Shown: positions 1 through 64,000 of the stretch, piece after piece | How positions within the stretch are numbered: position 1 is the first letter of the stretch | Layout: the number at the start of each line of letters is the position of its first letter | DNA from: a virus | Length of the DNA: 64,000 nt | Reading direction: 5' to 3' (one strand) | IMG/VR virus record: IMGVR_UViG_3300045988_131044 | Location: 19,100 to 83,099 of that record | Program-made: the position numbers and the translations under genes | The notes under the pieces: generated by a model | Told to the model about the DNA's origin: nothing | Database searches by the model: none | Seen by the model: only the letters and a program-made list of their open reading frames with translations

Positions 1-1215
1 TTCAACATAGGTCAGAATGAAAATATATCATCTTTGTGCAAGATTAGCAATAACTTGTACAATCAGGCGTTATATATTTTCAGAGAAACACTTTCTAAAG
101 AAGATAAGTGGTTATCTTATTTTGAACTTGATACTATCATGAAGAATACTAAGAACTTGGATGGGAATATCAATTACAAATTATTAAAAGCGCAATGTTC
201 TCAACAAGTTCTTCGTATTATTGATAAAAACATTAAAAGTTATTACAAAACGGTCCAAGATTACAAAAAACATCCAACTAAGTATAAGGAAAAACCTGGT
301 CTTCCAAATTACAAAAAGAGAGGTTCTGAGTTCAATTTGTATTACACGAGCCAGAGTTGCAAAATAAAAGATGGGAAAATAATCCTATCAAAAGATATTT
401 CAATACCCATTCCTCAATATGAGAAGTATTCTGATTTGATAAAAGATTTCAAACAGATTAGAATAAAACCATCATCATGTGGATATAAAATAGAAATCAT
501 TTATGAGGTAAAAGATATTGAAGTGTCTAAAGGTATGGAAGAGAAAGTTGCTTCAATCGATTTAGGGATTGATAATCTTGCAACTCTTATCAGTGAGGAT
601 TTTACTGTTCTATTTAGTGGTAAATTTGTTAAATCATACAATAAGCTATTCAATAAGACATTAGCTAAATTAAATAGTATCAAAGATTTACAAAAGATAA
701 AAGGGATAACGAAACGAATAAAGAAATTATATTATGATAGAGAACAGTACATAGAAGATGTCTTTCATAAAATCAGTAGAAAGATAGTTGATTTACTTAT
801 CGATTCCAAGATAACAAAATTAGTTGTAGGCTATAACAAGGGATGGAAACAAAATGTAAATATAGGTAAAAAGAATAACCAAAAGTTTACCCAAATCCCT
901 TTTGCGAGATTAGTTAGTTACTTAGAATACAAATGTGAATTAGCTGGTATTGAAATAGTTATCAATGAAGAATCATATACTTCAAAATGTGATTCTCTTG
1001 CATTTGAGAAGATAGGAAAACATGAAAACTATTTAGGAAAAAGGAGAAAACGAGGATTATTTCAATCCTCTACAGGAAAGCTCATTAATGCCGATGTAAA
1101 TGGAGCATTAAACATTATGAGAAAAGTAGTCGGTGATTCTTGTGAATCAATTCGTAGGATAATCGATAGAGGGTTATTGTTTAACCCGGTAAGGATTACG
1201 AATGTATTTTGTTAA
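1..1215 (+). CDS. TnpB-like RNA-guided endonuclease, zinc-finger-less variant of IS605 OrfB family; 5' end cut by window edge (frame open back to nt 1)
   Basis: RuvC-I SIDLGIDN, RuvC-II INEESYTSK, RuvC-III NADVNGALNI; region where TnpB has CxxC...CxxC has one Cys; paralog of 22425..23615 which has ~15 more N-terminal aa. Confidence 0.8.
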   Translation, partial: FNIGQNENISSLCKISNNLYNQALYIFRETLSKEDKWLSYFELDTIMKNTKNLDGNINYKLLKAQCSQQVLRIIDKNIKSYYKTVQDYKKHPTKYKEKPGLPNYKKRGSEFNLYYTSQSCKIKDGKIILSKDISIPIPQYEKYSDLIKDFKQIRIKPSSCGYKIEIIYEVKDIEVSKGMEEKVASIDLGIDNLATLISEDFTVLFSGKFVKSYNKLFNKTLAKLNSIKDLQKIKGITKRIKKLYYDREQYIEDVFHKISRKIVDLLIDSKITKLVVGYNKGWKQNVNIGKKNNQKFTQIPFARLVSYLEYKCELAGIEIVINEESYTSKCDSLAFEKIGKHENYLGKRRKRGLFQSSTGKLINADVNGALNIMRKVVGDSCESIRRIIDRGLLFNPVRITNVFC

Positions 1216-1281
1216 GAAGGTACATTCCGAAACTTATAAAGAAATGTAATAGATTTTATTGAATTTAATATTTTTCATAAC

Positions 1282-3540
1282 ATGGGTGTCAAATGTCAGA
1301 TAGAAAAGAAGGAAAATGAAATAAAACGGGTTAAGGCTCCTAACGGGGAGCCTTCCGTTCTTTACGAAAGTGCTTTAAAAGTATTAGGAAACAGCGAGCG
1401 GGCTCTTCAGGTATGGGCTAAGGCTTACACTCCTGGTTTTTTGTCGTATTACGGTCATTGGAATAACCCGGCTCCAGGGGAGATGTTTAATACCGATTCC
1501 AATGGTGAACCTCTCTTAGAAGACGTGCTGTCGTATATGAAGCGTCAGACTTATTTTGCTGATCCTTTAACGGCTCAGGACGTTAAGGATGTAAGGGATT
1601 TCCTTTTGTCTACTCATTATTTTTTTAATGCGTCTTCATTGTCTAATGCTATTCTTTTCGATTTTTATGTAGATGGCAGTTTGATACTGAATGAGCAGAA
1701 ATTAAGGAGATCCGGTTTGTATGATGAAACAGAGATAAGTCGTATTTTATCCGATCCTTCTGTTTTAAATGAGGTTTCGACTTCCATGAGAAAGTTAATA
1801 GATTGTTCCATTAACGAACATGATAGGGAAAAGGATAATTATTTTATGTCTGTTGGCTATCAGTATGGTCCTATTGTTTACAAGGAGGGAGTGTTTAACC
1901 AATTTGGTAAAAAAGTACCATATAATCCTTCTGAGCTTTATTGGGCTATGTGCAAAACAGTAGGCGGCATAAAAAACTTTTCTGAATTTTCATCTGCTTT
2001 TGAATCGTTGAGGAACCTGTATCCTGAGCTGGTCGAGAAATTTGTTTCTGATAAAAAATTTGCTGAATCTATGTTTGATGAGTTTTCATCTATGAAAAAA
2101 ATGCCGGTAATAAACATAGAAGGCGATGATGTGGTAGAAGGAAAGAAAAGGTCTTTATCTAAGCTACAAGACCTGTCTTATTATAATCCCGGTAAAATAG
2201 AATTTCTAAGAGCTCGTATATCAGCTTATTTAAATAGGGTTAATGCTGACACCGAATCTGATTTAAGAAGCATGATATGGGATATAGAAGAGGCTTGTAT
2301 GTGGTTTGGCATAGATATAATAGGGGCGTCAGAGACTTATGATGGCACAGAAGAATCTTTGGCTAAGATAGATAATTTGATGCTGGATCTTGATATTTAT
2401 GTGGCCAGGCACAATGATGTGAATTATGCTCCTACGCTGGCATCTTCTATCGATGATGTTCTTGGTGATAGTACAGATTATTATTTTAGATCGTTACCAG
2501 AGAATATGGATAATTTGAATATCGTTTATTCTGAATCAAATATAGACCCAGTAGAAGCATTTGAGAAACATTCATTGCTTAAGGTAGGAGATAATCTATA
2601 TCAAAGGATCAGCAAAGATGATCTTAACGAGATGTATCAAATATCAACAGTGTTAGCCAAGCACAACCTAACTCACTTTCCTGCTAAAATATATCCTGAA
2701 TCTTGTTTTAAGAACGGCGTTTTGGATAAAGAGAAAGTACGGAACGTAGATAATAATACGCTCATGGATTCCATTAAAAAATACGTCAGATCGTTCATGG
2801 ATTCTCAGAACACGGAGGACATGATAATGACCAGGATGGCGTTTGGGCACCCGGCGGTACTTGGTGTTTCTTACGCGGATGTGGATCGGGAATTTAGTCG
2901 GTACATGAACAAAAAACAAGATAGCGAAAACCCATTATCCTTATTCGATTTATACCAATCTTACCTTGACAACAAACTCCATAAAACAAAATTATATGAT
3001 AATGCCTATAAGTATCTTGACTTCAAATCTGGTCCATCTTTGGGTCTTATTTCTGATGATCCTGATATTTTGAAATCAATAGAATTATCTTTATCTGGAA
3101 AAGACAGGTTGATGTTGTTTGATTATAGCATGACCAGCACCGACCCTTTTTTATCAAAATTGTTTTATTTGGATAGGTATGACCCTTCGTATGCCGAGAA
3201 TGATTTTGAACACTATTTTTACACCAGGCACCCGTATCTGTTAAAAGAAAAATCGGGCCCTAATATCGTAGAGCAAGATGGTGTTATAACAGCCGAAGGT
3301 ATTTATGATAATTTTATAAGAGTAGGTAATAAGATATGGTCTAAAGTAAGCGAAAGTAGTTCCGGCTCTATCTACCAAAATCTGACAGGAACCGAATCAG
3401 AGGTGAAATACGATTCTACTCAGAAGGCTAAGACGGTAGAAACCGATTACGCTCCATACCAAAACAGATCTGGCTTGACACAAGACATGACCGTAAGCAA
3501 GCCTGAATTGGATGACCTTAACAAATTAGAATGCAAATAA
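1282..3540 (+). CDS. hypothetical 752-aa protein, probable virion/structural (late module)
   Basis: long uninterrupted ORF, ATG start, followed by hairpin+T-run. Confidence 0.5.
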   Translation: MGVKCQIEKKENEIKRVKAPNGEPSVLYESALKVLGNSERALQVWAKAYTPGFLSYYGHWNNPAPGEMFNTDSNGEPLLEDVLSYMKRQTYFADPLTAQDVKDVRDFLLSTHYFFNASSLSNAILFDFYVDGSLILNEQKLRRSGLYDETEISRILSDPSVLNEVSTSMRKLIDCSINEHDREKDNYFMSVGYQYGPIVYKEGVFNQFGKKVPYNPSELYWAMCKTVGGIKNFSEFSSAFESLRNLYPELVEKFVSDKKFAESMFDEFSSMKKMPVINIEGDDVVEGKKRSLSKLQDLSYYNPGKIEFLRARISAYLNRVNADTESDLRSMIWDIEEACMWFGIDIIGASETYDGTEESLAKIDNLMLDLDIYVARHNDVNYAPTLASSIDDVLGDSTDYYFRSLPENMDNLNIVYSESNIDPVEAFEKHSLLKVGDNLYQRISKDDLNEMYQISTVLAKHNLTHFPAKIYPESCFKNGVLDKEKVRNVDNNTLMDSIKKYVRSFMDSQNTEDMIMTRMAFGHPAVLGVSYADVDREFSRYMNKKQDSENPLSLFDLYQSYLDNKLHKTKLYDNAYKYLDFKSGPSLGLISDDPDILKSIELSLSGKDRLMLFDYSMTSTDPFLSKLFYLDRYDPSYAENDFEHYFYTRHPYLLKEKSGPNIVEQDGVITAEGIYDNFIRVGNKIWSKVSESSSGSIYQNLTGTESEVKYDSTQKAKTVETDYAPYQNRSGLTQDMTVSKPELDDLNKLECK

Positions 3541-3585
3541 TTTTTGTACATATATATATAGTTTTTTCATAGTTATAATTTGGGA

Positions 3586-3614
3586 AGTGAGGCTTGTGAA
3601 AGTCTCACTTTTCT
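3586..3614 (+). terminator. Rho-independent terminator candidate (agtgag-12nt-ctcact + TTTT)
   Basis: 6-bp stem then T-run 46 nt after stop of 1282..3540. Confidence 0.45.
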
Positions 3615-4044
3615 TGTATATGCACGTATATCAATAACATACAAGAAAAGTTAGATTTTCGTTGTTTATGAATTATTTTTATTAAGTTTGCAATATTAGT
3701 TTCAGGAAGGGATTATAGAAAATAGGGAAGGTAAGAACAGAACGTAACTAATAACGGTAGGAAATGAGAATCAGTACCATCAAACGTAATAACAGCATTC
3801 ATCTTATGTATAAAAACATTATGAATGATTTAGGTCAATTAAGAACTGTAGTTTCAAAATCCTATATTTATAATCTGATACGAAATCAAACCGGATTAAG
3901 TATCAGAACTATATCCCATGTCTTGAATCACACGAAAGAACAGGATACAGATTCTTTGTGAAAACCATACATTTTCATACATTTGTGTGTTCTTTAGTTT
4001 TTAGATTTAAGTTTTTCATGGTATTAGTTTAGATTAGTGTAGAT

Positions 4045-4080
4045 CAGGGTTCGCAGTGATGCGGGCCCTGGTTTGTTTTA
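4045..4080 (+). terminator. hairpin (10-bp stem with 2 G-U) followed by gtttgtttt; terminator or 3' end of a small RNA
   Basis: cagggttcgc-agtgat-gcgggccctg then T-rich. Confidence 0.4.
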
Positions 4081-4294
4081 CAGTGCTTTACCCAAAATGG
4101 GAAAGGCAAAAGTTTATGATTATCAGGTTTTCCCCTTAAATGGGGGAAAATTAATTATTGTGTATTATACTTCCGTTTTTGCTGAAAATACTTCTCTTCT
4201 ATAGGAAACAAACACACCTGTATTCCACCCTGCAATCATGATCTTTGTTACGTGCTTCATGCACGTATGTTTAACAATTAAATACTATAAAATT

Positions 4295-5302
4295 ATGGGT
4301 GGTGATAAAATCGTCCTTTTAGATGGAGCCGGGGCTAACGGTGGTGGTGCAGCCACTAACGGTCTTCTTTCAATGATTCCCGGCATGTTTGCTAATTTGA
4401 TAGGTGGTAATAAAATGGATCCGAATCTGGTGGCGGCTTTGATGAACGGTCGTAATAACCAGGACGGTTTCGGTGGGGCTAACGGTTGGTGGCTCTGGAT
4501 AATTGTTTTGTTCTGGCTGTGGGGTGGACGCGGCTTCGGTAACGGTTTTGGAAATGGTGGTGATTGTTGCGCCAATGGTTTACCCGCTCAGTTGAATAAC
4601 GATTACGGTCGTGAGCTTCTGATGCAGGCAATTCAAGGTAATCGTAGCGCTATAGATCAGATCGCTTCTGCTTTGAACTGCTCTACTACTCAACTTCAGA
4701 ACGCTATCTGCAACGTACAGGGTGCTATTGATAAAGTAGCTGGTCAGGTAGGTATGACTTCTCAGGCTGTTATCAACGCAGTTCAACAACAAGGTTGTGA
4801 AATCGGAAATCAAATCAGCTCTTGCTGCTGCAATCTGAGTTCGTTGATCAATCAAAGCACTTGCCAGACTCAGGGAATGATTACTCAGCAAGGTTTTGAT
4901 AACCAGCTTCGCACGTTGGAACAAACCAATATCTTGCAGAACGGTCTCAACCAAGGTCTGGCTAACAATCGTGAGCAAGCTACAAGCCAATTCAATATCT
5001 TGTCTGCGAAACTTGACGCTCAAACCGTTATGATCAACGACAAATTCTGTCAGTTGGAAATGAGGGAGATGCAGAACACTATTGCTCAACTTCGTGAAGA
5101 AAAAGCGGCTTTGACAGCTTCGGCATTATCTCAGCAACAAACCCAGAATATCGTTGGTCAATTACGCCCGACGGCCGTCCCAGCCTACCCCTCTTGTTCT
5201 CCTTACCAGGCTTATTCTTGGGGACAGGTATTCGGAGGAGGTTACTGCAATAACGGATGTGGATGTAACAACGGATGTTGCAATAACAACGCTGCTGTCT
5301 GA
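4295..5302 (+). CDS. Gly-rich N-terminus with W-rich hydrophobic segment, Gln-rich coiled-coil middle, Cys/Asn-rich C-terminus; hypothetical structural/membrane-associated protein
   Basis: ORF 4238..5302; start placed at internal ATG 4295 because first 19 codons look non-protein; alternative start 4238. Confidence 0.45.
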   Translation: MGGDKIVLLDGAGANGGGAATNGLLSMIPGMFANLIGGNKMDPNLVAALMNGRNNQDGFGGANGWWLWIIVLFWLWGGRGFGNGFGNGGDCCANGLPAQLNNDYGRELLMQAIQGNRSAIDQIASALNCSTTQLQNAICNVQGAIDKVAGQVGMTSQAVINAVQQQGCEIGNQISSCCCNLSSLINQSTCQTQGMITQQGFDNQLRTLEQTNILQNGLNQGLANNREQATSQFNILSAKLDAQTVMINDKFCQLEMREMQNTIAQLREEKAALTASALSQQQTQNIVGQLRPTAVPAYPSCSPYQAYSWGQVFGGGYCNNGCGCNNGCCNNNAAV

Positions 5303-5325
5303 TTTTATTAAGAGAGGAGGCTAAT

Positions 5326-5739
5326 ATGGCTTGTGTTTCTAAAATAGGATCGTTGTATGAGATGGTTACGAAGAATGTTATTGTCAGTACGACAAATACA
5401 ATCTTCGGTATTAACCCACGGGCTTGGATCGCCCTTCCGTGTGAGGGTCTTATCCTTCTTAAGATAAGGCAAGTAGTCCCCACAGCCGGAAGTGCTCTAC
5501 CGGTACAGATTGCGGTCCCGGCAAACAGCACAGTTTCAACAGTAGGAGCCGACACCTGTTGCTCGGTTACGGGAGTGAATGTCGTGAACCCTATTAACGT
5601 AGCTGTAACGGGTGCTGCTATGGTAAATGGCACAGAACGCCTTCTGTACTTCAATAAAGTTCGTGGCGTGTTAAGATTAATGGATTGCTGTGTTCCAGTA
5701 GCGGCAGCCCAGGCGTCTGAAGTTAAAGCAGGTAAATGA
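5326..5739 (+). CDS. hypothetical protein (137 aa)
   Basis: ATG preceded by GAGGAGG 8 nt upstream; terminator downstream. Confidence 0.6.
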   Translation: MACVSKIGSLYEMVTKNVIVSTTNTIFGINPRAWIALPCEGLILLKIRQVVPTAGSALPVQIAVPANSTVSTVGADTCCSVTGVNVVNPINVAVTGAAMVNGTERLLYFNKVRGVLRLMDCCVPVAAAQASEVKAGK

Positions 5740-5746
5740 TTTCAGT

Positions 5747-5775
5747 AGGGTGATGGAGATCATCACCCTATTTTC
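5747..5775 (+). terminator. Rho-independent terminator (agggtgat-7nt-atcaccct + TTTT)
   Basis: 8-bp perfect stem 8 nt after stop. Confidence 0.55.
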
Positions 5776-5795
5776 ACCTAAATAATATTTTGATC

Positions 5796-6284
5796 ATGTT
5801 TTCAGATTTGAAGAAAGGGTTTCAGGTACATACCCTTGATACTAATACAGTACCTAAATACGAATTGGGAAAGGTAGTAGCCGTATCCGAACCCAGGTAT
5901 CTTCCTCCTCAGCCGGGTCAGTATCAGGCGATGCAGACCCGCGTGGTGGATCTGACGGTAGAGCTCACTGGCGAAACCAAGACCTATACGGTTCCGGAAT
6001 CCCAGAATGTGGCTAAGGCTATGGGTATAACATTATCTACCAGCATAGATCCGATTATGAACGAACTGAATGCTATAAAAAGCACCAGTCAAGACATAAT
6101 AGACAGCGTAGATACCCATCGTGCCAAGATAGAGGCTTGTGAATCTATATTAGAAGACATCAATCCGGCATTCAAACAAACGAGAGAGCAGGATCGTAAA
6201 ATAGCTGGTATAGAAAATAAGGTGAATGACCTTACTGATTCATTCGAAGATTTAAAGAAGTTAATTGTAGAACGTTTGAAATAA
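5796..6284 (+). CDS. hypothetical coiled-coil protein
   Basis: ORF 5790 begins with TTG; first ATG at 5796. Confidence 0.5.
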   Translation: MFSDLKKGFQVHTLDTNTVPKYELGKVVAVSEPRYLPPQPGQYQAMQTRVVDLTVELTGETKTYTVPESQNVAKAMGITLSTSIDPIMNELNAIKSTSQDIIDSVDTHRAKIEACESILEDINPAFKQTREQDRKIAGIENKVNDLTDSFEDLKKLIVERLK

Positions 6285-6291
6285 GTATAAT

Positions 6292-6669
6292 ATGATAGTA
6301 TATGATTTAAATTCAGGGCACAGAGAATATCCTGGATATGACGAGATAGAAGACAGACGAGGTGGAGGCAGAGGCAGAAGCCGGCGTGCTGATGGAACGT
6401 ACATGGAGTACGGACATGGGTTTCTTCCTCCTTATGATCATTACGGTATGCATGAGAAGATGAAGGAAATGGAAGAACGCGAAAACGAGCTGGAAGAAAG
6501 GGAAAGAAGGCTCGAAGAGCGCGAACGTCGTCATGAAATGGAGGACCGGGAATACCGGAGGATGGGTTACGAATCCTACCCGACCGATTACTATGGAGAC
6601 GACAGATACTACGGTGACGGACCTCAGATGCGTAGAGGTCGCGGACGTGGCAGAGGTCGTTCTTATTGA
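6292..6669 (+). CDS. Arg/Gly-rich (RGG-box-like) highly charged small protein, possible nucleic-acid-binding virion protein
   Basis: RRGGGRGRSRR at N-terminus, RRGRGRGRGRSY at C-terminus, central EERERRLEERERR repeats. Confidence 0.55.
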   Translation: MIVYDLNSGHREYPGYDEIEDRRGGGRGRSRRADGTYMEYGHGFLPPYDHYGMHEKMKEMEERENELEERERRLEERERRHEMEDREYRRMGYESYPTDYYGDDRYYGDGPQMRRGRGRGRGRSY

Positions 6670-6762
6670 GGAGCAGACGCAGAGGATCCAGCTTATCAGA
6701 AATATGTAGATACTTACGGCTACCATTTTTCTAATGCTCTTGCTGATGAGGCGGTAAAGAAG

Positions 6763-7056
6763 ATGGTCAACGTCGATGGATCCAAGAGGATCTGGAAGCA
6801 GCCGGAAATAAAAGATATTTTTGAAAAGTGCGGAGCGAAGAAGCCGGATAAAGCGACATGGGGCGATGTCCAATATGTCTTTGCAATGTACTATTCGGAT
6901 GGTTTTCCGAAGGTCTTCAAATGTGAGAACGAGTTGGTGAAAGCTACGTTAATGTATTTGGATGATCCGGATGCTCCCGAAGGAGTAGCCTTTATAAGAT
7001 GGCTTGCCGTGCAAGATTACCTCGGCGAAAAAATAAACTGGAAGGATCTGACCTGA
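6763..7056 (+). CDS. hypothetical protein (97 aa); same frame as 6292..6669, separated by one TGA
   Basis: ATG ORF; protein-like upstream in-frame sequence back to TGA at 6667. Confidence 0.45.
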   Translation: MVNVDGSKRIWKQPEIKDIFEKCGAKKPDKATWGDVQYVFAMYYSDGFPKVFKCENELVKATLMYLDDPDAPEGVAFIRWLAVQDYLGEKINWKDLT

Positions 7057-7223
7057 GATCCAGGCCCAGGCCCTTCCGGTGGTGCGGGAGCCATAGTGAA
7101 AAATATGATTCCCGCATTCCCGTTTTTCCCGTTTGGAAAAAAAGGAATAAAAAAATGTTATACCGGTCGGCGGGCAATAGAATACCCGTGGCCGGTTTGT
7201 TTCACATAACTTTTTTTTTTGAT

Positions 7224-7400
7224 ATGAATATGGCACACGAATCTAAATCAAATAAAACACCCTTGTATTTAATAGGAGAGTTGATTGGCGTACCGAATAC
7301 GGTTATGGACTCAGCATTGCATGAACTGAGAGATAGAATAGACAAAGACCCTAAATATAAAGATGTTAAAAATTGGCTCGAGTCTTTACCCAAGATCTGA
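7224..7400 (+). CDS. hypothetical small protein (58 aa)
   Basis: ATG after T-run; 5' part of ORF 6999..7400 is GC-rich terminator-like sequence, not coding. Confidence 0.3.
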   Translation: MNMAHESKSNKTPLYLIGELIGVPNTVMDSALHELRDRIDKDPKYKDVKNWLESLPKI

Positions 7401-7422
7401 ACCTATTTTTTTCAATACCAGG

Positions 7423-7453
7423 CCCGATGCGATTTTAACGTATCGGGTTTTTA
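7423..7453 (+). terminator. Rho-independent terminator (cccgat-13nt-atcggg + TTTTT)
   Basis: hairpin + T-run 22 nt after stop. Confidence 0.6.
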
Positions 7454-7502
7454 TTTTAATTCATATTGTTTTATTTTAAATCTAATTAATTCATGAATGT
7501 CG

Positions 7503-7510
7503 TACATTTG
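7503..7510 (+). promoter_or_regulatory. Bacteroidota-type -7 promoter element TACATTTG
   Basis: TAnnTTTG 17 nt upstream of ATG 7528, just after terminator. Confidence 0.35.
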
Positions 7511-7527
7511 TTGAAAAATTATTTTTT

Positions 7528-7755
7528 ATGGAAAATAAGGAAGATTACGTTGGTTACGAAGATCAAGAACTGTGTAACCGGTATTACAAAGAGGCTGAAG
7601 CCATGAGACAAAAGCAGGACTGGTCTCGGCTTAGGGCTGTCCCTGCTCCGGCCAAGGGAACGCCATCGCCCGGCTGGGGACAGCTTGGACGTGGAAATGA
7701 TGTCCGTGTTAAGTACGTTAGCATCAATTCAGGATTAGGAGGGGACCGATTATGA
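7528..7755 (+). CDS. hypothetical small protein
   Basis: first of four ORFs with overlapping stop/start codons. Confidence 0.45.
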   Translation: MENKEDYVGYEDQELCNRYYKEAEAMRQKQDWSRLRAVPAPAKGTPSPGWGQLGRGNDVRVKYVSINSGLGGDRL

Positions 7756-7970
7756 CTGTAGAAGAATTGGCTAATAAAAGATACGGTGGCGAATTTGTTT
7801 TCATGTTTGGTCATCTTGAAGGTATAACAAGATTCGTTTTTGAATGCTTTGATCCCAGACCCGATCACGAAGGTAAAAATACCTATATGGTTTCTTATTT
7901 TGAGAAGGAACTTCGTAGAAGAGATGTGGTAGATGTACCGTATTATATAAATGTTTCAGCGAAAACATGA
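7752..7970 (+). CDS. hypothetical small protein
   Basis: ATGA overlap with neighbours. Confidence 0.45.
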   Translation: MTVEELANKRYGGEFVFMFGHLEGITRFVFECFDPRPDHEGKNTYMVSYFEKELRRRDVVDVPYYINVSAKT

Positions 7971-8170
7971 AAACACTACTTTTAAACGTACCTTCTTTCT
8001 CTGGTAAGATAGTTTCTCCTACCTGGATTAAAGTCGTAAGGGATTTCCAATCTAAATCGAAGGCAGAAAGAGACTCGTATTGTTCGGTTTGTGGATGTAC
8101 GGGAGGGGGTAACTTATGCGATGATGTAAGTAAATATAGGATTTCAGAACAACTAAAATATTACAAATAA
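7967..8170 (+). CDS. hypothetical small Cys-containing protein
   Basis: ATGA overlap with neighbours. Confidence 0.4.
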   Translation: MKTLLLNVPSFSGKIVSPTWIKVVRDFQSKSKAERDSYCSVCGCTGGGNLCDDVSKYRISEQLKYYK

Positions 8171-8439
8171 TGGAATTAAAAGATTTAGTCAGGATAATGA
8201 CAAAAGAAGAGTTCGAATCAGCAATCAACGAAGATATTAAATTCGTTGAAAGATTTAAGCATTTTTTTAAACATGATGATGTTGCGAGGATAATAGAACA
8301 CGTAAAGTCAGTGTTAGAAGCATCAGTGGACTACTGCTATCCGAATCATCCTGAACCTAAAGCAGAACCTGGAGACATGGGAGAGGTTTCTGATGGATAC
8401 CATACTTTCAATATCCGAAATAACATTAAAACAATATAA
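8170..8439 (+). CDS. hypothetical small protein
   Basis: overlapping start; stop TAA immediately precedes the omegaRNA-like block. Confidence 0.45.
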   Translation: MELKDLVRIMTKEEFESAINEDIKFVERFKHFFKHDDVARIIEHVKSVLEASVDYCYPNHPEPKAEPGDMGEVSDGYHTFNIRNNIKTI

Positions 8440-8690
8440 TTCCATTATAAGGTTTTAATGTACCAGAAATGGTCCGGATATTAGCCTAAGCCTTGAAACG
8501 AAGGCTACGTTATTTGAGAATAGATAGTTACCTACGGATGTTTGTCCAAGTCCGTAGCTCTAAGGCAAGCGATTAAACAGAGATTGTATTCGGGTTTCAG
8601 TGTTGCTTGCGAAAAACCTCTTATAACATTGGCGATGGGTACTAACAGGATGAAATATTCCTGACTTATGTTGAATAAACATTAAAAACG
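8425..8690 (+). ncRNA. IscB-associated structured RNA (omegaRNA scaffold / left end of IS200/605-like element)
   Basis: non-coding block directly 5' of iscB with several hairpins; homologous inverted copy at 30640..30960 with compensatory changes. Confidence 0.6.
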
Positions 8691-8699
8691 TTTGTAGAT

Positions 8700-9920
8700 A
8701 TGGTGTATGTACAAGACATAGATGGTAAACCTCTGATGCCAACAACAAGACATGGAAAGGTTAGGAGACTGCTCAAATCAAACAAAGCAGTCGTTGTAAA
8801 CCTATGTCCGTTTACCATCCGATTGACGTACATATCCGATAGTTACAAACAAGAAATTGTATTAGGCGTTGATGCTGGAACCAAACATGTTGGTCTATCA
8901 GCAACGACGAAAAGCAAAGAACTTTACAGCAGTGAAGTAATTCTTAGAAATGATATCGTAGATCTTTTGTCTACCAGAAGAGAGCTACGGAAAGCAAGAC
9001 GGAACAGGTTAAGATATAGAAAACCTCGTTTTGATAACAGAGTAAAAAGCAAGCGTCCAGGATGGATAGCACCTTCGGTGAAATACAAAGTAGACGCCCA
9101 TATTTGCGTTATTAACAATGTTTGCTCTATACTACCAATATCTCGTATTGTTATTGAAGTAGCTCAATTCGATACTCAAAAGATTAAGAATCCTGAGATA
9201 TCAGGTAAAGAATACCAGGAAGGTGATCAACTTGAGTTTTGGAACACAAGGGAGTATGTTTTAGCAAGAGATGGTCATAAATGCCAGTATTGTAAAGGCA
9301 AGTCAAAAGATTCTATACTGAATGTTCATCATATTGAGTCTCGAAAAACCGGAGGGGATTCCCCTTCTAATCTTATAACTTTATGTGAAACATGTCACAA
9401 AGAATACCATAAAGGTAATATAGATTTAAAGATCAGAAGAGGCAAGTCGCTTCGCGACGCAGCCGTAATGGGAATTATGAAATGGAGGTTGTATGAAGAG
9501 TTAAAATCCAGATACGACAGAGTTTTTATGACGTTTGGTTACATTACGAAACATAATCGGATTAAATATGGGATTGAAAAATCCCATACATCCGACGCGT
9601 TTGTCATTTCTAAGAATATTAATGCGAAACGAATCGAACGTCAATATTTAAAACGTTTAATTCGTAGACATAATAGACAAATACATAAAATGAAAATTTT
9701 AAAAGGGGGGAAGAAGAAAAACAATCAAGCTCCTTTTGAGGTTTTCGGTTTTAGGTTGTTTGATAGAGTGTTGTATAACAATAAAATATTCTTTGTTTAT
9801 GGAAGGAGAAAATCAGGGAGTTTCAATATCAGGGATTTCAACGGAGAAAATTCAAAAGATGTTTCACGCAAAAAGTTTAAACTCATTAGAGGGAAGAGGC
9901 ATCCGATTATATTAAAGTAA
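8700..9920 (+). CDS. iscB: IscB RNA-guided HNH/RuvC endonuclease (RRXRR/HNH family)
   Basis: N-terminal PLMP motif, RuvC-I LGVDAGTKHVGLS, Arg-rich bridge RRELRKARRNRLRYRKPRF, RuvC-II IEVAQFD, HNH CQYC...NVHHI...LCETCHKEYH, RuvC-III HTSDAF. Confidence 0.85.
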   Translation: MVYVQDIDGKPLMPTTRHGKVRRLLKSNKAVVVNLCPFTIRLTYISDSYKQEIVLGVDAGTKHVGLSATTKSKELYSSEVILRNDIVDLLSTRRELRKARRNRLRYRKPRFDNRVKSKRPGWIAPSVKYKVDAHICVINNVCSILPISRIVIEVAQFDTQKIKNPEISGKEYQEGDQLEFWNTREYVLARDGHKCQYCKGKSKDSILNVHHIESRKTGGDSPSNLITLCETCHKEYHKGNIDLKIRRGKSLRDAAVMGIMKWRLYEELKSRYDRVFMTFGYITKHNRIKYGIEKSHTSDAFVISKNINAKRIERQYLKRLIRRHNRQIHKMKILKGGKKKNNQAPFEVFGFRLFDRVLYNNKIFFVYGRRKSGSFNIRDFNGENSKDVSRKKFKLIRGKRHPIILK

Positions 9921-9957
9921 ATGAACGGATTTAATAAATTTAATAGAAAAACGTATC

Positions 9958-10263
9958 ATGTATAATAAAGAAATAGTAATATGCGCGGCCATCTGGGTGC
10001 AGGACGGCAAGAAGCGTCCTCATCAGCCCACCAATATACCATCCGGCGCCGTGTTCTGTGGATTGAGACATTGTTCTATCATTTCTCAGTTTGCAGCTTA
10101 TGGTATTGCTCATAAGAACCGTAGTATTCAAGGATTTTTGACAAGCAAGAACCGGTTTCTAACAAGAGAGGAAGCGTCTGAACTTGTTAGAAACAATAAT
10201 CAGGAGATGGTGGTAGATAGGAATGCCATTAGAGAACAATTGTATTCAGAAGATTTATATTAA
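9958..10263 (+). CDS. hypothetical protein (101 aa) between iscB and tnpB; not a TnpA (no HuH motif)
   Basis: ATG ORF. Confidence 0.4.
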   Translation: MYNKEIVICAAIWVQDGKKRPHQPTNIPSGAVFCGLRHCSIISQFAAYGIAHKNRSIQGFLTSKNRFLTREEASELVRNNNQEMVVDRNAIREQLYSEDLY

Positions 10264-10345
10264 CTAAAAACAAAATAATATGGGATTTATAATTATTTAA
10301 CCAACAAAACCACCATACCTTAGCAAGTGGATGAATTGGGTTGAT

Positions 10346-10353
10346 TAATTTTG
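10346..10353 (+). promoter_or_regulatory. Bacteroidota-type -7 element TAATTTTG upstream of tnpB
   Basis: TAnnTTTG 24 nt before ATG 10377. Confidence 0.35.
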
Positions 10354-10376
10354 AATCAAAATTACAGATAAAAAAA

Positions 10377-11516
10377 ATGATTTCATACAAATACAACATC
10401 TATCATTCGAAGAAAACGAAGTATCTTGACAAGATGCTTCGTGAATGTTGTTTTGTATGGAATCATGCGTTAGCTCTACAACGTAGGTATCACAAACTGT
10501 TTGGAAAATATATTTCAGTCGGTAAGATGAAGAAACATTTTGCCAAGAGGATTAGGAGAAACTTGCTTCATTCTCAAACAACACAAGAGATACTTGAACG
10601 TCTTGATGAATCTTATAATCGTTTCTTTAAGAAGTTGGCTAAACGACCTCCTAAGTTCAAAAGAGCTTCTTGTTTTAACTCTTTTGTTTTCAAACAAGGA
10701 GGGTTTACCCTAAATGGTAATTGTCTAACAATTAACAAAGGAAAGAAACGATTTAAGTTTTCATACAGTAGATCTTATGAAGGTAATGTTAAACAAATTA
10801 GAATAGTTAGAGAAACCTGTTCCCGTTTTAGTTTGATTATAGTTACAGACTATAATCCTTCAAACTCTTATAGAAAGACACATGATGGTGCATCTATCGG
10901 ATTGGATTTTGGGCTGAAAACTTATCTGACTAAAAGCGATGGTAGCAAAATCGATTCTCCATTATTCTTCAAACAATATCAAAACAAGATTAGAAAACTA
11001 AGTAAGAAATTTTCTAATGCAAAGAAAGGATCTAATAATAGGAGAAGGAGACTGTTTGAACTCCAACAAACGTATCGTAAAATAAACAATCTTCGATCAG
11101 ATTTTCAATGGGGATTAGCACACCAGTTATGCAAACAGTATGATTATATTTTTATTGAAGATCTAAACATTGAAGGAATGAAACGTTTGTGGGGAAAGAA
11201 AGTTTCCGATCTTAGTCACTCTTCTTTTATTGACAAACTTACGTATGTTGCTTTAAAATATGGAGTGATAGTACACAAGATTGACAAATGGTATCCTTCT
11301 TCCAAAACTTGCGAATGTGGCTGCATTAATAAAGGTCTGTCGTTACGCGACCGCACGTGGGTGTGCCCGTCGTGCGGTGCAGTTAACGACCGTGATGTTC
11401 TTGCAGCCCGTAATATACTTCGGAAGGGCATTTCCGAATTGGAGAGTATGGGTAATTCCAGCGGTAGAAATACCGGGGTTTCATGCGTTTGTATCCAAGA
11501 ATCCCATTCGCTTTAG
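10377..11516 (+). CDS. tnpB: TnpB RNA-guided endonuclease (IS605 OrfB family, canonical with zinc finger)
   Basis: RuvC-I IGLDFGLKT, RuvC-II IFIEDLNI, ZnF CECGC...CPSCG, RuvC-III DRDVLAARNI; ORF 10341 begins with TTG, first ATG 10377. Confidence 0.85.
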   Translation: MISYKYNIYHSKKTKYLDKMLRECCFVWNHALALQRRYHKLFGKYISVGKMKKHFAKRIRRNLLHSQTTQEILERLDESYNRFFKKLAKRPPKFKRASCFNSFVFKQGGFTLNGNCLTINKGKKRFKFSYSRSYEGNVKQIRIVRETCSRFSLIIVTDYNPSNSYRKTHDGASIGLDFGLKTYLTKSDGSKIDSPLFFKQYQNKIRKLSKKFSNAKKGSNNRRRRLFELQQTYRKINNLRSDFQWGLAHQLCKQYDYIFIEDLNIEGMKRLWGKKVSDLSHSSFIDKLTYVALKYGVIVHKIDKWYPSSKTCECGCINKGLSLRDRTWVCPSCGAVNDRDVLAARNILRKGISELESMGNSSGRNTGVSCVCIQESHSL

Positions 11517-11540
11517 CGATGGGAGTATGTCAAACTGGTA
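11380..11540 (+). ncRNA. candidate TnpB omegaRNA (reRNA) scaffold overlapping 3' end of tnpB
   Basis: hairpin tcccat(t)cgc-ttta-gcgatggga straddles the tag stop (11496..11521), as in characterised TnpB systems; inferred, not verified. Confidence 0.3.
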
Positions 11541-11667
11541 ATTGCATAATTTAATTGAACGCAAATCCAAAGGACCCAAGTGAATCTTTTTTTGACGTAT
11601 ATGATAGAGATGAGATGAAATTAATATATGGAATAAAAATTAGTATCTTGAAAGAAATGTTTATCAT

Positions 11668-11988
11668 ATGATTACCAAGCAGGACATACAAACAGCAGTA
11701 TCGTATATTTTCCAAAGCAGTTTTGTCTCGGAAGACCAGGCAAGGAAAGTAATGGTAAGAGCCGGTAATAACGCTACCAAGAACCTTGTCAAGACCTTCA
11801 GAGGAAAGTTGTTCAAGAAGGCTTTTGGAAGAGCTCGTAGAGGAAAGGATATCAGTTCTTTTGAAAGACAAGAAAAAGAAAGTGGTTTTAATTTTCTTTA
11901 TAATCCTAATAATGGTCGTATGCGAAGCGGTCATATTATAATAGACGGAATTGGTCTGTTTAAACAAATAATAGAGTCGGGTACGTAA
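11668..11988 (+). CDS. hypothetical basic protein (106 aa)
   Basis: ATG ORF. Confidence 0.45.
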   Translation: MITKQDIQTAVSYIFQSSFVSEDQARKVMVRAGNNATKNLVKTFRGKLFKKAFGRARRGKDISSFERQEKESGFNFLYNPNNGRMRSGHIIIDGIGLFKQIIESGT

Positions 11989-12017
11989 GTTATCCGACTT
12001 TTTTATATATTTGTGGC

Positions 12018-12341
12018 ATGGCAAGAGGTTATTATTGGATACCACAAACAGATGAAACGTTAAATGGCAGAAGCTATTACGTAACTAAGGTAGTAGGAGA
12101 TATAGTGTTTGATACTAAACGAAAAAGAATAGTGTTTCAAACTACCAGGTATTTCCCAGTAGGCTCCGTATTCCATTTTACTCACAACTGTTTTAAATAC
12201 GTCATAACCTGCCGACTTCGTAAGCCTGGGCTGTGGTATGAGGCAAGGAGGGAAGACTGCGGACCTATTGGACCGGATGATGTGGAAAGGTTCGAATCAG
12301 GAAGGTTTATTCATAGAAATGGGTACAAATACAATGCATAA
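12018..12341 (+). CDS. hypothetical protein (107 aa)
   Basis: ATG ORF, terminators downstream. Confidence 0.45.
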   Translation: MARGYYWIPQTDETLNGRSYYVTKVVGDIVFDTKRKRIVFQTTRYFPVGSVFHFTHNCFKYVITCRLRKPGLWYEARREDCGPIGPDDVERFESGRFIHRNGYKYNA

Positions 12342-12390
12342 GCGTAACTTGACGATTTGCGTCAGATTATAATTTTTTTTCATATTATTT

Positions 12391-12431
12391 TTAAGCCATC
12401 AGACTGAGAAGTTAGATGGCTTAATTTTTTA
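12391..12431 (+). terminator. Rho-independent terminator (ttaagccatc-14nt-gatggcttaa + TTTTTT)
   Basis: 10-bp perfect stem + T-run. Confidence 0.65.
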
Positions 12432-12451
12432 TGATATGCTTGATTTTTAGC

Positions 12452-12459
12452 TACCTTTG
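12452..12459 (+). promoter_or_regulatory. Bacteroidota-type -7 element TACCTTTG for the giant gene
   Basis: TAnnTTTG 23 nt before ATG 12483. Confidence 0.4.
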
Positions 12460-12482
12460 TCTCATAACAAAAATGTTTTATC

Positions 12483-15400
12483 ATGGTATCAACGTGTATT
12501 ATTAAAAGAGATAATAAAAAGAAAGTTGTTTCTGTCTCTACCAGATCAGGGGACAGGTCTATGTTATTCGATAAGATAGCATCTATTCCTCTTATGGAAA
12601 ATAGGGAACGGGCTACTACTGTTTTTAAAACCGTATTTTCTAATAAGTTCTTAAAGGCTTTTGGTGACTGGAGAAGGAATGTGCCTATCAACAAACAGGC
12701 TTACAATAAGGTAAAATTCAATATCGACCTTATTCCAGAGACCTATAGAGAAAGGGTGCTGGATAAGGCTTCTAAGATGAGCAACCCTATTCTTGTGTCG
12801 AAATCAGATGCGCCTTATGGGATTCAAGAATCAGGCTTTGGATTCTACAGCCAAGATCTAGGTGATAATATTATGTTGGTGGATGCTATGGTTCCGTCAG
12901 GTATTTCCGTACCGGAAGGACCGGGAATAGACGCCGGCCAGTATCTGCAAGATGCTATATCTTCAGACTTCACTCCCGTATCTATGGTACAGGATAAGGG
13001 TGTTGATTATATGGTCATAAAAGACGGTCTTAAGATATTTAGCCCAGAAGAGCTACCAGAGGCAGATTCTAATCCTGTGGGTGTAACGTATCAGACTGGA
13101 GAGCCTCGTTTGTTTTTCATGAACGATCGTAATCAATTATTTGAAGATTACGGAGAAGCTCTTCGCTCTGGCGGGAATGATATTAGAATAGGATTCTTAT
13201 CCGGCACCGTTCAAGAATCTGCCTGGGATGGCGTGGCAGACATTACTTACAAAGCTGGAAAGTATGTTCTTAATAATCCCAAATCTTTTATACCGGTCAT
13301 GACCGCTTCCGCTTCTACTTCTTTATCAACAAAAGGCGGTATAATAAACTACCTTATAAAGAAAGGTCTTTTGTCAGGATCCAAGATATTCGATCCGGAA
13401 ACAAGAAGCTATTATCTTACAGGAGAAGGACATGCAGGACAAATTAGACTTTTCAATTCAGCCTTAGCTTATACCGATCTCCGTAATCATTTTGGTTCTG
13501 ATGTTTCCATGAACGACCAGGGTATGATAACCATAAATTCATTGGATAATAGTAAGGTAACTATGAGACTCGCCACCGGAGGAACGGAAAGGGTTAGCAG
13601 GGGGCAGATAAAGAACGATCTCAAGTCAGGAAGATACAATGAATTGGACGCCAAGTACGATCATTTTGATGCGCTTGTAGTTTCATTCATATTAGAAGAC
13701 AACGATCTTTATGCTGATACTAAAGCTAAGATCGTATCGGATTATAGCCAAGAGGAACGTAATCAACGAAATTCTATTGTTGAGATACTGAAAACGCTGG
13801 GCGTTAGTGTCGTTGGCATGACCGATTATATAGAGAAGTACCAAACTAAATACGGACACGAACCTTCTGCTAAGGCATTGGCGGATATTGCCAATAACGT
13901 AATAGCAGTCGGTGAAGATGCTACTTTGTCTGACTTAGTAGAAGAAACAGCCCACTTTCTTGTAGAGGCGTACAGAGATCAGAATGCTGTTGAGGCTGTT
14001 CTGCAAAATGTAGAAGGCACTGAAGAATGGAATCAGTATGCAGGTCAGTATTATAATACATACGGTAAGGTATATGAAGGAGCTGAGCTTGATAATGCTG
14101 TTAGGAGAGAAATTCTTGGAAAGATCCTCGCCAGGGAGATACAGACCGGCACAGCACAGGCGCCGGTAGAGCCCACCTCCTTCCTGGGGCGCGTCCGGCA
14201 GCTTCTCTCTGGAATTGTAAACTGGCTTAAATCAGCTTTATCAACCCAAAGACAGGATTTGAATAACGTTATTAAAAATATTCGTGATCTTGCTATTACC
14301 GACATAGATAAAGGATTTGATACTTCTCTTTTGAAGGATAATGACTTTACATTATACTCCCTTTCTTCTATGAACAAGAACAAGTTTCTTGAGTCTAAGA
14401 TCCGGGCATTGAGAAAAACGTTAAGAGACTTACGTCAGATAAGCTCTGATAGGGCTGTAACTACGTCTATGACCCTTGCCCAGCTTAAGACCATAGAAGA
14501 TAAGATAAATAAGGTAGAGACCGAAATAGACAAGAATGAGATGGCGGCCGCCATGAACAGCATGATCTCCACAGCCGAAGCTCAGGTTAGATACTTAAGC
14601 AACGTAGTAAATACTATCCTTCATGGTGATACCAAAGACGGTAAGCTTCATTTCAATACCAATGATCGAAAGAACGTAGATATTATCAACAATCAGGTTC
14701 TTCCGATCATGAACGATCTTCGAGGATATATCCGTAACAGAAGTACCGAATTTGATGAGCGTGAAAAGCAGGATTATACAAATAGGATCAATACCGTCAT
14801 TGCCGACATCAACGGTATTCAGTCTGATATTAAATCAGTACAAGATCTTGATGAAAGTACGTTGCTTGACAAGTTAATGAACGAACTTCATGTGCCGGCA
14901 GATAAGGTAAAGAGAGTAAAAGAGTTCTTTGATAAGGTTCAACATGATGTGTCCTGGATAAGTAGGTGGTTTGGTATATTAGAACATTCCTCCAGCCCAT
15001 TTAATAACGCTCTTGGAGCTATGATTGCCAAAGACAATTACAATGCGATGGTGAATGCCCAGCCCGCTATATCCGATTTTCTGGCATATGCGAAAAAGCA
15101 TGGTTTTAACAAATCTGAATTTGAAAAACTGCTTCAGAAAGTAGACGGCAAAACTTCTAATTACCTTCGTAGTGCCCTTGATATGGCTAAATACGATCGT
15201 AATAAGAAGCTGGCGCAGATGCGAGCGTTTGCGACCGCCATGAACATAGAGATATCAGAAGAAGAAATCAATGATGTGGTTGACAATAACCGTAATTACG
15301 TATTTAAAAGAGAAGTAGTTGACAAGGACGGAAATACGGTTACTGAGAACGCTAAATTTAAACCGTCGTCCGATAGGGTTAATACCGATATTTTTACCAT

Positions 15401-18400
15401 CGAGCAGGAAAAGATTTATACAGAACAGATGGAGAAGTGGGATGCTGAAAATTCAGAACTGGAATTTAGTGAAAGTTATGCCACAAGAATGGAATCCATA
15501 TACAAAAAGGCCGAAGAAGAATTAGGGCATCCGGTTTCTCAAACAACCAAAGAATACCTTAACGCTCTTTCTCGGCAGAAGCGGATATTGAGGCAGCCTT
15601 TTATTGATAGCAATGGTAATTTTGATGAGGTTGCTTACTATAAGAGTAGTAACTACGAAGAAGAAGGACTGCTTCGTAAACAACGTAAGGAAGCAGCTTC
15701 AGAATACATATATGTAGGAACCAGGAGAGTGGAAAAAACCGGCGACCAACTTAAGATGGCCAAAGAAATACAAGCTATAAATGAAGTTTGGAGAAAGGAA
15801 TCAAATAATGTCACTAATGTCGTATCAGAATCGTTTTTGCAAAAATTGAGAACGATTCAGAACGAGTCAGGAGGAGAAGCTGCGCTGAAGACACTTATGT
15901 TGGGAGGTCACCTGTCATTTAATGATCGGTTTTGGAATGATGTAGAATCGGAACAGTCGGCGCGCACCGAATCAAACAACAAGGCTTCGTATCTTAAAAT
16001 GGCGCATGATATCATTAGCTCTACGACAAGTGATAGAGATGCGACTGACGTGGATTCGATTGTGAAAGATATAGAAAAAAATAAGGCCATTATCAAGGAA
16101 ATAATCGGAAACAACCGAGATGTGGCTGATATCGGAGAAATTAACGAAGCGACATTTACCTCATCTGAAAGAGATGCTTTTAGGGCCGCATCTGAAGCTA
16201 TTGAAGCCGATTACGCTATTTTGATAGATTATGCTAAGATGGTGGGTCTTGAAGATATTGATAAGTACCTTACTAAAAGCAGTAAGGCTGAAAACGAAGT
16301 AAATCAGTCTTATTTAAATGCTCTTGCTGACTCCAAGGAAGTGGAATGGAAGTTTGTGCAACGTCATACTACGGCAAAGAAAGCAAAAAGGATTCAGGCT
16401 TTAAGGGATAAGCTGTTTAAAGCTGCTGATAACCGATATCTGTTTACCGTATCTGAAACCAACTACCTGTCAGAAAAGCTTGGAATAAGCAAAGAATTAG
16501 ACGGTAGAGATTTTAGGAATGCTGTCAATGCTAAGATGGCCAGCTTATTTTTAAATAACACAAGAGAATCAGGTATAGAAGAAGCTAATGCGATCGTTAA
16601 TGAATTTGCCAGGAGCCAGGTCTTTTCGTACTATAAACGCATGGCACCTACCGGATATGCGGCTATGATTGGTAAAATAGGCCGCGGTGAGATAGATGTG
16701 GCGCAGATGGTTAAAGACGTACAGAACAGTACATCCACCCAAGATTATGGCATGGACATATCATACCTGTCTTTCGACCCTGCAAGGGCATGGGTGGCTG
16801 AATCTGAAGCCGAAAATAGCGGTCGTAACCCTGATTATGTAAAAGATCATGGGTATGGTCATCGTATGCCCAAGAAAAGCCTGTATCGTGATGAATCGTA
16901 TTTCAATGACTTTGGTATCAAGTATGATGCTGACGGTAATGAGGTTGCTACTAAAAACGTAGAGCAATGGAATATGATTCAAAAACTTAAGGAAATAAAA
17001 AGACAATCCCTTTCCTTATACAAAGAGCAGAGCCCGAACCTGTATGCTATTCCACAGATATCCAAACAAGATATAGAACGTGTAGAAGGATTGGGTATTA
17101 ACTTCAAAAATACGGTTCGTAATTTTGTATCAGATCTCTGCCTGGATAGAGTAGACGATTCTCTATACGGTAAAACCAGACAAGGGGAAGTATATGATCC
17201 GGAAGATAGGCTTAGGTCTATACCTAAATACTACATATATGAATTGGAGAACCAAGATGATGTATCTCACGATTTTGGTTACTCTTATTCGATGCTTATG
17301 ATGCAATCATCGTTATACAACGAAAAGCAGAAGTCTATAGAGCTCGCTCAAGGACTGGAGCAGATGTTACTGAATAAGCAATTTGAAGGCGGGAAGAAAG
17401 CTGAAGCAACCCAAGCATATCAGATGTTCAGGGACTTCTTCAATGACCATTATTATGGCATTAGGATGAACACCAAAAAACTTACGGTGAACATCGGAGG
17501 ATATACGGTAGACCTTACCAGGATAATGATGGCCGTTGAAAGGTTTATGTCGGTTATGAACCTGGCGCTGTCCCCGTTTGTGGCAGCTACCGGCGCCTTA
17601 ACAGGTCATATCAACCTCATCATGGAATCTGCCGTAGGACAGTATATAAGCAAAGACTCCCTTAAATACGCATCGGCTGAGTTTTCACGTCTTGCGCCAT
17701 CTTGTATAGCAGAAACCGGAGACATAGATAGAAAAAGCAAATTATATGTCATAGGTGAGAGAATGGGGATATTCAATATCCGAAATCGTATGTATGGTGC
17801 CGGATACAATAGAGTAGCCAGGACCTTAATGCGTTCACCTATGTATGCTTTTATGGAAATCCTGAACTACCCTCTTGATCCGCAGGTTATGATTGCTGCT
17901 ATGGACAATGTTCGTTATTACAAAGGCCGGTTCTATACGTTCCAAGATTTCAAGATGGAAAAAGAACGCAATAAAGAACAGAGTACCATAAAAAGAGAAT
18001 GGAATGCATTAAAAGATCGTACTTTATGGAGTATGGTAGACGTCGTGGATGGGAAGGTGGTTGTAAAGCCCGGATCAGGTGTTACTGTTGAGGAAGTTGA
18101 AACCCAGATGGCTATAACCAGAAATCAAGTCCGTAGCTTGTCGCAGATATGTAACGGATCTTTGAATGAAGAAAACCGAACTGCCGCATCGCGCAACTGG
18201 ATAGCCAGGTTCATGACCGCCCACCGAGGATGGTTGGTGCTGGCGGCTCAACGCCTGTGGAAAAGACGTGGCTTCAATTTCCAAACAATGCAAGAAGAGG
18301 AAGGGTTGTCAATTACGTTAAAGAATATGATAGCCAAAACATTTAGCCTGGCTTCCGAGTCTGGTATGAAAAACATCATAGATGCCTGGAACGAAAATAA

Positions 18401-18905
18401 AGACAATATGAATGAGGTAGAAAAAACCAATCTCAAACGTCTCAGTGTCTATGCCGGCACGTTCCTTATCATGCAAGCCGTATCTATGCTTCTTGCCGGA
18501 TGGCGTGATGATGATGAAAACGAAGAAAGTTGGCTTACTCAATTTGGATCCTATGTCGGATTCAGAACCATAAACGAAATAGCTTCACAGATGCCGTTTA
18601 TTATGGAGCTTAACGTGGTAGATATCATTAACGATCCGTTTGTTATGGGGCGAAAACTGAAGGATCTTACTGATCTTAGGAATTATTCACTTGATAAAGT
18701 AACATCCGGTACATACAAGGGAGAGTCTAAGTTATTTAGGCAACTCGCCAAACAGACGTTTATCAAACAATGGTATAATATCAAGACGCCGGAAGACGTA
18801 GCGCGCGCCTATAATTGGTGGCAGCAGACGAACAACAAGTCAATGATGTTCTTCATCGGCGCCACTCCTGATTCGGAAGGTGATGAGGATACAAGCTACA
18901 AATAG
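12483..18905 (+). CDS. giant 2140-aa virion-associated protein (possible ejection/tape-measure-like protein)
   Basis: 6.4-kb ORF, ATG, promoter motif upstream, strong terminator downstream; coiled-coil stretches, one C-terminal hydrophobic segment; no RNAP DxDGD-type motif seen. Confidence 0.7.
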   Translation: MVSTCIIKRDNKKKVVSVSTRSGDRSMLFDKIASIPLMENRERATTVFKTVFSNKFLKAFGDWRRNVPINKQAYNKVKFNIDLIPETYRERVLDKASKMSNPILVSKSDAPYGIQESGFGFYSQDLGDNIMLVDAMVPSGISVPEGPGIDAGQYLQDAISSDFTPVSMVQDKGVDYMVIKDGLKIFSPEELPEADSNPVGVTYQTGEPRLFFMNDRNQLFEDYGEALRSGGNDIRIGFLSGTVQESAWDGVADITYKAGKYVLNNPKSFIPVMTASASTSLSTKGGIINYLIKKGLLSGSKIFDPETRSYYLTGEGHAGQIRLFNSALAYTDLRNHFGSDVSMNDQGMITINSLDNSKVTMRLATGGTERVSRGQIKNDLKSGRYNELDAKYDHFDALVVSFILEDNDLYADTKAKIVSDYSQEERNQRNSIVEILKTLGVSVVGMTDYIEKYQTKYGHEPSAKALADIANNVIAVGEDATLSDLVEETAHFLVEAYRDQNAVEAVLQNVEGTEEWNQYAGQYYNTYGKVYEGAELDNAVRREILGKILAREIQTGTAQAPVEPTSFLGRVRQLLSGIVNWLKSALSTQRQDLNNVIKNIRDLAITDIDKGFDTSLLKDNDFTLYSLSSMNKNKFLESKIRALRKTLRDLRQISSDRAVTTSMTLAQLKTIEDKINKVETEIDKNEMAAAMNSMISTAEAQVRYLSNVVNTILHGDTKDGKLHFNTNDRKNVDIINNQVLPIMNDLRGYIRNRSTEFDEREKQDYTNRINTVIADINGIQSDIKSVQDLDESTLLDKLMNELHVPADKVKRVKEFFDKVQHDVSWISRWFGILEHSSSPFNNALGAMIAKDNYNAMVNAQPAISDFLAYAKKHGFNKSEFEKLLQKVDGKTSNYLRSALDMAKYDRNKKLAQMRAFATAMNIEISEEEINDVVDNNRNYVFKREVVDKDGNTVTENAKFKPSSDRVNTDIFTIEQEKIYTEQMEKWDAENSELEFSESYATRMESIYKKAEEELGHPVSQTTKEYLNALSRQKRILRQPFIDSNGNFDEVAYYKSSNYEEEGLLRKQRKEAASEYIYVGTRRVEKTGDQLKMAKEIQAINEVWRKESNNVTNVVSESFLQKLRTIQNESGGEAALKTLMLGGHLSFNDRFWNDVESEQSARTESNNKASYLKMAHDIISSTTSDRDATDVDSIVKDIEKNKAIIKEIIGNNRDVADIGEINEATFTSSERDAFRAASEAIEADYAILIDYAKMVGLEDIDKYLTKSSKAENEVNQSYLNALADSKEVEWKFVQRHTTAKKAKRIQALRDKLFKAADNRYLFTVSETNYLSEKLGISKELDGRDFRNAVNAKMASLFLNNTRESGIEEANAIVNEFARSQVFSYYKRMAPTGYAAMIGKIGRGEIDVAQMVKDVQNSTSTQDYGMDISYLSFDPARAWVAESEAENSGRNPDYVKDHGYGHRMPKKSLYRDESYFNDFGIKYDADGNEVATKNVEQWNMIQKLKEIKRQSLSLYKEQSPNLYAIPQISKQDIERVEGLGINFKNTVRNFVSDLCLDRVDDSLYGKTRQGEVYDPEDRLRSIPKYYIYELENQDDVSHDFGYSYSMLMMQSSLYNEKQKSIELAQGLEQMLLNKQFEGGKKAEATQAYQMFRDFFNDHYYGIRMNTKKLTVNIGGYTVDLTRIMMAVERFMSVMNLALSPFVAATGALTGHINLIMESAVGQYISKDSLKYASAEFSRLAPSCIAETGDIDRKSKLYVIGERMGIFNIRNRMYGAGYNRVARTLMRSPMYAFMEILNYPLDPQVMIAAMDNVRYYKGRFYTFQDFKMEKERNKEQSTIKREWNALKDRTLWSMVDVVDGKVVVKPGSGVTVEEVETQMAITRNQVRSLSQICNGSLNEENRTAASRNWIARFMTAHRGWLVLAAQRLWKRRGFNFQTMQEEEGLSITLKNMIAKTFSLASESGMKNIIDAWNENKDNMNEVEKTNLKRLSVYAGTFLIMQAVSMLLAGWRDDDENEESWLTQFGSYVGFRTINEIASQMPFIMELNVVDIINDPFVMGRKLKDLTDLRNYSLDKVTSGTYKGESKLFRQLAKQTFIKQWYNIKTPEDVARAYNWWQQTNNKSMMFFIGATPDSEGDEDTSYK

Positions 18906-19041
18906 ACGAAGAATATCGAGCTTACATTACTTTGATGTGAGCCAGATATGTTATCTTAGCATTGTCAAAGAGTAGACTATACGTTTTTTGTTCTTACTTT
19001 AAGGTTATGTAGGTTAAATTTTTTCTGAAATTGTTTTCTTA

Positions 19042-19081
19042 CCGGTTCTCAGTCAGAGATGATAGGGAACCGGTTTTTTTT
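19042..19081 (+). terminator. Rho-independent terminator (ccggttc-18nt-gaaccgg + T8)
   Basis: 7-bp stem + 8 T just after giant gene. Confidence 0.7.
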
Positions 19082-19735
19082 ATGTTGTCAATTATTGCTA
19101 TCTTGCAAACAAAAATCATGAGACGAAGATTTCAAATAGGGATGGGGGTAAATCCCTCGCTTATAATCAATAAAGGCATATACATCCAACATGTAGATGG
19201 AGGATTATATACAAAAGAAAATTGGTCTAATAAAGGATATTCCAATGATCTATGCAATGGAATAGCTCTTGTAGATAAAGTGTGTTTTGTTATAGCCACC
19301 GAATATATTGGCACATCTCGTTGGGGTAAGGATGGACAAATAGACAATATATTTGCACAAGATAGTTCTCATATTGGAACTATTAAAAAGGATTATTGGG
19401 GGCGTGAAAATCAGAATGCGTATCTTGAATATGATACCAGTAATACAGATTACGCTTTTAATAAAGCTAATAGCTATTTATTTAAGAATGGTCAAAATGG
19501 ATATGTAGGTGGCGCCGGAGAGTTTTTTTTGATATCATTGTATGCTAATGAAATAAACGAATGCCTTTTAATGGTAGGAGGTACGATAATGAGTAATAGA
19601 ATGTGGACATCCACTCGAAATGAAAAATCTACCTATTCGTGGTATTATGATATAAACATCCAAGGAGATCATTTGGATACAGGTTCAAGGGGTAGTTCAC
19701 GTTATGTCCGTCCTTTTACTGAATTAATTTTATGA
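19082..19735 (+). CDS. DUF1566 (Lcl C-terminal)-like domain protein, possible fibre/receptor-binding protein
   Basis: C-terminal MWTSTRNEKSTYSWYYDI...SRYVRPF resembles DUF1566; start uncertain (19082, 19118 or 19142). Confidence 0.45.
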   Translation: MLSIIAILQTKIMRRRFQIGMGVNPSLIINKGIYIQHVDGGLYTKENWSNKGYSNDLCNGIALVDKVCFVIATEYIGTSRWGKDGQIDNIFAQDSSHIGTIKKDYWGRENQNAYLEYDTSNTDYAFNKANSYLFKNGQNGYVGGAGEFFLISLYANEINECLLMVGGTIMSNRMWTSTRNEKSTYSWYYDINIQGDHLDTGSRGSSRYVRPFTELIL

Positions 19736-19739
19736 AATT

Positions 19740-20466
19740 ATGAGAAGAAGATACGAAAATGATATTAAGCTATACGAATATGTAATAAATAGCAACTGTA
19801 TAGGCGGAACCATATTCGTAGATGGAAAAAATGTAGGTGTCGTAAACTCCAGTTCTTTGATTTACGTTACTCCAAAACCAACCATCTCTTCTATTAGTAT
19901 CTCAGGGGGCGTGCCCTCTGATAATAGAGAATTGATAGATACATATACTGAAAATAGTACAGATATTCAAGGATTAGATAAAATAGCTATAATTGTTTCT
20001 CCACAAAATGGAAATGATTATAATATTCTACACGTTAGTTTGCCTGTCATTAACTTTGTTCTTGTTTCTACTCCTATTACTTACAAAAATATAAAGTTTA
20101 TCATAATCACGCTCCAGAGTCTATTTACAATGTTGTTCCTGGATTATATAACCTGAATTACACCTACGAAATAAAAGAGGAGACAGATGAAGGGACACCT
20201 GGCAGCCCTACCTATAAAGCTCTTTACAAGGATGGTTCAAAATGGAATCTGGGGGTTGTTGATAGCAATGTCAATATAGAAGGTAGACTTAATAATACAG
20301 TATCGTTAAACACTGTTTCTATAATACATATTCAGTCTAATATACAAGATGATAGCTACATAGTATTTAAAGCTGACGTAAACCTGTATCTAATAGATCC
20401 TTCTGATAGATATAACCCTGTATATAATAATACTATAACCAAACAATTGCGATATGAGTTCAAATA
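19740..20466 (+). CDS. putative fibre-like protein interrupted by -1 frameshift near A-run 20084..20089 (frame 0 19740..20156, continues in frame +2 to 20466)
   Basis: tail of frame-0 ORF is hydrophobic junk while overlapping +2 frame is protein-like to 20466. Confidence 0.4.
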
Positions 20467-20509
20467 AAAAAAAATAATTATGGCACCAAGAACTATTGGT
20501 GCCATAATT
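20465..20509 (-). terminator. strong Rho-independent terminator for leftward early transcripts at the convergent junction (13-bp stem aattatggcacca/tggtgccataatt + U9 on minus RNA)
   Basis: perfect inverted repeat flanked by A9 on plus strand. Confidence 0.7.
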
Positions 20510-20751
20510 ATTAAAACCGTTTCTTGTAACAAGAGTCCACTACCTTTACCTTTTCTTCTTTGTTCTTACCATAATTAAATTCATACGCATCTTCGAATGA
20601 ATAAAAAACAGCATAACACGACATGCCAAACATATCGTATTTTATCCTGTTTTTCCATTTCCCAAAAATGTTTTAATATTGGCATCAATATTCTACTTCC
20701 CCATTAGTTAATTTCCTTTCAACTATTCTAAGAGGAATATGAAACAAGTTT

Positions 20752-21240
20752 CTAAGCATTAACTTCATGACCTTCCCTATCTGTGAAAACTAAACCAATA
20801 CCTTCTACAATATATCCTACTACAGGAGCTTTGTCAAATTCCTCCTTCGTAGCCCAAGTAGCATTATCAGGCATAAGATCCTTGAATGCGTCCGAAACAT
20901 CACCTTGGCACCAGCAGTTATTTGATACAACAATGCCTTTCCCTTCGATATTGATATACATCTTTCTTCCACCACATCCAAGGCTGTTCCATCCGCTCGG
21001 TACGTTTTCCACCATAGGCTTAAGCACCCAGCTTTCACCGTCTATCCTAACCCATCCTGGATCGTCTTTGTGCTTGTCGTACATATTTTGCCAAAAAGAG
21101 CATTCGTAGCACCACCCCCTGTCTTCCATGACAGTCCTTATCTCACACCTTTCAAATCCATCTGCATCCATCGTGTGCGGAGAATGAGGCTGGTGAGGGG
21201 TGCCACATTTTGGGCATACGAGTTTTAAATTCTTTTCCAT
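20752..21240 (-). CDS. Zn-ribbon (CPKCG) protein, paralog of 42937..43380
   Basis: shared CPKCG...C.[YE]C[AS]FW...IDGESW...DLMPDNA motifs. Confidence 0.55.
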   Translation of the reverse strand: MEKNLKLVCPKCGTPHQPHSPHTMDADGFERCEIRTVMEDRGWCYECSFWQNMYDKHKDDPGWVRIDGESWVLKPMVENVPSGWNSLGCGGRKMYINIEGKGIVVSNNCWCQGDVSDAFKDLMPDNATWATKEEFDKAPVVGYIVEGIGLVFTDREGHEVNA

Positions 21241-21241
21241 C

Positions 21242-21475
21242 TTATTCTATTTTTACGATTTTAACAGAATCTCCAAGATTGTATTCCCCTTGGCGTCCAA
21301 TAAACTTTATAAACCTCTTACTCTTAACTACTGGAACTCTTTCGTCTTCTCCATAATATATCACACATCCACCACGTAAAGGTTTTAAATCGTATATAAC
21401 CCATCCGTCATTAACTTGATTATCATATTTGCATGATGATAATACAAGTGTCATCAATAAAACAAAATATTTCAT
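21242..21475 (-). CDS. small lipoprotein (LSSC lipobox)
   Basis: signal peptide MKYFVLLMTLVLSSC. Confidence 0.45.
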   Translation of the reverse strand: MKYFVLLMTLVLSSCKYDNQVNDGWVIYDLKPLRGGCVIYYGEDERVPVVKSKRFIKFIGRQGEYNLGDSVKIVKIE

Positions 21476-21482
21476 ATTATTT

Positions 21483-21674
21483 TCAACATAAAAATTTATA
21501 ACCTGGTTTTACCGTTTCCGCTTCTTCTTTTGTATCAAACATTAAGGTAGTGACGGCTCCCATGCCATAACAATCGTAAGACACTTTCACCCACCACCTG
21601 AAAATTCCCGATCCGTAATCATCATAATACGGCTCGGAAAGAACTTCTTCTACATACCCATCCAAATAATTCAT
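21483..21674 (-). CDS. hypothetical small protein
   Basis: ORF in co-directional array. Confidence 0.35.
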   Translation of the reverse strand: MNYLDGYVEEVLSEPYYDDYGSGIFRWWVKVSYDCYGMGAVTTLMFDTKEEAETVKPGYKFLC

Positions 21675-22408
21675 GATCGTTCCTCCTTGTTTTTAGATTC
21701 TGCCTCCTCGATTATGCTGATTACCTTATCAACAATATCCGAATCAGACATTTTCTCAATAAAAACATCCATTGCCTTAGTTATGTCATTGGCTTCTTTT
21801 TCTTCAAGAGCTATTTCTCCACCGGTAATAGCATCAGATAATAATGTAGATAAGTATCTTATCTTATCAATGCTCATAAACGTAAACGGGTTACCTCCTT
21901 GACCTCCACCCATTTCTTTCATAATCTGATATCCACCTGAAATAAGTCTGCCTGATGTCGTAGCCAAGGAGGATACGATTAGGGACAGTACCGCCGCTTC
22001 CGTCCGCTCCTCAGACACACCCTTCGACCACACGGCTGCCCTTATAGCGCCAGCCAGGTTGTCTATGTATGGCATAAGGCAGTCTTCCATAACTTGTGTT
22101 ATGTCAGCTATAACCTCACTACGCTCTTTATTTATGTAATAGATAGAAGCATTATACCTCTTTATCTCCTTATCCATATCATTTAAAAAGCGCTTGATGT
22201 TGTGCTTATACATAGGACTGCCTTTAATTACCTCCTTCAGTTTAATAATGTAATTATAAGCCTGGTCGTTTACGAACAACGTCATGGTCTCAACCGCTGA
22301 ATGAAGTGTGTTAAGACTGTTAAGAATCTTATCGAAATTGTTTATCAAATAAGCTCTTCTGGCTTTTGCTGCGTAGTTAATGTTATTAAAATTATTCATT
22401 TTATTCAT
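21671..22408 (-). CDS. hypothetical protein immediately downstream of TnpB-like gene
   Basis: ORF begins with TTG at 22417; first ATG 22408, 16 nt after TnpB-like stop. Confidence 0.5.
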   Translation of the reverse strand: MNKMNNFNNINYAAKARRAYLINNFDKILNSLNTLHSAVETMTLFVNDQAYNYIIKLKEVIKGSPMYKHNIKRFLNDMDKEIKRYNASIYYINKERSEVIADITQVMEDCLMPYIDNLAGAIRAAVWSKGVSEERTEAAVLSLIVSSLATTSGRLISGGYQIMKEMGGGQGGNPFTFMSIDKIRYLSTLLSDAITGGEIALEEKEANDITKAMDVFIEKMSDSDIVDKVISIIEEAESKNKEERS

Positions 22409-22424
22409 TAGATTCAACCTTATA

Positions 22425-23615
22425 TCACAAAATATTTATTCTAACCGGATTAAACACAAATCCACTATCGATTATCTTTCCAATGAAAGAATCACCGACT
22501 ACTTTTCTTGCTATTCCTATAGCTCCATTAATATCAGCATTAATTAGCTTTCCAACGGAACTTTGGAATAATCCACGTTTCTTTCTTTTCCCTAAATAGG
22601 ATTCTTGTTTCTTTAGAGGTTCAAAAGCAAGATGGTCAATCTTTGATGTGTAAGATTCCTCATGAGTAATTACCTCTATCCCTAAAAGATTTGCTTTGTA
22701 AACAATCTTATCAATCAATTTAGAATGAGGAATAGAAACAAAATGTTGGTTATTCCTTTTACCGATATTTATCTCGTTTTTCCATTCTTTGTTTAATCCA
22801 ATGATGATTGTTCCTATATTGTTAGATTTACAAAAGTCTACAATGTATCTACTGATTTTATGCAATTTGTCTTCTATCCAACAATTTCTAAACAAAGTAA
22901 TTTTTCTTATTCTATTTGAAGTTCCCTTATTACCAACAAAAGACATCAACTTAGCTTTCTTCTTATTGTACCACTGATTTACTGATTTCATAACCCGTCC
23001 GTTTATAATGAAAGAATTAGTTTCTACATTACTAATACATGAACATAAATTATTCAATCCTAAATCAATCGAAAGAAAATTGTCTTTGTTTAAACCAAGA
23101 TCAGTTTCCTTTCTTTCATAAACTACCTCTACTACATAACATGTAGCTTGAGGGATTATTCTAACTTGTTTTAGTTCGTCTTTCTTTACATTTGTTTTGA
23201 TAGGTTTGATTATATCTTTAACAAAATAAATACAATTATCACCCTTTACCCTACAATTGCAGTTGGTGAAAACAACCATGTTTTGTTTCTTACCTTGTTT
23301 GTATGATGGAAGGTGAGGTCTATGATTTCCGTATTTAGAAGGATTCTTTTCAAAATCCTTCTTGAGTTTTATCCAGGATTTTATGTTTTTAAATACCTGT
23401 TTAATCACCTGTTGGGATACATGATTAGGTAAATTCCTGAAATCGAATTGGTTTTCTCTTCCTAACTTAGTCGAAAATTCATATTCTTTCAGATAGTTAC
23501 CAGAGAAAATACCTTGTCTGACGTTGTAAAGAACATAGTTGTACAACAAACCGGATTTGAGGCATATATCCTCAAACCGGTTGTCTTTAACTATATGCCT
23601 TTCAACTAATCTCAT
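22425..23615 (-). CDS. TnpB-like RNA-guided endonuclease, zinc-finger-less variant, full length (396 aa)
   Basis: RuvC-I SIDLGLNN, RuvC-II ITHEESYTSK, RuvC-III NADINGAIGI; C-terminal half ~75% identical to 1..1215. Confidence 0.85.
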   Translation of the reverse strand: MRLVERHIVKDNRFEDICLKSGLLYNYVLYNVRQGIFSGNYLKEYEFSTKLGRENQFDFRNLPNHVSQQVIKQVFKNIKSWIKLKKDFEKNPSKYGNHRPHLPSYKQGKKQNMVVFTNCNCRVKGDNCIYFVKDIIKPIKTNVKKDELKQVRIIPQATCYVVEVVYERKETDLGLNKDNFLSIDLGLNNLCSCISNVETNSFIINGRVMKSVNQWYNKKKAKLMSFVGNKGTSNRIRKITLFRNCWIEDKLHKISRYIVDFCKSNNIGTIIIGLNKEWKNEINIGKRNNQHFVSIPHSKLIDKIVYKANLLGIEVITHEESYTSKIDHLAFEPLKKQESYLGKRKKRGLFQSSVGKLINADINGAIGIARKVVGDSFIGKIIDSGFVFNPVRINIL

Positions 23616-23668
23616 TTGAATGATTTATATCGTAAATGTAATCGTTATTTGTAAAATAATCAAATTAT

Positions 23669-24199
23669 TCAATCATCACATTCGAATTTTAGATTTTCAA
23701 GTTCATTCAATTGTTTCTTAATTGACTCGATCAGGTGCGTTCTCTGTTCCTCTGCATGTTTTAAAGCTTCTTCTTTGCTCTCAAAAGCATCCCTTCCTAT
23801 TTCATAAGAAGTGATCCTATCAGGAATGTCGGCTAACAAAAGACCACCATACTCTTCTATTTTAGCTTTTACTTTTCTTATTACACCGTCTCTCATGCAC
23901 GCATCTGTAATCCATATAAACCTATCACATTCTTCTAATTCCCTTTCGTACAATTCATACCATTCCGGTTTAGGAAATCTTAATGTAAATCTAATCTCGG
24001 TATCTTTTTCTAAGACATTAATATCATACGCCTCCGGCCACAGCTCTTTTATGCTGTCTTCATCTTCAGCATACGCCACCAATACAAATGAATTACTGGA
24101 TTCTGCACTACACCAATATGGATATTTTATAGGCCATTTGACTGGACGGTAATCATTGTCACAGTCATCCTTTCTAATGTAAAATCTTGCTCTAATCAT
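23669..24199 (-). CDS. hypothetical protein (176 aa)
   Basis: ATG ORF in array. Confidence 0.45.
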   Translation of the reverse strand: MIRARFYIRKDDCDNDYRPVKWPIKYPYWCSAESSNSFVLVAYAEDEDSIKELWPEAYDINVLEKDTEIRFTLRFPKPEWYELYERELEECDRFIWITDACMRDGVIRKVKAKIEEYGGLLLADIPDRITSYEIGRDAFESKEEALKHAEEQRTHLIESIKKQLNELENLKFECDD

Positions 24200-24200
24200 G

Positions 24201-24509
24201 TTATTCTACTTTTTTGATTTCGCTCAAATCGTCTTCATACACCAAATAAGATCCTCTTCCAGGTCTTCCTTCTTTATTAGCTTTCTGGATTGTAAATATA
24301 ACTGTTCCAGTATTCGTGATTTGCACGTTCTTAAAGAAACCAACAAGAGGCTCTTCCGAACGTTTGTAAAGAACACTCACTTTATCTCCATTCTTTAACC
24401 CATAAACAGAATCGAAATATTCCTTTTTAATTCTTTCAATATTACTTCTATGTTTGTTCATTGCATCAAGCTCGTCGTCTAACAGTTGAATCATTTGTTT
24501 TTTTGTCAT
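24201..24509 (-). CDS. hypothetical protein (102 aa)
   Basis: AAGGAGG SD before ATG. Confidence 0.5.
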   Translation of the reverse strand: MTKKQMIQLLDDELDAMNKHRSNIERIKKEYFDSVYGLKNGDKVSVLYKRSEEPLVGFFKNVQITNTGTVIFTIQKANKEGRPGRGSYLVYEDDLSEIKKVE

Positions 24510-25072
24510 TTCTTTTCCTCCTTATTTAATGGTATTAATCCTTTTCCGTGTTTATCATACCACAACATAGTTATCACATTCCATGCAGCCGCAGCTAAAT
24601 GGTGCACGTTCGTCTCTTTATCCGTTCTCTCTCCTTTCAGGTATGCCATTATATGCCTGGCAGCCGCCGCACGATACCGTTCAAAGCCATTGTCAAGATT
24701 CTGCCAATTATTAGGCCCATATTTCTTGGCTCCGGCATGATAGACTTTTACAATGTCCTCAATCTCTTCCATCGGAAGCAAATCCCATCGTAGTTTGTCG
24801 TCAATGATGTCATTTTTCACTGATTTTATTGAAGTACTTTTTTCTGGATCTCCTACAAGAACAAGTTCCATAATATCTGTTTCTATAATAATTGTGTTTC
24901 CATTGTAACAAACTTCAGCAAACTTGTCATTTTCTTTTATATTTGTTACTGCAACTACTATAGATCCTTTGTACATTATAGTACTTTTATCTATTTTATC
25001 ATCTTTCAATGTACGAAAAATAGATCCTTTTGGATAAAGGATGTTTTTAGTATTATTGTCCATCTTTTCCAT
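24506..25072 (-). CDS. hypothetical protein (188 aa)
   Basis: ORF with ATGA overlap. Confidence 0.45.
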   Translation of the reverse strand: MEKMDNNTKNILYPKGSIFRTLKDDKIDKSTIMYKGSIVVAVTNIKENDKFAEVCYNGNTIIIETDIMELVLVGDPEKSTSIKSVKNDIIDDKLRWDLLPMEEIEDIVKVYHAGAKKYGPNNWQNLDNGFERYRAAAARHIMAYLKGERTDKETNVHHLAAAAWNVITMLWYDKHGKGLIPLNKEEKK

Positions 25073-25121
25073 CGTTTTATCGTTGTTTTAATCAATTAGT
25101 ATAATAATATAGCCCATTATT

Positions 25122-25463
25122 TTATTCTTCGCCTATAAAGCGATCAAATTCTTCTCCGCTCATAACAATGCGGTTAATGATGATTGTGCCGTTATTGCTA
25201 TAATCGTCATTTTTAACTCCCACATCATCAAGCTCCCTCTTTAAGTCTTCAAATGTAGGACCGGTCTTGCTTTTAAAAAATAAAGTAGCATATACAACCT
25301 TTCCGTTGTTTAGTTTTACTCTCACGGTATAGACATATCCTTTTTCATCTTCATCCTTTTTGTTGACACCATCAAGGATGCTATTTATCATATCCTTGTC
25401 CTCACGTGATAGGTTGGATATAGCTATTCTGCCCTTTAATCTAAATATTTCGTTTTCGTTCAT
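25122..25463 (-). CDS. hypothetical protein (113 aa)
   Basis: ORF in array. Confidence 0.4.
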   Translation of the reverse strand: MNENEIFRLKGRIAISNLSREDKDMINSILDGVNKKDEDEKGYVYTVRVKLNNGKVVYATLFFKSKTGPTFEDLKRELDDVGVKNDDYSNNGTIIINRIVMSGEEFDRFIGEE

Positions 25464-25747
25464 AACCTTCCATTTTTGTTGTTTTCAAAATATTGTCTTA
25501 CGGCTTCTATGGCTTTATCGTCATCAAAAGCTTCTTCAAACTCCGTGTAGAACCTATCTCGCTCCATGCAGAATGTGTTTTTCCCTTCCGGTATAGGACG
25601 GAACACAACCACCTTCTCTTTGTCGTGATTGGTTCCTATTATGTTATTGTCCAAGACAATAGAATACCTTCTTGAACTTTTGTTGATAACAACATCATGT
25701 TGAAGACCATACAATTTAAGTATTTCCCTTAATTCATTTGTTTCCAT
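25460..25747 (-). CDS. hypothetical protein (95 aa)
   Basis: overlapping start/stop. Confidence 0.4.
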   Translation of the reverse strand: METNELREILKLYGLQHDVVINKSSRRYSIVLDNNIIGTNHDKEKVVVFRPIPEGKNTFCMERDRFYTEFEEAFDDDKAIEAVRQYFENNKNGRL

Positions 25748-26489
25748 TATTTGAAGATTTTATATTTTTAGAAGATACTGCTCCCGATCCCCACTTTTTC
25801 TTATATATAGCCCCCATCATGTTTATTAAATCGGAAAAAGAAGATATGGTTCCCATTTCTATACAAAATGCAAGATTGGATTGAAGCATTTCAAGTTCTT
25901 TTAACTGCTCTTGAGTTGCTCTGTTTCTTATCATGCTCTCATGTTCGTTAAAAACGATCCAATTGAGGCCTTTAGCCATTCTCGTATAATCAGCATCAGG
26001 AAATCTTGATATGGCCCTTGATAGGACATTATATTTATCTCCTGCTTCTATCCTATTTAAAATAAGTTTGTCCGTCAACCATGTTACTACTTCAGCATAC
26101 AGCATAGGGTTAAGCTCCATAGCTACAAGAACCCATATATAAGGATTGCACATCGTCCTCCTATTCTCTCCTCTTCCCATAGTTTTATAAGCTCCCATCT
26201 TTTTCATCACTTTTATAAGTGATTCTTTTTCAACAGATTGGATAAAACCAGGAAATCCTGCTTCTATCGTATATCCCTGTTTTTCAAGGATATAGTATAT
26301 TCGTTCAGCACTTTCTTTATTGGACAGAATGTTCTCTATTCTCTTTTCATTCCATCCCATTTCTATCCTTTTTCTCGTATAAGCCTCTTGTAGGTCTGTT
26401 AAGGACATAAATGATGTTTTGGTGTCTTGTTTAATTATAACACCAAACAGTTTCCGATCTTTCGATACCATTGTAACATTTGTTTTCAT
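25734..26489 (-). CDS. possible KilA-N-like DNA-binding domain protein
   Basis: N-terminal SKDRKLFGVIIKQDTKTSFMSLTDLQEAY resembles KilA-N; first ATG 26489 (ORF begins with GTG at 26501). Confidence 0.4.
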   Translation of the reverse strand: MKTNVTMVSKDRKLFGVIIKQDTKTSFMSLTDLQEAYTRKRIEMGWNEKRIENILSNKESAERIYYILEKQGYTIEAGFPGFIQSVEKESLIKVMKKMGAYKTMGRGENRRTMCNPYIWVLVAMELNPMLYAEVVTWLTDKLILNRIEAGDKYNVLSRAISRFPDADYTRMAKGLNWIVFNEHESMIRNRATQEQLKELEMLQSNLAFCIEMGTISSFSDLINMMGAIYKKKWGSGAVSSKNIKSSNNGNK

Positions 26490-26502
26490 GAAATATAACA
26501 CT

Positions 26503-26541
26503 AAAAAAAAATATCATGATGCAAATATATACATCATGATA
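26503..26541 (-). terminator. Rho-independent terminator on minus strand (10-bp stem tatcatgatg/catcatgata + U9)
   Basis: hairpin followed by A9 on plus strand. Confidence 0.65.
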
Positions 26542-26592
26542 CATTAATAAAAGATTATAGTGTTAAATTTTACTTATGGTGTTTTTATGGAC

Positions 26593-26949
26593 TCACATTA
26601 TTTCTTCTAAATTTACTTTTATAGAACCATTTATGGTTTTGATGTTCCCATCTATGGTTGAAATCACATCATCTAAATCGTTTATAATGCCTTCCATGTC
26701 ATCAACCACCTCTTCCATATCAGTTACAGCCTGATCTGATTCCCAATATTTTTCTGAGTCTTGTAACGATTCCGGTATATTATCTCTCGCCTCAGTCTCT
26801 TCATCTAAAATCATATCAACATCATCCTTGGCTGAATTTATGTTGTACTTCAACTCCGATAACTTTGATTTGATGTATTCAAAATCTGTTTTATACTTAT
26901 TTACGTTTTTGATAACATCCGATATTTTTTTTCTTCTCTTGTTGTTCAT
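26593..26949 (-). CDS. hypothetical acidic protein (118 aa)
   Basis: ORF overlapping helicase stop. Confidence 0.45.
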   Translation of the reverse strand: MNNKRRKKISDVIKNVNKYKTDFEYIKSKLSELKYNINSAKDDVDMILDEETEARDNIPESLQDSEKYWESDQAVTDMEEVVDDMEGIINDLDDVISTIDGNIKTINGSIKVNLEEIM

Positions 26950-28367
26950 GCCTTTATCCTATTATAATATTCGATAATCTTTTCTTTCCTATCTCCCGGT
27001 TTTACTGCCATATTCTCAGCCAAGAACCTAAAATACGACACCGGTATGTCCTTGAATCTAATTCCTTCATATTTTCCAAACCACATTATTATGCTGTCAA
27101 GATCGTCTTCTCTCCTACCATCTCCATTCACAGATTTAAGCGAGGCTGCCCGGCGAAGGATTTCGTCTTTGGTAACAATATCCCCCATCCTTATATTGGA
27201 CAGAAGTTGATCTCCGGCAAACATACACCAGCCCTTAGAAGGGAATTGTTCGATTGTCAGGTCTTCTATCCGACCGAAACGCCTCATGTTGTCGCAGCAA
27301 TCAACTATCAGTGCCTCTTTCTTGTCAGGATGGATGCGTACGGCGCGGCCTAATATTTGGTAATATGTTGAATATGAGAACGTTGGGCGACCAAACATCA
27401 CGCAATCAAGTTCAGGAAAATCAAATCCGGTAGCAAGCGTTGAATAATTAAAAACCACCTTCAACTTACCTTCTTTAAAATCTGATATGATTTGCTCTCT
27501 TTTCTTTTTGGTTGTTAGCGATGTTACGACACCGGTTATGGCTCCCATCCTGGCATTCATGAACTCTGATATTCTATTACATGATTCGATAGAATCCATG
27601 CAAACCAAAATGGCTTTACGTTCGTTCATAAGTTGAAGAAGGCGCTTGTAGATAGAGTTGTTTAAGCCATTTCGTACAATACTTTCTTTAATAGATTCGT
27701 TGGTGTATTCAGCTCCGGTACTGTTTAACATCAGAGCCGATTCATCAAACGACCATCGTTCGTACTTAAGTGGACACCAAAACCCTTGAGAAGTTAGTTC
27801 TTGTATTTGAGTTACATGAACTATTTTCTTGAAGAAGTTATGTTCGTCTTTCGTCAGCATATTGAGTTTGCTGTAGTTTCCTTCCAGCATGGAACTGTAG
27901 GTTCGGAGGCGGCAGGGAGTGGCGGTGAAGCCCAGCACCTTCGCCTCTGGAAACCCGTTCATAAACTCCATAAATTCAGAACCTTCTTCAGGAGAATATC
28001 CTGAATGACATTCGTCTATCAATAAGGTATCTATCCCTATATCCTTCAACCTCACTACATCTTTCTTTATGCTCTTTAATGTTGCATAAGTCATAGCCGA
28101 CAGCTCCTTTATACCACATGAAGCAGAATATATGGTAGGTTTAGAACCGAATGATACGGCCTTTGCATAATTCTGCTCCAGAATCTCTTTTGAGGGCTGT
28201 AATACTAATGTCGGTCTATTTATTTCATGTGCTATCTTGGATATCAGAAGGCTTTTTCCACATCCGCATGGGGCTACGATTATGCCAGGCTTCTTAGATC
28301 TTCCTGTAAGAAACTTAAGCCCGGCATCTACTGCTTCTTTTTGGTAAGGTCTAAGTTCAAAGCCCAT
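26946..28367 (-). CDS. superfamily-2 DEAD/DEAH-box DNA helicase with extra C-terminal domain
   Basis: Walker A APCGCGKS, DECH box, TATP motif III, QILGRAVR motif VI. Confidence 0.8.
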   Translation of the reverse strand: MGFELRPYQKEAVDAGLKFLTGRSKKPGIIVAPCGCGKSLLISKIAHEINRPTLVLQPSKEILEQNYAKAVSFGSKPTIYSASCGIKELSAMTYATLKSIKKDVVRLKDIGIDTLLIDECHSGYSPEEGSEFMEFMNGFPEAKVLGFTATPCRLRTYSSMLEGNYSKLNMLTKDEHNFFKKIVHVTQIQELTSQGFWCPLKYERWSFDESALMLNSTGAEYTNESIKESIVRNGLNNSIYKRLLQLMNERKAILVCMDSIESCNRISEFMNARMGAITGVVTSLTTKKKREQIISDFKEGKLKVVFNYSTLATGFDFPELDCVMFGRPTFSYSTYYQILGRAVRIHPDKKEALIVDCCDNMRRFGRIEDLTIEQFPSKGWCMFAGDQLLSNIRMGDIVTKDEILRRAASLKSVNGDGRREDDLDSIIMWFGKYEGIRFKDIPVSYFRFLAENMAVKPGDRKEKIIEYYNRIKA

Positions 28368-28743
28368 CGCAATCTATTTTACTGTTTTTTGAAAGTTCTA
28401 TTATCGCCTCTTTCAACATCTCCCTTGCGTTATTCTCATTATCTTCAAACAGGCATACACTGCATGTAGCACCTTTGGAGGGGTAGTCTCTGTAGGCTTC
28501 TGCTCTTTCTACAACGTACTCACAACAATAGTCGTGACTCATGTCTTTTGCTATACTTATAAAATGATCTTCTCCATCCATCAACACGCAATATTCATCA
28601 TCGTTTTCGCATGCAATAACACCTTTGTTTTTTAAAATGGATAGCACTTTGTTTCCAAAAAGTCCAATATAGACCCATATATCTTTCCCTGCATTTTTGT
28701 AAAAAATATCCATCCCTTCTTTGATTGTGACTTTCTTTTCCAT
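28357..28743 (-). CDS. hypothetical Cys-rich protein (128 aa)
   Basis: ORF in array. Confidence 0.4.
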   Translation of the reverse strand: MEKKVTIKEGMDIFYKNAGKDIWVYIGLFGNKVLSILKNKGVIACENDDEYCVLMDGEDHFISIAKDMSHDYCCEYVVERAEAYRDYPSKGATCSVCLFEDNENNAREMLKEAIIELSKNSKIDCDGL

Positions 28744-28749
28744 AATCCC

Positions 28750-29073
28750 TTATTTTATATCAGTAATTAAAACATATCTTTTAGCAATATCTTCAAGACT
28801 CACAGAAGAACGTATATATAGTTTTTCTTCGTACTCATATAGAGCGTACCCTTCTTTTATGTCTAATATCTTAATCACATGCTTGCCTCTTTCAAATGGA
28901 TCCTCAAAGTAGTTCTCATGTTCGTATCTTTGACCTACTTTGATTTTGTCAGTTTTCTTCTTTATCTTATAACGATCTACTGCTCTACCTGTTTTTATGA
29001 AAGCTGTCGTGAGCAAGTATAATAAAACTAAATACAAAAGGATCGCTACTCCACATATTAGATCTTCTTTCAT
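28750..29073 (-). CDS. small membrane protein (N-terminal TM)
   Basis: LICGVAILLYLVLLYLLTTAF hydrophobic helix. Confidence 0.45.
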   Translation of the reverse strand: MKEDLICGVAILLYLVLLYLLTTAFIKTGRAVDRYKIKKKTDKIKVGQRYEHENYFEDPFERGKHVIKILDIKEGYALYEYEEKLYIRSSVSLEDIAKRYVLITDIK

Positions 29074-29243
29074 TGGACTCCCTTTAAGTAGTTAAACCAT
29101 ATATCCTCCAGCTTCTCCTGAAGTTCAAATGCCTTCTTGAAATTCCCGCATCTTACAGCAACATCTCTCATGTATTCTACGTTTATAACTTCCGGATCTT
29201 GCCGGTATTTTGTTCTTAACTTTTGAACGTCCTCGTATTTCAT
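29070..29243 (-). CDS. hypothetical small protein (57 aa, below ORF-track cutoff)
   Basis: ATGA overlaps with both neighbours. Confidence 0.3.
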   Translation of the reverse strand: MKYEDVQKLRTKYRQDPEVINVEYMRDVAVRCGNFKKAFELQEKLEDIWFNYLKGVQ

Positions 29244-30259
29244 CGTTTTATCTTTTTAGACGGATCCCAATCCGAAGAGAAAGGGCATTCGTTTTTGTTA
29301 TGTAATCCAAAGTCACAATAATAACACAGTGCTGACGGGCAGGGTAGTTTGTTTTGCGTAACAGGCTGGCTTAGGGTGGCACGCCGCTTGCCATACCTGG
29401 CTCCTTCTGCTCCCTGGATGTACGCTTGAAATGATTTTACACTATTATCTTCAAAATCATACATTTTAGATAAAGTGTCATTTAGCATCTCTATAGATTT
29501 TGTTTTACGTTCTTCATCTACCTTAACCTTTTGATACTGCCTGGTCCTGGTAAAGAAATAGATGTTCATATCTGGTAGAACCCCACCGTATTTTCTATAG
29601 ATGTAAAACGAATATATAGGATGCTGTAAATTTGTTTCCAATTTCTTAGAGTCAAAAACCTTATTTCCTGATTTCCAATCTATGACATAATGGTGAACTA
29701 CGTTCTTGCTTTTTATAGCCAGATGAAGGTCTACCGATCCTACTATGTACACATGAGTATGAACGGTCCCATTTATATCAACAGGCTTAGGAAGACGGTA
29801 TGGTAGCACAAAATCTTCTTCGACTCCAACTATAGCGCCGTGTCTGATAAGTTTCTCACAGGGATTAAGATCACTATCAGCTATCATAAACCTATTGCCG
29901 TCTTTTTTAAATAGATCCACAATCCAAGCAAGAAGCTCCCCGGATTGCTTCATGGCTATCATCATATTTTCCGGTGATTGCCAAGGTATGTCTTCTTGGT
30001 AAGCATAGTAACTTATAGCTTCTCCAAGGTCTTTACCAGAAGGCTGTTTTCCGTTCTTGAAGAAGTATTCCAGTGTCTTATGAATAACCGTACCATAAGA
30101 CGTAGCTTCTTGTTTTTCCGTAGATCTTTTGCCCTCCACGTAAGTTTTATACCATTTCATTGGACAAGTAAGAAACGTATCTATCTGGGAATAAGATATG
30201 GCAAGACGTTTCACACCATTAAACTCCTTATATAGCAAATGCGTTTCCGGGACCATCAT
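29240..30259 (-). CDS. Cas4-like / RecB-family PD-(D/E)XK nuclease with C-terminal Cys cluster
   Basis: VIDWKSG (DYKTG-like) motif; C-x4-C-x2-C-x9-C at C-terminus. Confidence 0.55.
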   Translation of the reverse strand: MMVPETHLLYKEFNGVKRLAISYSQIDTFLTCPMKWYKTYVEGKRSTEKQEATSYGTVIHKTLEYFFKNGKQPSGKDLGEAISYYAYQEDIPWQSPENMMIAMKQSGELLAWIVDLFKKDGNRFMIADSDLNPCEKLIRHGAIVGVEEDFVLPYRLPKPVDINGTVHTHVYIVGSVDLHLAIKSKNVVHHYVIDWKSGNKVFDSKKLETNLQHPIYSFYIYRKYGGVLPDMNIYFFTRTRQYQKVKVDEERKTKSIEMLNDTLSKMYDFEDNSVKSFQAYIQGAEGARYGKRRATLSQPVTQNKLPCPSALCYYCDFGLHNKNECPFSSDWDPSKKIKR

Positions 30260-30603
30260 AAGTCATTGTCTTTAAATCCTTCCGGGTAATATACGACATA
30301 CTTCTTACCGTCTTCTGGTGTCATGGCAAACTGCATGTAGTTATTACAATTACGATGCTTGCCATCCAATCCTCGTTTCCAATACAGGATACCGTCTATA
30401 TCCACATAAGATCGGCCGCGTTCGGCTCTAACCACGTCCGTGTGTAGCAGATACCCGTCGGAAGACACAATCCACACTTTATCTCCTTTGTTTAAATAAG
30501 ATATTCTTTTTCTTACAATAACCTTTTTCTTATTATCCAATACAAATTCCTCATCAGTCATACTCTTCGTCCTCCTCTTCTTCTGTTTCAAAATCAATTC
30601 CAT
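30256..30603 (-). CDS. hypothetical protein (115 aa) downstream of orphan omegaRNA-like element
   Basis: ATG ORF. Confidence 0.5.
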   Translation of the reverse strand: MELILKQKKRRTKSMTDEEFVLDNKKKVIVRKRISYLNKGDKVWIVSSDGYLLHTDVVRAERGRSYVDIDGILYWKRGLDGKHRNCNNYMQFAMTPEDGKKYVVYYPEGFKDNDL

Positions 30604-30639
30604 ATCTCATATTCTATTAAATATATTTAAAGCTATTCA

Positions 30640-30960
30640 TATGTTTTAATACATCCCCTCGGAGACCTTCCGGTCTCCGAGGTAGATGTAAATCCCGTTA
30701 GGGATAAGTCAGGATTTCTCCTGTAAGTACCCATCGCCAATGTTATAAGAGGTTTTATATAATGGCAACACTGTTTCGTCAAATACACTACTCCTGTTTA
30801 ATCACCATCCTTAGAGCAAGAAACTTGGATAAACATTCCTTGGTAACTATTTATTCTCAAATAACGTAGCCTCTGTTTCAAGGCTTAGGCTAATAACCCG
30901 ATCTCTGAAAGAGATGTATTAAACTTTTATAATAGAATTATATTGGGTTAATACTATTTG
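30640..30960 (-). ncRNA. orphan omegaRNA-like structured RNA / IscB-element left-end copy without nuclease gene; ends in GC hairpin cctcggagacc-GGAA-ggtctccgagg (30657..30682)
   Basis: ~75% nt identity to 8425..8690 in inverse orientation; two stems differ by compensatory changes. Confidence 0.55.
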
Positions 30961-31142
30961 GGGTTATAACACCGATCATAATGCTTGGTCAGTTCTTCTG
31001 GTTCTAAATCTTGTCCAAAATCCATGTTAAAAATATCGTAATTAGTAAAGCACTTAAAATCACTGTCCCTGCCGGCAGGAAATCTATGAATGCTGCTTTT
31101 GCTTCTTCAATTAGGCCCAAGTGTAACCTTGGGCCATTGTAT

Positions 31143-32843
31143 TTATTTTTTGTCATCTCCTTTTAACTTCTTTAAAGTATCTGCAATCGGAAGCTGATCA
31201 ATGACTCCCAATGCCGGAGCGACGGTCTTAACAACATTGTTAAGAAAATTACCGGTACTGTTCTGACCGCCGTCAAATACCGTGATATTTCCGAGGTTAA
31301 TGTGCTCAAATGCCTTAACCTGTTCTCCGGCAATTTCTTTCCACTGATTAACCATCTTGTACTGGATGGCGATCTGAGGATTGGATTCTGCTGCTTCCAC
31401 CATAGCCTTAAATCCGTCGGCTTCTGCCATCAACGACTTTTTCTTACCTTCGGCTTCTGCCTCCAGCTTCATCTGAATAGCTTTTGCTTCCGCTTCTGCT
31501 TTTGCCAAATGTGCTGCTGCTTCGGCATCAGCCCGGCGTTTGATCTTCTCAGCTTCAGCATCAGCTTGCAACATAGCCTCCTGCTTCTGAATTTCAGCCG
31601 GCACAATCTTTTCAGCTTTAAGCGCAGCTTGAACCTTCTTAGCTTTAGCTTCTTCCACTTCTTTATCAGCAAGCTCTTTTGCCGTTTTCACAGCCGCTTC
31701 CGATTTAACTCTCTCTTCTCCGGCTTTCTTTTCTGATTGAGCTTTGATAACCTGTAGCTCTGATTCTGATACAGCAACCTCTTTCTGAGCATTGTTGTAG
31801 CCTACAGAAGCATTTTTCTCAGCCTCAGCTTTCTTAATCTGAGCTTCAGAGTCTTGTATTGCTATAGCTGCTTGTTTATCAGCTTCAGCTTTATTCTTCC
31901 CGACTTCTTCCATTCTTTCGGCTTCAGCTTTGTTTACTTCAAGTTCTGCCTTAGATCTTGCGATCGCTGATTCCTTATCAGCCAAAGTCTTTGCAATAAC
32001 CGCAGCCCTATCTCTATCGGCTTGAGCTACACCGATCTGTTTTTCTTTATCGGTTAAAGCCAAAGCTACTTCTTTTTCTTTCTTTGTTTCAGCTACTACC
32101 GTTTCCTTTTCTTTTTCAGTACAAGCAATTTGAATCTCTTGTTCTTTTTTGGTATTAGCTACAGCCGTTTCTTTTTCCTTTTGCTGTACAGCAATCTTAA
32201 TAGCACCCAGCTTTTCCTGTTCTTCGATATTAGCCTGTGCTTCGTTCAGGGCCTTACTTTCAGCTTCTTTGCCAAGATTCATGATATAGCCGGCTTCGTC
32301 TCTGATGTCACTGATGTTGATATTTAGGAGGTAAAGGCCTAACTTATTAAGTTCGTTATCAATGTTTTTTCTTGCCTTATCCAAAAACTCATCCCTGTCA
32401 GAATTAAGTTTTTCAATCGTCATTTCAGCAATGATCAAACGCATTTGGCCATAAACGATATCCGTAATAAGATTTTCAGTAGATTCAGTATCCATCCCCA
32501 AAAGCCTTTCTGCTGCATTCTGCATAATTTCAGGATTTGTGCTGATTGCTACTGTAATAGTAGTAGGTACATCCACTCTGATATTTTGAGACGACAAAGC
32601 ACCGGTGAGCCTACAATCTATTTGCATAGGCTCCATAGACAAAATATCATAGCTTTGAATAATAGGCAAGACGAATGCCGCTCCACCATGATATAATTTC
32701 GCCGATTTCTTTTCCCCACCTGTCTTACCATAAACGACCAAGACTTGATTAGGTTTACATCTACGATACCTTGATAAGACTCCGATGATTGTCAAAATAA
32801 TCACTACAGCTAAAATAGCTGACACGTACATGATTGTTGTCAT
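31143..32843 (-). CDS. flotillin / SPFH (band-7) family protein (YqiK-like)
   Basis: N-terminal TM, SPFH-like domain, long EA/K-rich coiled coil. Confidence 0.8.
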   Translation of the reverse strand: MTTIMYVSAILAVVIILTIIGVLSRYRRCKPNQVLVVYGKTGGEKKSAKLYHGGAAFVLPIIQSYDILSMEPMQIDCRLTGALSSQNIRVDVPTTITVAISTNPEIMQNAAERLLGMDTESTENLITDIVYGQMRLIIAEMTIEKLNSDRDEFLDKARKNIDNELNKLGLYLLNINISDIRDEAGYIMNLGKEAESKALNEAQANIEEQEKLGAIKIAVQQKEKETAVANTKKEQEIQIACTEKEKETVVAETKKEKEVALALTDKEKQIGVAQADRDRAAVIAKTLADKESAIARSKAELEVNKAEAERMEEVGKNKAEADKQAAIAIQDSEAQIKKAEAEKNASVGYNNAQKEVAVSESELQVIKAQSEKKAGEERVKSEAAVKTAKELADKEVEEAKAKKVQAALKAEKIVPAEIQKQEAMLQADAEAEKIKRRADAEAAAHLAKAEAEAKAIQMKLEAEAEGKKKSLMAEADGFKAMVEAAESNPQIAIQYKMVNQWKEIAGEQVKAFEHINLGNITVFDGGQNSTGNFLNNVVKTVAPALGVIDQLPIADTLKKLKGDDKK

Positions 32844-32874
32844 AACTTTTAAAATTTAATTGTTGATAAAAAAA

Positions 32875-33369
32875 TTAGATACTTAATTCTCCTTCTTCGT
32901 ATTTTATATTCACCTTGTCACCGTTTTTGTAATTTTTTCCAGACAAGCACCTCACTCTCATCTGTTCCTGTCTTCCATTTTTCGAAATATTTACCATATA
33001 ATGATTCTTACCTGATCTAAATACTATCTCCACCTCTCTGCCATTTAAATCTTCCGGACATTCGTACACCATTTCTTGTTTTAACTTAAGAAGTAATTTA
33101 TATACGTAAAACAAAACGATAAAGAAAAACGACCCTATCACAACCCCTACTAAATGAGAACCCGAAAAGTAGGTAGTCCAGCTATATCCAAGAATAAAAT
33201 GTGTTATGCCCTTGAATGATATGATGTCCGACAAAGACATGCTTAAATCAGAAGCACTGTCAATGTCAATATCCGTATCCAGATCAGATCCTAATATCGA
33301 CAACAAAAACTGTATAACAAAAGCAAATGACGCTATTAAAGCCATGCATAAAATTATGTCACTTCCCAT
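32875..33369 (-). CDS. NfeD-like membrane protein (YqiJ-like partner of flotillin)
   Basis: multi-TM N-terminus + C-terminal beta-rich soluble domain; sits immediately upstream of flotillin as in bacterial yqiJK operons. Confidence 0.6.
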   Translation of the reverse strand: MGSDIILCMALIASFAFVIQFLLSILGSDLDTDIDIDSASDLSMSLSDIISFKGITHFILGYSWTTYFSGSHLVGVVIGSFFFIVLFYVYKLLLKLKQEMVYECPEDLNGREVEIVFRSGKNHYMVNISKNGRQEQMRVRCLSGKNYKNGDKVNIKYEEGELSI

Positions 33370-33610
33370 ACCCTTCTGTTATTATTTTGTAAACAAGATC
33401 AGTCATATCTTTGATGGTCTCCATATCATAATCAATAATAACAATATTGAATTTTTGTTCCACCATCACATCAAGCTCAATTCGATCAATAGAGTCTAAT
33501 CCAAGTTCTTTAAACGTCACATCTTCTTCATGAACTATATCTATTTCCGAATTAAGAAACTGAGTAATAATTATATCCTCTATTATCTTTCTGATTCTTA
33601 CTTTTTCCAT
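33359..33610 (-). CDS. acpP: acyl carrier protein
   Basis: LGLDSIDRIEL phosphopantetheine-attachment motif; 83 aa acidic. Confidence 0.7.
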   Translation of the reverse strand: MEKVRIRKIIEDIIITQFLNSEIDIVHEEDVTFKELGLDSIDRIELDVMVEQKFNIVIIDYDMETIKDMTDLVYKIITEGYGK

Positions 33611-34311
33611 TGCTTTCTAATTTTGTTAAATAAATACGTTTTTATGTTTTTCAATCGCTCTTTGTCTGTTTCAGAACTTCCGGTAAACAAATAATCCGGA
33701 TTGCCTTTAGCCGGCGGCGTAGGCAATTTAGATACGGCAAACAACCAATCCATTTCCTTATTCTTCTTAGACTCCAAATAAGGCTCGGTAGCGATCTTAA
33801 ATTTTTCAGCTATTAAGTCAAAGAGCTTTGAATTTTTAAGGTTCATATGAACTGAAAAAGCCTGAGAAGGCGGTTTCCATATGAAGTTACATAAGCTCAT
33901 TGTATAATCTCCTGACTCTGCTATATAAGATTCCGTTACCTGAAGTATGACCTCTTTCTTGAATGAGGTGTTACCCATAAACCAACACAATCTGGATTCC
34001 GCTTCTTTTCTGCTGACACCTATGTCTTTTGAATATGATTCGTACATTCCTATCATAATCTTCAACGTTTCCAGAACCTCGTCCGTCATTTCCGGTGTCT
34101 CTATATAATTCACAAAAGACGTTCCTTTGTTGGTTAATCTCATCACGCCTGATTTTAATTTCTCAACCAGGCCAAGCTCTATATATCTTCCAGCGTCTTC
34201 TTCCGGTATGGCTTCGATCATAACCGCATCCTTCTGTCTTATGGCAAGAAGATTAGCGAGATCATTAGGAGTCATGTCTGATGCTGTAAGTTGTCTGAAA
34301 TTGATGTACAT
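33598..34311 (-). CDS. hypothetical protein (237 aa), first gene of ACP-NfeD-flotillin operon
   Basis: ATG ORF overlapping ACP start. Confidence 0.5.
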   Translation of the reverse strand: MYINFRQLTASDMTPNDLANLLAIRQKDAVMIEAIPEEDAGRYIELGLVEKLKSGVMRLTNKGTSFVNYIETPEMTDEVLETLKIMIGMYESYSKDIGVSRKEAESRLCWFMGNTSFKKEVILQVTESYIAESGDYTMSLCNFIWKPPSQAFSVHMNLKNSKLFDLIAEKFKIATEPYLESKKNKEMDWLFAVSKLPTPPAKGNPDYLFTGSSETDKERLKNIKTYLFNKIRKQWKK

Positions 34312-34313
34312 TC

Positions 34314-34520
34314 CTAATCAGCTTTAATGAAAATAACATCTCTATTATCCTCCCTCTCCGCGTGATTACACGGACCTGCAACCACACCCACTGCCCCGCA
34401 TGTAAAGTAATTAAATATACATCCTTCACATCCTGCATCTGGCGCCGTAGGTTCCACACATTTTAATCTCACAAGTCCGGCAACAAATACTTCTCCTACT
34501 TTAAATTCCTTCTTTTCCAT
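34314..34520 (-). CDS. small Cys-rich protein (68 aa)
   Basis: AAGGAGGG SD 5 nt before ATG. Confidence 0.45.
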   Translation of the reverse strand: MEKKEFKVGEVFVAGLVRLKCVEPTAPDAGCEGCIFNYFTCGAVGVVAGPCNHAEREDNRDVIFIKAD

Positions 34521-34540
34521 ATTCCCTCCTTGTTTTTTTT

Positions 34541-35143
34541 TTAACTGTTGTACCCTTCTTTAATAATCGAATTTCTACCGGTAGATACCGACTGTCGAAG
34601 ATCGTCATGTACAGAATCTACCGTAGAATACTTGTTTCTGGTTGTAAAAATCACTTCCAGCATCTCCTTGTAATCACCTAAAGCTACTTCGTATCTCGGA
34701 TCTACTTTAGCTTTTCTTTCAGCCTCGGCATTACTTTTAGCCAGTTCTCGATCAAGAAGATCTTCTTTGATTCGGTCAGCAATCATATCAAGTTCTTTTT
34801 TAATAACTTCTCCTGCTGCCCGAAGTTGACCTTCTACGTCACCAAGCTGGTCTTGGACGGTTCCTATTTCTTTCTTTAGACGATCGTATTCGTTAATCAT
34901 ACCCATATCACCAGCATAGCCAGAAAAGTCCTTGATTATTCTGGTTCCTTCTTTAAGGAGCTCAATAACTCGTCTTTTACGTTCTCTGCTTATTAAAGAC
35001 GGAAGACGATAATTCATATCCGCCACCGCCTTATCATGTATGGAGTTGATTAAAAACATCTCTCTTTCATCCCCTGCAAACTCAGTAAGAACCAAAAGGA
35101 ACTTACTTATCAGGTATTCGTTTTCTTCTACTGTTAGTCTCAT
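34541..35143 (-). CDS. hypothetical coiled-coil protein (200 aa)
   Basis: ORF in array. Confidence 0.45.
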   Translation of the reverse strand: MRLTVEENEYLISKFLLVLTEFAGDEREMFLINSIHDKAVADMNYRLPSLISRERKRRVIELLKEGTRIIKDFSGYAGDMGMINEYDRLKKEIGTVQDQLGDVEGQLRAAGEVIKKELDMIADRIKEDLLDRELAKSNAEAERKAKVDPRYEVALGDYKEMLEVIFTTRNKYSTVDSVHDDLRQSVSTGRNSIIKEGYNS

Positions 35144-35159
35144 GGTTCTTATTTTTTTT

Positions 35160-36278
35160 TTAATACAATGACTGTTCTTCTTTTGTCTCTTGTTCCTGAT
35201 TGTCCGTAACGTCTTCCACAGTATAGAGCTTAGGCGGCGTCGGCGGCTGGTTGGGGTTCACGAACTTCGTCCCGCCCTCCCCGTACATCCATCCATGCCC
35301 CGGCAGGATCTCTGGGTGGATTGTATTAGTAAGCTCTTCCATACTAACTTGCCTTACCTTCAGTATATGATGAAACACCAGTCCGGCTGTCCTGAATGAT
35401 GTTTTGTTTTCAGTTTTAAACCTATCAAGAGTCTGATACCAATCTTTCCCAAATATCATATACTTATCCAGCCCGTACCTACGAGGATTGTGCAAACCTA
35501 TCATTAACGTACATAACTGACCCAGCGTATCAGACTGGTAAAAATCAGAAAGACGCGGAGGCTGCTCTTGTGGGCTTTTTATCCTTCCTTCTATCTCTCT
35601 GTTGAATTGGGATATGATGAGGAAAAATATGTTTTTATATACTAATTTAGCCTCGTTCATAACCGCCACCAAATCATCTATAGCCGACTTAGGATCTAAC
35701 CCCATTCTTTTTATCAAAGCAATATGATCGACTTTAAATATTATAAGACGTTTGTCTTTATGTTTGGTAGCTATATGATACACAGCCGCCTCAAACTCTT
35801 TTACCGTACACGGAGCATCGATGTATATTATATTATTTCTGATTTCACCTTGAAGGATTTCAAACATCCTCATCTCTTCTACTGTATTAGAATCTTGCCT
35901 TCTTAATATTTCAGGAGCTCGCTTTTTCATATCCTGGCTCATTCTGCGAAGAAGAAGATCTTGAGGATTCATTTCGAACTCGCAATTAACAAGAAAATAA
36001 TCTTCTGCTTGCGGGTTGATCATCGGATTCATCACATTTTCCAATATCTTTTGGGCCACATACGATTTACCTACAGATGGCCGGGCTCCTATGGCAATAG
36101 CGTGCTGAGGAAAAATACCTCCAAGCAAAGCCTCGTCAATATAATCGTATCCGGTTTTAGCGGGGATAAGTTCTCCCCGCCTGTATTTCAAGATATTCTC
36201 ATACGCCTCCTCCATAACCTGTTTGGAGGTTTTGAATATCCTTCTTATATCTATCCTATTTGCTATCTCCTCGTGCAT
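35160..36278 (-). CDS. DnaB-like replicative helicase / RecA-fold ATPase
   Basis: Walker A AIGARPSVGKS, Walker-B-like LIIFKVDH; first ATG 36278 (ORF begins with GTG at 36287). Confidence 0.6.
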   Translation of the reverse strand: MHEEIANRIDIRRIFKTSKQVMEEAYENILKYRRGELIPAKTGYDYIDEALLGGIFPQHAIAIGARPSVGKSYVAQKILENVMNPMINPQAEDYFLVNCEFEMNPQDLLLRRMSQDMKKRAPEILRRQDSNTVEEMRMFEILQGEIRNNIIYIDAPCTVKEFEAAVYHIATKHKDKRLIIFKVDHIALIKRMGLDPKSAIDDLVAVMNEAKLVYKNIFFLIISQFNREIEGRIKSPQEQPPRLSDFYQSDTLGQLCTLMIGLHNPRRYGLDKYMIFGKDWYQTLDRFKTENKTSFRTAGLVFHHILKVRQVSMEELTNTIHPEILPGHGWMYGEGGTKFVNPNQPPTPPKLYTVEDVTDNQEQETKEEQSLY

Positions 36279-36534
36279 TTTTGTCACCTTTTGTATCCGA
36301 TTTGGATCCCCTATTAGCTTTTACTGATTTATACCTAAGACCGTTCTTGGTATGAGAACAATCTTTGCCTTTCCTCCAGCTTTTGCCTTTCTTCTTGTCC
36401 GTTTCGTAGTTTTTACGACCAAGCTCCCGGCGTTTGGCTTTCTGTTCCGGTCTGGCATTTATCTCCTTGTCCTTTTTAGCTTTTTTCTTCCTGGCTTCGG
36501 GATGAGTCCTGTAGTACTCTGTCGATCTACCCAT
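36256..36534 (-). CDS. small highly basic Lys/Arg-rich protein
   Basis: ATG ORF overlapping helicase start. Confidence 0.35.
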   Translation of the reverse strand: MGRSTEYYRTHPEARKKKAKKDKEINARPEQKAKRRELGRKNYETDKKKGKSWRKGKDCSHTKNGLRYKSVKANRGSKSDTKGDKNARGDSK

Positions 36535-36586
36535 GTGCTTATGTTTTTTTTGATTAATAATAGCACAAAGATAGGCAATTCGCGCC

Positions 36587-37153
36587 CTATTTCAATCTGC
36601 CGTAACTCATATCAGGATCACACCAGACATACCCGTCTTTCTCATCATGAAGATACTCAGGGCATCCTCTGCATGCGCTACTGCCTGACACTATTTGGTT
36701 GTTCTTATTAGGGCACTTATCTCCAGGCTTATGCCATTCTATTCTCGAACCTGATCGCTCTTTGTTTACATGACAGAACTGAAAGATTTTCCCCATCGTC
36801 TTCTCGCCGAACATACCTATATGTGTGTACTCTTCCGGTATAGAGAGAAATTCAGATAAATCTTTATACATCCTTTCCTGTTCTTCCGGCGTAGACCACA
36901 GTCTGTCAAGTTCGGCATGGACTCTTATTTTAAGAGACCTCAGTGATGGCCCCGCAAGCCGGCCTTTAGCTTTTCCCTTATTCGGCCCTGATTCATGAAC
37001 ACCGACATAAGCATTGCATGGTTTGCACATCATAACCATACCTAAGCCTTTTCTGCTATATATTTTATCGGCATTGACCAGCTCGGTTTCCCTTCCGCAA
37101 TAAGGACAAATTTCGCCTCTTAAAACCCGTTGTTGGCGCTCATTAAGTTCCAT
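36587..37153 (-). CDS. zinc-finger protein (CPYCG...CKPC, CRGC)
   Basis: multiple CxxC pairs. Confidence 0.5.
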   Translation of the reverse strand: MELNERQQRVLRGEICPYCGRETELVNADKIYSRKGLGMVMMCKPCNAYVGVHESGPNKGKAKGRLAGPSLRSLKIRVHAELDRLWSTPEEQERMYKDLSEFLSIPEEYTHIGMFGEKTMGKIFQFCHVNKERSGSRIEWHKPGDKCPNKNNQIVSGSSACRGCPEYLHDEKDGYVWCDPDMSYGRLK

Positions 37154-37395
37154 ACCCTATTCTTTTGTTTTTCTTTAAACTTTTCATACAAACTGCTTTC
37201 AGTTTCCATTTCTGAGATCTCTACCTCTACGTCCTCTCTTTTGAAAATTACTTTCTTGGCTGTCGGATACGCACATTTAGAGATACGAATAGCGTTACGA
37301 ATAGCGTAAACAAAATACGTTTCTGGTGACGATTCGATCACCACTACCTCGTTTAAAGTGTTTTTGTAATTTTCCATATTATCTACTTGCTTCAA
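37120..37395 (-). CDS. hypothetical small protein
   Basis: ORF in array. Confidence 0.4.
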   Translation of the reverse strand: MKQVDNMENYKNTLNEVVVIESSPETYFVYAIRNAIRISKCAYPTAKKVIFKREDVEVEISEMETESSLYEKFKEKQKNRVWNLMSANNGF

Positions 37396-37729
37396 TTATA
37401 TAACCCGGATGATCTTCACACGCCTCTTTATATTCGATAAGAAACTTAAGAAATGAATCATAAGACCCCCATCCGTTTTCCGGCTCGTATCTCAAAAGAC
37501 TTTTTCTCTTAGAGATCATAATACATATACCTTTTGTAAGTACATTCTTCATCTCATCGGTATCTATTTCCCTACCCAATTCTTCTGGTCTCCAAACATA
37601 ATCATACAGCGTTTCTTTATTTTCTGATACGAATATTCTTTGTGCCATCTTGTTCATGTTGTGGGTAATGTTTGCAACCCATTCACGATCTTCTTTCTTC
37701 TTGTTCTTAATATAAACATCCAGGCTCAT
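37379..37729 (-). CDS. hypothetical protein (116 aa)
   Basis: ORF in array. Confidence 0.4.
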   Translation of the reverse strand: MSLDVYIKNKKKEDREWVANITHNMNKMAQRIFVSENKETLYDYVWRPEELGREIDTDEMKNVLTKGICIMISKRKSLLRYEPENGWGSYDSFLKFLIEYKEACEDHPGYIIEASR

Positions 37730-38720
37730 GATATTTTTCTTTTACCTTGTTACTAATTATCAAATCTGCCACATCATCTCCGTCTCCTACATTTTCAACA
37801 TTTTGAAGATAGTCCGATACTTTTATCCTTGACTTCATCATCATCCCATCTATCTTTTTACTCCATGTCTCAAATGCTTGTCCTTTGTCCGGAAAAGCTA
37901 CAGTCTTTCTATCTTTTAAAACATCTATCACTTCCGGTCTTAGATTCTGCAACCCACCGGTAGCTACAAATAACTCATCCGGTTTATTCACAGCGCATAT
38001 AATAGCCGTCTTTTCTGATTCCACCAAATTAACCACCTTATCCGGATACTGGCTTAGAAGATGTTCTCCGAACAGGCATTGTCTAAACAAGAAGTCTCTT
38101 GCATGCAACGAATGATAAAACATGACATGAGGTCGCTCATTGTCACCGTCTTTTTCTTTCACTCTTTTTACATCAATCTCATTCCCCTGGCTGTCGGTCT
38201 TTATGTAAAAAGACATAATCTTGCCGGTTCTACATACAAAGTCCTTATCTATCTGCCAGAATATACAACATCCTTTCCATCCCCATAAGTCCATTGTTCC
38301 AACATGATACCTTCTAAATACGTCAGATACCCTTTCTTTTCCCCATAGAGACGATAAAAACCTAAATACAGTATTTCTATCATCTGGAACCACAGTCCTC
38401 TCAAACTCGCTAAAAGGTATGTAATTTACAACGTCAGGATTTACAGGAGGACGATAAGCTCTTATACACTTGTTTCCCGAAATCCAAAGATCTTTATCAC
38501 CTACATCCTTACCGGTAGGTCGTTTATCGTAACCGCAAGTCCGTTCATGATCGCATCTTCCGAACTCGTTTCCAACAACCTGACCTGTTGCCACATCAAT
38601 ATAAGGGGTGAGGCACCGGCTTTTTCCGCAAGCCGGGCAGGTCAGCTTAAGTCGGCTCCTGCCGGGCCTGCGGTCAAGTTGAAACCGGGGTACGTTTTCG
38701 TATCTTCTAAAATCAAGCAT
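37707..38720 (-). CDS. putative primase-like replication protein with N-terminal zinc ribbon
   Basis: CPACG...C..HERTC Zn motif; context between helicase and nuclease genes; weak. Confidence 0.4.
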   Translation of the reverse strand: MLDFRRYENVPRFQLDRRPGRSRLKLTCPACGKSRCLTPYIDVATGQVVGNEFGRCDHERTCGYDKRPTGKDVGDKDLWISGNKCIRAYRPPVNPDVVNYIPFSEFERTVVPDDRNTVFRFLSSLWGKERVSDVFRRYHVGTMDLWGWKGCCIFWQIDKDFVCRTGKIMSFYIKTDSQGNEIDVKRVKEKDGDNERPHVMFYHSLHARDFLFRQCLFGEHLLSQYPDKVVNLVESEKTAIICAVNKPDELFVATGGLQNLRPEVIDVLKDRKTVAFPDKGQAFETWSKKIDGMMMKSRIKVSDYLQNVENVGDGDDVADLIISNKVKEKYHEPGCLY

Positions 38721-39063
38721 TTTTAGCTCCTCTCATTGCTTCTATGATTCTATCTGCTATAGTTATAGACCATGACACCACATCTGGTACATATACTCCG
38801 CAATCTATTTCTCCTTTTCTATGCAGCGTTTTAATAAACTCAATAGAATAAGCCTTAACAAGATCGAATCTACGTTGTTCCCAATCTACGTCTTTGTTTT
38901 CATCATCCACAGGAAGGGTATCGAGATAATAATTTAAACTCTCATTTATCACACTTCCGTTGCTGTCATAGAACTGTATTTGGTCATAGTCGCTTCTTAT
39001 AGTTGAACCACTGAAGGTGATTACGTCTATTATCTCCCCGGTTCTTCTAATTTTTCTTTTCAT
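38713..39063 (-). CDS. hypothetical protein (116 aa)
   Basis: ORF in array. Confidence 0.4.
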   Translation of the reverse strand: MKRKIRRTGEIIDVITFSGSTIRSDYDQIQFYDSNGSVINESLNYYLDTLPVDDENKDVDWEQRRFDLVKAYSIEFIKTLHRKGEIDCGVYVPDVVSWSITIADRIIEAMRGAKNA

Positions 39064-39069
39064 AATTCT

Positions 39070-40386
39070 TTAGATTACGAATCTTTTAGACATTTCCTCA
39101 GCAATATCATATACAACAATATGATCCTCTTCATTGTATGGCTTATTGATATTCAGCACTCCTTTTCTCACTTTGAACCTCTTATCTTTTCTGATATGAT
39201 TCAACATCCCTTGTTGGAATACACAGTCTGCCTTCTCCATAGCAGCATTTTTATCAGACCATTCTTTTAGCGTATAACCTTTACTGTTCGTGCTTTTTGG
39301 AGAAAAATTCATAATACGTGCATCAATTCCGTACCAGTTTTTAACCATTCTCCTTTCAGCCTCCAATTGAAAAGCATGTTCATTTCGTATGTCACCTGAT
39401 TTAAAATCTAAGATAACAATCTCTTCTTTCTCCACTTCTCTCACTTCCTTCTTCGGATCTCCTTTTTTGAACTGCCCCGTAGCCCTTTGATACACGGCTC
39501 CAAAATAACCTTCTTCTTTGTATTTGAATGTCATTTTAACCATCGCATCTATTGGCGTAGCTACCAAATAATCTTCTAATGACAATATTCTTTCAATCAT
39601 CATCGGCTTAACCTTATACTCCGAACAAAACTTAGCAAACTTCATAACTCTGACAATCATATCGTCAAGATCATCTATGCTACCAAAGAATTTGTCAAGA
39701 TTCTTTTTTGATATTTTAAGCTTGCCTTCTTGCACTGTCTTAACTATAAAACTTCGATTTAAGACCATATCTCTACCCGTCAAGTACAATCCGTATAGGT
39801 AGTGCATGATCGTTCCTTTATCTGCATCATATTCTGATACTTCTTCCGGATTGCGACCAATCATCCTCATCTCCTGTCTCCATTCTTGAAGAGCCGTCTT
39901 GTCATCTACGAATCCGTCTCTGATCATGGTTGTTACCGAAGCATATATCTTGGCTGTCCCATCGTCCATCTTTCTTACATAAAAACGATTACCGTCTAAT
40001 GTCAATCTTACGAATTTGGGAGTCTCGACCTTCTTTAACTCATCACAGATATAAAACGGCTCTAACGTTTCCTGATTTTCTGTAAACGGATTCGAATCCT
40101 CTTCTCCAGGGTTAGGAGCGGCTTCCTCCGCCGGAGCTTCCGGTTCCTCCTTCTGGGCCTGCTCTGGCTCAGGCGCCGGCTCTTCAACTACTGGAACCTG
40201 TCCACCTCTTTCCGCTATGTCTCTGTTCTTTATTAAAGACATAACCTCCTTCTTCAACTGCTCTGGTGTTTGGTTAGGATCTGACACCGACATCACAACA
40301 TCGTTCATTCTAAACAACGTATTTCCTTCTCCTTCTACCATAGGCGCAAACCCTAAATCTGTCAATATTTTTATTTTCTCTTTCAT
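39070..40386 (-). CDS. PD-(D/E)XK nuclease superfamily protein (RecB/Cas4-like core) with acidic Pro/Glu-rich linker
   Basis: EIVILDFKSG (DYKTG-like) motif; VVEEPAPEPEQAQKEEPEAPAEE linker. Confidence 0.5.
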   Translation of the reverse strand: MKEKIKILTDLGFAPMVEGEGNTLFRMNDVVMSVSDPNQTPEQLKKEVMSLIKNRDIAERGGQVPVVEEPAPEPEQAQKEEPEAPAEEAAPNPGEEDSNPFTENQETLEPFYICDELKKVETPKFVRLTLDGNRFYVRKMDDGTAKIYASVTTMIRDGFVDDKTALQEWRQEMRMIGRNPEEVSEYDADKGTIMHYLYGLYLTGRDMVLNRSFIVKTVQEGKLKISKKNLDKFFGSIDDLDDMIVRVMKFAKFCSEYKVKPMMIERILSLEDYLVATPIDAMVKMTFKYKEEGYFGAVYQRATGQFKKGDPKKEVREVEKEEIVILDFKSGDIRNEHAFQLEAERRMVKNWYGIDARIMNFSPKSTNSKGYTLKEWSDKNAAMEKADCVFQQGMLNHIRKDKRFKVRKGVLNINKPYNEEDHIVVYDIAEEMSKRFVI

Positions 40387-40568
40387 GATCTTCCTCTAAT
40401 CAATTCTTCTTTAATACAATGTAACACTGTTTCCACTTCATCTTTATCTCTATCTTTCACTGCGATAGCTATATCCTTGCCATAACTCTCTCTTCGTATG
40501 TGAGCATAAAAGATAGTTTCATCGTCAGCTTCTATTCTTATTTTATAAAGTTTTCTCATATCTGTCAA
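40383..40568 (-). CDS. hypothetical small protein
   Basis: overlapping ORF in array. Confidence 0.35.
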   Translation of the reverse strand: MTDMRKLYKIRIEADDETIFYAHIRRESYGKDIAIAVKDRDKDEVETVLHCIKEELIRGRS

Positions 40569-41058
40569 TTATTTCAATAATTAATCTACCTCTTTCTTTA
40601 ATCATTCCCCTGCTTTCCATATCCAGTACCTTCTTTACCGCATACTTCCACGCAAAAGGAAATTCTGTTTCAAGTTTATCAAATTCCATCCGGTCAAGAT
40701 ACATGTCGAATACCGTATGCTCCGATTCATGAAGGAAAACTATATTATCCCTGCAAGTAGCAACCGACTTATATATCCTTTTCGGAAGTATGTGACATAC
40801 GTTACATACTGTAGGAAAATGAATAGCCTTACCGGTCATAGACATTCGAATAGTACTCAACTCCTCCAACATAAGACGAAAAAACCCGGATAAATCCGGG
40901 TTCTCTAACTTTTTCTTCTTGCTGCTGTTTTTAATGGATGTAATTCTGTCTTTTTTCTTCGGAGTCAACTCTTTGCTCCTGCAAGCCTGGCATAAGCCAT
41001 GACTTCTTATCATTACTTTTCGTCCGCATTTTTCGCAGACGTACAATTTCTTTTCCAC
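40543..41058 (-). CDS. zinc-ribbon / HNH-like protein (possibly NinG/Rap-like)
   Basis: CEKCG...CQAC, CNVCH, LHESEH motifs. Confidence 0.4.
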   Translation of the reverse strand: MEKKLYVCEKCGRKVMIRSHGLCQACRSKELTPKKKDRITSIKNSSKKKKLENPDLSGFFRLMLEELSTIRMSMTGKAIHFPTVCNVCHILPKRIYKSVATCRDNIVFLHESEHTVFDMYLDRMEFDKLETEFPFAWKYAVKKVLDMESRGMIKERGRLIIEIIDRYEKTL

Positions 41059-41243
41059 TTTTTATATTTCAATACAAGTGATATGCTTGAAAAGGATACT
41101 GCCGTTAAAGATAACGTATATGGTAAGTTCATTAACCATCTCGGTACTTCTTCGGTCTTAATCACTATCAGCAAAGTAGCACCTGCCACTACCAATAATA
41201 CAATTGCCGTCGCAAGTGCTACACGGGAAACAACATCACTCAT
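41013..41243 (-). CDS. small membrane protein (2 TM)
   Basis: hydrophobic helices; overlaps neighbour by 46 nt. Confidence 0.3.
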   Translation of the reverse strand: MSDVVSRVALATAIVLLVVAGATLLIVIKTEEVPRWLMNLPYTLSLTAVSFSSISLVLKYKKWKRNCTSAKNADEK

Positions 41244-41706
41244 CAGTTTTCTTTTCTCCCAATTTTTCTACGCCTTTTTGCAGATCGTACTTAAACATTT
41301 CAATGATTTTCGTTTCCGCAATAGACTCGCAATTCCAGTCTCCTAACGTGCCCTGCATACCTTTAGTCAACACAGCCTCGGCATCCTTAGGATTGTCGGC
41401 CTGGACATACATATAGCATGGCGTTTTCTTTTCTTTACCTTTCTTTTCATCCAGTGTAATGTAATTTACCTTACACTTATACCAGTACTCAGCTTCTCCG
41501 TTGAAGAAGATTTCCGACACTTTAATAGGATTTATTTTAACAATGTCGAACACTTGAAATAAATCCTTGAAAATCTCTAAAGATCTTGATTCTGCCTCTG
41601 TATAAGATAAGGCATCTACCAAATACTTTTCAGTTACTTTCTTCTTTTTGCCGTTCTCGATATTATCAATCTCGGCTTTTACCGTAATTTCAAACCAGCG
41701 ATTCAT
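41236..41706 (-). CDS. DUF4494-like protein (Bacteroidota-associated family)
   Basis: N-terminus WFEITVKAEIDNIENGKKKKVTEKYLVDALSYTEAESRSLE matches my recollection of the DUF4494 consensus. Confidence 0.5.
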   Translation of the reverse strand: MNRWFEITVKAEIDNIENGKKKKVTEKYLVDALSYTEAESRSLEIFKDLFQVFDIVKINPIKVSEIFFNGEAEYWYKCKVNYITLDEKKGKEKKTPCYMYVQADNPKDAEAVLTKGMQGTLGDWNCESIAETKIIEMFKYDLQKGVEKLGEKKTDE

Positions 41707-41717
41707 TGTATTAATAT

Positions 41718-41996
41718 TTAATTAGTTGATTTCTTTCCTTTCTCTATACTGTTTTTAAATCTTTCAGAACACCACTGCAAAACGTCCATCATCATCATCT
41801 CATTATTAGATAAGATACCTTTTATAACTAACGCCAATTGATGCTGTGACATTCGTTGGCTCATATCAAATCTTCTTTCCTCTTCATTTACTATCGTAGC
41901 CACGAAATACTTACACCCCTCTAAGTGCGTCAGAGCCTCAATCATAGCTTCTTTTATCTCTTTTTCTTCCATTATGTTTGTTTTTTTTTTGGGCAA
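41718..41996 (-). CDS. hypothetical small protein
   Basis: ATG ORF. Confidence 0.4.
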   Translation of the reverse strand: MPKKKTNIMEEKEIKEAMIEALTHLEGCKYFVATIVNEEERRFDMSQRMSQHQLALVIKGILSNNEMMMMDVLQWCSERFKNSIEKGKKSTN

Positions 41997-42048
41997 AGAT
42001 ATGTCTTTTGATAATAAAAAAGATTCAAAATGATTTAATTTAGCTTAA

Positions 42049-42717
42049 TTACTGCTCTTTTGATTCGTCCGGTATAGGCATGTCAAACTTTTTTCTGATA
42101 AACGACTCTGTTTCTTCATTGAATGGATAGGCTTCCTTAATAAAATTCATAGCTACCTCCATATCACCATCTGCTATATCTTTATACCTTTCAAAGATGC
42201 CAACCAGGTCATTGTTATATGAACGCTCTTGTTTTATGTTGTACACGTATTTCAACACCCTGTCTTTAATTTCATTGGCATTTTTCAAAGTGTTATTGAA
42301 GGAATTTATACTTTCCAATTCTGGATCTTGGTTTTCCTTGTTTACCTTATCAAACTCTTCTTTGCTATACCCCGCTTCCCCTTTAATAGCCGGGCAAACA
42401 CTTTCTTTTATGATCCAAAACTGTTCATACGATCCTGTCAGAAACCTTGATTCTATTTTAAATGCATTATATTTAACAAGCAAATTAGCCACCTCAGTTG
42501 CACCTTCTACGGTTCTAAAACCGATGCCGATATCTTTTAACATAAATACTGGAACTCCCGTTCTTGGATACACGACTTCTTTTTCGTTCTTTATATTCCA
42601 ATTTTTAGCTTCAATTGGAATACCTTTACCAGCAAGCTCTTTGTCTATATACAGACTTATCTCTTCGTCTGTCAATGCCACAATCTCATCTCTGCTTAAA
42701 TCAAAAACTGTTTTCAT
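42049..42717 (-). CDS. hypothetical protein (222 aa)
   Basis: ATG ORF. Confidence 0.5.
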   Translation of the reverse strand: MKTVFDLSRDEIVALTDEEISLYIDKELAGKGIPIEAKNWNIKNEKEVVYPRTGVPVFMLKDIGIGFRTVEGATEVANLLVKYNAFKIESRFLTGSYEQFWIIKESVCPAIKGEAGYSKEEFDKVNKENQDPELESINSFNNTLKNANEIKDRVLKYVYNIKQERSYNNDLVGIFERYKDIADGDMEVAMNFIKEAYPFNEETESFIRKKFDMPIPDESKEQ

Positions 42718-42917
42718 TTCTTTTTATTTATTAAATTAAACAATCTACCTCTTTGTTCAGGCTCCGTATATTCAACCCATATATCGGCTGCCACATTTCT
42801 AAGAAATTCCATAAAGTCTTGATGATCCCTGTATTCAGCAGAATCAACTTTTCTCACAAAACTTAGAATTTCCTTTAACATCTTATTGTTTTCTTCAAGA
42901 AGTTCTCTGTCGGTCAT
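42714..42917 (-). CDS. hypothetical small protein
   Basis: overlapping stop/start. Confidence 0.4.
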   Translation of the reverse strand: MTDRELLEENNKMLKEILSFVRKVDSAEYRDHQDFMEFLRNVAADIWVEYTEPEQRGRLFNLINKKK

Positions 42918-42936
42918 AACCTTTCATATTTTCTTC

Positions 42937-43380
42937 TTAACTCATTTTTACCCATTTGGCATTATCAGGTATTAAATCCTTAAATTCTTCTGGGATTTTC
43001 CCTTGATGCCACCAATCATTGGAAATGATTTTTCTCCCATCATTTGAAATAGCCTCCATCATTCTTCCTCCCATACCCATGAATCTTCGTGTTTTGTTGT
43101 TTGTATTGGGAACAAACGGATTAGCTATCCATGATTCTCCATCTATAATCAACCAATTGGGATTATTCTTATTCTCTTCATATAGTCTGATCCAAAACGC
43201 ACAAGAATAGCAAACTCCATCTCGTTCCATAATAGACCGTATAGGACATTTACAAAAATGTTCTGGATTCATGCTATGTATATTATTTTGCCCCGACCCA
43301 TCTTCGCAGCCGCATTTGGGACATATTTTCTTCTTTTCGCTTTCCATATTGCTTATGCTGTTTTTAAGGTAATAGATCAT
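42937..43380 (-). CDS. Zn-ribbon (CPKCG) protein, paralog of 20752..21240
   Basis: shared motifs with 20752..21240. Confidence 0.55.
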   Translation of the reverse strand: MIYYLKNSISNMESEKKKICPKCGCEDGSGQNNIHSMNPEHFCKCPIRSIMERDGVCYSCAFWIRLYEENKNNPNWLIIDGESWIANPFVPNTNNKTRRFMGMGGRMMEAISNDGRKIISNDWWHQGKIPEEFKDLIPDNAKWVKMS

Positions 43381-43624
43381 CTAAATAAGCCCATGATTCC
43401 ATTTCATCTAATCTGTATAAAATACATCCTGGACGGCTGGATATAAAAGTTTTGTTCTCTTCCAATATACCCATAATTGGATTCTTTGATCCTATTGTTG
43501 ATTTCTTAGGGAGAAACACAATAAAACGGTGGCAATCTGGAATTACTGTTATAGAATGCCACACGCTGTTAATGCGCCACTCTGCACCAGCTTTAAAAAG
43601 AGGAATAGCATATTCTTGTTCCAT
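43364..43624 (-). CDS. hypothetical small protein
   Basis: ORF in array. Confidence 0.4.
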   Translation of the reverse strand: MEQEYAIPLFKAGAEWRINSVWHSITVIPDCHRFIVFLPKKSTIGSKNPIMGILEENKTFISSRPGCILYRLDEMESWAYLDDLLP

Positions 43625-43630
43625 GTCTAT

Positions 43631-44086
43631 TTAGTTTTGAATTAATGTGAAAAGAGCAATTATAGCCGCAACTGATATAATAGATAAAATAACGTTTGCC
43701 AATATATGCTTTAAGAGGCGCCTTTCGAGATTTGCGATATGCTTTCTTAGTCCTTCGCAATGTTTTTTTGTAGATCTGGATTCTTTGAGTTCTTTGTTGT
43801 ATTTTACCATATTTTTGTCGCACCATTTCATTATATCAGCACTTGCTTTGTTAAGCATATCTCTGATTTTTTTATCATCATAGAATGGTATTTCAACATC
43901 AACACAAGTATTTGGCCTGTATAATAATCCGTATGTATCAAAGCACACTTTCAATGTGACAACTTCAGGCTTAGCCATTTCTTCGGCTTGTTTCTTTATC
44001 TGCTCATCTGTTGCTTCGGCTTTAGCTTTAAGCTCATTGTAGTCTTCTATATTCAACAAAGCCATGTTTTCAAATTCTGTATTCAT
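43631..44086 (-). CDS. coiled-coil protein with C-terminal TM anchor
   Basis: C-terminal ILANVILSIISVAAIIALFTLI. Confidence 0.45.
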   Translation of the reverse strand: MNTEFENMALLNIEDYNELKAKAEATDEQIKKQAEEMAKPEVVTLKVCFDTYGLLYRPNTCVDVEIPFYDDKKIRDMLNKASADIMKWCDKNMVKYNKELKESRSTKKHCEGLRKHIANLERRLLKHILANVILSIISVAAIIALFTLIQN

Positions 44087-44272
44087 ATCTACTATTTCTT
44101 ATTTAGAGTGAATGTTTGCCAAATGCTTTATCCCAACGCCTGCTTGCTATCTGTACACATACTACCAACGCATCACGATATTTACGGGATTAGATGGTTC
44201 TTATGTGGCGGATGTTGATAATCCTAACAACGCATTCGTACTGATTTTTGCAAACTGTTCACTCAATTATTT

Positions 44273-44524
44273 TTAATTTTTAATTAATTCAACTCCTATA
44301 ATATCTTCGTAATCAATATAGTGCATCATTGAAACACCGTTGTCATCATCAGCCATTATTTCAACACAAGCAGAACAGCCATTGAACGCACCTTCGATTG
44401 TTATACCTGTTAATTGCCTAAAGAATCCGAGAAATTTCTTTGGTTTGATAACCCTAATGCGGACAAGATCATTCCAAGTTATTCCTTTCTCTTTGCAAAT
44501 AGATTTAAACTTCTCGGCTGTCAT
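44273..44524 (-). CDS. hypothetical small protein
   Basis: ATG ORF. Confidence 0.4.
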   Translation of the reverse strand: MTAEKFKSICKEKGITWNDLVRIRVIKPKKFLGFFRQLTGITIEGAFNGCSACVEIMADDDNGVSMMHYIDYEDIIGVELIKN

Positions 44525-44531
44525 AGCTCAC

Positions 44532-44729
44532 TTATTTTTTACGATTACGTTTATTCATTTTCTTCTTCTTACGATCTTTCTTGATCTGTTTTTCGTTTCT
44601 TCCGGATTTGCAAGAAGAACCTTTACATGCTGGCGGTCTATTTTCCCACATCGGGAGGCTGGCTTCTATTTCATCCATAACAGGCTCTTTAGTCGTTGGC
44701 TTATTGTAGTAGATATACTCGTTATCCAT
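44532..44729 (-). CDS. small basic protein (KKDRKKKKMNKRNRKK tail)
   Basis: ATG ORF. Confidence 0.3.
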   Translation of the reverse strand: MDNEYIYYNKPTTKEPVMDEIEASLPMWENRPPACKGSSCKSGRNEKQIKKDRKKKKMNKRNRKK

Positions 44730-44753
44730 GACTTAGTTCTTTTTAGCTGTTAG

Positions 44754-45113
44754 TTAATCTTCTAAATTGTCCTTACCTTCTAATTCAGATAATGCTTGTT
44801 CAAATTCCTTTATTTCCTTTAAGGCATATTCCTTACGATAGGTGATAATATCACGTTGTGTATAATCCGTAAAAAATCGGTCTATAAGGTTCTTATAATG
44901 AAACCGTACAGGTTCTTCACAACAATTTAGTAAAATCACAAAATTGGAATTTCTCGGATGAAAGCACAAGAATCTGTAATAATTCACTTTCCCGGCTATA
45001 CATTCAATTAACTTTTCATCTGTCTTCAATTTATCGACGTCTTCTATGTTTAATATCGGTTTCATCTCTTTAATTGTTGGGTAAAAACAAAAGCGACATA
45101 TTGGACTCAGCAA
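44754..45113 (-). CDS. hypothetical protein (119 aa)
   Basis: ORF in array. Confidence 0.4.
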   Translation of the reverse strand: MLSPICRFCFYPTIKEMKPILNIEDVDKLKTDEKLIECIAGKVNYYRFLCFHPRNSNFVILLNCCEEPVRFHYKNLIDRFFTDYTQRDIITYRKEYALKEIKEFEQALSELEGKDNLED

Positions 45114-45816
45114 TTGCTTTTATTTGTTCTGGATTGATAAAACTCTTGACTTGTTCACTTATATTGCAAATAGACTTGATCATATCAACGAATAATTTTG
45201 AGGTACATTCGTTACATTCCACTTCCATTACCGGTTTATATCTATTGTATGATATGCTCGTTACACAATTCAGCCAGTGCGCATAAGTTTCTTTTTCTGT
45301 ATTTAACCTATCGTATTCTACTTTTGTCTCTCCATTTCCATATTCAATTACTCTTTTTAGAAATGGTTTTGCATAAACACTAAAACCGAAAGGTTGGGTG
45401 TTTAAGGCATCTAAACGGGAAGTTCCATCCCTCCATTCTCCATTCTCATCATTTCCTGTCCATTCCACAGAGGGGTTAGGAACAATGTCTCCGTTTTTGT
45501 CATAGGCAAATAAACATAGAGTTTCTAACTGATACTTAATAACAGGTACTTCTTCTACTATTTTATAACTCAAACATCTCTTCAGAACTTTCCTGATTTG
45601 ACTCACTAGATCAGAAAATGATGTGCTATTGAAATATCCTTCGTTACCTAATCTGTTTGTAGGTAATTTGATCCCATAAGAACGAATCTTATCCACATCT
45701 TCTTTTGATAAAGTAGTGGTAAGCACTCCTTTTTGGGTGATATTCACTTTAACAGCTACAGATAAACTGTTGTTATCATTCTTTTCCGTTATATTTAGTG
45801 TTGTTAATACTGCCAT
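45070..45816 (-). CDS. hypothetical protein (248 aa)
   Basis: ATG ORF. Confidence 0.5.
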   Translation of the reverse strand: MAVLTTLNITEKNDNNSLSVAVKVNITQKGVLTTTLSKEDVDKIRSYGIKLPTNRLGNEGYFNSTSFSDLVSQIRKVLKRCLSYKIVEEVPVIKYQLETLCLFAYDKNGDIVPNPSVEWTGNDENGEWRDGTSRLDALNTQPFGFSVYAKPFLKRVIEYGNGETKVEYDRLNTEKETYAHWLNCVTSISYNRYKPVMEVECNECTSKLFVDMIKSICNISEQVKSFINPEQIKAIAESNMSLLFLPNN

Positions 45817-45834
45817 AATAAGATCTTTTTGAAA

Positions 45835-46086
45835 TCAATTCGAATAAATATAATGCATTCCTGCTTCATATACCTTATGTACATCAGGGTCATTCTTGTC
45901 TTCCGGTTCCAATTCACTCTCTTCACAAGTATAATCCCATTCAGAGTTGTAGTACATATCCTCGTCTGTTTTCTCCAAGGAACAATCTTTCATTAGATTC
46001 ATATTTTCTCCCCATACTGCAACTTCTTGCTGTTGCTCTTCTTCTGTCATAAGGGATATTTTGTCTTTTAATTCTTTCCAGGTCAT
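45835..46086 (-). CDS. hypothetical acidic small protein
   Basis: ATG ORF. Confidence 0.4.
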   Translation of the reverse strand: MTWKELKDKISLMTEEEQQQEVAVWGENMNLMKDCSLEKTDEDMYYNSEWDYTCEESELEPEDKNDPDVHKVYEAGMHYIYSN

Positions 46087-46110
46087 GATTTTTAAAAGAT
46101 GATTAATAAT

Positions 46111-46494
46111 TCATTCTACATCAAAAAGTTGATCTAACACCAATAATTCGGCATCCATATCTTCATCTTTCGGGAAACGAACTTTTATGTTTCCGAACTT
46201 AGATGTTTTGAATAAGATGTAGGGGTTCATGTCTTCGGCAGTCACCGGCTTATATTCCTTAACTTCCGACATCTTGAGATACCAGTCGCCTATTTTTACA
46301 AATTCGGAGAAGACAGAACACAGATGCGCTTTTACAGACTGTATCTCCTTTTTATCTTTGAAAGGTATAATTTCGTCCTTTCCCCTTATCCTGATTGACA
46401 AGAAAGGACGAATGTTATCTGTTTCATTTTGAAATTTGAAGCCTGTTATGGCTTGCTTGGGGATTCTTCTTCCCATTAATATAAAATAGCTCAT
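46111..46494 (-). CDS. hypothetical protein (127 aa)
   Basis: ATG ORF. Confidence 0.45.
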   Translation of the reverse strand: MSYFILMGRRIPKQAITGFKFQNETDNIRPFLSIRIRGKDEIIPFKDKKEIQSVKAHLCSVFSEFVKIGDWYLKMSEVKEYKPVTAEDMNPYILFKTSKFGNIKVRFPKDEDMDAELLVLDQLFDVE

Positions 46495-46838
46495 TGTGAT
46501 AAGTGATTTTGTTTTATATCAGGTAAGTAATTTGTAATAACATCAAGTGATATCCATAACTCTGGCTCTATGCTGTTTTTTATTCTATCACTGAAAAACG
46601 AATTATCATCACAATCACAATGAGAGATTGTGATATAACAATCTTGATAATCCCACCAATGAGCCGATTTAAAATCGTCTCCTCCATTCCAAAACCCTAT
46701 TCTTATACCTCTTGGGTTGAAATCTTCATCTATCCAACTTGGGTGATAAGCCAACACTTCTTCTCCCTCTGGAGGTTTTTCCTCTTTGTATTTCTTCCAG
46801 TTCATATCACTTTTAATTAGTTGGACACAAATGTACAA
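46491..46838 (-). CDS. hypothetical protein (115 aa)
   Basis: overlapping stop/start. Confidence 0.45.
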   Translation of the reverse strand: MYICVQLIKSDMNWKKYKEEKPPEGEEVLAYHPSWIDEDFNPRGIRIGFWNGGDDFKSAHWWDYQDCYITISHCDCDDNSFFSDRIKNSIEPELWISLDVITNYLPDIKQNHLSQ

Positions 46839-47620
46839 GTTTTATTAAGATACCCTTCTGTCATCTCTATGAAATTCACACAATCTAATTTGCTTAACTT
46901 GTAAATCAATGCCGGATTGTGTATTATGGCTATAATTTGCGTTTGTGGTTTATGGAATGACAATACATTATAAATTTGCATTATGTTGTCAATGTCAAGA
47001 TTCCTGTCTGGCTCATCCATGAGAACCGTGTATTCAAAACTGCTTTCTGTTAATGTTATGCGATTTCTTTTATAATACTTCAACAGATTATCAATTCTTT
47101 TAATCCAAAACGCATTTGATTTTTTCTTGTATTCTACAAGATCTTGTATTGGAAATGTATAATCCTTTTGACCGAACATTAAATTGAAAAGTGATTCCAA
47201 TGATAACACCACTTTCTCTCCATAAGATCTTTGAATACTATTCGCATACAAATCTAAATTGCTGATGTTTTTCAATACACTATCTCGATTCATCTCCGCC
47301 GATGGCAATAAACGGAATACTTTCCCTGCATAATCGGATGATATGTCAATCCCATCAAGAACCTTGTCATCATCATCATCATCAAATATAGGTGGAAAAT
47401 CCAGTGCCTCGATCGGTATTTCAGAACACATGGATTTCTCACATAACGCATACATTGATATGATGTTAAGCAAAGTTGATTTCCCACTACCGTTTTTACC
47501 TATAATTACATTCACTCCTGGCTTGAAAATAAATTCTCTGCCATTTTCAAATGCTTCTATATTAGAAACGTATTCAAAAGGAGTTTTTGTGTTGTCTTTT
47601 ATTTTTACTGATGTTATCAT
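46817..47620 (-). CDS. ABC/SMC-type AAA ATPase (AAA_21-like)
   Basis: Walker A IIGKNGSGKST; Walker B/D-loop VLMDEPDRNLD; H-loop IIAIIHNP. Confidence 0.7.
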   Translation of the reverse strand: MITSVKIKDNTKTPFEYVSNIEAFENGREFIFKPGVNVIIGKNGSGKSTLLNIISMYALCEKSMCSEIPIEALDFPPIFDDDDDDKVLDGIDISSDYAGKVFRLLPSAEMNRDSVLKNISNLDLYANSIQRSYGEKVVLSLESLFNLMFGQKDYTFPIQDLVEYKKKSNAFWIKRIDNLLKYYKRNRITLTESSFEYTVLMDEPDRNLDIDNIMQIYNVLSFHKPQTQIIAIIHNPALIYKLSKLDCVNFIEMTEGYLNKTCTFVSN

Positions 47621-47632
47621 ATGTAATCCTTT

Positions 47633-48469
47633 TTAAAAATCAATTACCGCCCGAACCCCGTTACTATTGCACTTGCAGTTGCTGCCCGTGAGGCCATTGG
47701 AGAAGTACACGATCCATGCGGCGCTCTGGCTGTACTCGGTACTGGACCAATACCACGCCGAGCCTAACGGTTTTGCGCCTATGTATTCAAGCGCATCGTT
47801 TATACTGTCTTTGTAATGCGCCATTAGGTTGAGTTGTCTCAACGAAGGGATGTATTCGCCATCTTCCAGCAGATTTTTCAACTTTGGATTTCTGGCTACA
47901 AAGCGTTCCGTATTGTCGTGTCCGTCAATGTCAAACAGCGCATCACATTCACGTTCGTAATATGTCTCACCTCCGGATTCTTCACGGCTATCATCGTCAA
48001 GCAATTGTACGTTATCATGCTCCGTCAGTGAGATAGCAAACGATACGTCTTTGTGCTTTAATCCAATATAACGCACATTCTTTTTGAAATTCTCTCCAGT
48101 AAACGGCTCAGCGTGTCCGTTTCCGTAGATTAGATACAAACCATCTTTTCTTGATGGTACTCTATTTTCACATACGCATCTTTCATTTTTGGAACTTACA
48201 ATTATATTTAACTCATTTAACACATGATCTTTTATAACCTCCTTACATATTCTTTCTACAAAATCAGAATTTCTTTGTTTAAGTTCGTCATTAACCATAC
48301 ATCTGATCCAATGTTCTATTTGATTGTTATTCCCATATGTATTATTCATACACTGTTTTACAAGTTTTTCCAATAATGATTCTATGTTTTTGATTATGTC
48401 TTCTTTGGTAAGGTGAAGTTCATTTAGTATGCAGTTCCTTACCGCCTTGTATTCTTTACTTGTTCTCAT
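47633..48469 (-). CDS. protein with C-terminal DUF1566 (Lcl C-terminal)-like domain
   Basis: C-terminal LGSAWYWSSTEYSQSAAWIVYFSNGLTGSNCKCNSNGVRAVIDF. Confidence 0.5.
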   Translation of the reverse strand: MRTSKEYKAVRNCILNELHLTKEDIIKNIESLLEKLVKQCMNNTYGNNNQIEHWIRCMVNDELKQRNSDFVERICKEVIKDHVLNELNIIVSSKNERCVCENRVPSRKDGLYLIYGNGHAEPFTGENFKKNVRYIGLKHKDVSFAISLTEHDNVQLLDDDSREESGGETYYERECDALFDIDGHDNTERFVARNPKLKNLLEDGEYIPSLRQLNLMAHYKDSINDALEYIGAKPLGSAWYWSSTEYSQSAAWIVYFSNGLTGSNCKCNSNGVRAVIDF

Positions 48470-48480
48470 GATGATATTTT

Positions 48481-48717
48481 TTATAATTCAACTCCCTTAT
48501 TTTCCATTTCCTTAATTACCTTTCTTGCTGTCTCAAGTTCAAAAAGTCTCGCTATTGCTTCATCCTTCATTTTTTTAGCATTTCTGAATCTTTCAGGGTT
48601 TTCTCCTCTCTTAAAAAAGTCATAACCGGCCTCTTCGTATTCTGAAATGGATCTCTTTACTTCCATAACTGCTTTGAATGATTCATTTTCAAGATAAGCA
48701 TGTGCTGTTGGTTTCAT
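48481..48717 (-). CDS. hypothetical small protein
   Basis: ORF in array. Confidence 0.4.
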   Translation of the reverse strand: MKPTAHAYLENESFKAVMEVKRSISEYEEAGYDFFKRGENPERFRNAKKMKDEAIARLFELETARKVIKEMENKGVEL

Positions 48718-49367
48718 TTTAGTTCTTTGATTAAAGCATCCGCATATATCACAGCTAATTCAGCCGCCTTATCACACGCTTCCAATATTAATTCACCGTG
48801 AGGTCCACGCCCTGATACAGATGTGATCGGAAGCACAGTTTTCGCTATCTCGTATCTACGTTGTTCCCAATCTACATGGGTGTTACACGGTTCTTGATTG
48901 ACCTGTATATATCTTCCTTCAATATTAGAAGATCTTAATGTTTCCGCATTCTCTTCGCCGAATGCAACCAGAATAGACCCACATCCTGGACTTTCACCTA
49001 TTGTCCCATCTTCTCTGTGGAATTTCATTCTTCCTTTCATGAACAATATACCTTTCGCTTTCGGGAATACAACATCCTGAAACATCTTATTGTCAAGACG
49101 ATTGAAAAGAAGAGCTATTCCATTATTGTACTCTACCATACGAGTAATAAAATGCTCTATCGTCGGTCTTGAATAAGGTGGGTTTAACCATACCCTTCCT
49201 TCCCATTCCTGTTTTAATCCATCTTGTTCTTTGTTGTACATCACTCTGGCTGTCCTCCATAAAGGACGCATAGGCGCACATGGATCTAAATCAAATTCTC
49301 CTAAAGCATCTATAATCTCTTTAGGTGTGTACCATTCATCTGTACTATTTTTTTTTTGATTTTTCAA
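48714..49367 (-). CDS. dam: phage-type DNA N6-adenine methyltransferase (Dam, MT-A70/N6_Mtase family)
   Basis: DEWYTPKEIIDALGEFDLDPCA and WLNPPYS motifs; TTG start at 49367, or ATG at 49380 if A10 run is one base shorter. Confidence 0.75.
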   Translation of the reverse strand: MKNQKKNSTDEWYTPKEIIDALGEFDLDPCAPMRPLWRTARVMYNKEQDGLKQEWEGRVWLNPPYSRPTIEHFITRMVEYNNGIALLFNRLDNKMFQDVVFPKAKGILFMKGRMKFHREDGTIGESPGCGSILVAFGEENAETLRSSNIEGRYIQVNQEPCNTHVDWEQRRYEIAKTVLPITSVSGRGPHGELILEACDKAAELAVIYADALIKELK

Positions 49368-49398
49368 ATGATGTGTTCATATATTTATGTTTTATAAG

Positions 49399-50061
49399 TT
49401 AATCCCATCCTCCATCAGCATACAAAGATACGTCTTCCTCCTCTACATTCACACCCTTAAGAGCTTGCAGAAGCTTTTTCTTTGTCTCCCTACACATATT
49501 GTAACCATATCCCTTATACTTATATGATCTTTCCCATGTACTCACTGGGAAGGGGATATTTTCATCAATGACCAGCCTCTTCATATGAAGATGTTCGAAG
49601 AATTTATCATGGTATAGAAGTTTATACTCGTATCCTACTATATCAGTAGATGAGAATGGAAAATAATCATCTTCCTTTTCTTCGTATTTAGGCTCCTTAT
49701 AGTAAGCCATTTTTGTCACAGTAAAATCGAAGCTCCTAAGAATCTCTTCTGGCTTTCCAAACTCTGACTCTATGAACTCTATCCATACCTTTTCTCCCTC
49801 TTTCTGGAACGCACATACCTTCTCATTTCTGTACTTAAATTTCCATCCTTCTTTCTGATGTTTTTCATCATTGAACAAATCAACAGCTTCCTGAAAATCG
49901 CTTTCGCTTTCAAAGAAAATATCAATGTCTTTTACTTTTTCTCCGGAAAGAATATTCTTAAAACATCCACCAGCTATGAATCCTTTGTGGCCTTCCATAT
50001 ACTTGTCAAGCCATCTTATTTGCCATAAGTTATCGGGAGTATCTATTACAAAATTATTCAT
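49399..50061 (-). CDS. minimal nucleotidyltransferase of the CCA-adding enzyme / poly(A) polymerase head-domain type
   Basis: GFIAGGCFKNILSGEKVKDIDIFF matches GG.VRD.LLG...KD.D head motif (E. coli Cca [20 protein letters not shown]). Confidence 0.55.
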   Translation of the reverse strand: MNNFVIDTPDNLWQIRWLDKYMEGHKGFIAGGCFKNILSGEKVKDIDIFFESESDFQEAVDLFNDEKHQKEGWKFKYRNEKVCAFQKEGEKVWIEFIESEFGKPEEILRSFDFTVTKMAYYKEPKYEEKEDDYFPFSSTDIVGYEYKLLYHDKFFEHLHMKRLVIDENIPFPVSTWERSYKYKGYGYNMCRETKKKLLQALKGVNVEEEDVSLYADGGWD

Positions 50062-50079
50062 ATCGTTTATATTTTGCTG

Positions 50080-50334
50080 TTACCAAGCGAGATAAAAATT
50101 CCGCTTCACAATAATACAGTGAGTGTAATTACTCAGATCAATTCCATTATTCGTAAATGTATCCAGGACCCGTTTTTCCACGTATTTGAGTTTTACTACT
50201 ATCCTCTTCTTAAACACTTCTATTAACTTCTCATTGCACTCAATAGGTCCAATAAGACAGTATCTATTCGAGGGGCTGTCTGATATACAATATGTCTGAC
50301 ATCCTAACATGTTGCTTAAAATATTCTCATACAT
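50080..50334 (-). CDS. hypothetical small protein
   Basis: ATG ORF. Confidence 0.4.
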   Translation of the reverse strand: MYENILSNMLGCQTYCISDSPSNRYCLIGPIECNEKLIEVFKKRIVVKLKYVEKRVLDTFTNNGIDLSNYTHCIIVKRNFYLAW

Positions 50335-50593
50335 ATTTTTATGATTTTAATGTAGTGTCTACAAACGTCAAAACTGATAGTGAATGCGTTTTATCTACAT
50401 TTTTCGTAAATATATCTAACGCTAATATTTTCATTTCTCTTTTATTTATGCCTTTCAAAATGTTTACAACCGTTCTTTCTGGACGCTTTGATACGATGCT
50501 GTAATTTCGTACAGTACATAAAGAAATTCACGCACTGGTAAAACTTACATATACTACAATGCTGATCTTGTTCTTTTGATTCGTCTGTTTTAT

Positions 50594-50794
50594 TCATGAC
50601 CCCTTCTTTCTAAATGTTATATCAAAAGTCTGTAAATTCTTCAGTTCGGTATAAACTAACTCCCGAAAGAACCAGAACATTTTATATATCTCTTCATCTC
50701 TGGACGTTCCCCACACGTTCGCAGCCGCCTGAACCGCATCTTTCATGGAGAAACAAATCTGAGTCCAGTCGTCATATTCTTTCTCATCGTTCAT
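50594..50794 (-). CDS. hypothetical small protein
   Basis: ORF. Confidence 0.3.
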   Translation of the reverse strand: MNDEKEYDDWTQICFSMKDAVQAAANVWGTSRDEEIYKMFWFFRELVYTELKNLQTFDITFRKKGS

Positions 50795-50837
50795 AACCTC
50801 CCGGATTTGTTTCCGGGAATGTTCTATATATTCTTTA

Positions 50838-51050
50838 TTATAGTTCTGTTTTATGTTGTTTGTAATTATTTATAACTTTCACTTCTTCGCTCCACAAACG
50901 TCTCTTATATATCGGAGTGATGCCGATCAGAATGCCACTACCTTTACCCCAATACTGAAGTATTTTGGACTCAATTTTATGATGCAATTCTTGTATTCCT
51001 CCTTTGTTTCTGTCATAAGGAGAAAAATCAGATAACTTTACCGTTTTCAT
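50838..51050 (-). CDS. hypothetical small protein
   Basis: overlapping start with downstream gene. Confidence 0.35.
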   Translation of the reverse strand: MKTVKLSDFSPYDRNKGGIQELHHKIESKILQYWGKGSGILIGITPIYKRRLWSEEVKVINNYKQHKTEL

Positions 51051-51784
51051 TTTTCTGGATTTTCAGCAGTTCCTAAAAGACATTCATTACCCTCAAAAGG
51101 AATGCAACAGTCCCATAATGTTCCATTGGAACATTCATACTTATAAGACAATCCATCAGAATCGTCCACAATTTCCCTTGCAAACAAGCTGATATGCCAT
51201 TCTTTATCGCCCTCGTCTCTTACCAGCACTTTGTCAAACGGCTTAAACTCATATTTCGGCTCTTCTTTAATCCCGAAGAAGCGTTTCAGATACTCTTTAG
51301 CTTTAGGTTCTTTGCTTGCCTTTAATGCGTCAACCAACTTTTGTCTTTCGGACTCAGTGGCAAATCTGTATTTTTCTATCTGATTTTCCCCAGCAGATAA
51401 ACCATCTTTTATTTTAAGAATACCTTTTTGATTTAAAGAGGCATAAAAAGACGTTAAATATTTCCCATGTGTATTTAAAATAAAGATATAGCTACCATCT
51501 TTATTACTTAACACCTCTCCATCTTTAAATGTAATATATTCTGGAACTTCAAGAAGGAGGCGATTTTCGCTGCTAAGTGCTTTTCCTGTAGCAGAAAACC
51601 AGTCTGCCGATACAGAAATCGAATGAATTACAACCAATAACGGACAATTTGACGAATTGTCTTCATATACGATTTCTGCTCTATTTTGTCCTTTCTCTGT
51701 CACAATACGACCTGCTATTTCCCCTATGTTTATTTTTTTCGCCGTTTCTAAATCAAACGGAATTGTTGCTGTTCTCTGTTCCAT
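51047..51784 (-). CDS. hypothetical protein, tandem paralog of 51789..52532
   Basis: shared PFDL.TA.KI..GEI.G, KPFD.VLVR, HLFAR, KYEC, CIP[FY][EQ]GNE.LLGT motifs. Confidence 0.5.
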   Translation of the reverse strand: MEQRTATIPFDLETAKKINIGEIAGRIVTEKGQNRAEIVYEDNSSNCPLLVVIHSISVSADWFSATGKALSSENRLLLEVPEYITFKDGEVLSNKDGSYIFILNTHGKYLTSFYASLNQKGILKIKDGLSAGENQIEKYRFATESERQKLVDALKASKEPKAKEYLKRFFGIKEEPKYEFKPFDKVLVRDEGDKEWHISLFAREIVDDSDGLSYKYECSNGTLWDCCIPFEGNECLLGTAENPEK

Positions 51785-51788
51785 GATC

Positions 51789-52532
51789 TTATTTGCTTTT
51801 ATTAGTTCCTAAAAGATGCTCATTTCCTTGGTATGGAATACACTCTTTGTATCTCAAACCTCCCAAGCATTCATATTTGTATTCTTCTTCTCTTACTCTG
51901 GCAAATAAGTGTAGATTCCAATTTCCCAAATTGCTTGCTCTCACCAAGACTTGATCGAATGGCTTAAAATCGCATTTCTTTTCTTTAGTCAGCAAGTATT
52001 CGTACTCACTTAGATATTGTTTTATTATTCCTGCTTTTTTAAGGTTTTCTGTATTAGCAATTCTTTCAGCAAAAGATTTTTTCTCTTCCTCTGTGGCTAA
52101 TCTAACATACTTGGATTTATCCTCACCACACACACTTGTCCATATTGGAACTTCTTCAGATGTAATCTCGCCATATGCCGATATACCATATATGCATCCC
52201 ATATCTCCTTCTCTATTAATAATACCATTATATATAAATGGGTTCCCAAGCGTGCTTATTAATACATCTCCTTTCTTAAAATACGCTCCAGCCTCTACTT
52301 CCAATTCCAGAACGTTGTTGAAAAAAGTACGACCTTCTGTATCGGCATATATAGCACTTATCCCAGATTCATCTTTTTTTACAAAAAGTAAATTATAACG
52401 ATCTGCACAGTCTTTTGACTCATATACAAATTCTATTTTAATATTACCAATTAATACTGAACCTTCTATTTCTCCGCTTTTAATTTTTCTCGCCGTATTT
52501 AAATCAAACGGAACAATAATTGGATTTTCCAT
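51789..52532 (-). CDS. hypothetical protein, tandem paralog of 51047..51784
   Basis: as for 51047..51784. Confidence 0.5.
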   Translation of the reverse strand: MENPIIVPFDLNTARKIKSGEIEGSVLIGNIKIEFVYESKDCADRYNLLFVKKDESGISAIYADTEGRTFFNNVLELEVEAGAYFKKGDVLISTLGNPFIYNGIINREGDMGCIYGISAYGEITSEEVPIWTSVCGEDKSKYVRLATEEEKKSFAERIANTENLKKAGIIKQYLSEYEYLLTKEKKCDFKPFDQVLVRASNLGNWNLHLFARVREEEYKYECLGGLRYKECIPYQGNEHLLGTNKSK

Positions 52533-52578
52533 ATCTTTTTATTTTTAATTATGTAATCAATAAAACAAGATGGGTTAC

Positions 52579-53643
52579 TTAAACCCATCCCAGTTGTTTT
52601 GCAATACTTTCCATTTCGCTATACGCAATACGATGACACCCGGCTGTCAGTATATCGTTTTCATACCGGTTTATGCTCCACTTATTGCCATTCACATCCT
52701 CTACCAGGCCATGCCGGAACTGGCCTCCCCGGTGCAACAGCGACACCACCTGCCACATCCTTCTGGCTTCTTCTATCCCAATTCTTATTTGTTTGCTTGT
52801 TTCAATAATTCCTTCTTTTATACGCATCCAAGCATTTACGTCAGCAATATCAATAAAATAATATGAATGCAAGAAATTAAGTTCTCCTGACTTCCATTTT
52901 TCTAATCTTTCATAAAAATCCTTACGAAATTTGTCTAATTCTTCTTCCCTTGCCCTACGCTTTTTTTCCTGTTTTGTTTCTATATTTACTCTATGTCTTT
53001 CAACTCTTTCCCAATATTTCAACCAAGTTCCTTCACCACAAACTTCATCTACAATTACATTAACGGTTCCAAGGACTTCCAGTGCTTGATGATTCAACAA
53101 TATCTGGAAAATACGTTTCAATTCACGGGCATGTTCACGTTTAATCTTATCTGATTTATATGATAATTCATGATTAATTCCAATCCATTCGTTTGCGCTC
53201 TTTTTAAGAAGACTCTTGGGAGTCCCCATATCGAAAAACTCAATATAATCCATCAGATTTTTAAACGTTCCCCAAATATCTCGATAGGACAATTCGGCTC
53301 TTGCTTTTTTGTATTTTTCAATAGCATCTTTAATGGATTCCAACATATTGGTAACAAAGAGCATGTTGCCGATACAATATGATATATTACATTCAACATA
53401 GAATACCTTTGAGCCAGTTGGTATTGCTTCACGAACATAATATTGATGCTTGCTTGTAGTAGAAGAATAATATGTATCATTAATCAAATACGCCTTTTCT
53501 CCACGCTTGTTTCGCACGATTCTTCCGACCTCAAAATGTCTTCCATAGGAGTAAATACTTTCTCCTTCAAAATAGAAGTTACTACCATTTGCCGATTCTT
53601 GCTTTTCGTTTGCCCACAAGTGAGCGACCATTGAATTGTTCAT
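52579..53643 (-). CDS. hypothetical protein (354 aa)
   Basis: ATG ORF. Confidence 0.5.
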   Translation of the reverse strand: MNNSMVAHLWANEKQESANGSNFYFEGESIYSYGRHFEVGRIVRNKRGEKAYLINDTYYSSTTSKHQYYVREAIPTGSKVFYVECNISYCIGNMLFVTNMLESIKDAIEKYKKARAELSYRDIWGTFKNLMDYIEFFDMGTPKSLLKKSANEWIGINHELSYKSDKIKREHARELKRIFQILLNHQALEVLGTVNVIVDEVCGEGTWLKYWERVERHRVNIETKQEKKRRAREEELDKFRKDFYERLEKWKSGELNFLHSYYFIDIADVNAWMRIKEGIIETSKQIRIGIEEARRMWQVVSLLHRGGQFRHGLVEDVNGNKWSINRYENDILTAGCHRIAYSEMESIAKQLGWV

Positions 53644-53655
53644 ATAAGTATCTTT

Positions 53656-53970
53656 TTAATTGTTTAACTTACCTCTACTATATAATCCTCTTTGTTCATA
53701 TTTTTCAATACATTCGGTTATCATATCGCAGAACACTTGCCCTTCTTTTTCGGAACCTCTGAAGTAACCAATCATCTTCAGGATATTCCCGTTAAACTCA
53801 TGGACAAACTTGTTGTAATAATGTTCCCCCATAGCTTTCCCGTATTTTTCCATGAACAAATCTTTGTCCAACGACTCATCCTTAAAGCAGCGGTTGTAAT
53901 CCCATCTTACGACACGAAACAGTGTTTCGAAATTCAATCTTTCCATATCCTGTATTTTATTTAAGCTCAA
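53656..53970 (-). CDS. hypothetical protein (104 aa)
   Basis: ATG ORF. Confidence 0.4.
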   Translation of the reverse strand: MSLNKIQDMERLNFETLFRVVRWDYNRCFKDESLDKDLFMEKYGKAMGEHYYNKFVHEFNGNILKMIGYFRGSEKEGQVFCDMITECIEKYEQRGLYSRGKLNN

Positions 53971-54853
53971 ACTTGATACCTTCCGGCAACTGAGAGCGGT
54001 CCACCTTGTTCACAAAATCATCAAACTCTTCCTGTGTGATTTTTTTTCCATAACTATTCCAGTTGAAAGATAAAGTATTTAAGTGAGGGTAATATATAGC
54101 ATTATCAGTAGACAACCCATAATCAAACACACAGAGCATTATCTTTTTTTCTGCTTCTGCTTGTCTGATTCTCTTATCGTATCGCTCACAAATTTCAGCA
54201 CGCTTTTTCAACATCTCTGCCTTATGAGCCTCTTCCCTACGTTTTTCGATATTTTCTGCGGAATAATACCCGGCTTTAATGCGCTCTTCAACAAGCAAAC
54301 GTTCCTCGTCCGTTAATATCAAAGTAAACCTTTCCTTTTCCGGCGTATACGGATTTACCCATTTCTTGCCACACAGGTCTTCAAGTTCAACAAGAAGCTC
54401 GTCTGATTCACGTTTCCATCTATCCACAATCCCCAGATTGAAAAGCAGATACTTGAAATACATCTTATCCTCAGAGGCTTTATATAATTCTACGCATTCT
54501 TGTTCTGATATACGCAAATACTCCATTGCCACAGACATACCACTTCTTCTAACGTAATATATGCCATTTTCCACCGGATACATAGGAGCACCATAATGGT
54601 TACAAAGATGCAACGATATGAATTTCGCCAATTCCGGAAAATGTTTTGCAACTTCATCGTGGCAGCAGCCTCCTAAGTAATCCTCATATTTTCCATGCTT
54701 GTTTTTCCAGTCAACGTCGGCTGTTATGCTCCAGTCACACATATTGTTATGACAATCATCATCTAAAGATATTGTGACTGTTATTCTGTATTCTTCTTTG
54801 TTTTCTGTAAAGAATTTTGTACTTGAATAAATTAGTTTGTTTGCAGTTTCCAT
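53957..54853 (-). CDS. hypothetical protein (298 aa)
   Basis: ATG ORF. Confidence 0.5.
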   Translation of the reverse strand: METANKLIYSSTKFFTENKEEYRITVTISLDDDCHNNMCDWSITADVDWKNKHGKYEDYLGGCCHDEVAKHFPELAKFISLHLCNHYGAPMYPVENGIYYVRRSGMSVAMEYLRISEQECVELYKASEDKMYFKYLLFNLGIVDRWKRESDELLVELEDLCGKKWVNPYTPEKERFTLILTDEERLLVEERIKAGYYSAENIEKRREEAHKAEMLKKRAEICERYDKRIRQAEAEKKIMLCVFDYGLSTDNAIYYPHLNTLSFNWNSYGKKITQEEFDDFVNKVDRSQLPEGIKFELK

Positions 54854-54864
54854 ATTATTTTAGT

Positions 54865-55101
54865 TTAATCATTACGCTTGTAAAAAATAAAATCTGCACA
54901 TTCTCCCGGTGTATTATTAGCGTTATTGTACCAATAAAAACCTTCTGTTTTCCAGTCTACATCTACGGGATCTTCTTTTACTCGTTCCAAGAAATTCCTT
55001 ATTTCTCGTTCTTCATTATCTGACAAACCTGTATAATCACCATTTATCAGAGCACGAGCCCAATAAACTGGAAGCCTGTATCTTGTTACCTTTATACTCA
55101 T
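54865..55101 (-). CDS. hypothetical small protein
   Basis: ATG ORF. Confidence 0.4.
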   Translation of the reverse strand: MSIKVTRYRLPVYWARALINGDYTGLSDNEEREIRNFLERVKEDPVDVDWKTEGFYWYNNANNTPGECADFIFYKRND

Positions 55102-55490
55102 AGCTTCATTAATTTACAATTACTATCTTCAAATACAGGGACCATGCCCTGTCCCCTGAAATAAGCAGTAGCTAACTTAAAAGCGTACAGCGGATTCACT
55201 TTCTTAATTTCTCGCTGTGATTTATAGAAAGATAACGGCTGACATATATAGAAATTTTCATTGCCAAGACTCCCAAAAAGCCAATCCATACTACCTTCAT
55301 CACAATTAGTGCCACCCAGTATTATTAAATCACATCCGGTCTTCCGGGTCCCTAAGATGAATGTCTTGTTCTTATTCTCTGGCCGCATAAATATCTCTTT
55401 ATCAATACTAAACCAGTCGCTCTGGCAACTCTCCACATCCCGGCGGACAATTTCGTCAATTTCAAATGCATATTCTTCTTGTGTTTTCAT
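55098..55490 (-). CDS. hypothetical protein (130 aa)
   Basis: overlapping stop/start. Confidence 0.45.
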   Translation of the reverse strand: MKTQEEYAFEIDEIVRRDVESCQSDWFSIDKEIFMRPENKNKTFILGTRKTGCDLIILGGTNCDEGSMDWLFGSLGNENFYICQPLSFYKSQREIKKVNPLYAFKLATAYFRGQGMVPVFEDSNCKLMKL

Positions 55491-55502
55491 AAGGCATATT
55501 AT

Positions 55503-55916
55503 TTAAAAGAAACTCCAACAAAATGTTACGATAAATTCTCCCATTCCGTATTCAGCAAGTTGCTTAAACGATTCTATCCCATTGCAATAATAAAAAACAT
55601 TATCATTGTCATCATCGTTGATACTCAATGATAGTTTTATTGTCACTCTTTCATCATCTCCTGTCTCTTTCCATACAATCTGACATTCTACGTATTCAGG
55701 CTCCTTCCTTGTTCTTTCTACAAATTCATGAAACCTTAAATCAATTTCATGTTTGACTTCTTCAATGTTGGATATTATCACCTCGTTTTCACAATCCGCG
55801 CAAATAGCATGCATGAAAGATCCATCAAAATAATCTATTATTTTTCCGGTATTCGGATTTACTATGGCTTCACAGGAAACATTTGTTCCACCACATCTTG
55901 TACATATATATCCCAT
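55503..55916 (-). CDS. Zn-ribbon protein (CTRCG...CADC)
   Basis: CxxC pairs. Confidence 0.45.
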   Translation of the reverse strand: MGYICTRCGGTNVSCEAIVNPNTGKIIDYFDGSFMHAICADCENEVIISNIEEVKHEIDLRFHEFVERTRKEPEYVECQIVWKETGDDERVTIKLSLSINDDDNDNVFYYCNGIESFKQLAEYGMGEFIVTFCWSFF

Positions 55917-56060
55917 AATTATCTGTTTTTAAAATGTTCAATAATTTCATCTACCGTAGCCTTACGCCATGTGATACAGCCCGCGTCTCCCCTAAACCGG
56001 AGCTCTTCGCACTTTACCCACCTGTCTCCTGTGGCGTCCGTCACTATCAGCCATTATAAC

Positions 56061-56915
56061 CTATTCTTCTAAGCCATTCTCTATCATGGCTTCCTTTATC
56101 AATTCATCTGTCTCCTCGTAACATCCCCAGCAAGAATCAACCTCTTCCCATTCTTCACAATCTTCATCCTCCCTTGATTCGTCTTTGTTTTTCTTGGTAA
56201 ATGCTACCTTCTTTTCAAGAACGTACCCTTTTACATCTCCCCACATCCACATACCTATGGACTTTACTTCATCATCTATAATCTTGGCACAATCTTCTTT
56301 CCAATCTCCTTCTTTGTCGCAGACTTCATTATCATATTTTTCTTTTGTAACGTATGCTATCCCTTTTATATAATCACCTTGATTATAACCCCTTGTTGAC
56401 CACTCTATAGCTACCACATCTTTTCCATATTTGGATATGATATCTAACAGGTCTTCATCATCCAGATCCTCTATTAATTCTCCTCTGTAATCAAAGTCCT
56501 TCAAATCACCTGGTAAAAACTCTTGACCTATATATGGACTTGTCTTATGCTTCAACTCCCATACATTGCTACCTCTGTTGTATGTGAATGAGATCCCATT
56601 CGCTTCCCCTTTCTTTAAATATTTTACAATATCTTTCTGTTTTATATGCTTCATTACAATAGCATCAATAACATCTCTAAGATCATGCTTGTTATCGTAG
56701 AAGAAAGTTTTCCAATTGCATTCATCATGCAATCGATGCATATCAGAGTATTCAAAAAAGAATGACCCAAACAAACCCCAATTAGTTATAGGGCATTCTG
56801 AATCATGGCAATAATACACTTTAATGCGATAATCGCCTACTTCTTTTGTTGTAATAAGATCGTCTTCCATGTCTTTATATTTTAAATAGTTCTTATTTTT
56901 TTCTGCTGCTGTCAT
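56061..56915 (-). CDS. hypothetical acidic protein (284 aa)
   Basis: ATG ORF. Confidence 0.5.
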   Translation of the reverse strand: MTAAEKNKNYLKYKDMEDDLITTKEVGDYRIKVYYCHDSECPITNWGLFGSFFFEYSDMHRLHDECNWKTFFYDNKHDLRDVIDAIVMKHIKQKDIVKYLKKGEANGISFTYNRGSNVWELKHKTSPYIGQEFLPGDLKDFDYRGELIEDLDDEDLLDIISKYGKDVVAIEWSTRGYNQGDYIKGIAYVTKEKYDNEVCDKEGDWKEDCAKIIDDEVKSIGMWMWGDVKGYVLEKKVAFTKKNKDESREDEDCEEWEEVDSCWGCYEETDELIKEAMIENGLEE

Positions 56916-56919
56916 AATA

Positions 56920-57123
56920 TTAATCTGTTATTCTGTAATAATAATCAAGTTCTTCTCCCTTAAAGTTATTCATGGCATACTCGTCAGCTTCTCGCCATTC
57001 TTTAAATTTTAGCTTTATACTTCCACCGTTCTCCGCTAATGCCTCTTTGATGTACTTTAATCTTTTTGCATTCAGATCAACCTCTGCTTTTTCTATTTCT
57101 TTGTACAATTCATTCAGATCCAT
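56920..57123 (-). CDS. hypothetical small protein
   Basis: ATG ORF. Confidence 0.35.
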   Translation of the reverse strand: MDLNELYKEIEKAEVDLNAKRLKYIKEALAENGGSIKLKFKEWREADEYAMNNFKGEELDYYYRITD

Positions 57124-57210
57124 ATTCCACTATATTTATGTTGTCAAATTTTTCTTTTATAACATCCAAGGCGCCACGCTCGTTTGTTACCATAACATAC
57201 TTTCCTGGCT

Positions 57211-57462
57211 TCATTCCTTTATTCTACTTATTTTTAAATTGTTGTTCTTACAGTATTCCTTTATCCAACTATCCGTTAGATAACGATTAACTCTATCGTA
57301 TTTCTTTTTCGGACCCTTGCTCCAGAATTTCCATTCGTTTGTAATATCGTTCCCATATTTATCAAACCAGTAGATATAATACACTACGTTACCGTATAAA
57401 TCCACTCTTTTTCTTTCCTGTATGACTACCTCATAAGGTATCTCCTTGTCTCTTTTTCCCAT
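57211..57462 (-). CDS. hypothetical protein (83 aa)
   Basis: AAGGAGG SD before internal ATG 57462; longer ORF to 57528 lacks a ribosome-binding site. Confidence 0.4.
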   Translation of the reverse strand: MGKRDKEIPYEVVIQERKRVDLYGNVVYYIYWFDKYGNDITNEWKFWSKGPKKKYDRVNRYLTDSWIKEYCKNNNLKISRIKE

Positions 57463-57514
57463 CTTTGTCCTCCTTTCTTGAATAAAAAAAACGGCACCTA
57501 ACTTACATGGAAAA

Positions 57515-57925
57515 CTACTTAACCTCAACTAATTCTACAGAGTTGTAGAATTTAGTGAAGCTACCAACAAATTCTCTTATATTTTTATATTCTTCTGGTC
57601 GTTTTCTGTTACCGTCTTTTATGTAATTTACCCACAGTCTATCCTCTATGTTCTTAATCGCATTCTCTATCGTAAATTCGTCGCTGACACACATTAAACA
57701 CGAAGACCCTGTTTTCTTATGCGGTTTATACACCCTTGAAAAAGACCATATTTTTATCCTGTCGTATATATATCCGTTGTTTGGATAAACGAACCCTATT
57801 CGACTGTCGCCTTCTTTAGCATAAAACACACCTGGCTCTTTCCCGCCTTTCTTATACACAATAAATCCTTTTTCTTTTAGGATCTTAACCACTTTATCTA
57901 ATTTATTTTCTACGTTCATTTTCAT
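57515..57925 (-). CDS. hypothetical protein (136 aa)
   Basis: ATG ORF. Confidence 0.45.
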   Translation of the reverse strand: MKMNVENKLDKVVKILKEKGFIVYKKGGKEPGVFYAKEGDSRIGFVYPNNGYIYDRIKIWSFSRVYKPHKKTGSSCLMCVSDEFTIENAIKNIEDRLWVNYIKDGNRKRPEEYKNIREFVGSFTKFYNSVELVEVK

Positions 57926-58376
57926 GCAAGTATTTAAAAACGACCCTCATTATAGTTGCGAAGTTCTCTACCTTAACCCACTCATGAGCTACTGCTCTAA
58001 GTACAGACGTTTCATATGTTGGGACATTGTCTTCTTCAACCACCTTACAAGAAGCCAGAACTCCTTCAGTCGGCTTTAGTCCACGGTCATGCAGCTCGCA
58101 GAGACCGTCTGGCCGGCGGAACACGCACCACCCGTCTTTCTCTGTTGGTTGGATCATCGCTATTGGTTTTTCTTTCACTGCAAGATACCCCACCATCCAC
58201 ATTGTCTCTTTTAGCCTGTCAGCATATCCTGCATCTATGATAGCTTCTATGTCCTTTGGTGTACCAATACAAGGAACCTCACACATGTTCTTGCATTTAT
58301 CACATGTACAAGGCTGCTCCCATCTATTATGATCTATGCCAACCAACTTCTTTATCCGTTCTACTTCCTCTTTCAT
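57903..58376 (-). CDS. Cys-rich protein (CTCDKCKNMCEVPC)
   Basis: ATG ORF. Confidence 0.45.
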   Translation of the reverse strand: MKEEVERIKKLVGIDHNRWEQPCTCDKCKNMCEVPCIGTPKDIEAIIDAGYADRLKETMWMVGYLAVKEKPIAMIQPTEKDGWCVFRRPDGLCELHDRGLKPTEGVLASCKVVEEDNVPTYETSVLRAVAHEWVKVENFATIMRVVFKYLHENERRK

Positions 58377-58377
58377 A

Positions 58378-58662
58378 TTATACTGTCTCTGTTAGTTTTT
58401 CGTAATACAACTTCATTTCCGGTGAAGCGTATTCCATGAATGCTTCGAATAAGTGTGGTACCTCTATTATCATATTCACATTACAACCTTCTGTCTGTGA
58501 AAGCGATTCAAGATCATTACTGTACAGGCACGTAACATAGGCACCTATATTAAATACATGCAAATCTATCCTTACGTATTCCATACATAAAGATAATGAC
58601 TTAAACAAATCCTTTACATCATTCTTATCAAAGAGTTCTACAAATTCTCTCAACCCCATCAT
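58378..58662 (-). CDS. hypothetical small protein
   Basis: ATG ORF. Confidence 0.4.
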   Translation of the reverse strand: MMGLREFVELFDKNDVKDLFKSLSLCMEYVRIDLHVFNIGAYVTCLYSNDLESLSQTEGCNVNMIIEVPHLFEAFMEYASPEMKLYYEKLTETV

Positions 58663-59042
58663 TTTACCACCCTTTCTATGTGTTTAATTAATACTACTGC
58701 TATTCCCTTACCGGTTTTTATCGCACATTCCGATCCTTTTATCCATTCTACACACCCTACATACTTTTCCGTAGCATGAAATCCGGGATTGTATTTTCCA
58801 GATGTACTGAACTCTACCGTATCCCCTACCCTCAGATCATCAAAAGCAATAGACCATGTGGTCCAAATTCTGTCATGTCTCCCAGGCTGAATGGCCCCGA
58901 TTACGCCTTTTTTACGACCGTTTTTTATTGCCCTTAGTATTATCTTCCTATCACCTTCGATAAGGCTGCAAAAACGCCCGTAAAAGGTCAAATCAACCTG
59001 TTTTCCTCCTATTTCTTCTCTTATTTTTGTTATTCTGTTCAT
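58659..59042 (-). CDS. hypothetical protein (127 aa)
   Basis: overlapping stop/start. Confidence 0.45.
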   Translation of the reverse strand: MNRITKIREEIGGKQVDLTFYGRFCSLIEGDRKIILRAIKNGRKKGVIGAIQPGRHDRIWTTWSIAFDDLRVGDTVEFSTSGKYNPGFHATEKYVGCVEWIKGSECAIKTGKGIAVVLIKHIERVVK

Positions 59043-59286
59043 TTTCTGATTTTGTTTTATTTTTTTCTTTGTTTTTTCTATCTTCTATAGAAGATGATAA
59101 TAACATTATCTTTTCTATGTTACTTTTTGACTGTAAAAAAGAATCGCATTTCATTACTACTACCACCTTCTTAAGTTCCCCATTATCGTATAGCGATACA
59201 CGCATCATGTTTTGCGCCTCGTCCACTATCAGACCTGGAGTAGTCTTAGCCATTTTGCGTAGCTTATTATACTCCGGTCTTTCCAT
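58993..59286 (-). CDS. hypothetical small protein; C-terminal low-complexity tail may be non-coding read-through
   Basis: ORF overlaps neighbour by 50 nt. Confidence 0.3.
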   Translation of the reverse strand: MERPEYNKLRKMAKTTPGLIVDEAQNMMRVSLYDNGELKKVVVVMKCDSFLQSKSNIEKIMLLSSSIEDRKNKEKNKTKSENEQNNKNKRRNRRKTG

Positions 59287-59551
59287 TTCCTCTGTTTATT
59301 ACTCTATAGTATTTATCTTTATCTCCCTCTTCCAACTTCTCCAGATAGAAAATTCCATCATGCAAATGAGACAAACAAAACCTGTATCCGTATTTCTGCG
59401 TTCTTCTTACATGATCCCGCAGTCTTATTTCTTCACTTTTGTCTTGTACTTTGATCTTAATACTGTCTCCTTCTTTGATTGTGTATAAAATAGTTTGAAT
59501 CTCTTCTTTTTTCATCTTATAAAATATTTTAACGGCAGCACCTATACTCAC
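59267..59551 (-). CDS. hypothetical small protein
   Basis: ATG ORF. Confidence 0.4.
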   Translation of the reverse strand: MSIGAAVKIFYKMKKEEIQTILYTIKEGDSIKIKVQDKSEEIRLRDHVRRTQKYGYRFCLSHLHDGIFYLEKLEEGDKDKYYRVINRGNGKTGV

Positions 59552-59578
59552 GCACCACTACTGCCTTATGTTTAACAA

Positions 59579-60388
59579 TTAAATACTTAACTCTTCAATG
59601 GTCAAGCCTTTTTCTTTTGCCCATTTTAACATTGCGCATAATTCTGTTTCTGACTTATATTTCGGATCACGCCACGCCCATCCGAATTTATCCAGGACAT
59701 GATGATATAATTCGTCGGCTTCTGCCGTATGCACGTCATTGAATAAATACTCCGAACCTTCCGGTATAAGCGTTTCTGTTGTTGCGAAATTATGATATTG
59801 TATATAATGGAAGGCTTTCGATACTACATCATACCACGCATCTTCAGCTACGAACCCAAATTCTTTTACAAAAGCCAAAGTTAGATACATATTTAATAGC
59901 GCTGCCGAATCATATCCTGAATTTGGATTCTTTTCTATTATCTCTTTCTCAAACTCCTTTAGATCTTCAGGCCCGAAAAATATGTAACCCTGAACTGATT
60001 TATAATTTACCTCAGCATATTTTTTACACCTATCATCATTGATTATCTTACCAATGTTGGATAACATCATCTGTCGCCATCCATCACGGAACTCCACCTC
60101 TACCTCCATCCAATCAGTACCATAGTTATACTCTTTTGGGTGTCCGACTGATGTCACCTTTATATCTTTTACACCATATTCATAAAGACGTTCTTTAACC
60201 TTGTCTGCCCATTCTCGCACATAGGGTATGAACGCATTACAATAAGAATCAAAATCAAAATCCGACTCCTCTTCATATTCCGGCATCTCACTATACTCAA
60301 GCGAAAAGAAATGACGCGGGTCTGCTATTGTTTCATAAAAACTTACGTTAATGAAACAAAATTCGTTGGTTGTTGTTTTTAATATCAT
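59579..60388 (-). CDS. hypothetical protein (269 aa)
   Basis: ATG ORF. Confidence 0.5.
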   Translation of the reverse strand: MILKTTTNEFCFINVSFYETIADPRHFFSLEYSEMPEYEEESDFDFDSYCNAFIPYVREWADKVKERLYEYGVKDIKVTSVGHPKEYNYGTDWMEVEVEFRDGWRQMMLSNIGKIINDDRCKKYAEVNYKSVQGYIFFGPEDLKEFEKEIIEKNPNSGYDSAALLNMYLTLAFVKEFGFVAEDAWYDVVSKAFHYIQYHNFATTETLIPEGSEYLFNDVHTAEADELYHHVLDKFGWAWRDPKYKSETELCAMLKWAKEKGLTIEELSI

Positions 60389-60639
60389 AACTTTTTGTAT
60401 TTACGTACATTTTTCTTGCCATAGAATCTACACATGGCACGAATCTGACTATAAAATACTTTTGTCCTCCTGGCCTCAAAGTATTTAAACATTTCTTCAT
60501 TCTTTGTTTCCCACACGTAATCCGTTTGAGAACTCATATGATTTTTATCCTTGCGTGAATAATGGTAATATGATACCACAACACGTTTCGCACCATTCTT
60601 TACAGGTACGATATTCACATCTATGTTATTATCTGTCAT
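60385..60639 (-). CDS. hypothetical small protein
   Basis: overlapping stop/start. Confidence 0.4.
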   Translation of the reverse strand: MTDNNIDVNIVPVKNGAKRVVVSYYHYSRKDKNHMSSQTDYVWETKNEEMFKYFEARRTKVFYSQIRAMCRFYGKKNVRKYKKL

Positions 60640-60754
60640 ATTATTATTGTTTCATTATACAAATACAAAGAGCGCATACCTTCACAGGCCGGCGCTCCTT
60701 TCAATAAAAATGAAAAAACTAACATTACATAAACATATTGTTTTCTGCTCTTTA

Positions 60755-60988
60755 TTACAATACTTTTGTTCCGCAATTATTATATCTTCCGTACTCTTTT
60801 TTCGTATCATTCAAGATTTCAAACACCATCTTCTTGTGATCTTTGTTTGGTAACTTGTCTTTAACGGCCGATATCACGCCCGCTATAGACGTAAAACCTG
60901 AATCTGTTATTGAACACAGCAATAATCCCCTTTCGTCGCCGGTGCTTATCGCTGACGCCTTTATAATATCATTCTTATATATTCTCAT
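60755..60988 (-). CDS. hypothetical small protein
   Basis: ATG ORF just 3' of tRNA-like element A. Confidence 0.4.
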   Translation of the reverse strand: MRIYKNDIIKASAISTGDERGLLLCSITDSGFTSIAGVISAVKDKLPNKDHKKMVFEILNDTKKEYGRYNNCGTKVL

Positions 60989-61009
60989 AACTCTTTTATT
61001 TTATTATTT

Positions 61010-61090
61010 GTGAGATGCCCAGAATCGAACCAGGACCGACACATACATACCGGCACGCCGCGTCATCCCCTCTATGATACAGAAATAGGC
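61010..61090 (-). ncRNA. tRNA-like element A (canonical T-arm GGTTCGATTC; full cloverleaf not confirmed by hand)
   Basis: RC of gaatcgaacc at 61022..61031; stem pairs as G-U on minus RNA but C-A mismatch on plus strand; ends atctcaca like element B. Confidence 0.3.
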
Positions 61091-61163
61091 ATGACTATCC
61101 TCACAAACTGACATGCCAAAACCCAAAACTTAATTTGATGAATAAAATAGATTAACAAAAATA

Positions 61164-61478
61164 CTATTCTAATTCTTTTATAATATCTTTCACAATATTC
61201 AGCCTTACCTCCTTCGTTTCTGGACTAAGACAACCAAACCATCCATAAAACGTTCTTGTTTCCTCTGGTTCTGTGGCCATACTTATCTTCTCTTCCAATT
61301 CCGGGAAATATATTCTCACCATTTCGTCTGAACGAAACTCATAGATATTTTTATGTGTTTTGAAATACATAAACACTACATTTCTTAACGCAACACATAT
61401 GTATTCCCCATCCTCTAACCTATCAATCATCTCATATACCTTTTCCCATATGAATAATCGCTCTTCTTTTGTAAACAT
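61164..61478 (-). CDS. hypothetical protein (104 aa)
   Basis: ATG ORF. Confidence 0.45.
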   Translation of the reverse strand: MFTKEERLFIWEKVYEMIDRLEDGEYICVALRNVVFMYFKTHKNIYEFRSDEMVRIYFPELEEKISMATEPEETRTFYGWFGCLSPETKEVRLNIVKDIIKELE

Positions 61479-61492
61479 ATCCTTCTTTATTT

Positions 61493-61834
61493 TTATGGTA
61501 TTATTTGACTGTATGCAGACTTTTCCATGTACACAATATTATGCCCCTGTCCAAATATCTTCTTTGCCACCTCTTTCTTTATCGCACAATATCTCCCTGT
61601 ACGATACGGATTCTTTTGATCTGATCCATCCTCGACTTCGATAATAAAACAGCCTCCGTCATCTATTATCTTTTTGCAATTGTCACATACTCCGCCCGTG
61701 CATATATGATGCGGTGCCTGCCCTTTGATATTATTCCCTAATAAAGCAATGCCCATCTCTTCGCCACATATCATGCAGACTTCTATAGACGGATTCAATC
61801 CGTGTTCTGGATGTAATGTAATACCATCTTTCAT
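61493..61834 (-). CDS. Cys-rich zinc-binding-type small protein
   Basis: GGAGG SD 8 nt before ATG 61834; longer ORF to 61909 runs into tRNA-like element B. Confidence 0.5.
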   Translation of the reverse strand: MKDGITLHPEHGLNPSIEVCMICGEEMGIALLGNNIKGQAPHHICTGGVCDNCKKIIDDGGCFIIEVEDGSDQKNPYRTGRYCAIKKEVAKKIFGQGHNIVYMEKSAYSQIIP

Positions 61835-61862
61835 TTTCTTTCCTCCTTTGTTTTTAATGTTG

Positions 61863-61940
61863 TGTGAGATCGCCGGAATCGAACCGACCTGCTGCACCAT
61901 GAATCCCATAAAGCAAATGCTCCGATCTTCGCAGACGGGA
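61863..61940 (-). ncRNA. tRNA-like element B (T-arm GGTCGG-TTCGATT-CCGGC followed by GATCTCA-C)
   Basis: T-stem pairs with a G-U only on minus strand; acceptor-like 3' strand; 5' half does not give a clean cloverleaf by hand. Confidence 0.3.
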
Positions 61941-61987
61941 GCACTCTGTCTAAAGCATAAGAAAATTAATGAAGAAAATCTTCCTCA

Positions 61988-62068
61988 CTTACGCCATAGC
62001 ATCTAAAATAGCTATCAACACTATTTCTATGACAAGCATAATAGAGAATGTCTTAAATATCTTTTTCA
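61988..62068 (-). CDS. 26-aa hydrophobic peptide MKKIFKTFSIMLVIEIVLIAILDAMA
   Basis: GGAGGAG SD 4 nt before ATG; below ORF-track size cutoff. Confidence 0.3.
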
Positions 62069-62178
62069 TATCTCCTCCTTTTTTTTATCTGTTCTTTTCA
62101 CGTTCCACAATAAACTGTTCCGGCTCTGCTCCGACCTACGCCCTACCTACAACCGCAGGCCTTAGCCCAAGGCGCCGC

Positions 62179-62439
62179 CTACTCCCCCTCTATGGCAGCC
62201 TGTTCGTACCTACAAATCCAATCTCCATCTACACAACTATCACTACGCGATAACAAACATTTATCCTCATAACAATCATAAAAAATACACCTATCACAAC
62301 TGTAATCCTTAACGTCTACACAACTAACTACCTTAGCATATACTATACCATCACTGCCTTTTATTCCTTTCACCCCAAAAATAGAACCTTCTCCCTCCTT
62401 ACTCAAATCTAAGTCAGGCGCAAAATCATATACGTTCAT
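62179..62439 (-). CDS. small Cys-rich protein (86 aa)
   Basis: ATG ORF; last gene before non-coding hub. Confidence 0.4.
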   Translation of the reverse strand: MNVYDFAPDLDLSKEGEGSIFGVKGIKGSDGIVYAKVVSCVDVKDYSCDRCIFYDCYEDKCLLSRSDSCVDGDWICRYEQAAIEGE

Positions 62440-62523
62440 GTTGTTTATGTTTTAATTGTTATACATTCCGCTTGAAAAAAAAATACTCACATAATGCAGT
62501 CTTTAACCCTTACCTACAGAATA

Positions 62524-62779
62524 CTGTTTTAAAAACGCTGTAAGTCTTAATTTTGTTGGAAAATCCTACATTGTGCTGTTTTAAAGCACTGCAATCCTTA
62601 ATTTTGTTGGAAAATCCTACATTGTGCTGTTTTAAAGCACTGCAATCCTTAATTTTGTTGGAAGAGACTACAAAATGCTGTTTTAAAGCTCTGCAATCCT
62701 TAATTTTGTTGGAAGAGACTACAAAATGCTGTTTTAAAGCTCTGATCTATTGAATTTTGTTGGAAGAGAGTGCCCTCCC
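62524..62779 (+). repeat. 5 tandem copies of a 51-bp direct repeat (two subtypes), each containing TAATTTTG; last copy degenerate
   Basis: units 62524, 62576, 62627, 62678, 62729; conserved ctgttttaaagc[at]ctgcaatccttaattttgttgga + variable 15 nt. Confidence 0.8.
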
Positions 62780-62960
62780 CCTCCCTCTCTCCAACTCCCG
62801 CTAATCCCCCGGCTTTCCGCATAGAACCCACGCCCTACCGCCTCACTACCGGCATACGGAGAGCGCTACAAGCTTATACTCTGGCATGAGGTGTGGGGTG
62901 TTTAGGGATAATATCATTCCATAGAGAGAATAGAGACCTTCAGCCCACGCCCTACCGTCT
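62767..62960 (+). other. GC-rich island in AT-rich genome: 40-nt polypyrimidine tract (G-runs on minus strand) and two copies of CCCACGCCCTACCG
   Basis: strong composition shift; motif at 62829 and 62944, related copy at 62127. Confidence 0.5.
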
Positions 62961-63489
62961 GCTCCTCCTATCAAAATAGATATTTAAACCTATAATCAAA
63001 GCCAATAAAGAAAAGCAAAAGACCATTACAATATTATACTGATCCGGTCCGTACTCCAACATAGAACGAATACCAACCGACAGAAAATACAAGTCAGCTA
63101 CTAATAAAAACCACCATATAAAATAAAAAAATACAATAAGTATGTCCGAAAATACGGGTATTATAAAACCTAACTAATTAATAATCAAGCATACCTCATT
63201 TTTGAGAAAAATACAATAAGCTTAATTTTCAATCCATAGAGACGAAAAAGGCGGCATCCGACACCCTATTTTGGGTCAGAAAACCGCCTAAAGTTTCGTT
63301 TTAAACCAATTTTAACGACATGATATAGACAAAATACCGGCATTATATCCAAACTATCATATTTTAGTTTCGTTTTAGACCAATATAGCTCACATCCGCC
63401 GTTCACTCTCAGAATATCCTACCCGTAAATAGAAAGAGTAGGATACAAAAATAGGGCTGCTCCGATATTCGGAACAACCCTACTCCTGT

Positions 63490-63696
63490 TTAAATACTGT
63501 TTATGTTTTCCTTCACGTATGTTCGTGATGTATGAACTTTACGCTTGCATTTGTCCTTTCCTGTATCGGCATGATACGCTTCTTTGAGATCACGATACAA
63601 CATAAATTCACGATACGCTCTTTTCCGCTTTTCTTTAGCTTCTTTCCTGGACAGACCGCGAACGTCTACCATGTGAGATTTAAATTTCCTTTCCAT
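63490..63696 (-). CDS. hypothetical basic small protein
   Basis: ATG ORF. Confidence 0.4.
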   Translation of the reverse strand: MERKFKSHMVDVRGLSRKEAKEKRKRAYREFMLYRDLKEAYHADTGKDKCKRKVHTSRTYVKENINSI

Positions 63697-63718
63697 TTTC
63701 TTTATGCTTTAATTATGA

Positions 63719-63889
63719 TTAACCCCAGCGGTTAAGTGCTTCAATATAGAAACCTTCCGCCTCTTTGTACTCACTTTCGCTTAGTGCTTCAACCGTCTCG
63801 ATATAGTTACGCAATGTTATTTTTACGCAACTGTTTTTAGATTTATTAAACGCTTCAGTTAAAGCGTTGATCATTGCTTTCTTTCCCAT
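63719..63889 (-). CDS. hypothetical small protein (56 aa, below ORF-track cutoff)
   Basis: ATG ORF between element C and 63490..63696. Confidence 0.3.
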   Translation of the reverse strand: MGKKAMINALTEAFNKSKNSCVKITLRNYIETVEALSESEYKEAEGFYIEALNRWG

Positions 63890-63912
63890 GTTATTATATT
63901 GTTTATAATTTA

Positions 63913-63978
63913 GAGGTTGCTCCGGAATCGAACCGGACGCGCATTCTTATCCTATAGAGATTTTATGCTACAACCAAC
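63913..63978 (-). ncRNA. tRNA-like element C (T-arm TCCGG-TTCGATT-CCGGA, 6-bp acceptor-like helix GGTTGT/GCAACC); only ~62 nt between acceptor strands
   Basis: perfect T-arm on minus strand; possibly a minihelix rather than a full tRNA; near window edge. Confidence 0.3.
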
Positions 63979-64000
63979 AGCCCGTAATTAATACGTAGTT

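Follow-up and report, generated by a model that had tools for sequence, protein, structure and literature searches.

A predicted non-autonomous IscB-omegaRNA element with a putative flank-derived guide in an Epsilon crAss-like phage

Among the closest described counterparts of the locus reported here is the GstIscB element, an ISGst-type IS605-like element of Geobacillus stearothermophilus, whose omegaRNA is encoded 5' of iscB with the transposon RE as its boundary (Meers et al. 2023, 10.1101/2023.03.14.532601). The TAM of GstIscB is TTCAT, the reverse complement of which is ATGAA, and it was shown that IscB elements are oriented like the upstream gene, that a tnpA gene lies nearby for about 1.5% of iscB genes and that the RNA model RF02033 lacks downstream structure (Meers et al. 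2023, 10.1101/2023.03.14.532601). A report of IscB in phages dates from 2022, when more than 16% of the contigs encoding IscB/HEARO were found to be viral or prophage-derived (Goltsman et al. 2022, PMC9755519), and the present locus is another instance. For Epsilon crAss-like phages TnpB 'transposases' were described, IscB and HNH being unmentioned there (Babkin et al. 2024, PMC11054128), and our literature search found no description of IscB in crAss-like phages.

The stretch of DNA analysed here, called the window in the following, comprises 64,000 nt and belongs to a gut phage of the Epsilon crAss-like group that is 93.5% identical to crAssE-Sib, a phage of the same group. With a probability of roughly 85%, the sequence evidence presented below points to positions 8411..9957 being a non-autonomous IS200/IS605 insertion that encodes a compact IscB with intact catalytic residues together with an omegaRNA, takes its guide from the flanking DNA and would persist by homing or 'cut-and-copy'. 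The insertion is surrounded by small accessory ORFs, in a variable part of the genome that has a giant virion-protein gene on either side; the original prediction had placed it inside the late/structural module, but it does not sit within a classical structural cassette. The window carries three TnpB genes, while crAssE-Sib has two and lacks IscB.

Like GstIscB, the phage element is predicted to be a non-autonomous iscB element with a flank-derived 5' guide, in which the TAM of the nuclease equals the target motif of TnpA, and ATGAA contains the ATG proposed here. The numbering of the catalytic residues is nearly identical, as the inactive GstIscB carries D58A/H209A/H210A and the corresponding residues of the phage protein are D58/H210/H211. 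In contrast to GstIscB, which resides on a bacterial chromosome, the phage element is carried by a lytic-type crAss-like phage, its insertion sites conserve only ATG, which is often a start codon, it has no cognate TnpA in the window and in 2.0 Mb of related loci, and its activity is predicted from sequence. The OgeuIscB-omegaRNA complex (PDB 7utn / 7xht) has the same domain order, and its omegaRNA likewise belongs to the HEARO family; PDB IscB chains of the OgeuIscB type align to residues 2-333 with an E value of 1e-42. However, the phage IscB is about 90 aa shorter (406 versus 496 aa), its omegaRNA has an AT-rich 5' domain that fits the Rfam model poorly, and its putative TAM ATG differs from the NWRRNA published for OgeuIscB (PMC12660989). 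Compared with the known virus-associated HEARO/IscB loci (PMC9755519), this further case adds a specific Epsilon crAss-like lineage, the element ends, the guides, the ATG rule, the empty sites and an orphan omegaRNA. The outcome predicted here equals that of free-standing phage homing endonucleases such as T4 Seg/Mob, i.e., an element-free sibling genome is cut and the element is copied with its flanks during co-infection; specificity, however, would derive here from a flank-derived RNA guide and a short TAM and there derives from protein-DNA recognition.

Judged by its sequence, the protein encoded at 8700..9920 is a genuine IscB. All hallmarks that were originally noticed, namely the PLMP motif (residues 11-14), the split RuvC, the Arg-rich bridge helix (RRELRKARRNRLRYRKPR, residues ~93-110) and the HNH insert, are present, and the comparison with protein profiles bears them out: the NCBIfam equivalog model NF040563 (guided_IscB) is matched with 358.1 bits against a cut-off of 175 (E 3.6e-107), Pfam RRXRR over its entire length (model 1-174/174, 3.7e-60) and Pfam HNH at residues 195-238 (4.8e-11). 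The RuvC residues D58, E153, H296 and D299 line up with those of solved IscB structures, and the HNH insert contains H210/H211, N224, H233/H237 and four cysteines (C195/C198/C229/C232). A set of 79 related IMG/VR loci, the best 79 of 351 matches, was used for comparison; in all 79 of these homologues, which show 79-98% identity and are mostly full length (406-408 aa), the 13 catalytic and zinc-binding residues are invariant. At the C-terminus the alignment to the PDB chains stops near residue 333, and residues 334-406 are conserved among the relatives. A megablast search of the locus against GenBank phages matched only in the TnpB part, and tblastn identified IscB homologues with at most 52% identity in phages of Clostridium, Clostridioides, Ralstonia, Staphylococcus and cyanobacteria and in unannotated gut phage contigs. 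A type II CRISPR-Cas9 system was considered and rejected: Tandem Repeats Finder revealed no CRISPR-array-like repeat near the iscB locus, and the 406-aa protein passes the IscB and not the Cas9 model.

The original prediction of a hairpin-rich, omegaRNA-like block directly 5' of iscB is likewise borne out. The Rfam covariance model HEARO (RF02033) matches at 8436..8646 over model positions 1-211 with 105.2 bits against a gathering score of 83 (E=1e-21), the match stops 54 nt 5' of the iscB ATG on the same strand, and compensatory changes occur in 14 of the 61 consensus pairs among 22 copies. Covariation thus supports the block as the cognate HEARO/omegaRNA. Its position 5' of iscB was predicted correctly, its start at 8425 was not: among the best 79 of 351 IMG/VR matches the conserved scaffold begins exactly at 8411 against at least ten unrelated flanks and is preceded by about 45 different 16-nt flanks. 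The conserved RNA and the mobile unit overlap the final 29 nt of the upstream ORF 8170..8439. The 5' stem as placed by Rfam, with its start at 8436, was rejected because the flank comparison and the fold put the outer stem at 8411-8417/8475-8481; the AT-rich 5' domain is poorly aligned by the Rfam model, and it folds with -21.1 kcal/mol (z -4.7). With the stem placed correctly, a fixed guide inside the element, for which 8411..8435 had appeared as a conserved stretch upstream of the Rfam start, was rejected as well. MAFFT/RNAalifold across the element types gave no consensus for the 5' domain because the types differ by indels, and the 5' domains were then folded individually. The length of the guide, 16 nt, was adopted from published IscB systems. 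The leader between RNA and gene may serve as 5'UTR of iscB, as a promoter or as 3' tail of the omegaRNA.

Table 1. Coordinates of the element, its RNA and protein parts and the related mini-element in the window.
Feature	Position	Strand	Description
Putative guide GGATACCATACTTTCA, 16 nt	8395..8410	+	flanking DNA just outside the element, within the truncated DUF2829-like ORF 8170..8439
Mobile unit	8411..9957	+	conserved, with many unrelated flanks on either side (best 79 of 351 IMG/VR matches)
Element ends			...CGGATAT (RE); CAT followed by GATACGTTTTTC (LE)
omegaRNA scaffold	8411..8663	+	5' three-way domain, HEARO core and extra 3' hairpin
5' three-way domain of the omegaRNA	8411..8481	+	outer stem ATATCCG/CGGATAT around two hairpins
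HEARO core of the omegaRNA	up to 8646	+	
Extra 3' hairpin of the omegaRNA	8646..8663	+	
Leader between omegaRNA and iscB start codon	8664..8699	+	columns almost invariant in 22 copies
iscB	8700..9920	+	406 aa; PLMP, RuvC-I, bridge helix, RuvC-II, HNH, RuvC-III, C-terminal putative TAM-interacting domain
Distal end of the element	9921..9957	+	conserved up to ...GAAAAACGTATC, divergent beyond that between insertion sites
ATG adjoining the element	9958..9960	+	putative TAM / TnpA target motif; CAT on the other strand
IscB-less omegaRNA mini-element, 364 nt	30604..30967	-	same ends as the IscB element; GC-rich hairpin
Putative guide of the mini-element CATTATGATCGGTGTT (read on the - strand)	30968..30983	-	flank immediately 5' of the scaffold

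The element stops 37 nt beyond the iscB stop codon, and the adjoining ATG doubles as the start codon of a downstream 101-aa ORF (9958..10263). Among the best 79 of 351 IMG/VR matches, ATG is found directly 3' of every placed right end, the frequency expected by chance being ~0.02. A census of right ends with fuzzy patterns was left out of this statistic, as the AT-rich end patterns produced many spurious matches; in that census the ATG opens an ORF in 21 of 30 cases. We infer that ATG is the TAM of IscB; as a rule of the insertion site it may reflect only partly what the nuclease reads. Together, the signals of the element, the RNA and the protein are not a chance pattern.

The related phages contain the corresponding unoccupied sites. 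crAssE-Sib lacks the IscB element and contains, inside an intact DUF2829 gene, GGATACCATACTTTCA followed directly by ATGAATTG, i.e., an exact guide target with ATG, and the exact 16-mer followed by ATG is also present in element-free alleles of sibling phages. For 14 guides, unoccupied counterparts with an identical or near-identical 16-mer and a subsequent ATG were found in sibling genomes, and guides of sibling phages in turn match the window at 7787..7802 and 29244..29259. In the lineage of the window, IscB is present at the site in 33 of the 35 contigs that share the downstream gene, which shows vertical fixation more than ongoing homing. Separately, deletions with the TAM as their boundary recur on the guide side of the element.

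A second copy of the RNA occurs in the window as a mini-element. HEARO matches at 30723..30967 on the minus strand with 95.2 bits against the gathering score of 83 (model positions 1-211), this match begins exactly at the first base of the mini-element, and no IscB ORF follows the omegaRNA within 30604..30967. The site in the window reads flank, element, ATGGAATTG, while crAssE-Sib has a clean empty site in which CATTATGATCAGTGTT is joined to ATGGAATTG without duplication and in which the guide 16-mer is present with one mismatch, followed by ATG. The deletion junction of the mini-element was found in 79 IMG/VR stretches at a minimum of ten sites, and among the flank pairs whose right end could be placed, ATG follows with a single exception. 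The RNA of the mini-element may supply the IscB at 8700 with a second guide.

Several traits are shared with the IS200/IS605 family, i.e., precise ends without target-site duplication (the mini-element pair and the 14 guide/empty-site pairs), a short motif, ATG, on the LE side and a guide that lies outside the RE and varies with the insertion site. Neither an IS608 probe, which was validated against 121 phage records, nor a motif scan matched any TnpA in the window or the 2.0 Mb of related loci, and as no Y1 (HUH) TnpA is encoded, the element is on these features a non-autonomous IS200/IS605-type element; insertion 5' of ATG without duplication fits a Y1 TnpA acting in trans. As iscB reads from RE to LE, 9921..9957 is the LE side in TnpA orientation. 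In a canonical TnpA substrate a subterminal hairpin is expected at the iscB-distal end. The RE side shows strong ssDNA structure (z -7.1), and at 9900..9960 on the LE side no hairpin above shuffles was detected (z 0.10).

These observations can be combined in a model in which the omegaRNA would be transcribed in the direction of the upstream genes, with its guide read from the DNA flanking the element and its scaffold starting at the first base of the element. IscB-omegaRNA would then cut copies of the phage genome in which the 16-nt flank is followed by ATG, be it element-free alleles or excision scars, the donor joint after excision reading GGATACCATACTTTCA directly followed by ATGTATAATAAAG, while the occupied site would be spared, since ATA follows the flank. 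Homologous repair from genomes that bear the element, of which there are many when phages replicate or co-infect, would then restore the element or copy it, resulting in homing or in maintenance by 'cut-and-copy'. New insertions arise directly 5' of ATG, which on the other strand is 3' of CAT, and do not duplicate the target. The element thus probably spreads or persists via RNA-guided cutting of element-free alleles; transcription, cleavage and homing from phage to phage are, like the source of TnpA, what we infer. The original prediction that the phage carries a programmable nuclease holds insofar as IscB and omegaRNA are carried; since the guide is set by the element's own flank, the nuclease is best seen as cargo of a selfish insertion and not as a programmable tool owned by the phage.

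It is improbable that IscB is a domesticated phage weapon against sibling phages or host DNA and that the element is no longer mobile, even though the guide of the window finds an exact match followed by ATG in genomes of the crAssE-Sib type, sibling guides match the window in turn, IscB is nearly fixed at its site in the lineage, the TnpA search of the window and the 2.0 Mb of loci was negative, and the IscB clade is nearly phage-restricted, being almost absent from 185k bacterial species genomes. The guides are whatever flanks the element (about 45 variants), the targets are the element's own empty sites and not the host or conserved essential phage sequences, and the precise insertions at many sites together with the proliferating mini-element point to continuing mobility. 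As competitive exclusion and homing are compatible, the choice between a weapon and a selfish element is partly a matter of emphasis.

An even smaller probability is assigned to a decaying relic, i.e., an immobile, passively carried element with inactive nuclease or RNA. Some of the IscB relatives have lost the omegaRNA (L015) or its 5' domain (L013), and the missing TnpA and the undetected distal-end hairpin could be read in the same way; however, none of the 79 homologues (best 79 of 351), at 79-98% identity, departs from the catalytic residues and zinc ligands, most of these proteins are full length, compensatory changes keep the stems of the omegaRNA, and many distinct insertion sites are occupied. 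The IscB-omegaRNA element is real and looks functional. That the ORF 8700..9920 encodes a free-standing, protein-guided HNH homing endonuclease with a regulatory leader upstream, as the name 'HNH endonuclease' of phrog_119 and phrog_2214 and the labels of GenBank phage homologues (HNH endonuclease or hypothetical protein) might suggest, is hardly credible in view of the full IscB architecture including the split RuvC and of an upstream RNA that is a full-length HEARO and travels with the gene as well as alone under the same end rules.

Beyond the mobile, homing-type element favoured here, a wider and decidedly more tentative interpretation is that Epsilon crAss-like phages host a largely phage-restricted OMEGA network that drives genes, guided by RNA, from one co-infecting phage into another. 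A single IscB might serve several guides, including those of MITE-like omegaRNA-only elements (at least ten sites), with the start-codon ATG as TAM and insertion motif, so that insertions would slip between the genes of a compact genome. Deletions from the guide end of the element to the next upstream ATG would re-target the guides, prune accessory genes such as DUF2829 and aim IscB at intact sibling genomes.

Conceptually, the locus lies within the established OMEGA/IS605 model, and its value is that of a well-resolved natural example in a phage population. The very compact IscB (406 aa) with a putative TAM of three nucleotides (ATG) may interest genome-editing groups, as may the hundreds of natural variants and the natural guide/target pairs that are on hand. 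crAss-like phages are among the most abundant human gut viruses, and it is chiefly accessory regions like the present one that hold their microdiversity. Should the elements with IscB, TnpB or an orphan omegaRNA cleave the genomes of siblings at sites next to start codons, they would be a concrete driver of gene-cassette turnover, of local deletions and of the competitive exclusion of phages that infect together.

The window belongs to an Epsilon crAss-like phage: 83% of region 12400..32400 aligns at 93.5% identity to crAssE-Sib (OR575929), a phage of this group with which window 1267..13000 is collinear and in which no IscB was found. PHROG matches in the window include a virion structural protein, helicases and exonucleases. 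Several independent results identify the 406-aa ORF as IscB. Pfam places a full-length RRXRR domain (1-174/174, 3.7e-60) and an HNH domain (4.8e-11), the NCBIfam equivalog NF040563 (RNA-guided endonuclease IscB) scores 358.1 bits at a cut-off of 175, and the top solved-structure matches are IscB chains including OgeuIscB (7utn/7xht, ~1e-42). Alignment to solved IscB structures, together with the ORF sequence, locates all catalytic and zinc-binding residues (D58, E153, H210/H211, N224, H233/H237, H296, D299 and C195/C198/C229/C232), which are invariant in 79/79 homologues from viral contigs.

Directly upstream of iscB, Rfam reports a full-length HEARO match (RF02033, 8436..8646, 105.2 bits, E 1e-21, gathering score 83); today the HEARO family is called the IscB omegaRNA (Meers et al., 10.1101/2023.03.14.532601). 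Both observations of the original prediction, an IscB and an omegaRNA in the hairpin-rich block before it, thus hold. Its assignment of the locus to the late/structural module was only approximately right: two giant "structural protein" genes flank the locus, which itself sits amid small accessory ORFs. The Rfam placement of the first stem was rejected; ATATCCG (8411-8417) pairs with CGGATAT (8475-8481), enclosing two hairpins. The re-placed 5' domain folds at -21.1 kcal/mol (z -4.7) and has exactly the HEARO 5' architecture, and two further element types in sibling phages have a different 5' sequence with an identical fold. Compensatory changes occur in 14 of the 61 consensus pairs among 22 non-identical copies. 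An additional conserved hairpin (8646..8663) lies 3' of the Rfam model, in agreement with the remark of Meers et al. (10.1101/2023.03.14.532601) that RF02033 lacks downstream structure. The phage carries an intact IscB and a structured, co-oriented omegaRNA whose guide is the flank.

Features of the window and guide-side deletions (L002, L009 and L017 are collected sibling loci)
Feature	Position or comparison	Strand	Remark
TnpB-family ORF	34..1215	+	NF040570, 158.4 bits
Truncated DUF2829-like ORF	8170..8439	+	89 aa; intact DUF2829 gene in crAssE-Sib, 251 aa
Guide	8395..8410	+	16 nt outside element, GGATACCATACTTTCA
iscB ORF	8700..9920	+	406 aa
Downstream ORF	9958..10263		start codon is the ATG beside the element's right end
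TnpB element	10291..11533	+	ORF 10341..11516; NF040570, 238.7 bits; independent of IscB element
TnpB-family ORF	22425..23615	-	NF040570, 157.7 bits
Mini-element	30604..30967	-	364 nt; same end type as IscB element
Predicted mini-element guide	30968..30983	-	flank
Guide-side deletion	window vs L002 and crAssE-Sib		lost segment starts with ATG
Guide-side deletion	L017 and L009 vs window, at 7803		lost segment starts with ATG
Guide-side deletion	mini-element, 12-nt case		lost segment starts with ATG

An IMG/VR scan yielded 351 viral stretches encoding relatives of the protein, and the best 79 of the 351 were compared (79-98% identical to the window IscB, on contigs mostly of 85-160 kb). By blastn and flank listings the conserved block is 8411..9957: many unrelated sequences precede its left end (ATATCCGAAATAAC...) and different genes follow its right end (...GAAAAACGTATC). 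As the scaffold stem starts at 8411, the guide is the 16 nt outside the element, and the ~45 different 16-mers found at this position among the copies are what is expected of a flank-derived guide. ATG, with a chance frequency of ~0.02 at a given position, adjoins every right end that could be placed by alignment, and for 14 insertions the same or a near-identical guide 16-mer lies unoccupied in sibling genomes, each time with ATG directly after it. In a noisier census, an ORF of 50 codons or more opens at 21/30 distinct ATG flanks, so the motif is often a start codon. Insertions are precise, beside ATG and without duplication, and element-free alleles hold perfect natural targets.

For the window this allele is the crAssE-Sib DUF2829 gene, which reads GGATACCATACTTTCA directly followed by ATGAATTG, that is, the guide target plus ATG. 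In several IMG/VR siblings this site is likewise intact, and IscB lies ~500 bp further right; relative to these and to crAssE-Sib the window lacks the segment from the internal ATG to the guide end of the element, and its truncated ORF takes its last 9 codons and stop from the first 29 nt of the element. At the occupied site ATA follows the guide-matching flank, one base off ATG, which may spare the element's own locus. The arrangement is canonical: in TnpA orientation iscB runs from the right (RE) to the left end (LE), with the guide outside RE and the putative target-adjacent motif (TAM) outside LE. The experimental TAM of GstIscB/TnpA is TTCAT, 5' of LE (Meers et al., 10.1101/2023.03.14.532601), and the window motif reads CAT on the other strand. 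By all features tested but two this is an IscB-omegaRNA IS605-type element: TnpA is absent, and at LE no hairpin stood out from background, whereas a canonical TnpA substrate would probably have one.

A second full-length HEARO (30723..30967 (-), 95.2 bits in Rfam), after which no iscB was found, belongs to a mini-element that also adjoins a start codon (ATG 30603..30601). CrAssE-Sib holds its exact empty site, CATTATGATCAGTGTT joined to ATGGAATTG. In IMG/VR, 79 stretches carry the deletion junction of the mini-element, at 10 or more different sites, and in all but one of the flank pairs with a placed right end ATG comes next. MITE-like mobilisation of this element is plausible.

Many copies share the right flank and differ in the left, and in the cases with known ancestral sequence the lost stretch starts with ATG. 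Two routes would fit: the element may have hopped locally to a nearby TAM, after which the two copies recombined, or one of its ends may have been joined intramolecularly to a nearby TAM in the manner of TnpA. Among variant loci, L015 has kept iscB but lacks the omegaRNA (joined as if window 7737 were fused to 8657), and the first hairpins of the 5' domain are missing from L013. In L009 and L019 a 5' domain of one element type precedes a body of another type, a sign that element variants may have recombined. Among the 35 contigs that carry the ATGTATAATAAAG gene, only L093 and L081 have no IscB upstream; L093 joins a 5' fragment of the DUF2829-like gene straight to the ATG of the ATGTATAATAAAG gene, perhaps as the result of a loss or deletion.

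Neither the window nor 2.0 Mb of related loci contained TnpA by an IS608 TnpA probe and motif scan, so the element is non-autonomous, as are ~98% of iscB loci (Meers et al., 10.1101/2023.03.14.532601). The probe was validated on Helicobacter phage copies (100% identical) and found homologues in 121 phage records of very diverse hosts. No hairpin above background was detected at the iscB-distal end. The model is weakest at the transposition step. In one-genome-per-species data the IscB clade is almost absent from bacteria and archaea; the best matches are one of 85% in a "Vibrio olivae" contig and one of 69% in a Phocaeicola MAG, and all others are <=59%. The former, an IscB element on a 20-kb contig (CECT 8064, NZ_JBHMEP010000019.1, locus L116) that also bears segments matching window 25896..26489, has the look of crAss-like phage DNA that entered a Vibrio assembly, possibly by contamination.

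With the further TnpB ORFs, the window totals one IscB, three TnpB genes and one orphan omegaRNA. The TnpB element at 10291..11533 is bounded by TTTAT, likely its TAM, and by ACTGGTAATTGCATAA, likely its guide; it is absent from loci L001-L003 and crAssE-Sib and occupies other sites in L004, L054 and L063. On its TAM side the window lacks ~190 nt of a small ORF, the missing part lying between two TTTAT motifs, which mirrors the guide-side deletions of IscB. Separately, at 62514..62769, in a region without long ORFs, a 51-nt unit is repeated ~5 times in tandem (89% matches, score 310); the array is head-to-tail and not CRISPR-like.

Virus-borne IscB/HEARO has been reported, with a viral or prophage-derived share of such contigs >16% (PMC9755519), and both deposited phage genomes and large PHROG families contain IscB homologues that go unrecognised under the name "HNH endonuclease". 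TnpB has been published for Epsilon crAss-like phages in a paper that does not mention IscB (PMC11054128), and the literature searched contained no description of IscB in crAss-like phages. The ATG/start-codon rule, the orphan omegaRNA family, TAM-bounded guide retargeting and sibling-phage cross-targeting may be new.

On the established OMEGA/IS605 model (Meers et al., 10.1101/2023.03.14.532601), IscB-omegaRNA would cut joints of flank and ATG, i.e., excision scars or element-free sibling genomes, and recombination with an element-bearing copy would then reinstall or spread the element. Within the phage this would equal RNA-guided homing during replication or co-infection; an OMEGA review regards such homing between co-infecting phages or plasmids as only theoretically possible (PMC13565253). 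Guides of sibling phages (L017/L009-type and L021 elements) match the window perfectly (16/16) at 7787..7802 (+), with ATG at 7803, and at 29244..29259 (-), followed by the ATG start of ORF 29070..29243. Two more sites, 7736..7751 (+) and 41888..41903 (-), match with a single mismatch. Given the perfect sites with ATG, the window phage is itself a predicted target of its relatives' IscB. The IscB encoded from 8700 may also load the mini-element RNA in trans, which would provide the phage with a second guide.

Follow-up and report, generated by a model that had tools for sequence, protein, structure and literature searches.

Why would a phage carry, side by side, genes for two RNA-guided nucleases and no transposase to move them? 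Cas9 and Cas12 descend from IscB and TnpB, for which the only natural role shown so far, in bacteria, is to back up transposition driven by TnpA. The question is raised by a 64,000-nucleotide stretch of viral DNA (the window; positions 19,100 to 83,099 of IMG/VR record IMGVR_UViG_3300045988_131044), in which a preliminary description had placed iscB and a zinc-finger-containing tnpB in the same orientation, about 450 bp apart, with only a 101-aa ORF other than tnpA between them. [quoted passage not shown] The reading that we favor, at a probability of about 0.7, is that these are two independent, non-autonomous OMEGA elements of the IS200/IS605 family in an epsilon crAss-like phage, which home by means of guides derived from their flanks. 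The features of the locus, all on the plus strand, are as follows.

8170 to 8439, plus: remnant (~85 codons) of a 251-aa WDGH and Tad2-like gene, cut off by the deletion adjacent to IscB
8395 to 8410, plus: predicted IscB guide, GGATACCATACTTTCA, flanking phage DNA inside the truncated WDGH/Tad2-like gene
8411 to 9957, plus: complete IscB mobile unit, 1,547 bp; the ATG of the native 101-aa gene follows directly at its TAM-side end
8411 to 8665, plus: IscB omegaRNA scaffold (HEARO); the conventional right end, read on the opposite strand
8700 to 9920, plus: iscB, 406 aa, with PLMP, RuvC, and HNH regions (Pfam RRXRR, 3.7e-60; HNH, 4.8e-11)
9958 to 10263, plus: native phage gene, 101 aa, phrog_839 (PHROG match, 1.9e-15); part of neither element
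10286 to 10290, plus: TAM TTTAT abutting the TnpB left end; codons 2 to 4 of a disrupted 116-aa phage gene with its ATG at 10280
10291 to 11533, plus: complete TnpB mobile unit, 1,243 bp; left end (G/A)ATTATTTAACC..., right end ...GGGAGTATGTCAA
10377 to 11516, plus: tnpB, 379 aa (Pfam OrfB_IS605, 4.2e-18; Cas12f1-like_TNB, 6.2e-20), Zn ribbon intact
11413 to 11533, plus: TnpB omegaRNA/reRNA scaffold, the last ~120 nt of the unit; takes in the right-end hairpin as well as the 3' end of tnpB
11534 to 11549, plus: predicted TnpB guide, ACTGGTAATTGCATAA, flanking phage DNA just downstream of the right end

The window comes from an epsilon crAss-like phage that is approximately 92 to 98% identical to crAssE-Sib, and the elements have inserted upstream of the giant structural gene, in a variable block made up of small accessory genes, for which the earlier term "structural module" is loose. 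crAssE-Sib lacks both the IscB unit and the TnpB unit, yet it has the intervening 101-aa gene in the same place (L001, 7052 to 7357; 84% nucleotide identity). IMG/VR holds 351 stretches with this IscB and 321 with this TnpB, and the best 80 of each were fetched (160 element-bearing loci, mostly on contigs of 75 to 160 kb). Each unit occurs at about 20 to 30 further phage sites, with multiple copies per genome; for IscB, no bona fide bacterial genome with a close relative emerged from a scan of GTDB species representatives. The idea of a landing zone is not supported: among 23 related loci spanning the site, 4 hold TnpB there and 19 are empty, and both elements sit at dozens of other sites.

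These comparisons bear on how the two genes came to be neighbors. Their short spacing and shared strand would suit a single composite or nested element carrying both nucleases, but a native gene lies between the units, each of which has ends and a TAM of its own and is found by itself elsewhere, and all four combinations (IscB and TnpB, IscB only, TnpB only, and neither) are seen at this locus in related phages. The IscB-only, TnpB-only, and empty genomes refute a composite element, the probability of which we put at practically nil; of the arrangements previously offered, two adjacent insertions hold, while nesting or a composite fails on the native gene between the units and their independent segregation. 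A second possibility is that the genes are ancestral and vertically inherited, or have been domesticated, for example as nuclease-dead, TldR-like RNA-guided regulators. In about 20 related phages, IscB indeed shares this right junction; however, the dozens of other sites, the multiple copies per genome, the empty alleles, the intact catalytic residues, and flank-derived guides that differ at every site all speak against this possibility. We therefore regard this explanation as very improbable. The comparison with insertion-less relatives that the preliminary description had called for uncovered empty-site alleles, which contradict the ancestral-gene reading that it had named as its possible refutation, and fixed the boundaries at 8411 to 9957 and 10291 to 11533.

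For the IscB unit, these boundaries follow from copies in other contexts (77 to 98% nucleotide identity; at least 12 left and at least 7 right flanks) and from empty alleles with a 0-bp gap at five other insertion sites, which also show that no target duplication is made. The right flank begins with an ATG in every case, the reverse complement of a TTCAT-like TAM, and in the window this is the ATG of the 101-aa gene (9958). In each of the 18 distinct contexts that were scored, the full-length copy lies directly 5' of the start codon of a gene, and of 22 guide-side junctions, 18 have an ATG next to them in unoccupied alleles (background, 2%). The unit runs antisense to the conventional left-to-right direction, and since its omegaRNA scaffold starts at the element boundary, the guide would be the phage DNA just upstream. 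Rfam RF02033 (HEARO) matches 8436 to 8646 with 105.2 bits (gathering score, 83), and the 5' extension from 8411 pairs ATATCCG with CGGATAT and ACATTAAAAC with GTTTTAATGT; helices of this extension show compensatory changes between subfamilies (ATAATCG/CGATTAT and ATAACCC/GGGTTAT). In more than 12 flank contexts, the scaffold begins at the element boundary. As DNA, the omega end folds at -15.3 kcal/mol (z = -7.0), and the TAM-side end has no significant hairpin (z = -0.5).

The limits of the TnpB unit were set from about 30 flank contexts, some 10 of which have empty alleles with a 0-bp gap. NTTAT ends all 24 distinct left flanks (TTAT background, 1%), and the right end is GTCA(A), GTCAA in the window. 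The mechanical ORF starts from a TTG at 10341, while homologues begin at the ATG at 10377. The TnpB omegaRNA has no match among Rfam families. Its consensus fold comprises 44 pairs, compensatory changes occur in 10 of these, and ORF-less mini-elements at two loci (L013 and L043) keep exactly the 117-nt scaffold stretch. The right-end hairpin is modest (-7.5 kcal/mol, z = -1.8) and shows compensatory changes; that of the left end is not significant (z = +0.5).

Elsewhere in the window lies a second omegaRNA of the IscB type, without an iscB gene.

30604 to 30967, minus: IscB-type omegaRNA mini-element (Rfam HEARO, 95.2 bits)

Over the 5' 260 nt of the IscB unit, its identity is 78%; it also matches the 3' 40 nt of that unit, has a guide of its own at 30968 to 30983 (minus), and ends just 5' of the ATG of a 115-aa ORF (30603 to 30256). 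At one other locus, the guide of the mini-element is followed by ATGGAATTG, i.e., an empty site. This gene-less omegaRNA, the HEARO omegaRNA of the IscB unit, and the true element limits had all been missed in the preliminary description.

Both nucleases look functional, judging from their catalytic residues, purifying selection, and conserved RNA structures. IscB matches solved OgeuIscB structures at ~1e-41, and its alignment to OgeuIscB-type chains keeps the RuvC residues D, E, H, and D and the HNH histidine, in the motifs GKPLMPTTR, LGVDAG (D), IEV (E), HHIE (HNH), and HTSDA (H, D). TnpB matches ISDra2 TnpB at 1.5e-29 and keeps the D-E-D triad (GLDFG, IEDL, and NDRD) and both cysteine pairs of the CxxC...CxxC ribbon. 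Median dN/dS is 0.13 for iscB (78 intact homologues) and 0.139 for tnpB (79 intact homologues).

A transposase, in contrast, is missing. With IS200 and IS608 TnpA sequences as tblastn queries, no Y1/HUH TnpA was found in the 64-kb window or in the 160 element-bearing loci, and only ~85 nt separate the TnpB left end from the gene, with no element-encoded TnpA. Both elements are non-autonomous in this genome, as first described, but the absence of TnpA does not extend to the phage population: 17 large viral contigs (82 to 157 kb), at least one of them crAss related, carry an autonomous relative with both TnpA and TnpB (Pfam Y1_Tnp, 1.3e-39, for the TnpA copy in L002). The TnpB encoded beside this TnpA is 72 to 76% identical to the solo TnpB, and the right end is the same; yet the relative uses TTAC rather than TTAT and a different left-end hairpin, so that its TnpA may fail to mobilize the solo TnpB. 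We found no TnpA linked to the IscB family of the window.

Nor are the two copies simple insertions, as each goes with a loss of neighboring phage DNA. The missing DNA lies on the guide side, ~770 bp of it beside IscB and 202 bp beside TnpB, and both deletions end exactly at a TAM. The former removed two thirds of the WDGH/Tad2-like gene together with a 91-aa gene: the intact homologue (L001, 6021 to 6776) matches Pfam WDGH at 8.9e-37 and Tad2-like at 8.7e-13, and homology to L001 stops at 8412. The latter lies inside the 116-aa gene. The pattern recurs across the phage population as a nested, TAM-to-TAM series, and because the deletions end exactly at a TAM, the guides are predicted to target sibling genomes that are undeleted. 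What would be expected of homing, a target in the element-less allele that is absent from the carrier, is indeed found for both guides. The IscB 16-mer GGATACCATACTTTCA is followed by ATG(AA), the TAM, in 16 related loci, 10 of which already hold IscB with a smaller deletion; in the window, it abuts ATA, the scaffold start. Likewise, TTTAT stands directly 5' of the exact TnpB 16-mer ACTGGTAATTGCATAA in 10 loci without TnpB at the site, and also in crAssE-Sib, whereas in the window the right end GTCAA takes its place. Not every copy is a working drive, however: in four IscB alleles, micro-deletions of 4 to 10 nt at the guide-scaffold junction would put the guide at the wrong distance from the TAM.

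On these sequence patterns, the elements most likely serve for RNA-guided homing, or gene drive, when phages co-infect a cell, with guide length and TAM stringency that we infer by analogy. Each nuclease, with its flank-derived guide, would cut co-infecting sibling genomes that retain the TAM and protospacer, whether these are empty alleles or alleles with smaller deletions, and recombinational repair from the element-bearing genome would copy in the element plus its deletion. Thus, the elements probably spread by cutting siblings that lack the insertion or the adjacent deletion and then being copied in. Such homing would need co-infection and an active recombination pathway in these uncultured phages. 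New sites and TAM-to-TAM deletions would need a Y1 transposase in trans, which the host or the rare autonomous TnpA and TnpB copies in the phage population could supply; the deletions may instead have arisen by recombination between two nearby copies.

Two further explanations have to be weighed. The elements could be passengers moved solely by TnpA in trans, with the nucleases only re-installing an element after its excision from the same genome ("restorative" homing). Experiments have shown just this role for TnpB and IscB (PMC10055086), and relatives bearing TnpA exist in the same phage population. With TnpA absent from the window and the 160 loci, though, excision should be rare, yet purifying selection is strong, and perfect TAM-plus-protospacer targets are common in sibling genomes; we consider this explanation unlikely, albeit the most serious of the rivals. 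Alternatively, the guides might mainly destroy rival sibling genomes, as in marker exclusion, to the gain of the carrier phage as well. In keeping with such a weapon, the guides match sibling alleles, alleles with a larger deletion are immune to guides from those with a smaller one but not vice versa, and phage homing endonucleases are known to act in this way (reviewed in PMC13565253). Sequence data alone are compatible with either killing or conversion, but the same cut would lead to conversion wherever homologous flanks exist, and the flanks here are 90 to 98% identical. A predominantly destructive role hence seems to us quite improbable, and homing between genomes is the reading that we retain.

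How do these elements compare with known ones? As in the IscB-omegaRNA elements of the ISC/IS200-IS605 type (HEARO; OgeuIscB, Geobacillus ISGst5), a PLMP-RuvC-HNH protein is preceded on the same strand by a HEARO omegaRNA, the DNA beside the scaffold end provides the guide, the TAM lies on the opposite flank, no target is duplicated, and most copies lack TnpA. The TAM resembles TTCAT, being NNCAT here and read as ATG on the iscB strand. Unlike OgeuIscB (~496 aa), however, the IscB of the window has 406 aa, with some 70 C-terminal aa unaligned; the 5' hairpin of its omegaRNA exceeds that of the Rfam HEARO consensus in length; and the family is carried by lytic-type crAss-like phage genomes. The TnpB unit shares with the IS605 group (ISDra2, IS608, ISGst2) the D-E-D RuvC triad, the Zn ribbon, an omegaRNA/reRNA overlapping the 3' end of the gene, and a guide formed by the DNA just beyond the right end, which finishes in TCAA as in IS608; its TAM (TTTAT/NTTAT) is identical to that of ISGst2 TnpB2. 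It differs in having no tnpA, a left end so near the gene and without a significant hairpin, a phage as carrier, and frequent guide-side deletions. Both TAMs match those published for GstIscB (TTCAT) and GstTnpB2 (TTTAT), each located 5' of the left end (PMC10055086). In the same phage group, a 2024 study in Viruses (PMC11054128) reports TnpB "transposases" in crAssE-Sib and some Epsilonunovirus genomes and recognizes TnpB as an RNA-guided nuclease family; it mentions only two TnpB genes, and a term search of its text gave neither HNH nor IS200. Our literature search for IscB with crAss returned nothing relevant. A further parallel is offered by T-even phages and their free-standing homing endonuclease genes (SegF, SegB, Mob), which likewise lie between conserved phage genes at the edge of a variable region, cut the allele without the gene, and co-convert flanking DNA. 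In contrast to these proteins, recognition here would rest on a flank-derived RNA guide and a TAM of 3 to 5 nt, and because the guide is flank derived, any change in the flank re-targets the nuclease. Homing between genomes corresponds to the "non-restorative homing" that a recent review includes among the types of homing (PMC13565253).

The significance of these elements lies in their number and setting: hundreds of intact, transposase-less copies reside in abundant human-gut phages, with guides that read onto sibling phage genomes, and homing between genomes is directly testable in this natural system. Because the nucleases are compact (406 and 379 aa), have inferred TAMs, and come with numerous natural pairs of guide and target, they are also ready candidates for genome-editing tools. 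For the phages themselves, the nested TAM-to-TAM deletions suggest a simple route by which a nuclease is retargeted while accessory regions, including putative anti-defense genes, are reshaped. It is tempting to go one step further, tentatively, and to propose that each TAM-ended deletion re-programs the guide and so becomes a gene drive of its own, the new guide attacking every genome in which the deleted DNA is still present, with the deleted genome itself immune, in a one-way ratchet that would erode dispensable accessory genes of crAss-like phages. If true, a putative anti-Thoeris gene (Tad2-like) would be among the genes eroded here, and the ratchet would account for the upkeep by selection of transposase-less OMEGA nucleases in lytic-type phages.

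Outside the insertions, the flanks in the window are 92 to 98% identical to crAssE-Sib (OR575929; locus L001), a 151-kb epsilon crAss-like phage from the human gut that carries neither the iscB nor the tnpB element at this locus.

Features of the window and their counterparts in crAssE-Sib (L001)
5001-7990: phage DNA, L001 3002-5988
8178-8412: phage DNA, L001 6041-6275
8395-8410: predicted IscB guide, GGATACCATACTTTCA, the flank directly upstream of the unit
8411-9957: IscB unit, limits from independent copies
8436-8646 (+): HEARO RNA, the IscB omegaRNA (Rfam 105 bits, gathering score 83)
8700-9920 (+): iscB, 406-aa ORF (Pfam RRXRR, 3.7e-60; HNH, 4.8e-11)
9955-10293: phage DNA, L001 7049-7388
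10291-11533: TnpB unit, limits from independent copies
10377-11516 (+): tnpB, 379-aa ORF (Pfam OrfB_IS605 and a Cas12f1-like TNB Zn-ribbon domain)
11534-11549: predicted TnpB guide, ACTGGTAATTGCATAA, the flank just past the right end
11534-11972: phage DNA, L001 7588-8026
11971-14998: phage DNA, L001 8201-11210
30604-30967 (-): second HEARO/omegaRNA (Rfam 95 bits), a mini-element of ~360 bp without an iscB gene

Where crAssE-Sib has 773 bp of phage DNA the window has the IscB block, and where it has ~200 bp the window has the TnpB block. The 101-aa ORF between iscB and tnpB is native to the phage (L001 7052-7357; phrog_839), and all four presence/absence genotypes occur: both elements in the window and L018, IscB without TnpB in ~19 loci, TnpB without IscB in L084 and L088, and neither in crAssE-Sib. 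On these grounds the composite or nested element envisaged in the preliminary description has to be abandoned in favor of two independent, intact, non-autonomous OMEGA elements. The TnpB site is occupied in 4 and empty in 19 related loci. Nor is there any sign of a special landing zone, as had also been proposed, since a full TnpB lies within 5 kb in only 4 of 79 IscB loci (L006, L018, L056, and L065). An IStron, which would combine a group I intron with TnpB, was rejected because an Rfam E-value scan of 7000-13000 returned HEARO only. Elsewhere in the neighborhood, Arg, Glu, Gly, Tyr, and Met make up an extremely large share of a 125-aa ORF (6292-6669, +) that is conserved in crAssE-Sib and contains RGRGRGR and ERE repeats. 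At ~19000-20000, both the GC skew and the coding strand switch (genes on + before ~19 kb and on - after it), a divergent module boundary just 3' of the 2140-aa structural gene (12483-18905).

Both nucleases appear complete. IscB matches OgeuIscB-type chains among solved structures at ~1e-41 and, in this alignment, keeps GKPLMPTTR, the RuvC Asp/Glu/His/Asp residues, and the HNH His, while the alignment of TnpB with ISDra2 TnpB covers the full length (1.5e-29), with its D-E-D triad and both Cys pairs conserved. All homologous ORFs recovered are intact (78/78 for IscB, 79/79 for TnpB), and both nucleases are under purifying selection, with a median dN/dS against the window copy of 0.13 for IscB (78 ORFs) and 0.139 for TnpB (79 ORFs). 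The initial observation of co-oriented iscB and tnpB genes without TnpA is thus confirmed by ORFs, Pfam domains, and structure alignments, and by the lack of any Y1 transposase detectable with TnpA queries anywhere in the 64-kb window; the same queries did pick up a true, Pfam-confirmed TnpA in L002. Among the other fetched genomes, only L018 carries both elements at these sites, and its tnpB, which has a 100-bp internal deletion at ~6891 (window 10594-10693), is a decaying copy.

The limits of the IscB unit follow from its independent copies. Relatives of the window IscB are encoded in 351 IMG/VR stretches, of which the best 80, most on contigs of 75-160 kb, were fetched. Among these, the unit recurs at 77-98% nucleotide identity in at least 12 left and at least 7 right flanks, always starting with ATATCCGAAATAAC (ATAATCG or ATAACCC in other subfamilies) and always ending right before the start codon (ATG) of a gene in the same orientation. 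At five other insertion sites, unoccupied alleles join both flanks with a gap of 0, which proves the boundaries and shows that no target duplication occurs. At its start, the unit has 7 nt that pair with the 7 nt preceding TTAGCC, and ACATTAAAAC pairs with GTTTTAATGT in a second helix; both 5' helices show compensatory changes between subfamilies. RNAalifold missed the 5' helix owing to alignment gaps, and its assignment rests on inspection, a DNA fold (z = -7.0), and its coincidence with the empirically defined boundaries. Because these helices lie at the start of the unit, the omegaRNA scaffold starts at the element boundary and the guide must correspond to the upstream flank. The alternative, a guide inside 8413-8435 (from the break in crAssE-Sib homology to the Rfam match), was rejected, as all contexts conserve this stretch and it pairs with the downstream scaffold. 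The right flanks read ATGAA, ATGTA, ATGTT, ATGAT, and ATGGC, the reverse complement of NNCAT. As reported by Meers et al. (PMC10055086), GstIscB has the TAM TTCAT and GstTnpB2 the TAM TTTAT, each oriented 5' of the conventional left end. The flanks thus place iscB antisense to the conventional left-to-right direction, the orientation expected when the TAM of a nuclease is 3' of its target.

For TnpB, the best 80 of 321 IMG/VR stretches encoding relatives were fetched, again mostly from contigs of 75-160 kb. In ~30 contexts among these copies, NTTAT is followed by (G/A)ATTATTTAACC at one end of the unit and GGGAGTATGTCAA at the other, and then by flank; for ~10 of them there are gap-0 empty alleles. 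NTTAT ends all 24 distinct left flanks (background, 1%), and the last ~120 nt of the unit adopt a conserved fold with 10 compensatory pairs. The suggested comparison with related phages lacking the insertions therefore yielded element limits from gap-0 empty alleles and target motifs, NTTAT for TnpB and NNCAT for IscB. Two mini TnpB elements without an ORF (L013 3212-3425 and L043 794-1005), made of 95 nt of left end and 117 nt of right end, exactly the omegaRNA scaffold, are analogous to palindrome-associated miniature derivatives.

Unoccupied alleles contain the predicted targets. In crAssE-Sib, the window's IscB guide is followed by ATGAATTG, and TTTAT directly precedes the exact TnpB-guide 16-mer both there and in 10 loci without TnpB at the site. 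In the window itself, the IscB-guide 16-mer abuts ATA of the scaffold and the TnpB-guide 16-mer abuts GTCAA of the right end instead of a TAM, so that the phage is predicted not to target itself.

Together with exact boundaries, TAMs, and guides, and empty alleles with a perfect TAM and protospacer, the comparison reveals recurrent deletions that run from TAM to TAM on the guide side. In both window copies, phage DNA is missing on this side only. On its left, the IscB unit interrupts a 251-aa WDGH + Tad2-like gene at a point where intact alleles continue with ATGAA; on its right, it meets the ATG of the 101-aa gene, and the 766-778 bp between these two points are lost. For TnpB, the left junction is formed by TTTAT in codons 2-4 of a 116-aa gene, and the right junction comes directly after another TTTAT located 202 bp further downstream. 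That the apparent deletions are instead insertions in the empty alleles was rejected, as crAssE-Sib has intact ORFs that include the missing DNA. The IscB right junction is constant at the 101-aa-gene site, whereas its left junctions are nested, with losses of 265, 269, 279, ~385, ~645, ~770, 1087, 1251, 1302, and at least 1686 bp. In unoccupied alleles, ATG follows 18 of 22 distinct IscB guide-side junctions (expectation, 2%), and the remaining four stop 4-10 nt short of such an ATG. At least 11 TnpB contexts likewise lack 12-2960 bp relative to unoccupied alleles, and several series combine one left flank with differing right-end flanks (L092/L102/L094, L099/L113, L152/L159, L097/L107, and L083/L082); in unoccupied alleles, the TnpB guide is preceded by NTTAT, occasionally by TTTAC, CTTAC, ACTAC, GATAT, or GCTAT. 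Four IscB alleles (L006, L010, L065, and L081) have lost 4-10 nt at the guide-scaffold junction compared with sibling alleles, shifting the guide off the TAM, and may be disabled or escaped copies. In the window, 8170-8439 is a remnant of the gene cut by the IscB-adjacent deletion, whose intact version (L001 6021-6776) carries WDGH and Tad2-like (Thoeris anti-defence 2) domains; as only ~85 codons are kept, the putative anti-defence function has probably been lost.

These deletions bear on which phages could be cut. The window's IscB guide plus ATG is found in 16 related loci, 10 of which already carry IscB with a smaller deletion, and the window in turn holds targets of larger-deletion IscB alleles at 7787-7805 and 7736-7754. 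Larger-deletion alleles are therefore predicted to cut smaller-deletion and empty alleles and not the reverse. Counting these two, six unoccupied TAM-plus-protospacer sites in the window (the others being 28849-28876, 46703-46722, 59880-59899 on -, and 41970-41986 on -) match guides of TnpB or IscB copies in L103, L095, L108, L051, L021, and L011/L019, making the window a predicted target of several foreign elements. The orphan omegaRNA at 30604-30967 takes a guide of its own from its flank (30968-30983, -), and its mini-element stops directly in front of the start codon (ATG) of ORF 30603-30256; it recurs at the identical site in L023, with related orphans at other sites in L013 and L135, and could be served in trans by the IscB encoded at 8700-9920.

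A possible transposase source exists for TnpB. An autonomous relative, in which tnpA is divergent from a tnpB whose protein shares 72-76% identity with the window's, is present in virome scaffold MT839900 (L002 359-1983; TnpA matches Pfam Y1_Tnp at 1.3e-39) and in 17 IMG/VR contigs of 82-157 kb (L162-L177 and L184), at no fewer than seven different insertion sites in large viral contigs. One such contig also contains a solo TnpB (L152), and in another a flank matches the window at 83% identity. Large viral contigs, at least one of which is window-related, therefore do carry TnpA, if rarely. The relative shares the right end GGGAGTATGTCAA and its left end reads GATTTTATCCAAAGCCCCTC, but its TAM (TTAC) and left-end hairpin differ from those of the solo element, so that its TnpA may not mobilise the latter. 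For this IscB family, no linked TnpA was seen. Among GTDB species representatives, a scan with an IscB alignment gave one close match, an 85%-identical IscB on a 20-kb contig labelled Vibrio olivae CECT 8064 (NZ_JBHMEP010000019.1; L212). Its flanks match crAss-like phage loci, which led us to reject a bacterial source; the contig is very likely contaminating phage DNA, not Vibrio sequence, and the family looks phage-restricted at the sensitivity of this search.

IscB, TnpB, HEARO, and their homing role are already known, IscB-like and TnpB-like ORFs already form PHROG families (phrog_119 and phrog_506), and TnpB genes have been noted in crAssE-Sib (PMC11054128). Our literature search found nothing specific on IscB in crAss-like phages or on TnpB-driven co-infection drive, and no description of IscB-omegaRNA elements in these phages, of their start-codon-adjacent placement, of orphan omegaRNAs there, or of guide-side deletion series.

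The deletions might arise if TnpA acting in trans joined the right end to a downstream TAM, consistent with HUH chemistry. Alternatively, two nearby copies might recombine, although relaxed motifs at some endpoints make this slightly less likely as the sole route, or selection might retain those rare deletions that by chance yield a functional guide. During co-infection, IscB and TnpB would act as RNA-guided homing endonucleases, a role that would account for the selection acting on them in genomes that lack TnpA. A deletion ending at a TAM would give the element a guide against undeleted genomes and could thereby spread, and this population-level pattern of guide-side deletion series is worth following up.

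Follow-up and report, generated by a model that had tools for sequence, protein, structure and literature searches.

An orphan IscB ωRNA on a gene-less mini-transposon of epsilon crAss-like phages and its possible use as a guide in trans

An RNA element that accompanies the gene for the nuclease IscB occurs twice in the stretch of viral DNA analysed here (hereafter the window: 64,000 nt, positions 19,100 to 83,099 of IMG/VR record IMGVR_UViG_3300045988_131044), and the second copy lies inverted with no nuclease gene beside it. What is this second copy, and could it still serve a nuclease? We call the iscB-linked copy A and the solitary one copy B. Scanning the whole 64-kb window against Rfam returned exactly two matches above the gathering score of 83, both to RF02033 (HEARO, the IscB ωRNA): copy A on the plus strand (8436..8646; 105.2 bits, E=1e-20) and copy B on the minus strand (30967..30723; 95.2 bits, E=3e-18, spanning the full model, 1-211). 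The two are 77.8% identical over 266 nt by BLAST and 79% identical by column in a direct alignment, where similarity runs from about 8411/30967 to 8669/30704 and stops abruptly after CCTGACTTAT. The initial annotation, made from the letters alone, had described copy B as an inverted second ωRNA-like copy of roughly 75% identity with compensatory differences in two stems, and both points hold. An 8-bp stem (CUACGGAU/GUCCGUAG in A, CAAGGAAU/GUUUCUUG in B) carries three double changes, one G-U change and no breaks, and ACCA-GAAA-UGGT of copy A (8462..8473) occupies the same hairpin position as AUCUCU-UUC-AGAGAU of copy B. Scoring above the gathering threshold and having the nexus, pseudoknot and stem architecture of RF02033, copy B is a real, intact IscB ωRNA. 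Directly downstream of it we found no IscB similarity; the next ORF (30256..30603, minus strand) encodes 115 aa with no Pfam match, in keeping with the unrelated gene and the missing nuclease already remarked on. The lack of an adjacent iscB makes copy B an orphan and has no bearing on its membership of the RNA family. A coding remnant was rejected as the source of the similarity, as no more than about 12 nt from the 3’ end of iscB are left in the tail of the element.

Selection on RNA structure, which had been suspected from the paired differences between A and B, is borne out across the family. In the RNAalifold structure of 92 unique scaffolds, 98.5% of cells were paired, compared with 91.7% in column shuffles (none of 500 as high), and 13 of 32 pairs were double-changed against an expectation of 7.6 (again none of 500 shuffles); controls in which the partners were slid reached only 32-44% paired. 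An orphan-only alignment of 57 unique elements, representing the three orphan types described below, had compensatory changes in 19 of its 58 predicted pairs and few non-canonical cells. Compensatory changes also occur in the distal stems. The ωRNA is under structural constraint. The scaffold of copy B is at the same time a mosaic. Scaffolds adjoining an iscB match its middle module at 95% identity and its 3’ module at 91.5%, and the IscBs beside those that match the 3’ module are 91-93% identical to the window IscB, whereas for the 5’ module, made up of P1 and two stem-loops, identity to IscB-linked scaffolds does not exceed 67.5%. Given this mosaicism, gene conversion from functional, IscB-linked copies could partly preserve the pairing.

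We located the boundaries of the insertion by reference to an uninterrupted site. On either side of copy B, the DNA is 95% identical to that of csAssE-Sib (OR575929.1), a 151-kb epsilon crAss-like phage of the human gut (PMC11054128). Read on the minus strand, csAssE-Sib has ...GATCAGTGTT|ATGGAATTG... where the window has ...GATCGGTGTT, 364 nt of insert and then ATGGAATTG...; in a longer reading, ...GATCAGTGTTATGGAATTGATTTTG... of csAssE-Sib corresponds to ...GATCGGTGTT, the 364 nt and ATGGAATTGATTTTG... of the window. The junctions of the window overlap by 2-3 nt (AT/TAT), which leaves some ambiguity in the boundary. At another insertion site (L086) the flank ends in G and the AT belongs to the element; with the AT assigned to the element at other sites, no target duplication is needed. 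The uninterrupted form of the window site (GTGTT|ATGGAA) was present in 110 viral contig stretches and the occupied form in about 26, counts that are not fully independent, many IMG/VR contigs sharing one sample set. The insertion is thus a minority presence/absence allele.

The first base of helix P1 in copy B coincides with the insertion boundary obtained from the empty site. P1 pairs AUAACCC (30961..30967, minus strand) with GGGUUAU (30893..30899, minus strand), which directly precedes a conserved UAGCC; its counterpart in copy A pairs AUAUCCG (8411..8417) with CGGAUAU (8475..8481). This 7-bp helix covaries across 115 copies, among them 21 with ATAACCT/AGGTTAT, 16 with ATAACCC/GGGTTAT, 13 with ATAATCG/CGATTAT, 9 with ATAATCA/TGATTAT and 6 with ATATCCG/CGGATAT, and the same 115 copies have about 50 distinct upstream flanks. 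The Rfam alignment of copy A begins 25 nt too late at the 5’ end (8436 instead of 8411). P1 also displaces the start given in the initial annotation, according to which both copies begin right after CAATATAA and share a guide. That motif, at 8432..8439 in copy A and so 2 nt from where it had been placed, lies inside the first stem-loop, and both the homology and the covarying P1 begin 21 nt upstream of it, at 8411 and 30967. Since P1 and the empty site place the boundary there, we rejected CAATATAA, an internal motif, both as boundary and as shared guide. The flanks 5’ of the true boundary are unrelated: GGATACCATACTTTCA beside copy A (8395..8410, plus strand) and CATTATGATCGGTGTT beside copy B (30983..30968, minus strand).

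These flanks are the candidate guides. According to Meers 2023 (10.1101/2023.03.14.532601), the IscB ωRNA scaffold comes from the transposon right end, the guide is the 5’-adjacent sequence outside the element, and transcription must start outside the element as well. Guide B conforms to this architecture: its 16 nt (30968..30983) are phage DNA that borders the transposon and belongs to the 3’ UTR of a 50-aa ORF. Guide A lies inside a truncated DUF2829 gene, and its target is followed by ATGAAT in relatives. Within the window, neither guide has a second match at up to 3 mismatches.

At the opposite end, every junction in the family, of orphans and full-length elements alike, is followed directly by ATG, mostly ATGR (for example ATGGAA, ATGAAA, ATGAAG, ATGGAC, ATGGAT, ATGATA, ATGAGA and ATGTAT). 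This fits the N|ATGA target class described for ISC elements by Kapitonov 2016 (PMC4810608) as well as the expectation that the IscB target-adjacent motif (TAM) mirrors the TnpA target. The target-specific, IS200/605-type insertion proposed at the outset is therefore real in its specificity, with the motif being ATG(R) at this end of the element and not CAATATAA at the other. In orphans this ATG normally starts a gene of the same orientation, which stays intact because the insertion lies directly before it. In copy B the insert sits between the stop codon of the 50-aa ORF (31004..31156) and the ATG of the 115-aa ORF at 30603, all three in the same, minus-strand orientation, and ATGGAA (30598..30603) is both the motif adjoining the target in the empty site and the beginning of the 115-aa ORF. 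The target for guide B would read CATTATGATC(G/A)GTGTT followed by ATGGAA; in the occupied state the protospacer of either guide is followed by scaffold (ATAACC or ATATCC) in place of ATG. Counting from the TAM, position 6 is G in the window guide and A in 111 of 111 empty sites, a mismatch that would weaken cutting of today’s empty alleles.

Between these boundaries, the orphan element measures 364 nt (30604..30967, minus strand) and has no ORF of its own. Its ωRNA scaffold extends from P1 to the terminal hairpin CAGGA-GAAA-UCCUG and the following ACUUAU (30704..30967), as supported by the Rfam match and covariation; the Rfam model itself ends before the terminal hairpin and before the orphan-specific module that comes next. 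This module consists of a small hairpin, CCC-UAAC-GGG (30694..30703), present in all three orphan types, and a long hairpin, ACAUCUA.CCUCGGAGACC-GGAA-GGUCUCCGAGGGGAUGU (30651..30689; -35.3 kcal/mol by RNAfold). The last 47 nt (30604..30650), AT-rich and corresponding to the left end in TnpA orientation, are homologous to 9905..9957 of the IscB element, the alignment taking in the last 53 nt of that element, where the final few codons of iscB and the motif TTTAATAGAA lie. Both ends are thus held in common with a protein-coding relative, the ωRNA end at 78% identity to copy A. Copy B is an IscB element reduced to its two ends, with iscB replaced by a double-hairpin module of about 55 nt. From the empty sites, the homologous far end and the near-identical copies at many sites, we conclude that it is a gene-less, non-autonomous mini-transposon of the IS200/IS605 type (ISC/IscB); the nuclease-less, MITE-like derivative that had been one suggestion for copy B describes it well.

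The full-length element against which copy B was compared occupies 8411..9957 on the plus strand (delimited by Rfam, Pfam and its junctions) and comprises the ωRNA scaffold (8411..8669), iscB (8700..9920) and the far end (9921..9957). Its 406-aa product, with Pfam RRXRR and HNH domains, is the sole candidate nuclease for the orphan ωRNA in the window. It aligns with OgeuIscB and the solved IscB structures (E=1e-42) and retains the RuvC D, E and H..D motifs and the HNH motif; it is apparently active. In about 45 relatives, csAssE-Sib included, GGATACCATACTTTCA is directly followed by ATGAAT, the empty target; ORF 8170..8439 corresponds to the first 81 aa of the DUF2829 protein. An exact empty site joining the two present flanks of copy A was not found. 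As the real empty target of copy A is its guide plus ATGAAT inside the DUF2829 gene, the flanks it now has are hybrid. No TnpA was found in the 64-kb window. The only one found in relatives, at a locus of a related contig (L146), has 132 aa (E=4e-31) and stands beside TnpB.

The strong hairpin of copy B has no source in copy A. The GC hairpin with a GGAA loop, correctly noted from the first as following the end of similarity, has an 11-bp core within 30661..30682, and flanking bases lengthen it to about 18 bp at 30651..30689. Neither the IscB-linked copy A nor the A-type far ends have the double-hairpin module, so derivation of the GC hairpin from the far end of A was rejected. Hairpins SL1/SL2 lie near the ωRNA end, and 47 nt separate the GC hairpin from the far end, more than expected for a TnpA hairpin of IS608-type ends. 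In the other two orphan types, the MT838317-type and the L015-type, the structure of the long hairpin is kept and its sequence differs. The L015-type hairpin is followed by AUUUUUAU and is plausibly a terminator. At the long hairpin of the window no intrinsic terminator was called and there is no U-tract; a classical intrinsic terminator is not supported there. More broadly, the long hairpin may end transcription, mark a site of processing or stabilise the RNA, and possible roles of the module include definition or protection of the ωRNA 3’ end, an RNase site or something else.

Searching more widely, we recovered at least 119 IMG/VR contig stretches with AACATTGGCGATGGGTAC, the 18-nt core of the scaffold, most of them on contigs of 80-160 kb. 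Among the core matches listed, an IscB ORF starts 70-90 nt downstream in 86 copies and about 30 copies have none, so that related phages carry the element both with and without iscB, as the initial annotation had proposed to check. The orphans fall into the three types (B-type, MT838317-type and L015-type), which have diverged to about 80% while keeping all 264 nt of scaffold, and they follow a common plan of ωRNA, CCC/GGG hairpin, long hairpin and AT-rich end. B-type scaffolds are 92-100% identical to the window’s copy across different insertion sites; among the matches listed, the nearest IscB-linked scaffolds are about 85% identical to the B-type, and copy A is 78% identical. With the orphan-specific 5’ module AACCCCAAATAGTATTAA as sole query, so that intact copies were not favoured, 75 viral contig stretches were recovered, bringing the B-type to 77 copies including the window. 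The full scaffold, judged by the exact 3’ core, is kept in 70 of the 72 B-type copies that could be assessed by sequence extent, and a single copy is internally truncated among 72 ascertained without the 3’ part. Of the 67 copies with a locatable far end, 65 are 357-369 nt long; 37 copies measure exactly 364 nt, and about 25 combinations of flanking sequence are represented. Having a lineage of its own with the same architecture at many sites, copy B is no one-off deletion of the resident copy A, and we rejected that origin.

By its database matches, this ωRNA subfamily is essentially phage-borne. Its core matched 11 bacterial or archaeal stretches among 185,579 species genomes, compared with the at least 119 viral stretches, and with the core 18-mer nearly absent from bacterial genomes we rejected a host origin. 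A B-type orphan and IscB occur together in at least 14 contigs besides the window. In the complete genome of the Parabacteroides phage PF672P2 there is one strong orphan ωRNA (130 bits), and neither IscB nor TnpA was found in that genome; an orphan therefore need not have a nuclease beside it in its genome to persist.

What might such an RNA do? We favour, at a probability of roughly 0.55, the reading that copy B is a trans-acting guide for the resident IscB, which would cut insert-free loci and so promote retention or homing of the mini-element. The copy in the window stands directly before the ATG of a phage gene without target duplication, and its lineage stands likewise at many ATGs in related epsilon crAss-like phages. 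The steps beyond this are proposed. Read-through from the upstream co-oriented 50-aa gene would yield a transcript with the guide and ωRNA B, that is, 16 nt of flanking phage sequence fused to an intact scaffold; no convincing terminator was found between the 50-aa ORF and the element. The phage’s own IscB, whose gene lies 21 kb away, could then load this RNA in trans, and the complex would cut insert-free copies of the locus, in which the protospacer is followed by the ATG TAM. Such targets would include the donor joint once the element has been excised and, in a co-infecting relative, the empty allele, and recombinational repair would restore or spread the mini-element. The phage’s own occupied site would be spared, because scaffold sequence (ATAACC) stands in place of the TAM. 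Moves to new sites would require TnpA in trans.

The orphan ωRNA probably uses the phage’s single IscB. Pointing to use in trans are the ATG(R) junction motif common to orphans and IscB-linked copies, the scaffold modules, the conserved catalytic motifs of IscB, the co-occurrence of the two in the same contigs, and precedent. Standalone ωRNAs are functional with IscB (Altae-Tran 2021, as cited by Hirano 2022, PMC9581776), and Meers 2023 (10.1101/2023.03.14.532601) has ωRNA-bearing PATEs needing their nuclease in trans. Against this reading weigh the position-6 mismatch of the guide, the orphan of PF672P2 with neither IscB nor TnpA found in its genome, and the window in which no TnpA was found. 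The 5’ module of B is, moreover, only about 66% identical to IscB-linked scaffolds, so loading by the window IscB is not guaranteed; in Hirano 2022 (PMC9581776), deletion of stem-loop SL1 of the guide-adaptor region left IsrB nicking intact. Homing of transposons into co-infecting phages is already a listed category in a 2026 review.

The same observations could have arisen if copy B were a passive passenger, a PATE-like TnpA substrate whose ωRNA has no guide function and survives either by overlapping the transposon end or because little time has passed since the copies arose. We regard this as possible, if rather unlikely. B-type copies that are 92-100% identical are recent and have had little time to decay, an orphan is found in PF672P2 where IscB is not, and the window guide mismatches all empty sites seen; scaffold mosaicism adds that conversion from functional copies could keep the pairing. 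TnpA, however, should need the subterminal region only, yet the 264-nt scaffold is kept in three types that are about 80% identical, compensatory changes reach the distal stems, and only one internally truncated copy came up among the 72 recovered by a query blind to the 3’ part.

Two further explanations give the element a role without the resident nuclease, and both seem improbable. Copy B could have been exapted, independently of IscB, as a cis-acting regulatory or processing element for the 115-aa gene, whether as 5’ leader, terminator-insulator or RNase site. Every copy does lie exactly at the ATG of a co-oriented gene, and a strong hairpin with an AT-rich tail recurs in every orphan type, terminator-like with its AUUUUUAU in the L015-type. 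But placement at ATG is explained by the target motif of the element, common to full-length IscB elements; the gene works without the insert, which is a minority allele (about 26 occupied against 110 empty sites); and the hairpin in the window has no U-tract. We consider this account quite unlikely. Even a little less credible to us is a guide or decoy for a nuclease encoded elsewhere, an IscB of the host or of a competing phage that the RNA would redirect or soak up. The orphan ωRNA of the IscB-less PF672P2 and the lineage-specific 5’ module of B are what this would lead one to expect, but the subfamily is nearly absent from bacteria (the 11 stretches in 185,579 species genomes, with at least 119 in viruses), and the phage itself encodes a matching IscB.

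Returning to the guide for the resident IscB, an extended form of that reading, which we put forward tentatively and think on balance unlikely, is that IscB and the orphan ωRNAs of epsilon crAss-like phages together form a gene drive, or a means of excluding competitors, that is RNA-guided and distributed. Several free-standing ωRNA mini-elements, each bringing a guide of its own, would depend on a single IscB, and the private 3’ hairpin module would release or stabilise the RNA. Up to two or three orphan ωRNA mini-elements occur per genome. Were this so, many loci could be converted or cut at once in co-infecting relatives, the arrangement would be a natural intermediate of one nuclease and many guides between OMEGA and CRISPR, and it could also drive the mosaic flanks around these elements.

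Standalone ωRNAs, ωRNA-bearing PATEs and the ATGA target class are already published, and copy B is no new category. Like the standalone ωRNAs of Altae-Tran 2021, as cited by Hirano 2022 (PMC9581776), it lacks an adjacent iscB, has an IscB elsewhere in the genome and combines an intact scaffold with its own guide; it differs from what is described there in its lytic-type crAss-like phage setting, its distinct lineage and its private 5’ and double-hairpin modules. With the PATEs of Meers 2023 (10.1101/2023.03.14.532601) it shares gene-less structure and IS200/IS605-type ends, and like them it would depend on TnpA for movement and on a nuclease, both in trans. The PATEs depicted there are related to ISGst1 and ISGst5, and PATE ωRNAs are framed in the discussion of that preprint as needing TnpB in trans, whereas the ωRNA of copy B is of the IscB type. 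ISC transposons (Kapitonov, Makarova and Koonin 2016, PMC4810608) likewise insert without duplication directly upstream of ATGA/ATGR and have the ωRNA/iscB strand antisense to the TnpA ‘top’ strand; those described encode IscB and copy B does not, and in the phages the ATG is usually a start codon. In the collaborative or intronless homing of free-standing phage homing endonucleases (PMC13565253), too, a nuclease-less segment would spread through an endonuclease encoded elsewhere in the phage, but the specificity proposed for copy B differs in residing in an RNA guide on the spreading segment itself. What the published descriptions consulted do not cover is the setting in crAss-like phages, how large and how separate the orphan lineage is, the added hairpin module and the systematic placement at start codons.

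These elements offer an abundant natural test case for ωRNA use in trans by IscB and for RNA-guided homing between co-infecting phages, with occupied and empty alleles both circulating in the same phage population. They also bear on annotation: the guide is to be read from the flanking sequence that precedes P1, and a 5’ end taken from the Rfam model can be misplaced. Epsilon crAss-like phages owe notable presence/absence variation and mosaic junctions to IS200/IS605-type elements, be they IscB, TnpB or gene-less ωRNA elements; the published analysis of the group (PMC11054128) mentions only “TnpB transposases”.

For copy A, the full-length IscB element of the window, the Rfam HEARO model placed the 5' end at 8436, where P1, the first helix of the scaffold, is poorly paired. 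The true P1, AUAUCCG/CGGAUAU, begins at 8411 (window 8411..8436), and a guide call for copy A that used the Rfam coordinates would therefore carry a 25-nt error.

We compared the guide of copy B, the orphan gene-less element (30604..30967, minus strand), with target sites on related contigs and genomes. Wherever the B target site was seen uninterrupted (111 of 111 sites; ATGATCAGTGTT; loci L124-L233), the position equivalent to window 30973, 6 from the TAM, was A. Occupied sites were evenly divided at this guide position between A (n=13) and G (n=13), with the window among the latter. Because its G faces A in all 111 uninterrupted sites, the window guide mismatches each empty allele seen; either the guide acquired its G once the element was in place, or conversion has by now reached every G-type site.

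The flanks of the copy A element are hybrid (window 8170..8439 and 9921..9960; L002 3224..4255). Its guide side lies in a DUF2829 gene, of which the ORF at 8170..8439 retains the first 81 aa before running on into the ωRNA, while its far side directly adjoins the ATG of a 101-aa ORF that in csAssE-Sib, an epsilon crAss-like relative, lies 778 nt further along. At least five other contigs have the same far junction with differing guide-side flanks, which suggests that the hybrid flanks of copy A arose through deletion or recombination between elements at different sites.

Guide-side variation was also observed among B-type copies, the orphan lineage of copy B, at the window site, where the ATGGAATT junction is joined to six different guide-side flanks. 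One of the six, GCTTTACTAATT, falls within the upstream 50-aa ORF (31004..31156, minus strand), implying deletions beside the ωRNA end of B-type copies that would retarget the guide.

In an alignment of 92 scaffolds (A5), ωRNA scaffolds are mosaics built from exchangeable modules (for example L018, L066, L094 and L095); in some copies linked to IscB, the 5' half is A-like and the 3' half B-like. Such mosaicism implies that recombination or gene conversion is frequent between ωRNA copies, orphan and IscB-linked alike.

The complete 61-kb genome of an isolated Parabacteroides phage, PF672P2 (OP172820.1), contains one strong HEARO/ωRNA (130 bits; L004 3018..3231) ending ~45 nt ahead of a gene's ATG, and no IscB, TnpA or second HEARO. 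On contig 3300045988_109117, a B-type orphan lies close to an iscB with an internal deletion that joins residues 1-46 to 250-403 (L317 1946..2537); this deleted iscB may represent an intermediate stage of nuclease loss.

Self-comparison of the window also returned repeats unrelated to the ωRNA: an inverted pair of 451 nt at 68% identity (751..1196 versus 22438..22877), a tandem-like repeat near 62.5 kb (62513..62769), and a 53-nt direct pair (51710..51762 versus 52461..52513). The window additionally carries a TnpB element (10294..~11650; TnpB ORF 10341..11516, with Pfam OrfB_IS605 and Cas12f1-like TNB domains) inserted 3' of GGGATTTATAAT and absent from the corresponding spot in csAssE-Sib. 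An autonomous version was found on a related contig (L146), where a divergent 132-aa Y1 TnpA (4098..4496) adjoins a TnpB near-identical to that of the window.
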